From Chthonomonadales bacterium (GTDB lineage Bacteria; Armatimonadota; Chthonomonadetes; Chthonomonadales; Chthonomonadaceae): 45,871 bases of DNA. The translations under genes and the position numbers were made by a program. The notes under the pieces are model-generated. The model made no database searches. It was not told where the DNA came from and saw nothing but the letters and a program-made list of their open reading frames with translations. This document shows positions 1-45,871 of the stretch, piece by piece. How positions within the stretch are numbered: position 1 is the stretch's first letter; each line of letters opens with the position of its first letter. The stretch is from NCBI GenBank assembly GCA_038231675.1, contig JBBRKX010000001.1, forward strand, positions 1 to 45,871, given 5' to 3'.

Positions 1-37
1 AGAGAGGGATGTGGCGGCCATAAAGGGCTCCTTTTCA

Positions 38-62
38 TCTGACAGCGTATAACACTGTCAGA
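38..62. repeat. Inverted repeat TCTGACAG-N9-CTGTCAGA upstream of the first operon (possible operator)
   Basis: Read directly: tctgacag cgtataaca ctgtcaga, about 80 nt upstream of the GTG(143)/ATG(155) of the first ORF. Confidence 0.3.
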
Positions 63-142
63 TAGAAAGCAAATATATTGCCCGCCTTTCGATTCCCGAC
101 TTAGATCACTTTGCCGATGTACACCCTACTCCCACGCTCCGC

Positions 143-355
143 GTGACACTTGACATGTTCGAGCTTCTATCTCGGCTGGCCGATGGATACACAGCTGCAA
201 GCCAGGAATTCGAACCGTTTCTAATTGATTTGGAAGAGTTCAAGGCGATGCTGCTTCGCAAGCCCGTAAAGGAAGCGCTCTTATTGGAAGGGCGATCACG
301 ATTGCATCGCGTCGCCTTGCGCGATGGGCGCGTGGAGATTGGTGCGGCATCATGA
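143..355 (+). CDS. Small hypothetical protein (about 66-70 aa), first gene of a 3-gene operon
   Basis: Its stop overlaps the ATG of the next ORF (ATGA at 352-355). Start is GTG 143 or ATG 155. No recognisable motif. Confidence 0.5.
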   Translation: MTLDMFELLSRLADGYTAASQEFEPFLIDLEEFKAMLLRKPVKEALLLEGRSRLHRVALRDGRVEIGAAS

Positions 356-1998
356 GCATAATCCTGCCCAAGCCTTCCAAGGGCATTAAGTTCGATTACG
401 TTTTCAGTATCGACATGAACGACTTCGATGTTGAAATGCTCCTGCCTGCGCTCTTCCATCTCATTCGGACAAAGGGTGCTCCGATAGGGAAGGCGAACGA
501 CCCGGAGCTTTTTAGCTCTTATCTGGACCGGCTGACGCAGCACGACCGCCTGCGTGGATTTTCCGATAAGAAGCATCTCCTAGAGCGCTGGCTCAGAACA
601 AGCGTCGTAAAAATGGGCTTCAAGGGCCGGGCTCATTCAAGCGAACAGATATCGTTTCTGTATCCAAGGACGATGCTGAGCTATAAGGCGGGCTGGCCGA
701 AGGATATCACTCGAATCAGAAGCGTCCACTATTTCGTCTATGCAGGATTACTCGCCAAAGTGACAGGCCCCGGCGACCTCGACACGCTGTTCAGGTCGGC
801 ATTCGGCAGCGGCCTTGTATTCGGCGACGGTCCGCAATTCGATGGACACTACGATGGCGAAACGGATATCGATCTCGAAGCCCTGCTGTCGATATGCTTC
901 ACTGACCAACTCACGCCCGCGGGGGTATCCGTCAAGACACTGGCAGTCAAGGCTGAGCCGCAACTGCCCGACCAGGCCAGCTATATGGCCGAGGATATTC
1001 TCAACCTGGTTGATTGCTACAGGGGCGAAATATCTACCGGCGTGCTGACGCGTTATCTCCTCACGATTCTGAATCTCCATCTGTTTGTCTACACACTGCG
1101 GCTCATGAACTGGTTGATCCGGCTGTCGGATTCGGACGTGGTTGCCAGTCAGCACGAGTGCTTTGTCGATTGCACCGGGATTCGGGGCTCGTACGGAAGC
1201 GAGATGGCGCGTGCCTGCGTCGACCGCGACCTTGAGGTGCTGGAGCGATATACGCGAACGGCATTGCGCTTGCGGACACTCAGTCGATTCGTGGAGTCCG
1301 CCCCTGATCTTCGGGCGGCAGCTCCTCCTAAGGAGAAACAACCCTCCGAGTACCTCAAACATTTGCTCGGTTTGGCGGACCACGTCAAAATCGCCGCGAG
1401 GGCCGAGAATGAGTTTGAATCCATCCTGCATGCCAACGGATTGGCAGATGAAGAATCGCTAGAGCAGGAATCGGATGTGGCGGCTCTTCTGCGTGCACTT
1501 CGAGACGAATACACAGGGTCCTCAATCGATCGCCTCGTTGAAGTACTGTACGCTTCGCAGCGTAAATCGGCCATAAGCAATGCGACCCGTTGGTACTACT
1601 CCGTAGCCGGTTTCAACCGCAGTTACGGACTGCTGACCGGCAACGCCACCGGCGGCCGCCGCGTCTCGCGCTACACAATGAGCAATGAACTTCTCACCGC
1701 GCTCGTTCACGTTGCGCTGGCTGACTTCGGACAGCCTGGCACCGGGAAAAAGGAGCCAGCAACTCGCTTGTCGCTCCGCACGTTCCTGCAATGGTTAAAG
1801 GATCGATTCGGTATTCTGATCAACGCGGCGCCATCATTTGACAGCTCGACCGAGGCGGTGCAATCCGCCTCCGTCAATTTCGAGGCGTTCAAGGCGAGAC
1901 TAAAGCAGATCGGCGTCTTTCAGGATCTGTCAGACGACTTCCAGGCGCAATACATTCGACGGACGCCAAGTTCGTCAGCTGCGGAAGTGGGCGCGTAA
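352..1998 (+). CDS. Hypothetical protein, 548 aa, no family recognised
   Basis: Long ORF, and the opposite-strand ORFs look like R/S/A-rich shadows. Its stop at 1996-1998 is directly followed by the ATG at 1999. The only P-loop-like string is a degenerate GQPGTGKK near the C-terminus. Confidence 0.8.
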   Translation: MSIILPKPSKGIKFDYVFSIDMNDFDVEMLLPALFHLIRTKGAPIGKANDPELFSSYLDRLTQHDRLRGFSDKKHLLERWLRTSVVKMGFKGRAHSSEQISFLYPRTMLSYKAGWPKDITRIRSVHYFVYAGLLAKVTGPGDLDTLFRSAFGSGLVFGDGPQFDGHYDGETDIDLEALLSICFTDQLTPAGVSVKTLAVKAEPQLPDQASYMAEDILNLVDCYRGEISTGVLTRYLLTILNLHLFVYTLRLMNWLIRLSDSDVVASQHECFVDCTGIRGSYGSEMARACVDRDLEVLERYTRTALRLRTLSRFVESAPDLRAAAPPKEKQPSEYLKHLLGLADHVKIAARAENEFESILHANGLADEESLEQESDVAALLRALRDEYTGSSIDRLVEVLYASQRKSAISNATRWYYSVAGFNRSYGLLTGNATGGRRVSRYTMSNELLTALVHVALADFGQPGTGKKEPATRLSLRTFLQWLKDRFGILINAAPSFDSSTEAVQSASVNFEAFKARLKQIGVFQDLSDDFQAQYIRRTPSSSAAEVGA

Positions 1999-4900
1999 AT
2001 GCCCACTGTTTTCCAAACGTTATTGCCGCCACTGGCTGAGGCCGTGGCGGCGGAGTTCGGTGGACGGGAGGACGGCCATTGTGTACGGGTCGATAATCTG
2101 AGCTACGAAGATTCTGTGGCGCTCTGCCAGTTGCTCCGCGAGTCGGGGCGAGAATCCTTTGTGAGTTTCGTATTGAATCCGGCTCCCGCACAGCCTTTCG
2201 AGCTGCGACCCGATCACGCGGTCGAGAAGCGCAATCCACCCAACCCGAGCTTCTGCCTGATTGTTCCGCGGGATTTCAGCGCAGAGGTTCCCAAGTCACT
2301 TGAAAACGCGTTTTCCGTGTTTGATTTGAGGAGCTTCCTGGCGAGTACAGAGGACCAATTGGTCGGATCGCTACCGGAGGAAATTCGGACAGTGATTCGC
2401 AGGCTCAAAGCCAGGCTCAAGGGGAGGGCGGCGGTTTCAGCTGAAGACCGAATTGCGTACTACCTCGATCTGAGGAAGAACCCGGTGCTGTCTGATGCCG
2501 GGCGTTCTCTGTGGCGCCTTGGATTGATCCCGGATTTCCGGGAGGACTTTCTGTCTCGGATTGAGCAGAATCGACGATCTGTCGATGCCATTTCCCGGCC
2601 CTCACGGCCGCAGAATTCCGCTGCCGAGCGGATCGCCGAGCTGGGTTTGCCGAGCGGCGATTTTAACCGGCGCCTCATCCGATTCTTGAGCTCGCGCGTC
2701 TTGCACGACACGGAGGCGTGGCAGCGTCCAATCGCCGAAGATCACGCGTTCGAAAACCTTTCCTTCGACCATTGGCCATTTCCAGAGCACCAGTTTTTTG
2801 ACCTGCAATCCATACAAGTGGAGCCGTTTGCCGACAGTCATGGCGCGGTGGCCTCATATTGCCACCTCGACCATTCGGCTGGCGTAGGCACGGCCTTAGT
2901 GGCCAATGTCGGTCCCAAGAAGAAGGTGGCACTTAGGTGGGTAAGTGATCCTATCAACCCCAGAGGCGTCACGCACTGGTGTGTAGAATTGATTCCTGCT
3001 CGGAGCCAGTATGGTGACACAGGCTCGACGCTACTCGTAGAAAAAGTCAAAGCAACTCTGAAGCAGACCAAGACGGCGCGGATCAAGCTCGACCTCGACT
3101 TGGAGGAAACAGAATACCGAGCTGTAGAACTTCGCGTGAGCGCACTTGGCAGTGACGGGCAGGCTGTGTGCGATGTTGCCGGCGAGGTCATCTCGGGGCA
3201 TTCCGACGAATTCTGGCTGAGCAAGGAAGAAGACGAGGAGGGCGTGGATCGGCTGCGCAAGCTGACTGACATTTCGCTGCCGCTCGCCAGGCTGCGGGCC
3301 TCTTACACTCTCCCGCACAATGAACCGGAGCTTCCGGAAAGCAACCCGCTCTGGCAAGAAGAAGATACTTCCTTCTCCATACAGTTACGACGGAAGATCC
3401 TCATGCGTTTGGCTACCAGCCAAGTGCTGTGCAAGATCCAAGATTATATTCTGGAGAACCCAAAATCAGGGTGGCTGTGGGCGGACATTGATTCGGAAAA
3501 ACGCCTCTCTCTCCCCGACATTCAGTGGGATGCCTTACCGGATTCCATGGTCGAACAGAAGCCCTGGGCGGATTTCCTCAAACAACGCGATCAGCTGTGC
3601 CGGGAGTTGCGTAGCCGCGAGGCTCGTCGCCGCGTCGAGAGCCTTGATTGGGATAACGTACTGACCGATCGGGTCCGCAAGTATGCTCGGTCCTACCGGG
3701 ATCTCCTTGAGAGCGCCATTTCCAGCTCTGATTCGGAAGCGTTGCGGTGGGTCCTTACGCTCGATGCGTTGCAAATCCGAATCCTTTACCCCGGAGGCGG
3801 CGACAGCACGGCCGCACTCATTTTGCCGCTGCATCCGTTGCGTCTGTTGTGGTACGGAGCTTACGCGGAACTGCTTGAACATTGGCGAACTGCCCTGGTA
3901 GGACTACCCAAATCTGAACGTCGCGATGCACTTGATTTCTCGATCGCTGAGCGACTCGTCCCGGCCCACATGCCGCTTTTCGTTCCCGGTCAAGGGGATC
4001 AAGTCCACGTATTCGCGCAAAATCTCGGCATTTTTCTCGGTGTCGCGTTTCCGGCGGATGTTCCAGAGCCGGGACGGTTACTGATGGAGATATCTGATCT
4101 TCTCGGCCTGCCGTCGGAGCTGGTCAGTTTCAGCGATTTCCCTCAGGAGAAATTGACTCGGAATCTCCTGGAATATCAGCACCTCCATGACTACGCCTCC
4201 AGTTTTCGGATCAGCGTGAGCAATGCCGGTGACGGGCTCCCTGTAACTGACGGGCTTCGAGAGATGTACGCCCGTCTGACTGATGAGTGGGAGAGCAGGG
4301 GAGGGATGCCCCGCCTGGATCTCATCGCCCATTATCGAAAACCATTGCCGCTGAACATGCCAGAGGCTGACAAATTAAGGACTTGGTTGGAGGCACAGAC
4401 CGCTGCCACCAGCGCTTCCCATTTGGCACCCACAATGCAGCTGGCCATTCGCAGCGAGGATCTGCTCAGCACGCCTCCTGGCGGGGACGTGAATCTCGCT
4501 GTCCTATTTGACGAAAGCCGTGCGACCGTCGCCCTCAAGCCGACAATTGAAGGCCAAGATAGTGCTTCTGGTTATGGGCTCATCACCCATCTCGTATCGC
4601 GATTCGATAGCCAGGCCGACGCTGCTTCCTGGATTCATCAGGCTGCTTTTCCTAGTGGTGCTGCTCATGAGAAGCATCCCGTCACATCTGGCTATACGGC
4701 AGACCTCGTCGATACGCAGCGCGCGATGCTTCAAGCTGAACAGCAGCGCATGAATTTGGCGCGAAGCGAGCCCGAAGTGCTCTCCTTGGTCGTTCAACTG
4801 GACGCAGAGCACCGGGACCGGCTGGACCGGGTCCATAAGTCGGCCGACTGGGTGTTGCTGCTTGATCGATACATCGGGGTCGATCTCTTCGACGATCCGC

Positions 4901-5817
4901 GAGATCCGTTTCTGTCGGAGTCCGCGAGAAAGTATCTATTGGACTACGCTCCTGAGTTCGTAGAGGGGCTAGGGCATAAGCTAATCGTAACGACCGCGTG
5001 GCGCGAGGAAATAGAAGAAGTACTTCGCACTGCCATGGCCGATCTTGGCTTTGAAGCCGTGGAAGAGAGCGTTGGCCAAGCCTTGCAGCACCTGAAGAGC
5101 ATCTCGGGCCGGTTGGCTCTGCGGCTCATTCACGACAATACTCGTGCAAAAGAGGTTGCGGGACTTGGAGCAGCCGTTGCATGGATGAAGGCTGCCGGTG
5201 ATCTGGCCGACAGCATTCTGATTCCGGTTGATTCGCACCCGGAGATATTTGCCTCGGAGCCGAGCGTGCCGGGATCAAAGGATACGCCAGATATCGCCGG
5301 CAGCATGGCGCGCTGCGATTTGGTGCAGGTCAGAGTTTATCCACGACGAATAGATGTCACCTTTATCGAAGTGAAACTCCGTCGAGGCACAGGTCCCAGC
5401 ATGGATTTGGCTGACCGGATGTGCGATCAGATGGATGCAACTGACAACCGGTTTCGGCGCCTGTTCTTTTCCGACCAGAAGCGGCTGGATCACGTCTTCC
5501 AGCGGTCAAAGCTGCACGCGTTGTTGCGGTTCTATGCCGGCCGCGCCGCTCGGTACGGTTTCTTTTCCGGTGACGGCAACCAAGTCGCTGAAAAGTACAT
5601 GGAAACCTTGCGTCTTTTGTCGCGGCTGGAAGGCGGTATTCCGACGATGCGCTCGGCGAGCCGAGGCTACATTGTCGATCTCGCCGGCAGCAGCCGGGAG
5701 CCGTTCACACATCGTGGTGCTGAGTTCCGGATTCTGACTGCCAGCGATTTTGAGCAGTCAACGTCGTTACGGACGGCGATTTCGGAGACTGCACGCCGAC
5801 AAGCGTCAACACCCTAG
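1999..5817 (+). CDS. Large hypothetical protein (1272 aa) with a C-terminal PD-(D/E)xK-like nuclease motif
   Basis: The C-terminal segment ARCDLVQVRVYPRRIDVTFIEVKLRRG fits D-x15-E-x-K. I found no Walker A or helicase motifs. Abuts the previous gene with zero spacing. Confidence 0.8.
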   Translation: MPTVFQTLLPPLAEAVAAEFGGREDGHCVRVDNLSYEDSVALCQLLRESGRESFVSFVLNPAPAQPFELRPDHAVEKRNPPNPSFCLIVPRDFSAEVPKSLENAFSVFDLRSFLASTEDQLVGSLPEEIRTVIRRLKARLKGRAAVSAEDRIAYYLDLRKNPVLSDAGRSLWRLGLIPDFREDFLSRIEQNRRSVDAISRPSRPQNSAAERIAELGLPSGDFNRRLIRFLSSRVLHDTEAWQRPIAEDHAFENLSFDHWPFPEHQFFDLQSIQVEPFADSHGAVASYCHLDHSAGVGTALVANVGPKKKVALRWVSDPINPRGVTHWCVELIPARSQYGDTGSTLLVEKVKATLKQTKTARIKLDLDLEETEYRAVELRVSALGSDGQAVCDVAGEVISGHSDEFWLSKEEDEEGVDRLRKLTDISLPLARLRASYTLPHNEPELPESNPLWQEEDTSFSIQLRRKILMRLATSQVLCKIQDYILENPKSGWLWADIDSEKRLSLPDIQWDALPDSMVEQKPWADFLKQRDQLCRELRSREARRRVESLDWDNVLTDRVRKYARSYRDLLESAISSSDSEALRWVLTLDALQIRILYPGGGDSTAALILPLHPLRLLWYGAYAELLEHWRTALVGLPKSERRDALDFSIAERLVPAHMPLFVPGQGDQVHVFAQNLGIFLGVAFPADVPEPGRLLMEISDLLGLPSELVSFSDFPQEKLTRNLLEYQHLHDYASSFRISVSNAGDGLPVTDGLREMYARLTDEWESRGGMPRLDLIAHYRKPLPLNMPEADKLRTWLEAQTAATSASHLAPTMQLAIRSEDLLSTPPGGDVNLAVLFDESRATVALKPTIEGQDSASGYGLITHLVSRFDSQADAASWIHQAAFPSGAAHEKHPVTSGYTADLVDTQRAMLQAEQQRMNLARSEPEVLSLVVQLDAEHRDRLDRVHKSADWVLLLDRYIGVDLFDDPRDPFLSESARKYLLDYAPEFVEGLGHKLIVTTAWREEIEEVLRTAMADLGFEAVEESVGQALQHLKSISGRLALRLIHDNTRAKEVAGLGAAVAWMKAAGDLADSILIPVDSHPEIFASEPSVPGSKDTPDIAGSMARCDLVQVRVYPRRIDVTFIEVKLRRGTGPSMDLADRMCDQMDATDNRFRRLFFSDQKRLDHVFQRSKLHALLRFYAGRAARYGFFSGDGNQVAEKYMETLRLLSRLEGGIPTMRSASRGYIVDLAGSSREPFTHRGAEFRILTASDFEQSTSLRTAISETARRQASTP

Positions 5818-5989
5818 CTTTTAGCCCACATAGCGCTCCAAGATTCCTAAAAGGCTGCAACCAAGAAATCTGCTATGCGTGTCAATAACTTGGCTGGAAA
5901 GGTCATTTCGATTGCTACGATTGATTGCGTTTGCTTCGATTGTGTGCTAAGGTGATCTTAGGAAAGCATAGAACAGAGAGGTAACAACA

Positions 5990-6442
5990 ATGGCTCAGGC
6001 AGCGATGGCACCAACCCTTCCTTCGGAGGCCGATGCGGTTTTGGCGAAAGAGACGAGCCGCGTGCTGGCATCTCACATTCGCAACAGCGATCCGATGGAA
6101 TTGAGAATTTCCGACGATCCTTCGCCGGACGGAATGGTCAAACTGCCTTTATCGGCGGCGCGGATGCTGGTCCGTATACTTGAGGAAATGGCGCGCGGCA
6201 ACGCGGTGACCCTGATTCCAGTTCACGCCGAGTTGACCACCCAGGAAGCGGCGGAGATGCTGAATATTTCGCGCCCATCCCTGATTCAGCTTCTGGATGA
6301 GGGGAAGATCGACTACCGCCGGGTCGGAACGCATCGGCGTGTCCGGTTTGAGGGTTTAATGAAGTACAAACGGGCCGCAGAGGCCGCCCGCCGGGCGGCG
6401 CTTGAGGAATTGGCCGCCTATGACCAGGAACTTGGAATTTAG
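5990..6442 (+). CDS. Excisionase/MerR-type HTH antitoxin-like protein
   Basis: LTTQEAAEMLNISRPSLIQLLDEGKIDYRRVGTHRRV is a helix-turn-helix_17-type segment. Sits 5 nt upstream of a PIN gene. Confidence 0.75.
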   Translation: MAQAAMAPTLPSEADAVLAKETSRVLASHIRNSDPMELRISDDPSPDGMVKLPLSAARMLVRILEEMARGNAVTLIPVHAELTTQEAAEMLNISRPSLIQLLDEGKIDYRRVGTHRRVRFEGLMKYKRAAEAARRAALEELAAYDQELGI

Positions 6443-6447
6443 ACATT

Positions 6448-7011
6448 GTGGCCCGGTTTACAGCATTCTACGACGCGAATGTGCTGTATCCGGCCGATCT
6501 GCGCAATCTGCTGATGCATCTGGCGCTGACGGGGCTGTTCCGCGCCACGTGGTCGGCAGGGGTCCACGAAGAATGGATGTCCGCATTGCTGCGCAACCGC
6601 CCCGACCTGTCGCGCGAAAAGCTGGAGCGGACGCGCATGCTCATGGACCAGCACGCAACCGACGCGCTGGTCACCGGCTATGAGGACTTGATTCCCGGCC
6701 TGCAGCTCCCTGATCCGAATGACCGGCACGTATTAGCGGCAGCGATCCGGGGGCGAGCCGATGTGATCGTCACAGCGAACCTGCGCGACTTTCCTGCGGA
6801 GACTCTCGCGGAGTTCGGGATTGATGCGCAGCACCCGGACGAATTCGTGCTGCACCTGCTGGATCTCGCCCCCGGCATCGTAGCGGAGGCTGCGCGGCAT
6901 CATCGCGAGAGCCTGAAGAATCCGCCGAAAACAGTTGACGAATATCTGAATACGCTTGAGGCGCTGGGACTGACGCAAACCGTGTCGGCGCTCCGTGAAT
7001 ACATGTTCTGA
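6448..7011 (+). CDS. PIN-domain toxin (VapC-like)
   Basis: Acidic PIN residues in FYDANVLY, DPNDRHVLAAAI and IVTANLRDF. GTG start. Paired with the upstream HTH gene. Confidence 0.75.
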   Translation: MARFTAFYDANVLYPADLRNLLMHLALTGLFRATWSAGVHEEWMSALLRNRPDLSREKLERTRMLMDQHATDALVTGYEDLIPGLQLPDPNDRHVLAAAIRGRADVIVTANLRDFPAETLAEFGIDAQHPDEFVLHLLDLAPGIVAEAARHHRESLKNPPKTVDEYLNTLEALGLTQTVSALREYMF

Positions 7012-7125
7012 TGATCTCCGCCAGGTTCATCCGGGATGCGCACGATGCTGGAGCAACTAGCAGTCAGCCCGAGAAGTGCGAAGATGGGCGCAGCGTTGCC
7101 TCGTGTAATACAACAAGGACTTTGA

Positions 7126-7953
7126 TTGAGTTATCAGGACGATCTGAAGAAACATCTCGCCGAGTTTAAGCGGCGAAACCTCGGCATTCGTACGCCCGGT
7201 GTGTTTCGGTACCGGGGCCGCGATGTGCAGCACCAACATATCCTCCCTCTCGCGAATAGCTCCGCGAACCTCCTGGAAGAGGCCGAACCGGCAGCGAGTG
7301 CCTTCCTGGCGGCGCACCCTCACAAGCGTCATCGGTACTTCCATCATTTGAATTCCTCGCAAGCATTTGCGTTCAATCTGTTCTTCCCTTACTTCTCAGG
7401 CGGACAGGAGTCGGCCTCCGCGCTCCTCCGGGCTCTTGGGCAGGGCGGAATCCTCGCCGAATGGGAGCCGGAGGCCGTACCAGTACCGGAAGAAGAGACC
7501 AACATTGACGTGTTGTGGGCCACCACAGATGGCATACGGACCTTCTGCGAGGTCAAACTTTCCGAAGCGGACTTTGGCAAGGCTCTCGATGACGACCGGC
7601 ATCGCGCCAAGCTTGTTGATATCTACAGCGAAATCCTTGCCGGGCATCTGGAGGCTGCGCGGCTTGAACGGCTGGCCTTTTTCGACGCTTACCAATTCAA
7701 TCGCAATGTCTGGCACATGGTTCGCACAGACCGTAGCCGATTGATCTTCCTGTTGCCCCGGTCGAATGCTGGTCTATGGAGCCTACTACAGCACTTGTTG
7801 TCCGGGGTGGCACCTGGCACGCGGGAACGCATTTCAGCTGTAGCCATCGAAGATGTCATCGCGAACCTTTCGGCCGACAACCAATGCCCCGAGAGATTGC
7901 GGGAATACGCACGAAAGCTGAAGCAGAAATATCTGATACAAAGCGCAACCTGA
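7126..7953 (+). CDS. PD-(D/E)xK-like nuclease-fold protein (275 aa)
   Basis: IDVLWATTDGIRTFCEVKLSEADFG gives D...E-V-K. The HHLNSSQAFAFNLFFPYF segment is typical of stand-alone restriction-endonuclease-like families. TTG start with AAGGA 7 nt upstream. Confidence 0.6.
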   Translation: MSYQDDLKKHLAEFKRRNLGIRTPGVFRYRGRDVQHQHILPLANSSANLLEEAEPAASAFLAAHPHKRHRYFHHLNSSQAFAFNLFFPYFSGGQESASALLRALGQGGILAEWEPEAVPVPEEETNIDVLWATTDGIRTFCEVKLSEADFGKALDDDRHRAKLVDIYSEILAGHLEAARLERLAFFDAYQFNRNVWHMVRTDRSRLIFLLPRSNAGLWSLLQHLLSGVAPGTRERISAVAIEDVIANLSADNQCPERLREYARKLKQKYLIQSAT

Positions 7954-8172
7954 CAAGGCGTGGAACCGCCGAGGGTCTCGACAACGAGGCGAGGGGTGGG
8001 AGGCGCCTTGAGGCTTGTCAAATTGTTGCCGGGCGATCCGGTTCCCGCCGCTTCGCCAACGGCGTATCCTCTTTGAACATCATCGTTGCACGACCGGGGA
8101 GGGGAGGGATGCTGTTCCAAACCGACGAGAGGGGTGGCGCGCTTCGTGCTATTCTGACGGTCTCCATAGCCC

Positions 8173-9369
8173 ATGAACGACGAAATCGCCGCGCAACTCG
8201 GAAGCTCTGCCGCGCCGCTGAAGCGCATCCGCGACAAGCGCAATGCTGAAGAGGTCCGCAAGATAGTCGCCGGAGATGAACCTCCGCACCTTCGATTGCG
8301 CGCTGCCTTAGCGAGCGGCGTGAAACCGCCGGATGATCTCCTTGAACCGGCAATCATCAGCCACGCGTTGCGTCTGGACGACTGCTTCAAGTTTATCCCG
8401 CAGCTTTCCACTGTGACGCGCGTCGTTGAAGCCGGTTCAGCGCTAGAGGCGATCCGCAACCTGCTTCGACAACGTGGGATCGGGAACCCGAACGTCCAGC
8501 TCGCACGATTCCTCAAGCTCTCAAAGCAATGGGAAGGGAGCAAGAACCCGACATCTCCGAGCGAAAAGACAGTAACCCAGTATCTGAGCCTGGTCGAAAT
8601 CATTGTGGACCAGCCAATCGGGACAACGAAGCGGCCATCAAAGAAGCCGCAAGCAAGCCCGTTGCCCCATGTACTGGCCGTCGTTTGTCGATGGGCCATA
8701 AAATGTCCGAGCGTGGACAATCTCGCTCTCGCTCTTCGATGTTTGACAGCCGCCGAACGACGCCAAGGGATCGCGGGCGCCGAACGCCACGGCGATGTTC
8801 CCGGACTCGCGGCGGTAGTCTCTTCGCTGCGATCGCTCGCACTCACGCGTGTTGAATCAGCCGCGCGACGATCAGAGATTGACGATTTTCGACGCCTGCT
8901 ACAGGCCTTAACAGGCTCCGTTGCCCAAAAAACGGAAATGGATCAGATAATCGAGCGTCTCTACCATTACCAGCCACGCTTCGACGATGCGATTTTGAAG
9001 GTCTTGTCGGAATTCGCGGATGTTGAGACTTCACCTTCGATCACCATTCGATACGCTGCCGGCGGTGAGCCGAAGGCAGGAATTATGCAACTCGCTAGCG
9101 TGTTGCTCAAAGCCTGGGCGGCCCGTAACGACGGACAAAGTTCCAAAGAAACATATGAGCAACTGGCGTGGGTACTCGAACAGTTCTTTTCCTTGCGCCT
9201 GCGGGATTGGGTAGGTGAGAGACAAGAGTACGATCCACGATTTCATGAGTTCGAGTCGGGCGAGGCCCCGACCTCAAAAGTCGAAGTCACTCGTCCAGCG
9301 GTAGAGGGGCTCGATCCCGCCGAAACGGGAATGGTCATCAAGGCACTTGTAAAGGGGGTTGCAACCTGA
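8173..9369 (+). CDS. Hypothetical protein (398 aa) with a GrpE-like C-terminal segment
   Basis: The C-terminus VGERQEYDPRFHEFESGE...VEVTRPAVEG...GMVIKALVKGV resembles the GrpE beta-domain pattern G..FDP..H.A ... RPA.V.V. Its TGA is immediately followed by the ATG of the Hsp70-like gene. Confidence 0.6.
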   Translation: MNDEIAAQLGSSAAPLKRIRDKRNAEEVRKIVAGDEPPHLRLRAALASGVKPPDDLLEPAIISHALRLDDCFKFIPQLSTVTRVVEAGSALEAIRNLLRQRGIGNPNVQLARFLKLSKQWEGSKNPTSPSEKTVTQYLSLVEIIVDQPIGTTKRPSKKPQASPLPHVLAVVCRWAIKCPSVDNLALALRCLTAAERRQGIAGAERHGDVPGLAAVVSSLRSLALTRVESAARRSEIDDFRRLLQALTGSVAQKTEMDQIIERLYHYQPRFDDAILKVLSEFADVETSPSITIRYAAGGEPKAGIMQLASVLLKAWAARNDGQSSKETYEQLAWVLEQFFSLRLRDWVGERQEYDPRFHEFESGEAPTSKVEVTRPAVEGLDPAETGMVIKALVKGVAT

Positions 9370-10719
9370 ATGTCCGGACAATTTCAAGTTGGAATCGATT
9401 GGGGAACGCACTCGTCGAAAATCTGCGTCGTCGATCCGAAAGGGGACTACCTAGCCGGTCCACTCCTGAGTTCGGCCTTGCTTCACCACGGAGACGATCT
9501 GGTCTTCGCACCGAAGGGAAAGGCCAACGAAGACGAACTCGTGCGGAGTCTCAAGAGCGATTTGATTCAGCACAGCCTCAGTGTTCCATTCTGGAGTAAG
9601 GATGATCGACCTGATAGCGGAACCTCACTCGGCGAAGCGGTGGCGTTTTCTTTGATTTGTTTACTCAGCGAAAGCAAACGCTGGCTCTCCAAAGATTATG
9701 GCGAGACGGACTTCGGGCAGGTCGAGATCGGATTTGCCCTACCAAACTGGCTGGCTGAGGAAACCCGCAAGGCGACTATAGCGGCAGGGCACTTCTGTGA
9801 AGCCGTTGGAGTCGCCGTACATATTGTCACTACCAAAACCGCCGCTGAACTGCCCGCGCCCGGCAAACTTTTTCCCATTCCAAAATTGAAGGAGTGGGTA
9901 ACAGCGGCGCTCGCCGCGACGCAGGGCCATCAAGGCAAACAACCGACTATCGAAGGAGTCAACAAGACGGTGTTCAGCTTGACGACAGCCGGTCCCAGAT
10001 GGAGATTTATAGTGGAATCCGGCGCGGCAGGTCTTCCTTACCTGCGCGCGATGAGACTCAACAATCGCCCCGGCGTCTCGGGCCTGGCGAAACTCCTTAT
10101 AGTAGATGTCGGGGCTGGCTCTACTGACGTGGGCTACATGTTGAAAACGAGCAATGTGACCACCGGCGCTCCGACCTTGTATTATTTCCATCCCGCGTCG
10201 ACATTTGCCGAAGCCGGAAACGCGCTGACAGAAGAACTTGTCAAGCATCACAGGGCGCAAAACAAGCCAATTACCTGGGCGGAAGCAGAGGCAGAGAAAA
10301 TCGCGAACACAAATTGGCACAAGCTCCCTTTCGCCCAGCTTTGGATACGGCATATCTGCGAGCACGTAGCGCAGTACATCCTCGGGGTTCCAGACGAAAG
10401 ATGGTTACCGCAGCCGGTAAAGCTGCATTTGGTCGTTACCGGCGGCTCGGGACTCGTGCCGGGCCTGAAAAAGCAAATGCATGATGCGGTCATCGACGCA
10501 CTTGCCACCCGCCGGTTTAATGTCCGGACGGATGAGAAGCTGCCCGTGGACGCCGTGGACAAGTACAAGCCCACTTTCAATCTGGAAACTGAAGCCGAAG
10601 TCGCCCGGAGAGCGGTTTCTTTCGGTGCCGCCGATCCCGACAAACCGGGGTTTCGCTACATGGTGAAGATGGACGCTCCGGCCGGGCCGATGAAGATGGG
10701 AGGCCGCCGCTGGGTGTAG
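9370..10719 (+). CDS. Hsp70/actin-fold (ASKHA) ATPase, nucleotide-binding domain only
   Basis: Phosphate-1 VGIDWGTHSSKICVV, phosphate-2 LLIVDVGAGSTDVGY, adenosine motif LVVTGGSGLVPGL. At 449 aa it has no substrate-binding domain. Confidence 0.8.
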   Translation: MSGQFQVGIDWGTHSSKICVVDPKGDYLAGPLLSSALLHHGDDLVFAPKGKANEDELVRSLKSDLIQHSLSVPFWSKDDRPDSGTSLGEAVAFSLICLLSESKRWLSKDYGETDFGQVEIGFALPNWLAEETRKATIAAGHFCEAVGVAVHIVTTKTAAELPAPGKLFPIPKLKEWVTAALAATQGHQGKQPTIEGVNKTVFSLTTAGPRWRFIVESGAAGLPYLRAMRLNNRPGVSGLAKLLIVDVGAGSTDVGYMLKTSNVTTGAPTLYYFHPASTFAEAGNALTEELVKHHRAQNKPITWAEAEAEKIANTNWHKLPFAQLWIRHICEHVAQYILGVPDERWLPQPVKLHLVVTGGSGLVPGLKKQMHDAVIDALATRRFNVRTDEKLPVDAVDKYKPTFNLETEAEVARRAVSFGAADPDKPGFRYMVKMDAPAGPMKMGGRRWV

Positions 10720-10754
10720 CCCGGTGAAGGATACAGGCTAAGCCGAACGTGGCT

Positions 10755-10780
10755 GAAAGGGGCAGAAAACCGCCCTTTTC
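10755..10780. terminator. Hairpin between convergent genes (possible bidirectional terminator)
   Basis: GAAAGGGGC-agaaaacc-GCCCTTTTC, a 9-bp stem with one G-U pair, lying between the stop at 10719 (+) and the stop at 10808 (-). Confidence 0.35.
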
Positions 10781-10807
10781 CCGATGTGATAACGTATCTT
10801 ACGGAAA

Positions 10808-11671
10808 TTACCTGATGTTTTTCGGGGAAGGGGCCTCCACCTGCAGCCCGACCCCACCATTCCTTGCGAATCCGCGACCGCATCCCTGCCCGCCAGCCCT
10901 CGTCAGATACCTAGCAGGTTTTCGTTGTCTTGCAGGAATTTTATGACTGTTCCAATGCTGTATCCCGATACGACTCTGTCTGTGGTTGCATTCAGTGGCG
11001 AGAATGCCGCACAGGCGCGGTAGCGGTGACCAGAACGGCTCCGCCGGGACATGCCAGACGCCGCTGCCGCTGTAGCCGTTGGCCCGGTGGGGCAGTTCGT
11101 AAGGAACGGTGAAATCCTGCTGCGGCTCATGCCGGCATGCCGAGCCAACCGCATCGAGCGGTCCAAAAAAGTGCTCCGGCGACGCCATGTAATTCTTCCC
11201 GAGCGGAATTTTGGCAGCGCCGGGATAGCCGAAGACACCGACCTGCGTGCCATCCATTGGCATCGTCGCCCCTGGATCGAGTGCCGCGAAGCACTCCTCG
11301 GCGCTTGGCTGGGGCGGCAGGATGATCGCCGCGAGATCAACCGGATCATCGGCGAACACCGGCGGCATCGGCTGACGCAGCTCAAGCAGTCCGCGCAGTT
11401 CGAGGGAGAGCGTTGGCCGGGGTTCCTGCGGCGCGAACTGGATCTCCCGCGCCGGCAAAAAGAACCGCAGCGTGTCCTCTGGGCAATAGTCGATGACATG
11501 CCCGGCCGTCAGGATCAGGTATTGCCCTTTCCATTTCACGCCCACACCGGTCGCGATTTCCTAGTTCTCAACAAGGCGCTGCGACGGCTGGACCAGGGCA
11601 AACGTATGCCGGGACATCGCGCTTGCGACGACGCGATGGACCTGCAACGATTCTTCCGGAATCACCAACAT
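10808..11671 (-). pseudogene. Trypsin-like (S1/Trypsin_2-type) serine protease interrupted by an in-frame TAG at 11561-11563
   Basis: Catalytic triad contexts LTAGHV (His), DLAAIIL (Asp) and GYSGSGVW (Ser). The ORF from GTG 11545 puts His at about residue 15, too close to the N-terminus for the fold. The same frame continues upstream across a single TAG (..TFALVQPSQRLVEN*EIATGVGVKWKGQYLILTAGHV) to ATG 11671. Confidence 0.7.
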
Positions 11672-11740
11672 GGAGCGCCCTTCTCGATTATCCCATCGAG
11701 CGGAGTTTGTTCCCGCGCTATCCGGTGCGAAAATGAGTCC

Positions 11741-12421
11741 ATGGATCGCTGTGCGCTCCCCCACGGGGCGAGGGGCATCGAGGGCGACGGCTTTGCCGTC
11801 GAGTTCCGGGACGACAAGATCGTCTTCGTGCCGAAATCCACCGGCGACGGCAAACACTACACGCTCCACACCGGGCCCGGCTCGGGAGTGATGGACGTGC
11901 ATGAAACGACCTCTGATGCCGAGGGCCGCGAACAGCACCGCACGCTGTTCGCCCTGCGAAAGGACGACCTCTTGCCGGTATTACAGGAGCTGTCGCTGAT
12001 GGTGCCGGAGCTGTTTGGCCTGCCGCGCCCCCTGCGGCTGGGGTGGCTCAAGCACCGCAACATCGCCGTCGCCCGCGGCATCGACCCGGTCTGCGATGCC
12101 GATATCGCCGCCGTTACCCGCAAGCGCAAACGCCGCCTGACGCTCGACGCCGAACTTTACCAGCGGAACATCTTCGCTCCCGAGTACCTGGAGGAGGTTT
12201 ACGATTTCTCCGACGGCAACTTCACGCTGATTCACCACGGGCGCAACATCGGCATGGGATTCAAGCAGACGGATGCCGCAGGCAACGCTCGCCTGTACTG
12301 GATCAAGCGCCGGGACCTCTCAAGGTTCGGCAATGACTGGCAGCAGAAAGTAATTGGTGCGCTGCAGCGGCTTGCCATTCCGCACGAGCGCTACACGGAA
12401 TACCGTTTCCTCCGCCCGTGA
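11741..12421 (+). CDS. Hypothetical protein (about 226 aa), upstream of the SIR2-HEPN pair
   Basis: Third-position G/C is strongly enriched in this frame from about 11750 onward. The first part of track ORF 11051..12421 is antisense to the protease. The ATG at 11741 is a guess; ATG 11891 is an alternative. Confidence 0.55.
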   Translation: MDRCALPHGARGIEGDGFAVEFRDDKIVFVPKSTGDGKHYTLHTGPGSGVMDVHETTSDAEGREQHRTLFALRKDDLLPVLQELSLMVPELFGLPRPLRLGWLKHRNIAVARGIDPVCDADIAAVTRKRKRRLTLDAELYQRNIFAPEYLEEVYDFSDGNFTLIHHGRNIGMGFKQTDAAGNARLYWIKRRDLSRFGNDWQQKVIGALQRLAIPHERYTEYRFLRP

Positions 12422-12486
12422 GCTGCGCAGACCGCTGCACCGGTATATCATTGCTGCCGCCACCGGCCGCCGGTCATCATGTAATC

Positions 12487-13527
12487 ATGACTGCGTACAT
12501 TCTGGGAGCCGGGGCGTCGGCCCACGCGGGCTATCCTTTGGCGTCCAGTCTCCTGCAGGCCCTCTCCGACTGGCTCGATTGCGCCAGCGAGGCGGAACAC
12601 TGGGTCGGTCCGTGCCGCAACCGCATCCTCCAGGTGCGCGAGACGTTCGGTTCGCTCGAAGATTTCGAGGGCATACTCGGCAAGCTCGAAGCATACGGGT
12701 ACAGGCGGGTCAGGCCAGCGGGGCCGGTGACCTACCGTCAGGACCCAAAGGACATTTTCCACGACTGCACGGAGCAGCTCCGCGGCGTTGATGTCGGGAC
12801 TCCCGACGCACCGGCCGAAGGATTTTATCCGCAATATCTGCGCAGCGATCTGATCATGGCGTTGCGCGAGTTCTTCGACCAGGCCGAACTGAACCGCACC
12901 GGGCCGACCGCCTACGACAGCTTCGCCGCCCGGAAGGTCGATGTCGATTCCCTCCTCATCACGCTGAACTACGATGTCGCCTTGGAGCGTGCGCTCGCAA
13001 AAGCCGGAAAGTGGGATATCGGTACAGGCTACGGCTTCACCGCGTTTGCCGGGAAGGACCCCTCCCCGACCGCCCTTTACAAGCTGCATGGCAGCGTGAA
13101 CTGGTTTCAGGCGCCGATGCAGGACAACCCGCCGCCGCTGATGTTCTCACGCGACCTGAAACTGCTCGGCTACGAGGATCTGGCCGACCCGAGAGTTGGC
13201 ACGAACGGCGTTGGTATCAACAACGCCGGCACCTTGATTCTGCCCGACCCGGAAAAGCGGTTTTTCTGGGAGCCCTTCTGGTCGCCGCTGTGGAATGCGG
13301 CAGCTGAGCGCCTCCCCGCGGCGCGCGAAGTCTTCATCCACGGATACAGCATGCCCCCTTCCGACCTTAAGGCCCGCGAATTGTTGTTTGGCAACATCAA
13401 TCCGGAGGCAACCATAAATATGCACTGCCGAAGCACCAGCGGCCGCATCGCCGATGAGTTCCGCAGTCGGGGCTTTGCCAGGGTGCAGGCCTTTCCGGAG
13501 ATCGGATTCGAGGCGTGGGCGGCATGA
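12487..13527 (+). CDS. SIR2-like (SIR2_2 family) protein
   Basis: MTAYILGAGASAHAGYPL, LITLNYDVALERAL and LYKLHGSVNWF match the GAG.S..G.P / NYD / HGS signatures of defence-type SIR2 domains. Confidence 0.75.
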   Translation: MTAYILGAGASAHAGYPLASSLLQALSDWLDCASEAEHWVGPCRNRILQVRETFGSLEDFEGILGKLEAYGYRRVRPAGPVTYRQDPKDIFHDCTEQLRGVDVGTPDAPAEGFYPQYLRSDLIMALREFFDQAELNRTGPTAYDSFAARKVDVDSLLITLNYDVALERALAKAGKWDIGTGYGFTAFAGKDPSPTALYKLHGSVNWFQAPMQDNPPPLMFSRDLKLLGYEDLADPRVGTNGVGINNAGTLILPDPEKRFFWEPFWSPLWNAAAERLPAAREVFIHGYSMPPSDLKARELLFGNINPEATINMHCRSTSGRIADEFRSRGFARVQAFPEIGFEAWAA

Positions 13528-13994
13528 AGCGGGACGATTATGCGGACATTCCGCCGTCCGACTTCGAAATCCGCTCGATGTTCGAAGGCGACGATGCGCT
13601 CGGCGTCATTTTGAAGGGCCATCTTTATGTCGAACATTTCGTTTCCCTGGTGCTCTCAAGAGTCCCCGCTCTTAAAGCAGATGCAGCGTTCCGGCTCAGC
13701 TTCGCCCAAAAGATCGACCCCGCGGTTGAGGCCGGCATTATTCCTGCTGATGAAAAAAGGACGTTCGTCCTGATCAACCAAATCCGCAACAGGTTCGCGC
13801 ATCAACCGCGCTCTTATTTCTCAGAGGACGATGCGGATGCAATCTGGAAGGCGCTCTCGCCGCGGATGATCGACAGCTTCGCAATTGCTGGCCGGCCGGG
13901 ACCGGAGTACTTCGACTTGCCTCTCGACCTGTTCAAGTGCTGCATCATCGTGATGTGCTCGATTCTGGCTAGCGAATTGCCGTCACGCCGATGA
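13524..13994 (+). CDS. HEPN-domain protein (MtlR/Abi-like, Rx4H)
   Basis: LSFAQKIDPAVEAGIIPADEKRTFVLINQIRNRFAH contains RNRFAH (R-x4-H). Its ATG overlaps the SIR2 stop as ATGA at 13524-13527. Confidence 0.7.
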   Translation: MKRDDYADIPPSDFEIRSMFEGDDALGVILKGHLYVEHFVSLVLSRVPALKADAAFRLSFAQKIDPAVEAGIIPADEKRTFVLINQIRNRFAHQPRSYFSEDDADAIWKALSPRMIDSFAIAGRPGPEYFDLPLDLFKCCIIVMCSILASELPSRR

Positions 13995-14312
13995 CCTAGA
14001 CAGGGACGTCCGGCAAGCGCCCTTCCCGTGTCCATTCCAGCTGATCAGAATCTGACGCAATGCTCATCACCGGGTCAGGCCCTGGAGATCAGCGCTGCCA
14101 CGATTGGAAACTACAATGTGACAAGGGATCTGCTCGTTTCCGACCGACTCGGCGAAAACGCCGGCCACCACCACCCGCAAAACAAAACTGATCCTTTGAA
14201 GAGCCGCCCACACAAGCCTATGCGTGTGTTTAGAAAGATTCGTCCACAATAGCGGGACCAGCGACGGTGCACATCTAATGCTCTGTCCTGGGCCCGGTGC
14301 TAGGATTTTGCC

Positions 14313-15074
14313 ATGCAGAGCTTGAGACACGCGGAGATAAAGACAGCCAGGGCGATTGAGCATCTTGAGGCCCTCGGGACCGAGCTGAAGATCTTCTACG
14401 ATGCGAAGCCCCACATCATCGCGCGGTCTGACGATGCCGACAGTGGCAGGCATGTTGTCCGCGTGCAGATGAAGGATGTCAGCGACCGGACGGCCATCCT
14501 GGCCGGTGATTGCGTCCACAACCTCCGCTGCGCCCTCGACCACGCTGTCTTTTCACTGGCAATTTTTGCCATCGGCGACATCCCCGGCACGCGGCTCCAG
14601 TGGCCGGCTCTTGAGACCCGGAACGACAAGACGCTCAGGCTGCAAACCGCAGGCATCCCGGCTGAAGCGCTGGAGATCATCGAGATTCTTCAGCCCTACA
14701 ATGAAGGCCCCGACGATGCCTTGAAGCGACATCGGCTTTGGCAACTGCACAAGCTCGATATCATCGACAAGCATCGCCGCGTCGCGATCGGCCTGCATGG
14801 CCTGACCTGCCATTTCCCGGATGCAGTCAATCCGCGTTCATGGCAGATCGAGAAGCGCGAACTGCCGGATGGTTTTGAAGTGAACCTGCCACCCGTGGCG
14901 GCGACCCTGAGGATGATTCCCGATTTATCGCCCGGTGTTTTGTTCGGCGATGAGGCGGAAGGTGTGACCCTGAATTTCGACCAGCTCGGCGGTCTCTGCA
15001 CCTTCGTTCGTGACGAAGTGCTTCCCCGGTTCACGCGTTTCTTTCACGCGGGCGACGGTTCGGCAGTCCGTTAA
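14313..15074 (+). CDS. Hypothetical protein (253 aa)
   Basis: Clean ORF. Contains VHNLRCALDHAV (an R-x4-H string) and LHKLDIIDKHRRV. Family not recognised. Confidence 0.6.
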   Translation: MQSLRHAEIKTARAIEHLEALGTELKIFYDAKPHIIARSDDADSGRHVVRVQMKDVSDRTAILAGDCVHNLRCALDHAVFSLAIFAIGDIPGTRLQWPALETRNDKTLRLQTAGIPAEALEIIEILQPYNEGPDDALKRHRLWQLHKLDIIDKHRRVAIGLHGLTCHFPDAVNPRSWQIEKRELPDGFEVNLPPVAATLRMIPDLSPGVLFGDEAEGVTLNFDQLGGLCTFVRDEVLPRFTRFFHAGDGSAVR

Positions 15075-15090
15075 GCCGAACGCCGCTAGA

Positions 15091-15922
15091 CTAGGATGAT
15101 TTACCGGCTGTCTCAACGCTCGATACGTAGCGAAACCGGTTGGATAAATTGTCGATCAGCTTCTGATTTTTCCGCCACTGCTCGTAGGCGGCGTGGTTGA
15201 AGCCCGCAAGTTCCGGCACCTCGTCGAATGTCCGGGCCAGCTCACGCCCCAGCGTGAAGTGGAATTGAAAGCGCTTGGTGGCGGCGAGAATATTCCATTG
15301 CGGCCGGGCGCGCGCACGGTCGTTGAACAGGTGCGTATCGCACCGTTTCATCAGTTCCCGCGCCCACAGATCGGCGGCCTGGATGCCCGGCTCGCTGCGG
15401 CTCCCGAAACTCACGCTCTCCGCGATCTCCGGCTTGTACGCCGTCATCCACCGGTAAAGCAGCCCGGCATTGTACTGCGTTTCCCGGTGCCGGTCGAAGG
15501 TAAACGCGACTCTGTCGCGCGGGCACGAAATGAGCCGCGAAGTCCGACAGCTTTATGACGGTCTTGAGAAAGCAGTCATAGTAAGGCATGTCGGGGAATT
15601 CCGCCATCACGGATGGCGCCACGGCACGGCAGCCCGCGAGGTCGATCGCATGTCCGTAGCCGATCAGGCCGCTCGCGGCGGTGAGTCTGGTCAGGTCGCG
15701 ATGAAGACGGTGGCGGTCATTCTCCGGCATCCCGCGAAAGTCGCGATACCCCGAATCACAGTCTGCGGCATGGAATACCGCGCCGCCCAGCCGTGCCTTC
15801 CACGCCTGCCGGAATGAGGCCCACTGGTTTTCGTCGCCGAGCAATCCGGCGACGGTGAAAATCCGCTCTTTCGTGGAATCGTGACTCTCGTCGCCGAAGG
15901 CCCAAAGCATGGCTGTCCGCAT
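15091..15922 (-). pseudogene. DUF3800-family gene disrupted by a frameshift near 15515-15525
   Basis: The N-terminal frame reads MRTAMLWAFGDESHD...FHAADC... The C-terminal part is in another frame (..DRVAFTFDRHRETQYNAGLLYRWMTAYKPE...GIQAADLWARE). The two frames join in the GC-rich run gtcgcgcggg. Confidence 0.65.
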
Positions 15923-16136
15923 GATCCCATACCTGGACACTTGGTTTTTTCTCGCAACGTGATACTCGGATGGGATGCGCCCAAGGCAGGTGCGCCCGCC
16001 CCCCCGGCCAGTCACCATTCCGTTCTTGTGTTATCGGCAATGCCTTGGACGTCAGGACCGGCGGGGGGGGCCGGGTTTCGATGCTCTGTCTTCTACCGAG
16101 TGGACGTACAGTGTGATATGTTGAATCTGTCGTGGG

Positions 16137-16217
16137 ATGGACAGTAAAGTGGACAGTAAACGAGAACGGCGGAGGCGAGGCTTCCCAGACTGGTTTACTG
16201 TCCACTTTACTGTCCAT
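16137..16217. repeat. Perfect 25-bp inverted repeat (ATGGACAGTAAAGTGGACAGTAAAC / GTTTACTGTCCACTTTACTGTCCAT) with a 31-nt loop
   Basis: Read directly; arms at 16137-16161 and 16193-16217. Each arm contains a tandem GGACAGTAAA duplication. A second small hairpin, CAAAACC-cat-GGTTTTG, lies at 16226-16242. Confidence 0.8.
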
Positions 16218-16325
16218 TTTGCGGTCAAAACCCATGGTTTTGGATGGACGTAATAGACGGAATAGACTCGCAGTAGAGCGGCCTAAGTGCTTTGAAAACA
16301 GCTAAGTAGAAGAAAAAGCAGGTAA

Positions 16326-16400
<75 letters not shown>

Positions 16401-16454
16401 TCTTTTCAACAACTTGGGCGAATCCAGCAACTTCCGTCACTCCATTTCACTCAG

Positions 16455-17612
16455 TTAAGCGCTAAGAACGGCTTTTTCGAGCTGTTCTGCCGCTTCGGCG
16501 CGCCTGGACAGGGCGGCCTTGGTATAAACATCAATCGCCACGCCGATACCGTGGCCGCGCTGATCGGCTGCCACTTTCGGATCAATCCCGGCGTCATGGC
16601 CGAGACTCGCGTGGGTTCTGCGCAAAACCTGAAACGTCGCCCATGCAAGCCCAAGCGGTTGCAGCTTCGGCTCCATATGCCGGTACCAAACGTTATCGCG
16701 CCACATGGGCTTCAGAGGGTTCTCCGAAGCGAATACCCAAGCGTGCAGTGGGGTAGGGGCCATCTCCATCCATTCACGCAACCGGTTGGCCGTCTGCGTT
16801 GGAATGGCGACGGTCCTGTTGGAGGAAGTCGTCTTAGGCGTATCGATGTCGCCGCGATACACGCGCTGATCGATATTGACCTTGCGGCAATCACCGCTGA
16901 CATGGCGGCGCTGCAGAGCGAGAATCTCGCCGGGACGCATCCCGGCAAAAAGCGCGAGATGCGCAATGAGCGACTCGCGTGGTTCCACTGCGTTGATGTA
17001 GTGTTCGACCTCCTCCTTGTTCATGACGGGCCGAGCGGATGTCTCCGCCTGCTTGGGCGTAAAGAGCGCCGCCGTCGGATCGCGCTCGACGTAGCCCTCC
17101 GCCATGGCAAGCTTGAAGAGTGCCCGCAGGTCCCATCGCAGATGCGCCACGACGCTGCGGGAGAGCGACGACGCCTTGCCGTTCAGGAACGATTGCAGCT
17201 CCTTAAGGCCAAGCGACGCAAGCTTTCTTTCGCCAAACTCCAGGCCCAGATGATGCGTGATACGGTTTTCCGTGGTCGCGGCTGTTGACCGCTTCCATTT
17301 AGACCGAAGAAACGGGAGCGCAACGCCGTTAATAAACGCTTCCATAGTGATGTCGCGATCGGGTGCCGCTGCGTTGCGGGCAATCACCTCGCTTAGCAGC
17401 TCGTCGCGCTTCTGCTCGGCCTGGCTCTTGCTCATCTTGGAGTAGAGTCCCAGCGTTGCGTATTTGCGAGTACTGCCATCGCGGTAGAGAAGAACCCACA
17501 TCTTGCGCTCCCCGTGCTTCCTTACTTGCAAACTGCCTTTCTGATGCCGCTGTCGATGCACGTTTGTCCTTTCCGTGCGCCCAGGCGGTGAATCCAGGTG
17601 TGATCGGATCAT
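16455..17612 (-). CDS. int: Tyrosine recombinase / phage-type integrase
   Basis: LFAGMRPGEILAL (Arg), LRRTHASLG (His-x-x-Arg region) and HGIGVAIDVYTK (Tyr). Immediately adjacent to the tRNA. ATGA overlap with the upstream xis-like ORF. Confidence 0.9.
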   Translation of the reverse strand: MIRSHLDSPPGRTERTNVHRQRHQKGSLQVRKHGERKMWVLLYRDGSTRKYATLGLYSKMSKSQAEQKRDELLSEVIARNAAAPDRDITMEAFINGVALPFLRSKWKRSTAATTENRITHHLGLEFGERKLASLGLKELQSFLNGKASSLSRSVVAHLRWDLRALFKLAMAEGYVERDPTAALFTPKQAETSARPVMNKEEVEHYINAVEPRESLIAHLALFAGMRPGEILALQRRHVSGDCRKVNIDQRVYRGDIDTPKTTSSNRTVAIPTQTANRLREWMEMAPTPLHAWVFASENPLKPMWRDNVWYRHMEPKLQPLGLAWATFQVLRRTHASLGHDAGIDPKVAADQRGHGIGVAIDVYTKAALSRRAEAAEQLEKAVLSA

Positions 17613-17860
17613 AGCATCGAATCCGGGTGCTTCTCGCTGGTCTTAAGCCACGCGTTAAAGCTTGCGCGAAGCACAAGCCTGCGTCGGCCAAGCCACAGGG
17701 AGGGCAGGGGCCGCACTCCCGGTACGGTGCCAATGATCAGGTGATGGACATGGGCTTTCGAGCAGCGCAACTCCGCCGCGACTTCGTTCACGGTAAGAAT
17801 GCCGTGACCAGAGACAATGACGCCGGTATCGCTTTCGGAAGGCAACGCGGTTTCGGACAT
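17609..17860 (-). CDS. xis: Excisionase/AlpA-type HTH protein (83 aa)
   Basis: MSETALP...LTVNEVAAELRCSKAHVHHLI...LGRRRLVLRASFNAWL. This uses the internal ATG of track ORF 17609..18160. 4-nt overlap with the int start. Confidence 0.65.
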   Translation of the reverse strand: MSETALPSESDTGVIVSGHGILTVNEVAAELRCSKAHVHHLIIGTVPGVRPLPSLWLGRRRLVLRASFNAWLKTSEKHPDSML

Positions 17861-17871
17861 AAAGAGTCGCT

Positions 17872-18063
17872 TCAACTCCCCGTGGGAGCGAACAGGTCGG
17901 CCTGTCGTGAAGCGTCGGCTATGCGCCTGCACGGCAGCGCAAAGTAATCCGGGCGTTTTTCGATGCCGATAAATCGGCGGCCGAGTTTCATGCAGGCGAC
18001 CCCGGTGGTTTTCATCGGGATGGACACTCGGCGCGCCGCCTGCTCGCTGATTAGTGACGACAC
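17872..18063 (-). pseudogene. C-terminal remnant of an N4/N6 DNA methyltransferase
   Basis: ..[33 protein letters not shown] matches the conserved C-terminal motif (GSGTTG..A..LGR.fIGiE....Y) of ParB-methylase-type enzymes. The catalytic N-terminal part is absent. Confidence 0.55.
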
Positions 18064-18248
18064 CGTTCTGCTCCTGTAGCCATATGCGGTCTAAGGGGCC
18101 GTTTTGGACGGGCGCGAGCGCGGAAAACATTAATGTCCGGAAATGTGTGAGTATGCGCATAAGCCTAGATGGCGCGCTGCAAGATTCTGTTTACTGTTTT
18201 CGATGCGCGTCCATTTCGGCGCATGCAGCTGAGCGGCAGTTCGGTCGC

Positions 18249-18602
18249 TCAATCCCTGCTCTGACACTCGTCAAGCTTGGCTTCCTGTTTCTTGCGGCGT
18301 TGCAGCTCGTTCGCCGTATACAGGACTTCATAGGCAACCGTCGTTCCTATCGCCGCGATGCGGGTTGCCTTGCGGTATTTGGCGGGCTCGGGAATAAATT
18401 CGCTCAAGGCCAGCGGGAGCAAACCGCCTATCATGTGTATCCAGTGCGCTGCCAATCCGTGGGATGCCCCGTGAGAGGTATGCGGGTTATGGAATGCCTG
18501 GCGCTGCTGAAGGTTGTCAAGGTCGTGGGTGTCAGCGGCGGGCGGAGCATAATCGCGCTCCGCGGTACGTTGCGTCCATGAACTGCCGTGATGAGATGCC
18601 AC
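18249..18602 (-). CDS. Small hypothetical protein (possible membrane protein)
   Basis: Slightly better third-position G/C than the overlapping + ORF. Hydrophobic stretch HMIGGLLPLALSEFI. Weak call. Confidence 0.35.
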   Translation of the reverse strand: MASHHGSSWTQRTAERDYAPPAADTHDLDNLQQRQAFHNPHTSHGASHGLAAHWIHMIGGLLPLALSEFIPEPAKYRKATRIAAIGTTVAYEVLYTANELQRRKKQEAKLDECQSRD

Positions 18603-18673
18603 CCCAAAAACCCGTGCGATGTTGTTTGACGGGTAGGAATTTACCGTCTCAACTCTCGGTTGGCAAGGGTACT

Positions 18674-19129
18674 TTATGCAGAGGCTTTGCTAGGTGGAGC
18701 TGCTGCCACAACGGTAATGGATTCGATGAACGGCTCGTGTCCGGCAGGCGGGTCATAGTGCTTCTTGTGGAACTCGCAGATGCTGCCGCAATTGCTAAAG
18801 CTGATGGCGTGGACAACCGGCGCAAGGTTCCGGCCTATAACTTCCACCACCATGAAGGAATAGACCAGTGTGAACGCCCCCTGGTGATCGTGGTCAAAAA
18901 TGATATCGAGCAAATGGTGATAGTTCGGGTATCGTGACGGCTGTGTCGCACAGTGAATATGCATCCGTTCGGCACGGTCCCTGTTGTCGAAGGCAACATA
19001 CGTCCGATCGGGCCGGACCAGAGGTAACACGTTATCCTCAGGCGTCCGACGTGGCGGCTCCGGCTGCTGCTCCTGCCTGCCGCTCCAGAGCTTCCCCATT
19101 CCCCCGCCCGTGTTCGTCTCCTTGCTCAT
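18674..19129 (-). CDS. Hypothetical protein (151 aa) downstream of the relaxase
   Basis: Its start overlaps the relaxase stop by 4 nt (19126-19129). No family recognised. Confidence 0.55.
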   Translation of the reverse strand: MSKETNTGGGMGKLWSGRQEQQPEPPRRTPEDNVLPLVRPDRTYVAFDNRDRAERMHIHCATQPSRYPNYHHLLDIIFDHDHQGAFTLVYSFMVVEVIGRNLAPVVHAISFSNCGSICEFHKKHYDPPAGHEPFIESITVVAAAPPSKASA

Positions 19130-20181
19130 CGGTCCAAGCCTCCGTCATCCCCGCGGTCGCGGTCGGTCAGTTCGTCTTTCACCCGGCCTTGCCAATAATC
19201 TTTCGCCTTCGTGGAAATAGCAAGCAACAGATTGCGGGCTTTCGTCGCCACATTCAAAGCGGCTCTTTGCCACCACCTCATGCCGTCTGACTGAATATCC
19301 GGCACGGCTCCGTGCGTTACTATCGCGTCGGCAAACGGAGCGGCAGCTTCGCGCATGCGCTCCCTTGCTTCTTCCCGATCAGTCGGTGGCGATGCCAGGT
19401 GTTCCCGATGCTCCTCAATCGCTTCTTCCAGCGCGTTCCGCTCAGTGACAAGAGCATTGCTCCTGTCAGTGTCGCGGTTCATGTCACCGCGCTCGCTCGG
19501 CTCGCCACGACGCTCCATTTCGCTGGCGGCCGGTCCTAGATGCGTCGTGGGTTCCTTGTCGATTCCGCGTTCTTTGAAACTGCGGTGGTCCACCCGGATA
19601 TCCGAGTGCGCCGCCGCAAGCGATTCGTTGATGATGTCGGCGGCCAGCTCGCGGAGCTTCACCACTTCTTGCGGGCCGGTCTTCCTGTCATCGAGTACGC
19701 GCGTTTTCTTTCCCAAGCCTTCCGGGGTCATCTCACGAGTGGTAAACAAAATATGCGCGTGGTGGTTCCGGTCATCTCCTTTGCCGCCTGGCGCATGAAT
19801 CGCAACCGACACGGCGACGTGGTAGCGCTCGACCAGCTCGGCGGCAAATTTCTCGGTGATGCGCTGCCGCTCCTCGGGACTTAAAAGAGAGGGCAGGGCA
19901 AGCTCGATTTCGCGGCCAAGCGTGCTGTTGATTCTCTTCTCGGCCCGCTCGGCAGCGTTCCACAGACTTTCAGGGTTATGTGCCCACTCCGGCGCATCTA
20001 ACGGCGCGACCGTAAACGTCGCTTCGACGCCTCGCCTGCGGGTATAGTCGTGCACAGTGGCATAGCGCTCATCATTCAGGCATTCGCCCAAGCGATATGC
20101 CGCTGCAGCGACAACGGAGCGACCCGCCGAACGGCTCACGGGTTTGAGGCTGCAGTGATACCAGCTAGCCGTTGCAGCCAT
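19126..20181 (-). CDS. mobA: MOBQ-family relaxase (MobA/MobL-like)
   Basis: N-terminal MAATASWYHCSLKPVSRS..AAAAYRLGE (catalytic Tyr context) and His triad HAPGGKGDDRNHHAHILF. The start is taken at ATG 20179-20181, because the upstream part of the track ORF runs over oriT-type hairpins. Confidence 0.85.
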   Translation of the reverse strand: MAATASWYHCSLKPVSRSAGRSVVAAAAYRLGECLNDERYATVHDYTRRRGVEATFTVAPLDAPEWAHNPESLWNAAERAEKRINSTLGREIELALPSLLSPEERQRITEKFAAELVERYHVAVSVAIHAPGGKGDDRNHHAHILFTTREMTPEGLGKKTRVLDDRKTGPQEVVKLRELAADIINESLAAAHSDIRVDHRSFKERGIDKEPTTHLGPAASEMERRGEPSERGDMNRDTDRSNALVTERNALEEAIEEHREHLASPPTDREEARERMREAAAPFADAIVTHGAVPDIQSDGMRWWQRAALNVATKARNLLLAISTKAKDYWQGRVKDELTDRDRGDDGGLDR

Positions 20182-20261
20182 GCTCACAACTCCGCTGATG
20201 CTGGAAGGGGTCGCAGGGGTAACGCCCCCGGCGTGGTGCAGGGCGCGAAAGCCCTGCCGCG

Positions 20262-20369
20262 CATCCAACCGGCGCACGGTTGGGCAGGAGTCAAGGGGGA
20301 AGGGGTCGCTTCCCCCTGGCGTGCTTGAACGGCGAAACGTTCACGGCATCCAACCGGCGTACGGTTGGG
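20262..20369. repeat. Two copies (85-bp period) of CATCCAACCGGCG(C/T)ACGGTTGGG, each an internal palindrome
   Basis: Copies at 20262-20284 and 20347-20369. Each contains CCAACCG-gcgya-CGGTTGG and is followed by a G-rich hairpin. A further hairpin, CAGGGC-gcgaaa-GCCCTG, is at 20239-20256. Confidence 0.7.
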
Positions 20370-20433
20370 AAGGGGTCGAGGGGAGGGGGCCGCCTCCCTT
20401 CGTGGGGTCGTAGGGGCGAGGTCCCTGCCGCAC

Positions 20434-20461
20434 GCAAACGCAGTTTGCATAAGTGCGCCCT
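20434..20461 (+). other. oriT: inverted repeat GCAAAC-gca-GTTTGC followed by the RSF1010-type nic core TAAGTGCGCCCT
   Basis: gcaaacgcagtttgcaTAAGTGCGCCCTtcgg. The 12-mer is identical to the RSF1010/R1162 nic region as I remember it (recalled, not checked). Lies between divergent mobA-like and mobC-like genes. Confidence 0.75.
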
Positions 20462-20673
20462 TCGGTCTTCCTGTACACACGATAGTTGCTGGCATGGGGG
20501 TCAGAAAAATGGAGATGATTTTCCCGTTCCTCTCGGTATAGTGGCGTTCGTTTTTGAGCAACAAAAAAACATCGTCACCACTGTATGCGCGTGGGCAGTG
20601 AGTTTCGGACGGGGCGAGTAACAGCCCTGTCCGAAATTACCTTTTTAGGCGCATAGGATTTAGGAGGATGCGT

Positions 20674-20946
20674 ATGGCTGAGAGCAGACTGAAGCAGCTT
20701 ATCGAGAAGAAAAACGCGGTGGTCGCCCGCATCAAACAGGAGGAAGGAAAGATCCGCGCAGTGGAGAGAAAAAGCGACACGCGGCGCAAAGTGCTTGCCG
20801 GTGCGGCAGTGCTGGAATGGGCCCAAAGAGATAGCGAGTTTTCATCGCGACTGATCATGGAATTGAGAAATTTCCTGGTGCGGGACGCCGATAGAGAATT
20901 GTTTGGTTTACCGCCGATTCAGACCCAGGACAAGAAGGCCAGCTAG
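20674..20946 (+). CDS. mobC: MobC-like relaxosome accessory protein
   Basis: ..KQEEGKIRAVERKSDTRRKVLAGAAVLEW.. parallels RSF1010 MobC (..ERKNETRRKVLVGAMILA..). TAGGAGG lies upstream of ATG 20674. Divergent from the relaxase across oriT. Confidence 0.75.
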   Translation: MAESRLKQLIEKKNAVVARIKQEEGKIRAVERKSDTRRKVLAGAAVLEWAQRDSEFSSRLIMELRNFLVRDADRELFGLPPIQTQDKKAS

Positions 20947-21018
20947 AACAACGGCGGGGGGATGTCATAAATATTTCACTAGTCTCGTTGGGCAGATTGG
21001 GCTACGGTCGCCGCTCTT

Positions 21019-21258
21019 ATGGATGACCCTAACTCGAAAAAGCCAAAGCCGCCCTCCGCGCGCAAGCAATGGAAGAACATTACTGACGCGCTGGCCGAGG
21101 ATGCGATAAATGACATTACACCTCTCACCGCGGCTGAACGGGTAGAAGCGGATCGCGTTAGGAGAAACCTGCTCGAAAAAGCGGAAGCGGAAGTCGAGAA
21201 GTGGGGTCAGAAAGAAAGTAAGCGGAAAGCAAAAGCGAAACCAAAATATCTCAACTAG
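21019..21258 (+). CDS. Small lysine-rich protein (79 aa), paralog of 21415..21675
   Basis: Shares RKQWKNITDALAED with LQRWKNICDALAED in the convergent ORF. Confidence 0.5.
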   Translation: MDDPNSKKPKPPSARKQWKNITDALAEDAINDITPLTAAERVEADRVRRNLLEKAEAEVEKWGQKESKRKAKAKPKYLN

Positions 21259-21414
21259 GCCATCGATTCGCGCCTTCTCCATGACGATTCTTCTTCACTT
21301 CGCGACGCGCCCTTCGGCGGTGCTGCCCGAAGCAGGCCGCATTGCTAAATCTATGACAGACTCAGCATCAGACTTCCGACGGCTTGTCGTCCGAAGTGCC
21401 CCTGTTTGTGATTA

Positions 21415-21675
21415 CTATTTCGGCTTCGCTATAACGCCAAAATCAACGAGCCATTCCGGGTTATCAGAAGTTTCATTTTTGGGCAACGGGGACTCTGCGA
21501 GAGCCTCCTTTATCGAACGCATTAACCGCACCCGCGTCAGATCGACCGCGTAGCCAGGCACCGTCGCGGGTTGTTCATCAAGCAATAGGTCTTCAGCGAG
21601 CGCGTCACAGATGTTTTTCCATCGCTGGAGGGAGTCTGGTGAATCGCGTGGTTCTCTTGGCTTAGCCATGTGCAT
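21415..21675 (-). CDS. Small protein (86 aa), paralog of 21019..21258, downstream of the sigma-like gene
   Basis: Shared WKNI(T/C)DALAED motif. 10-nt gap after the stop of 21686..22249. Confidence 0.5.
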   Translation of the reverse strand: MHMAKPREPRDSPDSLQRWKNICDALAEDLLLDEQPATVPGYAVDLTRVRLMRSIKEALAESPLPKNETSDNPEWLVDFGVIAKPK

Positions 21676-21685
21676 TGCCTTCTTC

Positions 21686-22249
21686 CTACGAAGTTTTTAA
21701 GAATTCCATCCGTCTGCGAATCCGTTTTCGCGCCGCCCAATACACTTCGTCACTGATGCGTAGTTGTTTTTGTGCCTTGCGCGCCGGAATCTGACTGCCC
21801 AGAGTGTCAAGAACCCTCAAGGCTATCGAATCTTCCTTGAGCGCTTGCTCAAGGAAGGCGATGTTCTCTTCAGCATCCACGGTAGATTGAGCGATATTGG
21901 GCGCTGCGTGCGAATCGGAGATAGGAACGAATTTGCTGGCACGTTTGAAACGGCTGTCGCCGATGCTTCGCATTATCGCGGCCAGATGGTTGAAGAGTGT
22001 AATGCCCCGCTTCCACTTTCGCCTCATTTGAAGCGTGAGAAGAGCAGCTTCGGCGAACAGATCTTCCGCATCCGTGTCTCCGCTACGGCCAGATAGTCCA
22101 ATTATTCGAAACCGCGCGAACCGCAGGAGCCTCTCTATTTCGACGCGATCTAAAGAGGCCAAGGCTCCGACAACCTCCGCTCTTCCGTGGTGCGGGGAGC
22201 CAGACTCCTGGGGTTGCGGTGCTGGTTGCGGATTTTTGCGAGTCTCCAA
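21686..22249 (-). CDS. Possible sigma-70/ECF-like regulator (187 aa)
   Basis: DAEDLFAEAALLTL looks like region 2, and ISDEVYWAARKRIRRRM like a region-4 HTH. Tentative. Confidence 0.4.
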   Translation of the reverse strand: METRKNPQPAPQPQESGSPHHGRAEVVGALASLDRVEIERLLRFARFRIIGLSGRSGDTDAEDLFAEAALLTLQMRRKWKRGITLFNHLAAIMRSIGDSRFKRASKFVPISDSHAAPNIAQSTVDAEENIAFLEQALKEDSIALRVLDTLGSQIPARKAQKQLRISDEVYWAARKRIRRRMEFLKTS

Positions 22250-22394
22250 AAGCCCTATCTTTACCTAAAACGCGCGAACGGTATGCCGTCAGAATTCAGG
22301 TTCCGGCCAATTTTTCTCGAATCAGCCTAAATACCAGTTTTGCACAGAATACAAGGCTGAGGGCGCAACCAACGCGCTCTCCCAAAGGAGTTTT

Positions 22395-22847
22395 ATGACG
22401 CAAAGGCACGTTACCGACACCAGATGCGCATCCGAAGATGCGCCTAAGCCACCTCCGGACTTTTCACCGCCGCGCGTGGGGGTTCTTCCTCCTCCGTACA
22501 CGCCAGCCGGCAATCCCCATCATCCGGCCGCGCGCGGCCTAGGGCAGGCTCTCGGTCTGCACCCTATTCCCGGCATCACAACGTTGGTCGTGAACACTAT
22601 GATGTTCGGAGGCATGATTGTGAGCATGGGCGCGCTGCTGCCTATGGCGCTCATGGTTGCAGTCGTCCTTGCGTACCTTACCTACCGTTGTCAGCGCTCG
22701 ATGTACGGAGATGACCATGACGCAGCCCTGGCTAAATCTTTGGCCGTTGGCCTCATCACGGCCATTCCAGTCGGCCTTCCGGCGTTCCTCACGGTCCCCA
22801 GCACCGTGATGGGCGTCGTTCACACTCTGCGAAGGAAGGTGAATTAA
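22395..22847 (+). CDS. Membrane protein (150 aa)
   Basis: AAGGAG 5 nt upstream of the ATG. Hydrophobic helices MMFGGMIVSMGALLPMALMVAVVLAYL and LAVGLITAIPVGLPAFL. Confidence 0.65.
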   Translation: MTQRHVTDTRCASEDAPKPPPDFSPPRVGVLPPPYTPAGNPHHPAARGLGQALGLHPIPGITTLVVNTMMFGGMIVSMGALLPMALMVAVVLAYLTYRCQRSMYGDDHDAALAKSLAVGLITAIPVGLPAFLTVPSTVMGVVHTLRRKVN

Positions 22848-22848
22848 C

Positions 22849-23064
22849 ATGGCCGGACTCTGGCAAGGGATCGGTGAAGCCGTTTCCGACATCCGCCAAA
22901 AACTCGTGGAAGAACCGATGTGGGGACGTGCCGTCACGGACCGCGACTCTGCTCCCGAGTGGCCTCAAGCCCAGGAGCCGGAACAGGCGTTCGGCAGCAG
23001 TACACAGAGCCGTGAGATGCAGCCCGACCGCGAACAGGCTCAGGACTTGGACATCGACCGCTAA
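22849..23064 (+). CDS. Small acidic hypothetical protein (71 aa)
   Basis: ATG 1 nt after the preceding stop, and followed by a strong terminator. Confidence 0.5.
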   Translation: MAGLWQGIGEAVSDIRQKLVEEPMWGRAVTDRDSAPEWPQAQEPEQAFGSSTQSREMQPDREQAQDLDIDR

Positions 23065-23079
23065 CACGCATCACGTAAC

Positions 23080-23119
23080 CGCCCCGGCCTGGCTGTCGCC
23101 AGCGCCGGGGCGTTTTTTA
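23080..23119 (+). terminator. Rho-independent terminator
   Basis: CGCCCCGGC-ctggctgtcgccagc-GCCGGGGCG followed by TTTTTTAT. Confidence 0.8.
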
Positions 23120-23162
23120 TCAGGACTAAACCCAAATTTCAATAAGGGAGGATCTGTTCAAA

Positions 23163-24725
23163 ATGTCGTTCGTCAGAGATTTGGATACGGGGCTGCTCAG
23201 GCTGTCGCCTGACGATGTTTTCAGCCTGCGTGACGCCTGTGCCGGTGTTCATGCCTTCGGAGGCATCGGTGCAGGAAAAACGTCCGGGTTGCATGTCCTG
23301 GCCGGCGCGTATTTGCGCGCCGGCATGGGGGGCTATGTCACCGCAGTGAAACCGGACGATATACCGCTCTGGAAGGGCTATGCGGCCAAACACGGACGGG
23401 GCAATTCACTGATTGTGTTTGACGAAACGGAGGGCTTCAACTTCTTAGATTACGAGCTGGGGCGGCAGGGCATGGACGGTATCGGCACGGTAACCGACTG
23501 CCTGATGCGTATCCTTGAAGCCGCAAAGAAAGTAAGCCCGACTTCAAGCCAGGGCGGCGGAGACGCCTTCTGGTTAGACAGCATGCGGCAAGCGCTTCGG
23601 TACGTCATTCCAGCGATTTACGCGGCGCATGGCTCGGTGTCAATCGCGGATATCATTCGCTTCATCAACACGGCGCCCAAGAGCCTGAAAGACCCGACGG
23701 ACCCGGAATGGCAGAAGCGCTCTTTCGCGTATGAGGTGATGGACGCGGCCGTCAGCTGCCCCAAGGTGCCGATGTCACGCGCGGCACTGCGGGACTGTAT
23801 CAACTTCTGGGCCGAGGAGTACCCGGCCATTCCCGATAAGACGCGCGGCAATATAGTCATCACGATTACGAGCGTCCTGGACCGCTTTAAGCACGGCAGG
23901 CTCAATAAGACATTCTGCGGACGCACGACGCTGGTTCCAGAACTAAGTTTTCATGGAGCAGTCATCGTCGATGGAAAACCGACTTTAACCTGGAACGAAG
24001 ACGGAATAATCGCCCAACAGCTTTTTAAGTTTATGTGGCAAAGGGCGGTTCTAGGCAGAAATAATCTTGGGCCTGAACATCGCGACCGACCTGTCTTCCT
24101 CTGGTGCGACGAAGCGCAGGAGACCGTCAGCTCCTACGATTTCGAGTTTCAATCCATCTGTCGCGGCTCGAAAGCCTGCACGGTCTATCTCACGCAATCG
24201 CTGCCCACCTACTACGCCAAAATGGGCGGCGATAGCCCGCGCGATGCCGCGCACGCCCTGGTGGGTAAATTCATGACGAATATTTTCTTCTCCAATGCCT
24301 GCCCGGACACCAATGAATATGCGGCGCGCGTCATCGGCAAGGTGGTGAAACGTCGCGCCAATTACAGCAGCGGGAAATCCGATAGCTTCAATCTCGGGAT
24401 GGCGGCGGGAAGCAGCGAGAATAGCGGCTCGTCGTCTAATTCCGGTTCTTCTTATGGCCAGAGCTTCAGCCATAATTCCGGCTCCGGCCGCAGCAGCGGC
24501 GCGGGTAGCAATTGGGGAACGAATCGGGGCCGGGGAACCAGCGAGAACGAGAGTCGCGGTTATTCCGAAAGCATGGAATATGCGGTTGAGCCGGGGGCGT
24601 TCGCCCGCATCCTCAAGACAGGAGGCAAACCAAACGGCAACCTTGTAACCGGCGTATGGTTTCAGGGGGGCCGGGTATTCAAGGCAAGCGGCAGCAACAT
24701 ACTGCTGGAGAGGTTTCAGCAATGA
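23163..24725 (+). CDS. Type IV coupling-protein-like ATPase (TraG/VirD4/TraD superfamily), Ser/Gly-rich C-terminal region
   Basis: Walker A FGGIGAGKTSG, Walker B VFLWCDEAQE, then about 100 aa of low complexity (GSSENSGSSSNSGSSYGQSFSHNSGSGRSSGAGSNWG). No N-terminal TM helices. Confidence 0.65.
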   Translation: MSFVRDLDTGLLRLSPDDVFSLRDACAGVHAFGGIGAGKTSGLHVLAGAYLRAGMGGYVTAVKPDDIPLWKGYAAKHGRGNSLIVFDETEGFNFLDYELGRQGMDGIGTVTDCLMRILEAAKKVSPTSSQGGGDAFWLDSMRQALRYVIPAIYAAHGSVSIADIIRFINTAPKSLKDPTDPEWQKRSFAYEVMDAAVSCPKVPMSRAALRDCINFWAEEYPAIPDKTRGNIVITITSVLDRFKHGRLNKTFCGRTTLVPELSFHGAVIVDGKPTLTWNEDGIIAQQLFKFMWQRAVLGRNNLGPEHRDRPVFLWCDEAQETVSSYDFEFQSICRGSKACTVYLTQSLPTYYAKMGGDSPRDAAHALVGKFMTNIFFSNACPDTNEYAARVIGKVVKRRANYSSGKSDSFNLGMAAGSSENSGSSSNSGSSYGQSFSHNSGSGRSSGAGSNWGTNRGRGTSENESRGYSESMEYAVEPGAFARILKTGGKPNGNLVTGVWFQGGRVFKASGSNILLERFQQ

Positions 24726-25306
24726 ATCGCCCAGCTCCCTTCGTGCGCCTGGCTGGTTCACCGCTGGGCGCAATCGTGCTTTTCTTTATGTACGGCGCTG
24801 TCGTCCTGGGCTGGTATGAGGGCCATACCGCGTGGTGGCTTGCGGTAGGCGCGGTAGGTGCTGCCATGCGAACGCTGGGAGCGGTCGGGAAGGTGCGGCG
24901 CTATAAGTCCTGGCTGGCCGATTGGCAGGCCATGAGCGCGGAAATCCAACCAGCCCCGCCCGAGAAAAAGCGCCGCGGCCGCGGCTGGTTGGGAATCATC
25001 ACCGCCGCGGCATTGTTCTTCATCATTCCTGTGTGCCTGCCGCAGATACGAGACTACAAGGAGATTGCCAATGCGCTTGCTTGGCTGTGGCTGGTGGACT
25101 GTCTGTTTCTCGTCTTCTTGTTGCTGCGCGGAATCCTGCGCCGATTGGCACGTATCAGGCGTCGATCGGCAGAGGGCCACAGGGCAAAAGCCGAAGACGC
25201 GCCGGTCGCGTGGCTCCTGTGCCGTCCGTCCTCCTCTCCGTCCCGGCTGGATGCAATGCGAAGTTTGCCGGAATATAGTGCCCGGCTGATAAGCGGAGCA
25301 CCATAG
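24722..25306 (+). CDS. Membrane protein (194 aa), ATGA-coupled to the T4CP-like gene
   Basis: ATG 24722 overlaps stop 24723-24725. About four hydrophobic helices. Confidence 0.6.
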   Translation: MNRPAPFVRLAGSPLGAIVLFFMYGAVVLGWYEGHTAWWLAVGAVGAAMRTLGAVGKVRRYKSWLADWQAMSAEIQPAPPEKKRRGRGWLGIITAAALFFIIPVCLPQIRDYKEIANALAWLWLVDCLFLVFLLLRGILRRLARIRRRSAEGHRAKAEDAPVAWLLCRPSSSPSRLDAMRSLPEYSARLISGAP

Positions 25307-25436
25307 GAGGGCCAGTTTTTCAGAAAAATAATGCGGCTGCGCAAACCCTACGGCGCTCTTTGGAAAGCGCGGGTTTGCTTCGCCGTGAAATGTGGCGAGG
25401 TCACCCATAATGTTTGCTCGATTAGCGTTTGCTTCG

Positions 25437-27869
25437 TCAGAAACGAAGGACCTCTCCTCGATTGTCTAAGTCTACCTGTTTATTCGCATATTCAAGAAGT
25501 GGTATTGCTGCATTACAAATCCATATGCGATAGCAGGCTTCCACTGTTTCTCTTTCCAGGTCCGCCGTAACAAGTGCTTCTTTCTGCGACTGGAACAGCG
25601 TCGTGGCGCTCGCGGTCTTCATCAGGCGGTGGCCGAAGGCGTCATAGCCGTAGGCCGCGACCTGCGTCGCTCCTGCCGTCGCCGTGGCCAGCCGGTTGGC
25701 CTGGTTGTAATTAAGCGCCGTGATCCCTGAAGCGGTGGCAGGGCTGAAGCTGTTGATATTGCCCGCCGCCGTAGTGCCGATGGTCTGGGTCACGCCGCCC
25801 GTCTTCACGGTGGCCAGCAGGTTGCTGTTCGGCGTATAGGTATAGGTCGTCGTAGGCGCGACGGTCTGGAAGGTGCGGTTGCCGGAAGTGTCGTAGGTAT
25901 AGGCCAGGCTGCCGTAATTGCCGGCAGCGGTCTTGAGCCGGTTGTGGTTGTCATATCCCAGCGTCTGGCTGTTGGCCGGTGTCACCGCGTCGGTAATGGT
26001 CTTGACGTTGTTGGCGGCGTCATAGCCGTAGGTGAGGTTCTGCAGCGTGGAGGTTCCGGTATCGGTCAGCGTATTGAGGCGGTAATCGAGGTCGTAGCCG
26101 CGCGCCTCGGTGACGGCATTGCTAAAGAGCATGGCCGAAAGCGGCCCGAACGGCTCGTAGACGATGCCGGTCGCGGCGTTCACCGCGCTGCCCGCGCCAG
26201 GGGCCTTCGAGGTGACCGACGTGATGCGGCCCATGATGTCGCGGATATAGGTAACGAGCGTGCCGGACGGATAGGTAATTGTGGCGATACGATTAGCGGC
26301 GTCGAAACTGTTGGTTGTGACGAGCGGGCTGCTGCCCGTTATGGTGCGTGTTTCCTGAGAAATGTCCGAGCGTGAGTTATAGACGCGCGAGAGCGTGCCG
26401 GATGCGTCCGTGAGGCTCGTGAGCAGGCCGATGCTGTAGCCGTGCCCCGGCGTCTGGTCGTAAGTATAGGTGACGTTTTCCGCGGTGTCGGAAGGGTAAG
26501 CCGTGGTGAGCATGCGGTCGAGGGCGTCATAGGTGCTGTTTGCGGTGGCGCTGGTGGCGTCCACCTTCTGTCGCAGATTGCTGTCGCGGTCGTAATGATA
26601 GACCGCCGTGCCGGAATCCGGGCTCGCCTGCTGAATCGTATCGGCGAAGCCGTCATAGACGTAGCTGGTGAGCGCACCATTGGGGGCCTGGACGGTCAGG
26701 GGGCGGTCATGCGGGTCGTAGGTCGTGGTTGTGGTGCCGCCGGGTGCCGGATCGGTAACCGTCGAGAGGCGGTTCAGCGCATCGAAGGTCTGGGTGGTCC
26801 TGTGGGTCAGAGGATCGGTTATCGACAAGGCGTTGCTGTTGGGGTCGTAGCTGTATTTGGTGACCTGGCCCATTCCGCCGATATCCTGCGTCGTGCGGCC
26901 AAGTGCATCGAATACACCGGAATGTTTGTGAACCACGATGCTGGAAGGATCGAACGTCTGAATCAGCGTCCGGTCGCCCAGCGCATCAAGTGTGTACTGG
27001 ATGTTGTTGTCGAACAGATCGGTGACGCTGGTGAGCCGGTGCGCGGTATCGTAGCCGTTGGCGAGCTTGGAATTATCCGGCAGCGTGACGCTCGTGAGGT
27101 TTTCGGCGGCATCGTAGCCATAAGTGGTGACGAGATTGCCGCCCGTCGTCACTAGCGTGCTGGTGAGCAGGTAGTTGCGCGGATCGTAAGTGAGCAGTGT
27201 CGTGACATTGCTGGGATTGACGATAGTCAGCGGCAGCCCCCCGCCCGTATGCGAAGTGATATTGGTATTGTGTGACAGGGCGTCGCTTATCTGGGTCAAT
27301 GCGCCAGTGGCGTCATAGGTGAAGGTGGTTTTGTTCGTGACGTCCGTGCGCGGCGTCTGCACCGACTGCAGCAACGAATTGAGCCAGGTATAGGTCCAGA
27401 TACGCGTCTGGCCATTGGTCACGTAAGGGATGGTTCGCGTGACGGGCGTCGTGTCAGTCAGCACCTTGGTGAGGAGATTTCCGCCCGCGTCGTAGTTGAA
27501 ATTGGTCGTCACTTCTGGGGTCACGACCACGGCAGGCAGGTGATAAGGATAGGTGGTATTGGGCGTCGTCGTGTCATAGGTCGTGGTCGTCGTGCGGGCA
27601 ACCGGACTGCCGACCGCTTCGTTGACGGTGGTGGGCTGCCCTCGCGCATCGTTTACATACGATGTGAGGTTTCCATCCCAGTCCGTGGTGCTATTGATGT
27701 ATCCGTTGCTGTCATAGGTGAAGTTCCGGGTGGCCGCCGCCGTGGTCGCTGTCGCGGCGCGGCTGATCTGCGTTATCTTAGAAACGTTTTGTAGGGTGGT
27801 AAACGTGTAGGTATCCCTGACGTTAAACGCATTCTTAACAGTGGTGGTGCCGTCGGCGTTGTAGGTCAT
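25437..27869 (-). CDS. RHS/YD-repeat protein, C-terminal fragment (no PxxxxDPxGL core end or toxin domain)
   Basis: Dozens of YD-type repeats (TYTYD..G.L, YGYDA.N). In frame with 27912..29762 across a single TGA. Ends in a non-repeat, AT-richer tail. Confidence 0.8.
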   Translation of the reverse strand: MTYNADGTTTVKNAFNVRDTYTFTTLQNVSKITQISRAATATTAAATRNFTYDSNGYINSTTDWDGNLTSYVNDARGQPTTVNEAVGSPVARTTTTTYDTTTPNTTYPYHLPAVVVTPEVTTNFNYDAGGNLLTKVLTDTTPVTRTIPYVTNGQTRIWTYTWLNSLLQSVQTPRTDVTNKTTFTYDATGALTQISDALSHNTNITSHTGGGLPLTIVNPSNVTTLLTYDPRNYLLTSTLVTTGGNLVTTYGYDAAENLTSVTLPDNSKLANGYDTAHRLTSVTDLFDNNIQYTLDALGDRTLIQTFDPSSIVVHKHSGVFDALGRTTQDIGGMGQVTKYSYDPNSNALSITDPLTHRTTQTFDALNRLSTVTDPAPGGTTTTTYDPHDRPLTVQAPNGALTSYVYDGFADTIQQASPDSGTAVYHYDRDSNLRQKVDATSATANSTYDALDRMLTTAYPSDTAENVTYTYDQTPGHGYSIGLLTSLTDASGTLSRVYNSRSDISQETRTITGSSPLVTTNSFDAANRIATITYPSGTLVTYIRDIMGRITSVTSKAPGAGSAVNAATGIVYEPFGPLSAMLFSNAVTEARGYDLDYRLNTLTDTGTSTLQNLTYGYDAANNVKTITDAVTPANSQTLGYDNHNRLKTAAGNYGSLAYTYDTSGNRTFQTVAPTTTYTYTPNSNLLATVKTGGVTQTIGTTAAGNINSFSPATASGITALNYNQANRLATATAGATQVAAYGYDAFGHRLMKTASATTLFQSQKEALVTADLERETVEACYRIWICNAAIPLLEYANKQVDLDNRGEVLRF

Positions 27870-27911
27870 GGTGATGAGATTGGCACCGACGCCGAGCTGA
27901 CTTGTGAGCCC

Positions 27912-29678
27912 TCAGCTATTACTGTCGTAGGTCCAGCGTGCATAGATATTGCCGTCCTCATCAATAATGCTGGTCAGGGCCGAGAGGGGGACGGCATTTT
28001 CACCATAGTTGTAGGTGACACTGGTCACGGGCGAAGTGTTGAAGGATACCGATGAGAGCTGTATGCCATGAAGCGTCGAGTATCCGTATGTCAGGACAAG
28101 TGCGTCCGGCGTGGTAACAGTGTGTATAAGTCCGTTAGTGTAAGTGAAGCCGAGCGCGCGGCTGTAGGAATCGGTGACCGAGGCAAGCTGACTGCTACCG
28201 TTATAATGCAATGTCTGGGTATAACCGTTGCGCGCGGTAATCGTATTGAGAAGGGCCTTATAGCCGCCAGTCGCCGTGGTGTAGGATTCAACCGAATCGC
28301 TACTGTCGGTCAACGTCCAGGTTGAGCCTGAATGCGTCAGATGGAAATCGACATCGCTGTCGGTGTTCCACGTGCCGCCCGTAAGAGTAAAGGCGAGCTG
28401 GCGCCCGTCCGCACGCTCCACCATTACCGAGCTGGGCGAAAGAATATGGAGGTAGCGATCATAGGTTGAACGCCAATTCATCCCCAGGGTAAAAGCGATC
28501 GAAGACCCTGCCTGGCTATTGTAATAGCGTGCGAAGCTCAGCTGGTTCTGCCCGGTGGTCTGGTAATCGGTGGTTTGATAGAACACATTGCCGGTAGCTA
28601 TATCAATCGGCTCACCGGCTCCGCAGCTGCCCGGCTGGTCGCACGGGTTGCCTTCGGTCTTTGCAGCATTAGGGGTTGCAAGGAAGCCCCCTTGAGGGTT
28701 GGTCAAATCGATAGTGCCGACAATTTGTCCACTGTTATTAATGCCAGTGGCCCCATAATTCGGGGGTACTATGTTATTTTGAAATTGCCCGGTATTGACA
28801 TTGTAAAGGAATGACGTGAATGTCCCATCATTCGATTCTGTCCAGCCAACAACCTGGCCTAGGTCATTGAATCCGACGAAATCGATATTAAAATAGGCGA
28901 TCGGTACATTGAATGTCGCAAAGGCCCCACTAGTATAGATAAACGGTATTATATTGAAATTGGGATCCTCGTAATAACCCAAAATCTGGCCATTATTATT
29001 TATAGAAGCGAAACGTGTATTCAATGCACCCGGATAGGTAACGAGGGTAAAACTATCATTACTGTCTATAAATCCTCCGAACGGGGCATCGTACGAACTG
29101 CCGACCACAGTACCGCTATCATTAATCGCATTGGGATATGAGTGTGGGTATTGGGGATAACTAAAGGGTGTAAAAACTCCGTTATAGTAGAAAAAGTCCA
29201 CATAACCGTCCCCTGAGTCAATTGTCCAATTTGCTTCCCCTATGCTTTTGCCGCTGCTATTTATGCCGAGAAAACTCGTCTCAAGCTGGCAAGACATACT
29301 GCCAGAACAGCTGGGAAACGAGGGGTATGGAATGCTCGTATAGACGCCATTACTGTATGTAAAATTTGCCCACTGCTCATTGTATTGACTTTGATAGGCA
29401 TATCTATAGCCACCACTCACAACGCTATTGCCGCTAAGTGCGTCGGCTTCGATCCCATTGTTACCGGGGGGATAGTTAATGGGGGTTATCGTATAATCAG
29501 CGGTCTGGGCCATTGCCGTCGTTGAAACGCCCGTGGCTAGTAATAACGCGGCGGCTGGAAGGAAAGACAAACAGAGGGAGCGGAAAGACACTGTAAATAC
29601 ATCCGCCATTGTCGAGCGTACCCGGACGATACTGCCGGTTAAAAGTGAGGCACTCCTGCGCTGATGCTTTGTCGACAT
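27912..29678 (-). CDS. Secreted HAF-repeat + RHS-repeat protein, N-terminal fragment ending at an in-frame TGA
   Basis: Signal-like LCLSFLPAAALLLATGVSTTAMA. HAF-type repeats (INSSGKSIG, INDSGTVVG, INNNGQILG, FNDLGQVVG, INNSGQIVG) followed by YD repeats. Start taken at ATG 29678 (GGGAGA upstream); the track ORF extends to GTG 29762. Confidence 0.75.
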   Translation of the reverse strand: MSTKHQRRSASLLTGSIVRVRSTMADVFTVSFRSLCLSFLPAAALLLATGVSTTAMAQTADYTITPINYPPGNNGIEADALSGNSVVSGGYRYAYQSQYNEQWANFTYSNGVYTSIPYPSFPSCSGSMSCQLETSFLGINSSGKSIGEANWTIDSGDGYVDFFYYNGVFTPFSYPQYPHSYPNAINDSGTVVGSSYDAPFGGFIDSNDSFTLVTYPGALNTRFASINNNGQILGYYEDPNFNIIPFIYTSGAFATFNVPIAYFNIDFVGFNDLGQVVGWTESNDGTFTSFLYNVNTGQFQNNIVPPNYGATGINNSGQIVGTIDLTNPQGGFLATPNAAKTEGNPCDQPGSCGAGEPIDIATGNVFYQTTDYQTTGQNQLSFARYYNSQAGSSIAFTLGMNWRSTYDRYLHILSPSSVMVERADGRQLAFTLTGGTWNTDSDVDFHLTHSGSTWTLTDSSDSVESYTTATGGYKALLNTITARNGYTQTLHYNGSSQLASVTDSYSRALGFTYTNGLIHTVTTPDALVLTYGYSTLHGIQLSSVSFNTSPVTSVTYNYGENAVPLSALTSIIDEDGNIYARWTYDSNS

Positions 29679-29929
29679 GCACGAGTCTCCCGTGTTTTTA
29701 ACGCTTGCTTCGGTATGGCGCGGTTCATCCGCGTTTGAGCGCTGTTGCGCGATCAGATACACCTCCCGGTAGAAAAGTCATCAACATTCTTAACTCGGCA
29801 GTAGCAATAGAGTTAAATGCCTCAGACCCGGCACGCGGGCACGTCCACTACGGAAACGCTTTCCTCAAAGCGAGTTAATAAATTGTGAGCATAGAACTTC
29901 GCGACGCCTATTGAAGCATCCTTGACTCC

Positions 29930-29957
29930 TAACCCGATAAAATACATTATCGGGTTA
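29930..29957. other. 28-bp dif/cer-like Xer-type site: TAACCCGATAA-AATACA-TTATCGGGTTA
   Basis: Perfect 11-bp arms with a 6-bp spacer. The inner ATAA-N6-TTAT is as in E. coli dif. Sits 18 nt upstream of a tyrosine recombinase gene. Confidence 0.6.
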
Positions 29958-29974
29958 GAAACAGCTCGAGGCAG

Positions 29975-30958
29975 GTGGTGGGTGACTTAGTCAGTATTAG
30001 TAAAGAGTCGTTAACACCTGCGCAGTACAGTCAGCTCGCCGACGTACCGCCGGAACTCGAATGGCTCGCCAACATCACCAACCCGAAAACCCGGCGCTTT
30101 TATAAAGCAGACGTTGGGGAATTCATTTTGTTCACCGGGCTGCATGATTATAAAGAGCTGCGCACAGTGGCACGGTCACATGTCATCGCCTGGCGCAAGG
30201 CGATGGAAACCCGGAACCTCACACCGGCAACTATCCGGCGCAAGCTCTCGGCCTTATCTTCACTCTTCGATTATCTTTGCGAGCGCAATGCGGTCCTCGG
30301 CAATCCGGTGGACGGCGTCAAACGCCCGATTGCCAATAACAATGAAGGAAGTACTCCCGCCTTGGGAGACGCACAAGCGCGTCGCCTGCTGGAGGCCCCT
30401 GCCCCGGACACGCTGAAGGGTGTAAGGGATCGCGCGATCCTTGCCACCCTGCTCTATCATGGCATCCGCCGCGAGGAACTGTGCCTACTGCGCATTCGCG
30501 ACATGCAGAGTAGGCAAGGCGTTGTGCACTTGCGCGTCAAGGGTAAGCGTGACAAGATCCGGTTTGTTCCCGTTCACCCGATGGCGCAGCGGTTGATTCT
30601 CGAATATCTGGATGCGGTGAAGCTCGGGGCGGGACTGGCGGAGCTGGATTTGGATGGTCCCCTCTTCCGTCCGGTAACCAACAACCGCACCGGAACGCTC
30701 GACAGGCATCTGGAGCCCGGCTCGATTCGCCGAAACATCGTCGTGAAGTACGGGTGCGAAACCGGCATCGACGCGGAAGTGATCGGGTTGTGTGTGCATT
30801 CGATGAGGGCGACGGCGGCGACAAACGCGCTTTCCAACGAGGCCGATATTGCCAAAGTCCAAGAATGGCTGGGCCACGCCAACGTCTCCACCACCCGCCT
30901 CTACGACCGCCGCAAGAGCAAACCCGAGGACAGCCCGACATTTCACGTGAAGTATTAG
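29975..30958 (+). CDS. Tyrosine recombinase (XerC/D-like, plasmid-resolution type)
   Basis: LYHGIRREEL (Arg), HSMRATAAT (H-x-x-R) and LGHANVSTTRLY (His/Tyr). GTG start. Confidence 0.85.
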   Translation: MVGDLVSISKESLTPAQYSQLADVPPELEWLANITNPKTRRFYKADVGEFILFTGLHDYKELRTVARSHVIAWRKAMETRNLTPATIRRKLSALSSLFDYLCERNAVLGNPVDGVKRPIANNNEGSTPALGDAQARRLLEAPAPDTLKGVRDRAILATLLYHGIRREELCLLRIRDMQSRQGVVHLRVKGKRDKIRFVPVHPMAQRLILEYLDAVKLGAGLAELDLDGPLFRPVTNNRTGTLDRHLEPGSIRRNIVVKYGCETGIDAEVIGLCVHSMRATAATNALSNEADIAKVQEWLGHANVSTTRLYDRRKSKPEDSPTFHVKY

Positions 30959-31024
30959 ATCGACTAAATAAATATGAAGCGTGATGTCCACCGTACGGCA
31001 GCTTGAAAAAACGCTCTTGGATCT

Positions 31025-31969
31025 CTACTCGTTGTTGTACCCTTCTTCATAGCGCCGTTCCCGGATCTCCGTCTCAGCGTGTTCGCTAGCTAGTCCAGCT
31101 GCTTCAATCTCAATCTGGCCGACAAGGTGAAGGTCGCAAACTGGACACTTGAATTCTTCACTGGCATAGTTCTTGTCGACGGCTTCATCTTCCCCAAAAT
31201 CTCCCAAGGTCTCCTCAGATATAATTTCCTCTACTAGTACGCCCGTCATATAGGCCTTTCCACCGCAGGCTGGACATTCTACAACCCATTCCCTGGCTCC
31301 AAGAAGGCGGAATAGCCCAGTATAGTTATAGCTTTCTTTAGCTTGGGCCGCGTCGAGCGCAACGTCCCGTTCCTTTCTTTTTCGCTTGAGAAAGTTGTTT
31401 CTTGCGTGCTCGACCCGGACCCTTGCTGCGTCACTCATGGCCTGTTGGGCGTGCGAGACAATCTCATTCGGAGCTTTTGCTTGATCAGCTCCCAGCCATT
31501 CTTCGAGGGACGACTCCATTTTGGTAAGAATGATTTGAGCCGCGTGCCAATACCGCCCTTCCCAAGCGCCGAGTTTCATCTCTTGAAAAGGTGCTTCGCC
31601 AGAATGCAATTCGGCATTCCTGCGCTCTGAAATGTCATCACAAAAAGTCTTGACCCTCTCGTCAAAGCCTCTCGTTATGTATCGCAGGCGTTCGTAAAGA
31701 GTATGCGCTGCAATCGTTTTTATGTCGGTTCCTAGAGTCACGCCGGAGGCGGCAAAGAGAGAGATCTGATCCTGTGGATTAACAATTAGGCTAGGATGAA
31801 TCTGCGCAAGGCAGGCTTTCCCGAGAAGCTCAAGCGCGAGAGATGCCCAAAGCTGATATTCGTCCAGGTCTCCGGTGCCTTTGCGCTTAAGCGCGCGTTG
31901 CACGTAGACTTTGGATTTGGCGAAGATCGCATCGAAGCTAACTGCGGGCAACAAGACCGGGGCTTTCAT
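31025..31969 (-). CDS. HEPN-like (DUF4145/Abi-type) protein with a C-terminal double CxxC zinc ribbon
   Basis: FCDDISERRNAELHSGE contains RNAELH (R-x4-H). C-terminal CPACGG ... CPVCD. Its ATG overlaps the stop of the upstream dioxygenase-like gene (31966-31969). Confidence 0.6.
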   Translation of the reverse strand: MKAPVLLPAVSFDAIFAKSKVYVQRALKRKGTGDLDEYQLWASLALELLGKACLAQIHPSLIVNPQDQISLFAASGVTLGTDIKTIAAHTLYERLRYITRGFDERVKTFCDDISERRNAELHSGEAPFQEMKLGAWEGRYWHAAQIILTKMESSLEEWLGADQAKAPNEIVSHAQQAMSDAARVRVEHARNNFLKRKRKERDVALDAAQAKESYNYTGLFRLLGAREWVVECPACGGKAYMTGVLVEEIISEETLGDFGEDEAVDKNYASEEFKCPVCDLHLVGQIEIEAAGLASEHAETEIRERRYEEGYNNE

Positions 31970-32625
31970 TGCGCATATACCCGCAGGAGTTTTCTGCGTT
32001 GGTCTGAAGGTACGTTGTTTCCGCGACCGTGCAACACCCTCCAGTTATCTATAACCAACACATCACCCTCATGCCAATCCCAGGTAATAAACCTTCTTCG
32101 CTGTCTTTCAATATCGTAGAGCCGCATCGCAGTCACGCTGGACTCACTTATCGGCTCCATGCAACCGGGGTCGATCCTTATAAAGTCTCGCCTGGAGTCG
32201 ATTAGGCTGGTGTAGAACGATCTGCCTCCATTCTTGATCAAGAAAATTGACGACCGTAGCAATAGACACTCGTCCTTCGAAAAACTGGCGTCACGCGAAT
32301 CAACTAACAGGGTCGGTGTGCGGACACTACCCACTTCGACACAGGCGAGAATGATATATCGGCAAGGAACCGTCCAGTGGGCAGTGTCAGTGTGAAGTGG
32401 CAAAGCACCAAGTCCGTAAGCGTGGCTCAAAGACGAGACCGGCGCGCTGCCCTCGCTCTGAGGTGAAATTGTTTCAATCTTTTTCCGCCCGGGGCTGGCT
32501 ACGATGGTGCCTAGCGTCCGTGCAATGGAAGTGACGTGCTCGGGCAGATCGGGAATACGACCCAAGGCGAGCGACGCCCAGCCCTCTATTCGCAGCTGCA
32601 CAGAAAATTCCGAAGGAATGGCCAC
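31966..32625 (-). CDS. Small TauD/TfdA-like Fe(II)/2-oxoglutarate dioxygenase-fold protein (219 aa)
   Basis: LPLHTDTAH (H-x-D) and VIDNWRVLHGRG (distal His + Arg) match the facial triad and 2OG-binding pattern of the clavaminate-synthase-like family. Confidence 0.55.
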   Translation of the reverse strand: MAIPSEFSVQLRIEGWASLALGRIPDLPEHVTSIARTLGTIVASPGRKKIETISPQSEGSAPVSSLSHAYGLGALPLHTDTAHWTVPCRYIILACVEVGSVRTPTLLVDSRDASFSKDECLLLRSSIFLIKNGGRSFYTSLIDSRRDFIRIDPGCMEPISESSVTAMRLYDIERQRRRFITWDWHEGDVLVIDNWRVLHGRGNNVPSDQRRKLLRVYAQ

Positions 32626-33047
32626 TCAACACCTCCAGCTTTACGATATAGCCGATTCCCAAGTTGAAATACAGTCAGCAAACGCGCGAATCCTCATTCA
32701 TCATCCCAAATACCTAGAGAGAGTCCGGGTGCCGCGCTGGCAAAGCGGAGCACTTTTCTTGGATGGCGCTGTCAGCGGTTCGCGCAACCCGTAGCACTTC
32801 ACCGAAGTCATCCAACGGGACTGCCTGCTCGATCGCGCCGACAACCATCATCGCTCTCGACAGGAGAATGGACCCGGCGATGCGCCTACGCAACGACGGA
32901 ACGGAAATCGCCGCGGCCGCCCGATTCCGAGCTTGCTACCAGGGGATTACAGCGCTAGTCAGGATATCTGGTGCAGTTTAGCCTGGCGCGAATCCGCCTG
33001 TCGATTCATACTGGTAGTCAGACGCTCAACCGGGACAGAACAACTGG

Positions 33048-34346
33048 ATGCCTAAAGCGAAGAAAAGACTTGTGTTCGCCGATGCCTTTGCCGGATGTGG
33101 TGGACTGTCGCTTGGCCTTTTACAGGCGGGCTTGGAGGGCCGGTTGGCGATCGAGCACGATAAATTTGCCTTCGAGACTTTCCGCACGAACCTGCTCACG
33201 AAGAATTCCGAGTTCAAATTTTCGTGGCCGCCGTGGCTGCCAAAGGAACCGATAGCGGTGGGGTCGTTCCTGGCTAAGTACAAGGACGAGCTTAAGGCCA
33301 CGCGGGGCAAAATTGACGTACTGGTCGGTGGCCCGCCATGCCAGGGGTTTTCGAGCGCCGGACGGAGAAAACATGACGATCCCCGGAACCAGTTGTTCGC
33401 CGCCTACCTGCGCTTGGTGGACATCTTGAAGCCCAGGGCGGTGCTTATTGAAAATGTCCGTGGATTCACAATGGATTTCAACGCAGACGACCGAGTGAAG
33501 AACTACTCGCAAAAGCTACGGGATAGGCTGGCGGAGGATTACGACGTTTTCGAGGAGCTACTTGACCTTTCCCAGTTCGGCGTTCCACAACTTCGCACGC
33601 GTTATTTTCTCCTCGCCCTGCAACCGGGAATGTGCCAGGAAAATCCCTTTGATGTGCTGAGGGCCAGATTGCCGTCGTTCCTGCGGTCAATGCAATTGAA
33701 AGCGCCTGTCTCGTCGTGGGCTGCAATTTCCGATCTTGAAGTCGGCCGGGGCGGCAAGCAGCCTTCGAGCGAGACGGCCGGGTTCGACGAAATCGCATAC
33801 ACCAGCCCGCGGACGCGCTTTCAAAAGCTCATGGGCGCGGCAGAGACCCCTCCAACAGATCTCCGCCTTGCGCGCCACTCCGCACAGATAACGGAACGCT
33901 TCCGGGAAATCATAGAACTCAGTCACGCGGAAGGACGTCTCAATACGACGATCAGCGACGAGGTTCGGGCGCGTTTTGGTTTGAAAAAAAGGGCGCTTCG
34001 CGTATTGGACCCCGACCGCCCATCCCCCACCATTACCAGTCTGCCCGACGATCTTCTCCACTATCAAGAACCGCGGGCGCTGACGGTTCGGGAAAACGCT
34101 CGACTCCAGAGTTTCCCGGATTGGTTTTCTTTCAAAGGGAAGTACACAACAGGTGGCCACCTGCGCCGCAAAGAAGTTCCGCGCTTCACCCAAGTGGCGA
34201 ACGCGGTCCCGCCGCTCGTCGCAAGAGCGTTCGGTGAACTCCTGATTGAGCTATTTGGAAACCTTCGTAACGACCCGGTCGCCTGTCGCAACGTCCATCG
34301 CGTTGAGCGCGTCCAGAAGCCCTCTGAACTCGTTGCGCAGGCCTAA
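33048..34346 (+). CDS. dcm: DNA (cytosine-5) methyltransferase, no adjacent cognate endonuclease
   Basis: Motif I FADAFAGCGGLSLG, IV GGPPCQGFS, VI LIENVRGF, VIII QLRTRYFLLA, IX TVRENARLQSFPDWF, X ANAVPPLVA. Confidence 0.9.
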   Translation: MPKAKKRLVFADAFAGCGGLSLGLLQAGLEGRLAIEHDKFAFETFRTNLLTKNSEFKFSWPPWLPKEPIAVGSFLAKYKDELKATRGKIDVLVGGPPCQGFSSAGRRKHDDPRNQLFAAYLRLVDILKPRAVLIENVRGFTMDFNADDRVKNYSQKLRDRLAEDYDVFEELLDLSQFGVPQLRTRYFLLALQPGMCQENPFDVLRARLPSFLRSMQLKAPVSSWAAISDLEVGRGGKQPSSETAGFDEIAYTSPRTRFQKLMGAAETPPTDLRLARHSAQITERFREIIELSHAEGRLNTTISDEVRARFGLKKRALRVLDPDRPSPTITSLPDDLLHYQEPRALTVRENARLQSFPDWFSFKGKYTTGGHLRRKEVPRFTQVANAVPPLVARAFGELLIELFGNLRNDPVACRNVHRVERVQKPSELVAQA

Positions 34347-35219
34347 GATCAGGCGACGCAATTCGCGTGTTTCATGGATACTAACTGACTTACCCTCGTG
34401 GTCGACGACGGCGTGCGGCTTCCCGTCGGGCACGAGGACCATGTGGCCAAGACGGTTGCGATCCGGCACGACTTGTTGCTGATAGGCAACGATGGCGGTT
34501 CTGTAGCCTTTGTGGGCAGCAAATGCGGGCCCTTTGAGAAGACCGCTTAGGATACGCAACCGATCATTCGCAGTAAGGATTATGTGCGCTCCAAAGAAAG
34601 CGCCCAAGGTAGTCGATCCCTCAAGTTCCGTGGCCTTCTTGACAAGTTCATCGATGCGCGCCTGGACATAACCAAGAGCTTCCTTGAACATTTTGGTTTT
34701 GCCCTCGTCGTCCAACTTGCCGTGGACGATAGTGAGGCACTGGTTAACGATGTGATCGATGTCGCTGGTGGCGCCCATCACGATTCCACGCGTATGGTCG
34801 AGGTCCAGCACTTTCTTAACGAGCGACTCGAAAACCCCCATTACTTCGTCGACGAGCTGTGTCCGATTTGCGCAGTAAACGCCTTCGAGGCCCTTTTCGA
34901 ACGCCAACCTTCTCAATTCCTCAGGAGCAGTCTGCGCGGAATAGAAAACGACGTCTTTATATCGCACCGTTTCGCGAATCTCCGCGATGGCATCCTGGCC
35001 AACTACGCCGTTGCCTAAGTCCCAATCGACTAAGATTAGGTCGATTTCATCAGTAAACACGTCACTTGCAATCGCAGCGCGAACCTCATCTGTCGATTGG
35101 CAAAGAGTCGGGCTGAACAGGAAACCTTCCTGTTCCATTTGTTTCTTGATGGCGGTGATTTGAGCCGCTACAAAATCAGGCTGATCGTCGACCCACAGCA
35201 CGTTGAAATCGAGCCTCAT
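34251..35219 (-). CDS. Receiver (REC)-like domain fused to a HEPN-like C-terminal domain
   Basis: REC pattern VLWVDDQ / LILVDWDLG / VVFYSAQ. C-terminal TANDRLRILSGLL...VVPDRNRLGH (R-x4-H). Start overlaps the upstream GHKL gene by 4 nt. The 3' end overlaps the convergent MTase by 96 nt. Confidence 0.65.
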   Translation of the reverse strand: MRLDFNVLWVDDQPDFVAAQITAIKKQMEQEGFLFSPTLCQSTDEVRAAIASDVFTDEIDLILVDWDLGNGVVGQDAIAEIRETVRYKDVVFYSAQTAPEELRRLAFEKGLEGVYCANRTQLVDEVMGVFESLVKKVLDLDHTRGIVMGATSDIDHIVNQCLTIVHGKLDDEGKTKMFKEALGYVQARIDELVKKATELEGSTTLGAFFGAHIILTANDRLRILSGLLKGPAFAAHKGYRTAIVAYQQQVVPDRNRLGHMVLVPDGKPHAVVDHEGKSVSIHETRELRRLILGLRNEFRGLLDALNAMDVATGDRVVTKVSK

Positions 35220-37582
35220 ACTGCTTTCCTTCCGCCGGCAAGCTTAATAATAAATGCTAAGCCCTTGCCCGCGTCATCATCCAATTCAACGGTTCCGCCC
35301 ATTTCACCCAACACTTGGCGCACATGGTACAAGCCCAATCCAGACCCCTGGGTTGTTGTATAGCCCATCTCAAAAATGCGAGCTTTATTGGTTCCCGGTT
35401 TGAGGCCTCGCCCGTTGTCACTCACGCGCATCGACAGGCCGCTCTTATCAAGGGGGGACAAAACAAATTTGATGGTGGACGCCTTGGCGCGCATTGCGTT
35501 GCTGATGAGGTTGTCAACGATGATCGAGGCGTTTATGGGGTTGAACATCTTCTTCAAACCAGGGTGGGTGTTCTCGACCTGTATCCGCAGACGGTTGCCT
35601 CCAAACACCTTCGCTATCTGTTCGATGTAATCCGTGATGAAGCCCGCGAAATCAGTGTCAATCTTTTCCGAGTCCAACTTAAAGTTCGCCTTCGCCGCGA
35701 ATCGCGTTATGGCAAGCACTTTCCGGTTAAGGAACGCCATTTGCTCAAGGGCCTTCAGCATCGTTTCACGCGGCACCGCTTTTTGCCCCGCCGTATCCGT
35801 GAGGAGGTTTTCAATCTGCTGGGCGATATCCACCGCGTAGATCGTCACCTGATGATGCAGGTTCAGAATCGTTGACTTGTCGACGGTTACGACGGCTTCC
35901 AGGAAGTGTGAGCGGCGGCGCTCAGTTTCAACTTCGCTTTCGGCCGATTCTGCCCGCCGATTCGCAGCCTCGGCCGACGAGCGCTCGCGATCTGCGATTT
36001 GAATCGCCTCCGCTGCGGACTTTCTCAGTTCCTCGAAACGCTTCTCTGCCTTGACTAACTTCGCGAGAAAGGGTTTATCGCCGGTCTTCTCGGCGATGGA
36101 ACGGAGGCTGACGAGGGAGTCCTCGAACTCGCTGGATCTCTCGTTCAATAAATCGACGAGCCGCTTGCTGTAATCGAGGAGTTCAATCTGCTCATTGTCG
36201 ACGAGGTTCGCCACAACCGCGGATACCCTGGCCCTACCAGGGTCGGTTAAAAGCCGCGAGAGATCGTCCGTATTCGCATCCGCCTTGTCCACCCACGAAA
36301 CGGGCACAACATACTTTTCGAGCCGCTTCAGGCAGTGGTCCATCACGGCCTTGTGCAACTGCTGCACGGCAGGGGTGGCAATAAGGCCCTGGTTGCGGCT
36401 TGACGCCTCCTGGAAGTCTTCGTCCGAACCGTAGACATCAACGCGCCCGATTATTTCGCGCGTCCCGAGAAAGCGGTTATAGCCCTGTTGCTTCCTCCTA
36501 TCGAAGCCGAACCAGTCGTCGCCGTCCTCCCCAATGGGATAAACACGGAAGCCGTTCCGGAACAGGAAGACCGATCCGAATTGCACGGACGGCAACCCCA
36601 CCCTGCGCGCGAAGGTGAGCTTGGCCGACTGGTTGAGGTAGTAGACCTCGCATGTGAATCCAGATTTCGCCAAAAACTTGTAGGGGTTGGGTTCGCGTAT
36701 TTTGTAGATTAGTTCCCCGCGGTCGGTGAGCGAAGTATTGACATGGTCGTTTTCGATGGAGACCCGGATAAAGGTGGTCTTTTCCTGGAGGGCGGAGAAA
36801 ATGAAATTGCCGACAAGGCCGTTGACGATCTCGCGGGCGGCAGGTTCCTCGCTTTTTTTCGCGGCGTCCGTGCTTACTTGCTTGTCGGCTGCCTCTTCCG
36901 CTGGCGCGGTGATAATGATCTTGAACTTGTCGCCCTTATCTCCAAAGGGATTAATCAGCTTGGCAAGCGATGACTTTAACGCGATAAGTCGTTGCCTATC
37001 CCATCTGCGCCTAAGCTTTCCGATTTCAACGACTGTGCCGTGGGCAAGCGCGTTGGCGAATTTGGCAAGTTCGTCGGGCAACTCGAACGCTGTGGTTTCC
37101 ATGTAGGTGACGGGGACCTTCTCGAAATGGTCCTTGTCATTCTTTTCAAAACGCTGCCAATCGACGTTGAGACGGTGAACGATACCGCCCTTTTCCCGCT
37201 TCGGGCGGGTTTGAAGAACGATCTGTTGGCCAAGGCGGTCGGATGAGAACCGCCCGATTCCCTTACTGCCCGCGTAATTCTTGCGCTCCGCCGCAACATC
37301 CCGGAAGTCCTTGGCGGAGCCTGTTTCTCTCTTTGCCGAATAGGCCACGAACAACCACTTGCTGGTCAGGTCGTCGTAGGACATTCCCGAGCCGTTGTCC
37401 GCGACGACCACGTTTGAATCGCCGAAATAAAGGTGGACGGTGTTTGCGGCGGCATCGAAGGAATTCTTGACGAGTTCAAAGATCGCGACCTCATCGTCGG
37501 TTATGAGTTCGCGGCCGAGTACCCGCTTTAGGCCGGTGCTCACATCGAAGTTAAGCGTCTTGGACTCGTTATCCTTTGCCAT
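35216..37582 (-). CDS. 788-aa protein with two GHKL ATPase modules: an N-terminal MORC/MutL-type HATPase and a C-terminal histidine-kinase-type HATPase
   Basis: N-terminal FELVKNSFDA, VVADNGSGM, GSKGIGRF. Central coiled coil (..ADRERSSAEAANRRAESAESEVETERRR..). LNLHHQV is a possible H-box. C-terminal N-box VDNLISNA, G1 SDNGRGL, G2 GSGLGLY. Confidence 0.75.
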   Translation of the reverse strand: MAKDNESKTLNFDVSTGLKRVLGRELITDDEVAIFELVKNSFDAAANTVHLYFGDSNVVVADNGSGMSYDDLTSKWLFVAYSAKRETGSAKDFRDVAAERKNYAGSKGIGRFSSDRLGQQIVLQTRPKREKGGIVHRLNVDWQRFEKNDKDHFEKVPVTYMETTAFELPDELAKFANALAHGTVVEIGKLRRRWDRQRLIALKSSLAKLINPFGDKGDKFKIIITAPAEEAADKQVSTDAAKKSEEPAAREIVNGLVGNFIFSALQEKTTFIRVSIENDHVNTSLTDRGELIYKIREPNPYKFLAKSGFTCEVYYLNQSAKLTFARRVGLPSVQFGSVFLFRNGFRVYPIGEDGDDWFGFDRRKQQGYNRFLGTREIIGRVDVYGSDEDFQEASSRNQGLIATPAVQQLHKAVMDHCLKRLEKYVVPVSWVDKADANTDDLSRLLTDPGRARVSAVVANLVDNEQIELLDYSKRLVDLLNERSSEFEDSLVSLRSIAEKTGDKPFLAKLVKAEKRFEELRKSAAEAIQIADRERSSAEAANRRAESAESEVETERRRSHFLEAVVTVDKSTILNLHHQVTIYAVDIAQQIENLLTDTAGQKAVPRETMLKALEQMAFLNRKVLAITRFAAKANFKLDSEKIDTDFAGFITDYIEQIAKVFGGNRLRIQVENTHPGLKKMFNPINASIIVDNLISNAMRAKASTIKFVLSPLDKSGLSMRVSDNGRGLKPGTNKARIFEMGYTTTQGSGLGLYHVRQVLGEMGGTVELDDDAGKGLAFIIKLAGGRKAV

Positions 37583-37616
37583 GCCTGCCCGTCGTGGTTA
37601 CAGTATCCGGTCGATC

Positions 37617-38459
37617 CTACGAGACCGCCCGCATTTCCTCTAGGAACCGCCGCAGAATTTCATCAATAGTTCCGATCGGTGGGTGTTTGGAGAGGTGCTG
37701 ACTGATGTCGTCAATAATGCGCTCTGGCGACCTAGCATCCTTCATGTTGGGATCGCGATGCGCCCAATCACGACCAGGATGCAGCGTATCCCAGGGTGAC
37801 CGCAGATTGGCGCGGGTCGCGGGATCGTCGCCATGTTTGCCGAAGCCATAGCAAATGCCCATTTCGGAATTCCAGATAGGCTTGAACAAATGAATTAGAT
37901 AATCTTCCGCCGATGTCTGCCAGCCCGTCTGCACAACAATCGCCCGATACTCAAAGTCTTCCAATCGCAGCGTGGTCGTGGCTTTCCCGATGTTCTTGCG
38001 GTGATCGTTGAGCCGATTGGCGAGGCGGTCGCCCTGCTCCATCGCGGTCTTCGCCGCGGGGTCGCCGGGATCGGCCTTGCCCACATATATGGGATGTTCC
38101 CGCTTCGTTATCTCCGCGTAGGCGGGAAACTCGCCATTATAGTAAATCGCGTAAACCCCCGAGCCGTAGAACCGCTCGACATTTGCAAGGTGCTTGCGGG
38201 CTTGAGCGATCATGGTGATACCGACGATGCGGCCCGCCACGTTCGGATTTGAGGGATCAAAGACGAAGCCGGGATGCTTGATGGGATCAAGATCCTCCAT
38301 GACCTTCCGTATCTTTTCGTAAGCCTCGGTGATTGTTTTGCGGACACGCTTCGCGCGGGGCGGAGCTAATTGGGATGGTTCTTCCGCAGCGAGTGTCTCC
38401 GAAAGCTCCTTCAGCTGCGCGGCCAACTGTTCAAGCTTTCCCGGAACCGTCGCCATCAC
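37617..38459 (-). CDS. GIY-YIG restriction endonuclease, Eco29kI/Cfr42I-like
   Basis: GVYAIYY ... PIYVGKA ... RLNDHRKN, then FKPIWNSEMGICYGFGKHGDD...SPWDTLHPGRDWA. Start overlaps the upstream MTase gene by 4 nt. Confidence 0.7.
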   Translation of the reverse strand: MMATVPGKLEQLAAQLKELSETLAAEEPSQLAPPRAKRVRKTITEAYEKIRKVMEDLDPIKHPGFVFDPSNPNVAGRIVGITMIAQARKHLANVERFYGSGVYAIYYNGEFPAYAEITKREHPIYVGKADPGDPAAKTAMEQGDRLANRLNDHRKNIGKATTTLRLEDFEYRAIVVQTGWQTSAEDYLIHLFKPIWNSEMGICYGFGKHGDDPATRANLRSPWDTLHPGRDWAHRDPNMKDARSPERIIDDISQHLSKHPPIGTIDEILRRFLEEMRAVS

Positions 38460-39634
38460 CCCTGCCCTTTCTTTAAAGAAAGCAGGGTGCCGGCGACGGA
38501 GCTGGCAACCACCTGGGCCAGACGCACGGGAACTGCGTTTCCCAGCTGCCGCATGGCCTCGGTCCAGGCCCCATGAAAGATGTAATCATCGGGGAAGGTT
38601 TGCAGGCGCGCCGCCTCCCGCACCGTGAAATACCGCACCGACCCGTCGGCGCGCGCAAGCATGTTCTCACCGCCGGGCACGCCGTGGTCGCCGGCCTTGA
38701 GCGTCTTCGCCGGTTCGTCGAGGGGGCTGCCGGTATGTCCGGGGTAGCTGCGCGCGCCCGGATTGAAGCGATGGTTGGGAACTTTGTTGTTGAGGAATTT
38801 TTCGGGATCGGGAAGATCGCTGATGGCATCTCGCACGGTGAGCCACGGCGTCCTGCCCTGTCCGAAAAGTTGGCCGCTCCTGAGCCGCGCCACGCGCGCG
38901 AGTTGGCGGCACTCCAGCATGGGCCGGTGTTTTTTGGCCACCGCGTGCCTGTCCCAGTACTCGCCGTTGATCCACTTGGAGGCAATCAATGCGTCCTCAA
39001 AATGGGTCTCGGGTGGAAAGCTCCATTCCACCCCAAGATCGGCGCGGAAACCGACAATGAAGACGCGCTCCCGCTTCTGCGGAATACCATAATCCGCGGC
39101 ATTTAGCACCTCGGCGATGACATGGTATTCACGGGCGCTGCGCGAGGTCCCGAAAGTTTCGAGGCGTCGGCAATGCTCGCGCCATGGCTCCCCCTTGCGT
39201 CGAACAAGGCTTGGGAACGTTAGCTGCAGGCGGATATATTCAAAATACGTCGCGAACGTTTCGCGCTTCAGGCCCTTGACGTTCTCAAAAATGAACGCTT
39301 TGGGCCGCAACTCGCGCACGGCGCGCACGGCTTCAGGAAACATATCGCGCTCGTCCATGAATCCGCGGTGTTTGCCACCGAGGGAGAACGGCTGGCAAGG
39401 CGGTCCGCCCGAGACGACCATCACCTCGCCGCCGAGGGTTCCATAATCGAACGCGCGCACATCGGCCTGGTGCAGCGGCCATTTTTCAATATTGCTGGCT
39501 TTATGGCGCTGGTTTTCATGGAAAGTCTCGCACGCGTCGGAATTCCATTCGATCACCGCGGCATGATGGAATCCGGCATTCGCCATGCCCATGGCAAGGC
39601 CGCCCGCGCCCGCGAACAGTTCAACGCTGCGCAT
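38456..39634 (-). CDS. dcm: DNA (cytosine-5) methyltransferase, cognate of the GIY-YIG endonuclease
   Basis: Motif I ELFAGAGGLAMG, IV GGPPCQPFS, VI FIFENVKGL, VIII PQKRERVFIVG, IX TVREAARLQTFPDDY, X GNAVPVRLA. Confidence 0.9.
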   Translation of the reverse strand: MRSVELFAGAGGLAMGMANAGFHHAAVIEWNSDACETFHENQRHKASNIEKWPLHQADVRAFDYGTLGGEVMVVSGGPPCQPFSLGGKHRGFMDERDMFPEAVRAVRELRPKAFIFENVKGLKRETFATYFEYIRLQLTFPSLVRRKGEPWREHCRRLETFGTSRSAREYHVIAEVLNAADYGIPQKRERVFIVGFRADLGVEWSFPPETHFEDALIASKWINGEYWDRHAVAKKHRPMLECRQLARVARLRSGQLFGQGRTPWLTVRDAISDLPDPEKFLNNKVPNHRFNPGARSYPGHTGSPLDEPAKTLKAGDHGVPGGENMLARADGSVRYFTVREAARLQTFPDDYIFHGAWTEAMRQLGNAVPVRLAQVVASSVAGTLLSLKKGQG

Positions 39635-40034
39635 CGAGGAATCTCCTTATCCGATTTTCCAACTTAGCCGCGTCCTTGATCTGGCATTCCCAGATGATCA
39701 ACACTTTCCAACCCTCGCGCTTGAGCGCCCGTTCATTCTTATCGTCCCGTTCCCTGTTTCCTTCGAGCTTCGGCGTCCAGAAGTCAAGGCGCGACTTGGG
39801 CATTCGCGCAATTGGGCAATTGGCGTGAAGGTGCCAGAAACAGCCGTGGATGAAAATAACCTTCCGCCGTGGCCGGAAAACGAGGTCGGGGCAGCCGGGC
39901 AGATTCTTCGCATGGAGCCGGTAGCGGTATCCAAGGGCAAAGACAAGCCTGCGGACAACCATCTCTGGGCGCGAGTCCTTGGAGCGGATGCGCGCCATGA
40001 TTTCGGATCGTTTTTCGGGAGAAACGGAGTCCAC
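39621..40034 (-). CDS. vsr: Very-short-patch repair endonuclease
   Basis: SRPEMVVRRLVFALGYRYRLH...PDLVF...VIFIHGCFWH...NRERDDKNERALKREGWKVLIIWEC. Confidence 0.9.
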   Translation of the reverse strand: MDSVSPEKRSEIMARIRSKDSRPEMVVRRLVFALGYRYRLHAKNLPGCPDLVFRPRRKVIFIHGCFWHLHANCPIARMPKSRLDFWTPKLEGNRERDDKNERALKREGWKVLIIWECQIKDAAKLENRIRRFLDAQR

Positions 40035-40040
40035 AAGGTC

Positions 40041-40268
40041 TCAATCTCCCCTAAGCTGGCTGAGCAGCGGCCACTGATCCGCCACGTATTTCTCAACGGC
40101 CTCGCGCACGACCCACGCGATGGACACTTTCTTTCGCTTGGCCACGTCCTCGATGGTTTTATACAATTCAGGCGGAAATGTGACCGAGGCGCGTGGCTGC
40201 GCGCCTGTTTTTGCCTTTCCCGCCGCCCGTTGTCCACTCATGCCCGGTCGCCTCGCTTCCTGCACCAC
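40041..40268 (-). CDS. Ribbon-helix-helix (CopG-like) protein, first gene of the R-M operon
   Basis: RASVTFPPELYKTIEDVAKRKKVSIAWVVREAVEKYV is a typical RHH. GTG 40268 or ATG 40241. 6 nt upstream of vsr. Confidence 0.65.
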   Translation of the reverse strand: MVQEARRPGMSGQRAAGKAKTGAQPRASVTFPPELYKTIEDVAKRKKVSIAWVVREAVEKYVADQWPLLSQLRGD

Positions 40269-40667
40269 GATACATCACCGCGATGCACGCCTCAAGCGTG
40301 AACGCATTTGCAACGGGAATTACTTTACCGGATGGGATTTGGAAGAACGGATTCGATCAGGAACCGCGAAAGCCGACAGCTGCTCGGAAAAGTGCGATTA
40401 CCAAGAGCGGCGGTGAGTTAGGGTTGGGAGAAATATTTCGAGTCCGGGCGAATGTGCTACGGGTTGCAGGAACCGCTGGTGAGCGCCATTCAAGTTCAAT
40501 GTTCTTCGCTTTGCGCGCCTACCCGGACTCGATCCGATCATAACCGATTATGCGTGAGAATTTCTAGTATTTCGCAATTGTTTTTTGAGCGATGTCATCA
40601 GGTATTCGGATTCAGCCGCAAGCCGGGATTTCTTGACGCCGAGCCCAATTGATAGAAGAATTCGCTT

Positions 40668-40943
40668 ATGAAATTTCACGTCCCACTCGATACTGCCGGA
40701 AGCATCACGATTCCAAAGGTTCTACTCGACGAACTGCATTTGGAGGCTGGCGATGCGCTGGAAATCGAAAGTGCCGGGGAGCAGATCACCCTTCGCCCGG
40801 TGCGCAGTACATCGCCGCTTACGGAGGAGCGGGATGTCTGGGTGCTTCACAGCGGGCAGCCCCTGCCCGCTTCCGCCACCGATGAAATGCTTGAACATAA
40901 CCGCGAGCAGCGAGACGCGGCGAACCTTGGAAGGAATGACTGA
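40668..40943 (+). CDS. AbrB/MazE/SpoVT-type antitoxin-like DNA-binding protein, no adjacent toxin
   Basis: GSITIPKVLLDELHLEAGDALEIESAGEQITLRPV is a swapped-hairpin AbrB-fold signature. Confidence 0.7.
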   Translation: MKFHVPLDTAGSITIPKVLLDELHLEAGDALEIESAGEQITLRPVRSTSPLTEERDVWVLHSGQPLPASATDEMLEHNREQRDAANLGRND

Positions 40944-41012
40944 AGAGGTGATGTTAAGCGCGGGGTCGCAGGGGTTCGTAATCCCTCGCCGGGGACCGGG
41001 GCGGAGCCCCGG

Positions 41013-41041
41013 CAAAAGAAAGACAGGGGCCGAAGCCCCTG
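41013..41041 (-). terminator. Rho-independent terminator for ardC
   Basis: On the minus strand, CAGGGGC-ttcg-GCCCCTG followed by TCTTTCTTTTG. A second hairpin, CCGGGGC-gga-GCCCCGG, is at 40996-41012. Confidence 0.6.
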
Positions 41042-41069
41042 CCCTCCTCGCTGCAATCGCTTCTGGCCA

Positions 41070-42005
41070 TCAGGCTGCGACGCTTGCCTGCTGCTCTTTC
41101 TGCTGCAGGCCGTTTAAGTAATCCGCGGCGCGTTGCGCGTGGGCGGCTGCCGAGAATATCGCGCGCTTGTCTTCCTTGAGCACGGTCAGCCAATGCCCTA
41201 AATAAGCAGCGTGGTCTTCCCTTACTTCCGGGGTGATGCCAATTTCCGCACACAGAAAAGCGGCTCCGAGTTCGGCAACCAGTTCTTCGCGGGCGTAGCC
41301 GTGGTCGCCGAAACGTTTGCCGCTGAAATCCCGATCCAACCGGCTCTTGTGCTTGGTCCAGTGGGTAAGCTCATGAAACGCGGTTGCGTAATAGCTTTCC
41401 TTGTCCTTAAAGGCCTCGAACGGTGGAAGCTGCACCATGTCGCGGGCGGGTGCATAGAATGCGTTGTTGCCGCCATGCTGGATGGCTGCTCCTGTCGCGG
41501 TCATAAAACGGTCGGCATGTTCGATGCGATCCGTCAAAGGCAGCGGGTTTTCAGGGTGGGCGTAGAAATGTGCCGGCAGTCCGTCCACCTGCTCGACGTT
41601 GAACACGGTATAGCCTTTCATGAAAGGGATCTCGCGCTCGACATCCTCGCCCTGTTCGTTGGTCTCGGTCTTGCTGATGGTGTTGGCGTAGACCACCAGA
41701 GAGCCATGCTCGCCTTTGCGGACGTTGGCGCCTAGTTCCTGGGCTTGGCGGTAGGTCATCCAGATAGGTGCGGCGTATCCCTTGGTCATGGCTTCGCCCC
41801 ACAGTAAGAGGATGTTCATGCCACGGTACGGGGTGCCGTTATGGCGTAGGGGTCGCGTGATGCGTCCGGCAGCGTGTTCCGATGCCCAGGGCTTCATCCA
41901 TGGGCGGATACCCTGCTCCAGGTCGCTGATGATATGGTCGGTAACTTTGGTGTAAACATCCTTGCGGTCAATGCTGGCTGCGTTGGCTGTTGCGGTCTTG
42001 GTCAT
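41070..42005 (-). CDS. ardC: ArdC-like antirestriction protein (ssDNA-binding N-domain + HExxH metalloprotease)
   Basis: DVYTKVTDHIISDLEQGIRPWMKPW, YRGMNILLLW, WMTYRQAQELGANVRKGE, FHELTHWTKH, REELVAELGAAFLCAEIGI. AGGAG lies upstream of ATG 42005. Confidence 0.85.
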   Translation of the reverse strand: MTKTATANAASIDRKDVYTKVTDHIISDLEQGIRPWMKPWASEHAAGRITRPLRHNGTPYRGMNILLLWGEAMTKGYAAPIWMTYRQAQELGANVRKGEHGSLVVYANTISKTETNEQGEDVEREIPFMKGYTVFNVEQVDGLPAHFYAHPENPLPLTDRIEHADRFMTATGAAIQHGGNNAFYAPARDMVQLPPFEAFKDKESYYATAFHELTHWTKHKSRLDRDFSGKRFGDHGYAREELVAELGAAFLCAEIGITPEVREDHAAYLGHWLTVLKEDKRAIFSAAAHAQRAADYLNGLQQKEQQASVAA

Positions 42006-42476
42006 TTCCGGTCTCCTTAAATGGGCTTTTGAGGTTGCTGTGCTCATGCACATGCACCTCTGCCCACCGGCGAGGTCGGGGGTAGCAACGCGTCAAGGGC
42101 GCAAGACCGGGAGGGGAATCACCCGGCCTGCACAAGCCCCGCTTTTGGGCGCGGAAGGTTGGGGATACCCGGTCGGCGGCGAAGCTTTACCCTTGCGCGG
42201 CGCGTGGGGCAGCGCCCCTAGTGTTTTTGGGTTTCGCGAAAGGGATAGTTACCCGGATGGGCCGAGACGCGCTTTTAAGCGGCTCGGTGAGCGCGTTGGC
42301 GAATAGAGCCCGGCCAGCGCATTTCAGCGGGTTCGCCATGTAATCTGTAAGCCGGGATCGTGGTTTCCGGTGTTGTCTATGGAGTATATGGAGCCTATTG
42401 TGTCTGTAGAGACTATGTACTTGATGGAATAAATGGAGCTTGCGTAGTCTGGGGAGAATGACTAGGCTCGGCCGCC

Positions 42477-43040
42477 ATGAACATCACGCTTCTGGCAAAA
42501 AAAGGCGGTGTCGGTAAAAGCACTGTCTCGATCCTTCTCTATGAAGCTTTCCGTCAGGCGGGCAAATCGGTCACCATTCGCGATTGGGATGCACAGGGTA
42601 CGAGCAGCAAGTCGCTTGAATTAATTCATCGAGACTCTCCCAACACAAGTGCCGATCAGGCGGGCATAATCATCTACGACACCCCGCCCAGTCTGGAACA
42701 TACCGCCACAGCTACAGCCGTGCGCAACGCCGATATCGTGCTGGTAGTAACCTCCCCCTCCCCTGCGGACATCTGGGAGGCGGAGGACGCAGTGCGCTTC
42801 GTAAAGACCAAAAACAGCAAAGCGGCTGTGAGAGTCATCTTCAATAAGGTCCGGAAAGCCACGGTGCTTGGAAGACTTATCGAGGAGAGTGCCAAACAAG
42901 TGAGCGCCCCTGCCCTTCCCGTCACTTTGAGCGCTCGCGAATGTTACCAGCATGCCGTCGCCCAAGGCTGGAAAGCCCTCGACAGTGCGGCCCGCCAAGA
43001 AGTGCTTCAACTTATCGTCGCCCTATTATCCCAGCAATAG
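42477..43040 (+). CDS. parA: Small ParA-type partition ATPase
   Basis: Deviant Walker A LLAKKGGVGKSTV. 187 aa. Confidence 0.85.
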   Translation: MNITLLAKKGGVGKSTVSILLYEAFRQAGKSVTIRDWDAQGTSSKSLELIHRDSPNTSADQAGIIIYDTPPSLEHTATATAVRNADIVLVVTSPSPADIWEAEDAVRFVKTKNSKAAVRVIFNKVRKATVLGRLIEESAKQVSAPALPVTLSARECYQHAVAQGWKALDSAARQEVLQLIVALLSQQ

Positions 43041-43080
43041 AGACTATGTACTCTCCACAGACAACACAGTGTCCATAAAG

Positions 43081-43473
43081 ATGAAAACATCAAAGAATAA
43101 TGTGAATGATCTCCTGGCGGCCATCCAGCGCAAGACGCCCAGCAACCCCAGTCCCGCAGCCATCGAGCCAGAGGTAGCAACGGAGCCCGAAAGCTCAGCG
43201 TCAAAAGGAGAACCTTCGAAATTGAAGCTCCACGGCCGGGCATCGGCGAAGAAAGCTATCAAGAGCAAAGTCGGCAAGCCCGTCCAATTCTGGATGCACG
43301 ACGAGGATCGCAAACTTGTTCGGGAGTTATCCGCGTGGCTAGCCGGGCAGGGAGTGCGACCCAGCGACAGCATGGTCATTCGGGCAGCACTGCGATTCGC
43401 CAAAACTGGAAGTGCGTTTCTGGAATCTTACTGGGAGGCGTCCCAACTGGACGGGCGGCTAAAACGCAACTGA
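43081..43473 (+). CDS. Probable RHH centromere-binding partner of ParA (ParG-like)
   Basis: A disordered basic N-terminus, then KPVQFWMHDEDRKLVRELSAWLA..SDSMVIRAALRF (RHH-like). Directly downstream of parA. Confidence 0.55.
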   Translation: MKTSKNNVNDLLAAIQRKTPSNPSPAAIEPEVATEPESSASKGEPSKLKLHGRASAKKAIKSKVGKPVQFWMHDEDRKLVRELSAWLAGQGVRPSDSMVIRAALRFAKTGSAFLESYWEASQLDGRLKRN

Positions 43474-43963
43474 GACTGAGTAGTCTCATGAGACTACGTT
43501 GCCTCTGTAGTCTGCGGAGTCTTAACTAATATCTGATAGGTACCTCTTCACAAGTGGCTCGGGGAGGTCCCTCGCCAGCCCTTTCCCTATCACTTTTAAG
43601 CGGTCGAGTACGGGTCTGTAGCGTAGGATCATGCAAACCTGTCGATTTGCCCCCGACGCAGCGGATTAAACACCGCACTTAATTTGAAGAGCCTCTTTTC
43701 TGTCCATTTTCCATGTCTCTGGGCGTGAACGAAAAGTGTTATTGAGGTTCTGACGGAGCGCAGGGATGGGCCGGGAAGGGGCGGTGCTTGAGCCCCTTCC
43801 TGGGGAAGCGAAGGGCTTGGATGGCCCTGAGCTTCCAATTAGTTCTCCAACCCTACAGTGAATGATCGTGTGATCTGTCGTGGAGTTTGGTCCACAGATA
43901 TTAAAAATTCAAACATAACAGTTGCGGATAGGTGTTAAATAATTCTGTTAGAACGTGTTAAGC

Positions 43964-43972
43964 GGTGGATAA
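43964..43972 (-). promoter_or_regulatory. DnaA-box-like site (TTATCCACC) in the AT-rich region upstream of the iterons
   Basis: ggtggataa on the + strand, 8/9 match to TTATCCACA. The surrounding 43880-43990 is visibly AT-rich. Confidence 0.45.
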
Positions 43973-44017
43973 GAAGCTGCAACATTATGATTCGTCAATG
44001 GAATTGGATAGCCCTGC

Positions 44018-44219
44018 GTCAACGAAACCACGAAAGAACGTCAACAGAAACCTACTTTCCCGTCAACAAAACCACGAATTACACGGCCTGTCAACGAAAC
44101 CACGCTAATTAGTGCGTTGTCAACAAAACCACGAAGATTGTGCTTGCGTCAACAAAACCACGATTGTATGTTCCGCGTCAACGAAACCACGTATCTCAAT
44201 GAGTGTCAGCGGAACCACG
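44018..44219 (+). repeat. Iterons: 8 direct repeats of GTCAAC(G/A)AAACCACG (two degenerate), spacing 22-29 bp
   Basis: Copies start at 44018, 44040 (degenerate), 44062, 44090, 44119, 44148, 44177 and 44205 (degenerate), immediately upstream of repA. Confidence 0.85.
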
Positions 44220-45284
44220 ATGGCAGAGACATCAACGGTAGAAACGGAAGAAAGCAGGGCAGGCGGCAAGCTCGCTTTGCTGCCCGAACGGCATCCCAAT
44301 CACGATCTCTTTACCTGCGACGTACTCGATGCGATTCCCAAGGATGACATGGCCAGCATGGAACATCCAATCTTTTCGCTCGCCACCAAACCGGACACGC
44401 GCGTCTTGCGGTATGAGCACCGGAACGTGTCGGTTGAGATTGCTCCGAGCGTGCGCGGCCTGGCGACGATTTACGACAAGGACATTTTGATCTATTGCGT
44501 TTCGCAGTTGATGGCCAAAAAAAATGCCGGCGAGACATTGGCACAGACGCTGCACCTCAATGCTCACGATCTGCTGGTTTGGACGAATCGCGAAACCAGC
44601 GGCGACGCGTATCGCAGACTCAAGGATTCTTTTGAGCGTCTAAGCGGAACCAGAATCACCACGAACATCAAAGCGAACGGCGAAGAGATAACCGAGGGCT
44701 TTGGACTGATTGAAAGCTGGCGGGTGATACGCGAGACGAAGTCGGGACGCATGAGCGAGCTCCGCGTGCGGCTTTCGGATTGGGTTTACAAAATTATTCA
44801 GGGGTCTGAGGTGCTGACGCTGAGCCGCGATTATTTCCGGTTGAGGAAGCCAACGGATCGGCGGATCTATGAATTGGCTCGCAAACATTGCGGCGAACAG
44901 GATGAGTGGAAGATCTCCCTTGAGCTCCTGCATAAGAAAACTGGTGCGAGCAGCCACAGCCGGGAATTCAAATCGATGGTGAAGGAATTGGTGGAACACG
45001 ATCATCTTCCGGATTACAGCGTCTCATTGGAAGACGATATGGTGGTCTTCCGCAACAGGATGACGTGGCAACAGAAGGCGGAAGGACCGGAGGTACGCTA
45101 CCCCGTGCTCGACCCGGAGGCATATCATGACGCAAAACTTGTCGCGCCCGGTTATGACGTTTACTGGCTGGAACAGGAGTGGAGGGACTGGTGGGTGCAA
45201 AGCGGCATGCCTGAGTTGGGCTTTCCGGGAAAAGCGTTCGTGGCCTTTTGCAAAAAGCGCTATCAGATGAAGCCCAACCCCTAA
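44220..45284 (+). CDS. repA: Replication initiator protein A (RPA family)
   Basis: LLPERHPNHDLFTCDVLDAIPKDDMASMEHPIFSLATKPD, GLATIYDKDILIY, YFRLRKPTDRRIYELARKHCG. Start taken at ATG 44220, after the last iteron; the track ORF starts at 44112 inside the iterons. Confidence 0.9.
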   Translation: MAETSTVETEESRAGGKLALLPERHPNHDLFTCDVLDAIPKDDMASMEHPIFSLATKPDTRVLRYEHRNVSVEIAPSVRGLATIYDKDILIYCVSQLMAKKNAGETLAQTLHLNAHDLLVWTNRETSGDAYRRLKDSFERLSGTRITTNIKANGEEITEGFGLIESWRVIRETKSGRMSELRVRLSDWVYKIIQGSEVLTLSRDYFRLRKPTDRRIYELARKHCGEQDEWKISLELLHKKTGASSHSREFKSMVKELVEHDHLPDYSVSLEDDMVVFRNRMTWQQKAEGPEVRYPVLDPEAYHDAKLVAPGYDVYWLEQEWRDWWVQSGMPELGFPGKAFVAFCKKRYQMKPNP

Positions 45285-45320
45285 AAGGCGCTGCCGCACT
45301 CGCTTGGGGATTACACTGCG

Positions 45321-45335
45321 GAGACTATGTAGTCT
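45321..45335. repeat. GAGACTATGTAGTCT: palindromic copy of the GAGACTATGTA motif also found at 42409 and 43040
   Basis: AGACTA-tg-TAGTCT. The identical 11-mer GAGACTATGTA occurs at 42409-42419 and 43040-43050, and clustered half-sites occur at 43472-43513. Confidence 0.7.
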
Positions 45336-45488
45336 GTGGTCGAGGGCTGAAACGGCCAGAATCTGTCACTCCACTTTCACTCACTTAAGGGGCGATTGCT
45401 TGTTGGAATGCCGGAAGTTGTTGAATTCGTTGCACCTGTATTCACCGCCATAGACGCCGTTGTCGTTTATTTTCAATCTACGGTCATT

Positions 45489-45533
45489 TTCCCAAGTTGG
45501 ACGTCGCGGGTTCGAACCCCGTCTCCCGCTCCA
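45489..45533 (+). repeat. attR: displaced copy of the tRNA-Gly 3' half
   Basis: ttcccaagTtggacgtcgcgggttcgaAccccgtctcccgctcca versus the tRNA copy (C and C at the two capitalised positions). Confidence 0.85.
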
Positions 45534-45871
45534 AAAGAATCAACAACTTACAGGTCCGCCTCCTCGCTGTGCTCCGTTTGTGCTCCGTTTACTTTTGATC
45601 AACCCTTCAAGAGGTTGGAAACACAAGGCTTGCGGGCATGCTTGCGTGCTCCGTTTGGCTGTCTTCCAGAGACACCAAAAACCTTTACGAATGAAGGCCT
45701 TCCATGCTATTCCGCTTACGCGACGGCCAGGTTGAGTTCGCTACTCCGGCTTGGCCCACTTTGATCGTTACAACTGGCCCACCTGGATAGTGATAGTTTG
45801 CCTCATTCAGCCGGAGATTGTTGAAGCGGCTCCGGCGGGAGTGAAGCCTGGCGGCGCCGTAGGGCGACGCG

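Follow-up and report, generated by a model that had tools for sequence, protein, structure and literature searches.

The two genes described here, A and B, lie side by side on the plus strand of the window, by which we mean the whole stretch of 45,871 nucleotides that was analysed. Gene A (8173..9369) codes for a protein of 398 aa, the first ~345 residues of which make up an all-helical, poorly conserved N-terminal domain; the beta-domain at its C-terminus is conserved, and the coding region of the latter was placed at 9208..9366 of the plus strand (residues 346-398) by column statistics on 117 sequences. Gene B (9370..10719) codes for a protein of 449 aa which, judging from its motifs and its model, is an ATPase of the ASKHA (Hsp70/actin) superfamily consisting of the nucleotide-binding domain (NBD) only, with intact catalytic residues. 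The two reading frames and their near-abutting arrangement had been predicted beforehand, and we find that the TGA of A (9367-9369) is joined directly to the ATG of B. Since at least 144 homologs of B, with identities down to ~30%, and 175 cluster representatives of the A family (among 1.84 billion proteins) were retrieved, both ORFs are real genes. The pair is carried by a variable segment (8083..10900, plus strand), in place of which near-identical backbones have an unrelated segment of 1.1 kb. This segment starts at a homology breakpoint (8082/8083) with a cassette-specific 5' leader of gene A (8083..8172, plus strand), presumed to comprise promoter and 5' UTR, in which a scan for the sigma-70 promoter consensus found none; likewise, consensus scans for sigma-70 promoters and terminators around the cassette gave nothing useful. 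A 9-bp hairpin ending in a U-run (10755..10780, no strand assigned) lies in the gap that separates the stop of gene B (10719) from that of a convergent trypsin-like gene (10808), and the region 10720-10807 folds with -27.9 kcal/mol (z = -2.1). This hairpin may be a terminator; it was not called by the consensus terminator scan.

Neighbours of the pair that the original prediction had named were found, with the SIR2 gene of its SIR2-HEPN module among them. Upstream lie an HTH_17 plus PIN_3 pair (5990..7011; Pfam) and, on the same strand as A and B and 219 nt in front of them, a PD-(D/E)xK gene (7126..7953) matching Pfam REase-ARP with an E-value of 7e-34. Downstream follow the convergent trypsin-like ORF (10808..11545, minus strand; weak Pfam match, E 2e-4) and a SIR2_2 gene (12418..13527). 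The trypsin-like ORF is coding, since of the 43 substitutions between it and a related contig, 32 affect third positions of its codons. A 456-aa ORF at 11051..12421 was discarded as a neighbouring gene, its 5' part being an antisense shadow of the trypsin-like gene. On a larger scale, the pair is bordered by MADS-like genes, the PIN toxin-antitoxin pair and the REase gene on one side, and by the SIR2 gene, an integrase, a relaxase and an RHS toxin on the other. Two loci, L031 and L071, match the window at 6217-8082 (96-98% identity) and again from 10901 onward (90-91%), and between these flanks A-B is replaced by 1120 bp that contain a DUF5677 gene in the opposite orientation.

The three ASKHA/Hsp70 signatures that had been read from ORF 9370..10719 (DWGTHSS, DVGAGSTD and TGGSGLVPG) stood up to a family alignment of 70 members, in which they lie on invariant or nearly invariant columns. 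The conserved columns are D10, W11, G12, T13, S15 and K17, then D246, G248, A249, G250, S251, T252 and D253, and finally T357, G358, G359 and S360, and B has all of the ASKHA motifs (phosphate-1 DxGT, phosphate-2 DxGxGxxD and adenosine GG). When B was aligned onto DnaK with hhalign, E216, D246, S251 and D253 fell on E171, D194, T199 and D201 of DnaK, respectively; K62 of B presumably corresponds to K70. The expected lack of a peptide-binding domain was confirmed as well: B ends at 449 aa with the final helix of the NBD and a short tail, and has no interdomain linker, peptide-binding domain or lid. The AlphaFold (AF2) model of B (pLDDT 89.5, pTM 0.90) retrieved Hsp70-family proteins (DnaK, BiP/GRP78, Hsp110/Sse1, Ssz1) as all of its top 50 Foldseek matches in the PDB, with E-values from 7e-11 to 4e-9 and TM scores of 0.33-0.62. 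At the level of sequence profiles, scans of B against Pfam, NCBIfam and PHROGs assigned no family; the HSP70 profile of Pfam (PF00012) did not match the B protein of the window and matched one of the 70 family members, with an E-value of 0.45. Weak Pfam matches of the family, all below the gathering cut-offs, were to actin (40/70, best E 7e-5), MreB (23/70), FtsA (12/70) and also PilM, and phmmer and profile searches against PDB sequences gave weak matches to actin, Arp4, MamK and MreB. Motifs and model together support B as an ATPase of the Hsp70/actin (ASKHA) fold that has no substrate domain and in which the catalytic residues are intact. In comparison with DnaK/Hsp70, B thus shares the NBD fold and the equivalents of the four residues named above, but differs in lacking linker and substrate-binding domain and in failing the Pfam HSP70 model.

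In protein A, the C-terminal string on which the original prediction was based (GERQEYDPRFHEF...VTRPAVEG...VIKALVKG) is present and is the best conserved part of the family. Across 117 sequences it comprises the motifs G-x-V-G-x(3-4)-[FY]-[DN]-P-R-x-H-E, V-x-I-V-R-P-x-V-E and V-[VL]-I-[KR]-A-L-V, with conservation reaching 93% for H358, 93% for R374, 100% for P375 and 90% for V377. The AF2 model of A (pLDDT 80) shows helices up to residue 345 and four strands at 350-395, the first 345 residues forming a solenoid-like body of ~20 shorter helices. Over the first 300 residues, each column holds 0.9-1.4 bits of information, as against 1.9-2.0 bits over the last 100, and L78 is the sole residue of the helical domain that is conserved at 90% or more (110 sequences). 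Foldseek returned weak helical-repeat matches only, and likewise weak matches to repeat proteins when viral structures were searched; Pfam, NCBIfam and PHROGs scans of A assigned no family, and phmmer and profile searches against PDB sequences gave noise only. No effector domain was found in either A or B, i.e. no nuclease, NADase, protease or membrane domain and no known toxin fold.

A and B belong together. In 20 of 20 informative loci the two genes are adjacent, with A immediately upstream wherever the upstream DNA is intact, the 14 intact pairs have gaps of -4 to +39 nt between the genes, and the two proteins diverge together, their identity matrices correlating with r = 0.94. A is therefore an obligate, translationally coupled neighbour of B, in agreement with the proposal of a dedicated partner gene for the Hsp70-like ATPase. 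No third gene is conserved beside the pair across loci. Decayed copies, i.e. pseudogenes, were seen in at least six of ~22 distinct loci (L001, L002, L006/L007, L014, L015 and L024).

In the genome set searched, the family was confined to Acidobacteriota, and the cassette is a rare one, located in mobile and defence islands of soil Acidobacteria. Elsewhere, the pair lies near MNT-HEPN, conjugation (T4SS) genes, CHAT, integrases, Mrr_cat, a TIR protein, a kinase, ArdC, DndB, a C5 methylase or a caspase/GAP1/DO-GTPase system, and some copies on mobile elements have ParB among their neighbours. One IMG/VR viral contig carries A-B; tblastn of B against plasmid and phage collections gave no match. 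Several loci are flanked by housekeeping genes, namely GlnA and a sulfatase, FtsH, an Asp/Asn/Lys-type class II tRNA synthetase (Pfam tRNA-synt_2), PhoU and UvrC. In a plain tally of the loci, most neighbours of the pair are mobile-element or defence genes. The cassette has been gained, lost, swapped and pseudogenised within integrative/conjugative elements and defence islands of Acidobacteriota. These properties, namely rarity, patchiness, frequent decay, exchangeability and mostly mobile or defence contexts, support the earlier view that the pair is not a housekeeping chaperone; since the family is restricted to Acidobacteriota, it may nevertheless have lineage-specific housekeeping roles.

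In order to relate the pair to known and predicted systems, it was compared with the PADLOC models, among which PDC-M61 stood out. PDC-M61 (A+B) is a predicted candidate for phage defence, corresponding to cassette CAS_00187 (FAM_02378>>FAM_01640; Payne et al. 2024, bioRxiv 10.1101/2024.01.29.577857), and was defined by guilt-by-embedding in BREX, DISARM and type I RM systems (10.1101/2024.01.29.577857). Of the B family, 59 of 70 members matched PDC-M61B and no other model (best E 1.5e-6); for the B protein of the window, the E-value was 2.1e-4 and the match covers residues 242-305 only (~65 residues). PDC-M61A was matched by 24 of 110 A-family members, by the A protein of the window (E 3.4e-4) and by the family consensus (E 3e-7), the match being confined to the last ~55 residues. 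Both are two-gene cassettes with the order A-then-B, and in both the link to defence comes from genomic context alone. They differ in length, the PDC-M61 models being longer (about 485 aa for A and 588 aa for B), and in host, PDC-M61 having been reported in Pseudomonas whereas A-B belongs to Acidobacteriota, where it occupies cargo regions of elements. Unlike PDC-M61, the cassette of the window lies outside BREX, DISARM and type I RM systems, downstream of MADS-like genes and between the REase and the trypsin-like gene, and the other loci are similar. According to these profile matches, the pair is not wholly new, both proteins being distant relatives of the computationally predicted PDC-M61, and A-B would fit better as a distant sister family of PDC-M61 than as a member of it. 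In agreement with the original prediction, the literature searched describes no pair of this kind as the basis of a system validated by experiment.

Hsp70-like components have been described in other predicted immunity loci. CnuD of the CoCoNuT systems, predicted conflict systems, combines an Hsp70-like NBD/SBD with HEAT-like repeats (PMC11090510), and GAP1-N2 GTPase systems include HSP70, GrpE and an SBD-less HSP70 (PMC7159879). As in A-B, an Hsp70-fold ATPase is thus found together with helical-repeat or GrpE-type partners; in contrast to A-B, which stands alone, these systems also have GTPases, modules of the McrBC type or explicit effectors, and HSP70 can be recognised in their Hsp70 parts. 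In one locus bearing the pair, a GAP1-N1/DO-GTPase/caspase system is located ~3 kb away.

The reading that we favour, with a probability of roughly 0.5, is that A-B is a self-contained accessory conflict-type cassette, directed against phages or mobile elements, and a distant sister of the predicted PDC-M61. A role against invaders is plausible, and the conserved, putative docking domain of A combined with its variable body suggests the design of a sensor or switch. In the corresponding mechanism, A and B would form a complex in which the conserved C-terminal domain of A docks on B and sets its nucleotide state, as a co-factor or in a manner resembling an exchange factor. The variable helical solenoid of A would confer specificity by binding a protein of the invader or of the host, and ATP turnover by B would turn recognition into output. 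Since the pair has no nuclease, NADase, protease or membrane domain, this output would most likely be that a target protein is directly bound, remodelled or sequestered at the expense of ATP, or that a host factor, for instance the DnaK system, is recruited, and a toxin built into A-B is unlikely; with no effector domain found, the output step is purely what we infer. The earlier proposal of a conflict-system ATPase with its own exchange factor is upheld with regard to the dedicated partner and the mostly mobile or defence contexts; the GrpE-like nature of this partner is not established.

That the C-terminal domain of A is truly homologous to the beta-domain of GrpE (residues 138-197), and A a nucleotide-exchange factor prising open the cleft of B as GrpE does on DnaK, is possible, albeit on balance doubtful. 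A and GrpE have in common a C-terminal helix followed by a small beta-domain and a gene adjacent to that of the ATPase. Family-wide, a long helix of A is followed by G-x-V-G-x(3-4)-[FY]-[DN]-P-x-x-H-E, which resembles G..FDP..H[QE]A of GrpE, the last strand (V-V-I-K-A-L-V) is reminiscent of RVLRPA.V.V, and the predicted order and lengths of the strands are compatible with GrpE. Furthermore, the structures closest to B are Hsp70 NBDs, i.e. the client of GrpE, and the domain that A shares with PDC-M61A is the C-terminal one, as expected of an element contacting the ATPase. With hhalign, the C-terminal profile of A aligned to a GrpE profile with the same helix and motif in register (P 0.0023 and 0.0012), but with sub-threshold probabilities of 12-20% only. 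This GrpE profile consisted of three sequences; a search with it returned GrpE of Enterobacteriaceae and Geobacillus only, which did not improve its diversity, and a second PDB query provided no further GrpE sequences. All three single GrpE sequences aligned at the FDPxxH-type motif of A, but scored at about the 90th percentile of a comparison set of ORFs taken from the fetched loci, which is contaminated by true A-family homologs and a poor null, so that all it tells is that GrpE sequences taken singly are not conspicuous. Against homology, the full-length A-family profile, when compared with E. coli GrpE, picked a different region (probability 0.2%), and Pfam GrpE (PF01025) gave no match to the A protein of the window at E<=0.1 and was neither among the families matched by the A consensus nor among the 25 families most often matched by 110 members. 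Moreover, no GrpE chain appeared at E<=10 in two PDB profile searches with A or among its top 50 Foldseek matches. A also differs from GrpE in its size of 398 aa and its helical-solenoid body, the dimeric coiled coil (long N-terminal helix) and the four-helix bundle of GrpE are missing, and the conserved R-P of A lies in another strand than the R-P-A of GrpE. A relationship of A to GrpE is thus not established; of the prediction for the C-terminus of A, what is confirmed is the conserved string. From DnaK/GrpE as a system, A-B differs in that no J-domain protein is linked to it and in being accessory and mobile instead of housekeeping.

A stricter version, which we consider unlikely, is that of an effector-less immune module made from chaperone parts, in which the NBD-only ATPase is served by an exchange factor of its own that descends from the beta-domain of GrpE and is mounted on a fast-evolving helical sensor. 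Such a module would capture or remodel a phage or plasmid protein at the expense of ATP, or hijack the DnaK of the host, without killing the cell.

Somewhat less probable still is that the cassette serves the mobile element itself, either as an actin-like segregation or maintenance device or as an addiction pair in which one protein restrains the harm done by the other. Many copies reside on integrative, conjugative or mobilisable elements beside integrases, T4SS genes, ParB and ArdC, the weak Pfam matches of B are to actin (40/70), MreB, FtsA and PilM and not to HSP70, and frequent pseudogenes would suit a costly selfish module. However, the top structural matches of B are Hsp70 NBDs and not ParM or MreB, and several copies occupy chromosomal sites without a visible element. 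Whereas type II (ParMRC) partition relies on a small DNA-binding adaptor of the ParR type and a repeated centromere, the partner of B is a helical protein of about 400 aa (398 aa in the window) encoded upstream, and there are no centromere-like iterons at the flanks of A-B, where one imperfect 22-nt direct repeat in two copies, the second of them inside the leader of A (8116-8137), is all that was found. The addiction version is at odds with the lack of a known toxin fold in A-B.

We consider it very unlikely that B is a specialised proteostasis factor, i.e. an NBD-only DnaK derivative that cooperates with the DnaK system of the host, perhaps in the way of an Hsp110-like exchange factor, while A would be the adaptor for a particular client. 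DnaK derivatives that consist of the NBD only, YegD being one of them, occur widely in complex bacteria, and possible Hsp110-like NEF roles have been proposed for them (2026 review, PMC13580251). YegD is the best profile match of B among the E. coli ASKHA proteins tested (hhalign probability 91%, P 1e-6), Hsp110/Sse1 is among the top structural matches of B, and some loci are flanked by housekeeping genes. Like B, YegD consists of the NBD only and is of nearly the same length (450 versus 449 aa), but the two align over only ~66 columns near the phosphate-2 region, YegD, unlike B, is recognised as a member of the HSP70 family, and yegD has alkA upstream instead of an A-like gene (MG1655 region). 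A conserved proteostasis role is a poor fit to a family that is very rare (the above 175 A cluster representatives in 1.84 billion proteins) and patchy, the pair being present or absent between near-identical backbones, whose copies are often pseudogenised, whose partner A evolves quickly and whose neighbours are mostly mobile-element or defence genes.

Finally, a system of three genes, with the REase-fold gene 7126..7953 as an effector controlled by A-B, as had been suggested, would be in line with its position upstream on the same strand and with an Mrr_cat nuclease just downstream of the pair at one locus (L023), but is refuted as a linkage and highly improbable as a system, as none of 66 metagenomic loci with relatives of the REase (39-98% identity) contain A or B or share a conserved neighbour, none of the ~22 pair-bearing loci other than the window contain the REase, and L030, L031 and L071 have the REase but lack A-B. 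Relatives of the REase are solitary genes. The 'ARP' in Pfam REase-ARP (PF22558) most likely derives from the ARG/rhodanese-phosphatase systems against ADP-ribosylation that Iyer et al. 2022 described, in which an ADP-ribosylglycohydrolase (ARG) core is combined with a rhodanese-phosphatase and a Nudix or WYL regulator and the REase is optional; none of the genes scanned at 352..13527 has an ARG, rhodanese-phosphatase, Nudix or WYL domain. Reading 'ARP' as actin-related protein, which would tie the REase to B, was rejected, since this term was not found in the Aravind-lab literature searched; the co-occurrence data also rule out that the REase is linked to B.

A-B is thus a real, uncharacterised cassette of conflict type, a new relative of the predicted candidate PDC-M61, with a mechanism that we infer. 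Complex bacteria commonly have relatives of Hsp70 that consist of the NBD only, and predicted immunity loci such as CoCoNuT, GTPase-centred systems and PDC-M61 repeatedly include Hsp70-like parts. The A-B family represents a minimal two-gene version with a clear presence/absence polymorphism, an ATPase with intact catalytic residues, and a partner combining a conserved, putative docking domain with a variable body. If the GrpE link were real, an exchange-factor domain would have been reused outside proteostasis. An effector-less chaperone module, if true, would represent a class of mechanism that no defence system has so far been shown to use, and give a role to NBD-only DnaK derivatives. If defence or interference were confirmed, the ATPase cycle of a chaperone would have been turned to the recognition of invaders without a classical toxin, and the PDC-M61 superfamily would be validated.

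Gene A (8173..9369, + strand, 398 aa) and gene B (9370..10719, + strand, 449 aa) of the window are genuine genes and lie where the original prediction had placed them, with the TGA stop codon of A directly abutting the ATG start codon of B. An indexed search returned at least 144 homologs of B, and a clustered set of 1.84 billion proteins contains 175 representatives of the A family. Of the neighbours that had been named for the pair, Pfam recovered the following: an HTH_17 and PIN_3 gene pair (5990..7011), a gene with restriction endonuclease (REase) fold (7126..7953; Pfam REase-ARP, E 7e-34), a trypsin-like ORF convergent to the pair (10808..11545, - strand; weak match) and a SIR2_2 gene (12418..13527). 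Since 32 of the 43 substitutions that separate the trypsin-like ORF from a related contig are at its third codon positions, we regard this ORF as coding and, from the same pattern in the minus frame, the 5' part of the 456-aa ORF overlapping it on the opposite strand (11051..12421, +) as noncoding. Of these two long overlapping ORFs, the trypsin-like one is thus the real gene, and the gene preceding SIR2 must have its true start past 11545, the candidate ATGs being at 11606, 11636 and 11741.

The three ATP-site signatures noticed earlier in B (DWGTHSS, DVGAGSTD and TGGSGLVPG) are all present and occupy invariant columns in an alignment of 70 homologs with 30-88% identity, as do K62 and E216. 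B had no family match in Pfam, NCBIfam or PHROG. AlphaFold models B confidently (pLDDT 89.5, pTM 0.90), and the best 50 matches of the model in the PDB are all Hsp70-family proteins (DnaK, BiP/GRP78, Hsp110/Sse1 and Ssz1; E ~1e-10, TM 0.33-0.62). At the sequence level, the B family leans to actin-type models: Pfam actin was matched by 40 of the 70 members (best 7e-5), MreB by 23 and FtsA by 12, and HSP70 by one member only, with an E of 0.45. In hhalign comparisons of the B profile with four E. coli references, the probability was 91% (P 1e-6) for YegD, which consists of a nucleotide-binding domain (NBD) only, 61% for FtsA, 50% for MreB and 38% for DnaK; in the last alignment, E216, D246, S251 and D253 of B correspond to E171, D194, T199 and D201 of DnaK. 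The invariant motifs, the structural matches and the residue equivalences with DnaK together identify B as a predicted NBD-only ATPase of the Hsp70/actin superfamily with intact catalytic residues. B is Hsp70-like in fold but lies outside the HSP70 sequence family. Past the last NBD helix, the tail of B (residues about 421-449) carries a conserved GAADxDKPG motif and a likewise conserved terminal W-V; the tail recalls C-terminal peptide motifs that dock onto helical-repeat co-chaperones, and the body of A is helical-repeat-like. At one locus (L025), a Ser/Thr protein kinase gene (9428..11131) directly follows the pair, and in E. coli (L098) the NBD-only Hsp70 gene yegD adjoins the kinase gene yegI, an adjacency that may be coincidence or a recurring link.

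The AlphaFold model of A (pLDDT 80) is all-helical to residue 345 and continues with four strands at residues 350-395; Foldseek searches of the PDB and of viral models gave helical-repeat matches only, all of them weak. Conservation amounts to 0.9-1.4 bits per column in the first 300 residues compared to 1.9-2.0 in the last 100, indicating a variable body and a conserved C-terminal domain, the latter with the motif order G-x-V-G-x(3-4)-[FY]-[DN]-P-R-x-H-E, V-x-I-V-R-P-x-V-E and V-[VL]-I-[KR]-A-L-V. As L78 is the sole residue of the helical body conserved in at least 90% of 110 sequences, an enzymatic role for this domain appears unlikely. The C-terminus had been read as GrpE-like. In agreement with this, hhalign matched the C-terminal profile of A to a small GrpE profile (E. 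coli, Geobacillus and human) with P values of 0.0023 and 0.0012 and a probability of 12-20%, the alignment placing the terminal helix and the G..FDP..H motif in register. This motif is also where single GrpE sequences align, with a score at only the ~90th percentile of a set of comparison ORFs that included true A-family homologs and is therefore a poor null. On the other hand, the Pfam GrpE model matched neither A of the window nor the family consensus and was not among the matches listed for 110 members, GrpE was found neither at E<=10 in two PDB profile searches with A nor among its top 50 Foldseek matches, and the model of A is devoid of the long dimerising helix and the four-helix bundle of GrpE. 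We treat a relationship between A and GrpE as a live hypothesis, possible rather than probable and below the level of a finding.

The original prediction also hinged on the co-conservation of A and B. A scan of 185,579 species genomes gave 15 loci, every one of them from a MAG of the Acidobacteriota (Bryobacterales, Terriglobia and Pyrinomonadaceae), which together with metagenomic contigs and one IMG/VR contig make ~22 distinct loci; wherever upstream DNA is present and unrearranged, an A gene immediately precedes B. Across 14 intact pairs, the two genes are separated by -4 to +39 nt, and the pairwise identity of A tracks that of B (r = 0.94), A diverging faster (mean identity 29% vs 42%). 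The two genes thus form an obligate pair that is translationally coupled and diverges together, and no third gene is conserved at the loci bearing it. Frameshifted, truncated or fragmentary copies are found at at least six loci. Two loci ~132 kb apart on one Terriglobia contig (L006 and L007) have identical gene lists, including an interrupted A and a truncated B, from position ~7300 to the end of the part analysed (~17,100 of 20,864 bases), and this decayed cassette appears to belong to a repeated element or a large segment that was duplicated.

In the window, the pair belongs to the cargo of an integrative mobilisable element, in the order MADS-like MAD7/MAD8, PIN pair, REase, A-B, trypsin-like gene and SIR2. 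Beyond SIR2, backbone and cargo of the mobile element (16455..30958) comprise a tyrosine integrase (16455..17612), an HTH_17 excisionase-like gene (17609..18160), a MobA/MobL relaxase (19126..20277), a TraG-like coupling protein (23163..24725), an RHS-repeat toxin (25437..27869), a DUF6531 protein (27912..29762) and a second integrase (29975..30958). The MAD7-like gene (352..1998; NCBIfam MAD7, E 1.7e-113, 380 bits vs a cut-off of 410) and the MAD8-like gene (1999..5817; N-terminus matching MAD8 with E 8.5e-18, weak SspH/DndH-like matches) resemble the methylation-associated defence system MADS, the rest of which would be upstream of the window. In two related contigs (L031 and L071), the match to the window extends with 96-98% identity to position 8082 and resumes at 10901; they carry, in place of the 2.8-kb pair segment 8083..10900, a 1.1-kb segment (1868..2987 in L031) encoding a DUF5677 protein of 286 aa on the opposite strand. 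Since near-identical backbones bear either segment, the pair is a cassette that can be exchanged, and the stretch that separates the REase from the trypsin-like gene is a hot spot for such exchange. A further contig (L032) departs from the window at position 7960, just past the REase, and so points to a third variant at this site. An imperfect 22-nt direct repeat (7978..7999 and 8116..8137; 77% identity, 138 nt apart) straddles the left breakpoint of the cassette (8082/8083) and could be a recombination footprint or chance. Elsewhere, the pair adjoins MNT-HEPN and XRE genes; conjugation (T4SS) genes and a CHAT protease; an integrase, a PIN protein, Mrr_cat and a caspase/GAP1/DO-GTPase system; ArdC, ParB, PLD, DndB and Mrr plus MTase genes; or a TIR protein, a transposase, a kinase, a helicase and a PLD protein, and further loci have integrases as neighbours. 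Some pairs are flanked by housekeeping genes.

No effector domain was found in A or B. We consider it about an even chance (probability roughly 0.5) that the pair is a conflict module in which A would bind B through its C-terminal domain, thereby controlling the nucleotide state of B, and would recognise a target with its variable body; by its ATP cycle, B would then respond to recognition by capturing or remodelling the target or by engaging host chaperones. The stricter version, in which A would be a GrpE-type nucleotide-exchange factor, is a sub-case of this conflict module that we hold only tentatively. The data show a cassette that moves, is swapped and has often decayed. A function in element maintenance or addiction seems improbable, and a specialised proteostasis role more improbable still. 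A three-gene system coupled to the REase, suggested earlier as linked effector, is hardly credible, as neither A nor B occurs at any of 66 metagenomic loci with REase relatives (39-98% identity) and the REase is absent from all other pair-bearing loci; it is not part of the cassette. Its 66 relatives (Pfam REase-ARP / PDDEXK_13) each stand alone in highly variable neighbourhoods with no shared conserved neighbour, and the gene behaves like a solitary, mobile nuclease gene. The Pfam name probably refers to ARG/rhodanese-phosphatase systems (Iyer et al. 2022); a Pfam scan around the pair revealed no ARG or rhodanese-phosphatase gene.

The sole defence system whose PADLOC models match A and B is the predicted candidate PDC-M61, which has the same gene order, A then B. 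PDC-M61B was matched by 59 of 70 B members and PDC-M61A, via the C-terminal domain, by 24 of 110 A members and by the A consensus (E 3e-7). As these matches are short and weak, we assign the A-B family, judging from sequence, as a sister of PDC-M61 and not as a member. PDC-M61 is one of 145 predicted candidates defined by embedding in BREX, DISARM or type I RM loci (bioRxiv 10.1101/2024.01.29.577857). Hsp70-like parts have been predicted in CoCoNuT systems (PMC11090510) and, GrpE included, in GTPase-centred systems (PMC7159879), and the function of NBD-only DnaK derivatives is acknowledged as an open question (PMC13580251); no experimental work on such a pair was found in the literature searched. 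The original prediction was correct in what it observed and is partly supported in how it interpreted it. The cassette is real and uncharacterised, a variant of a kind already predicted.
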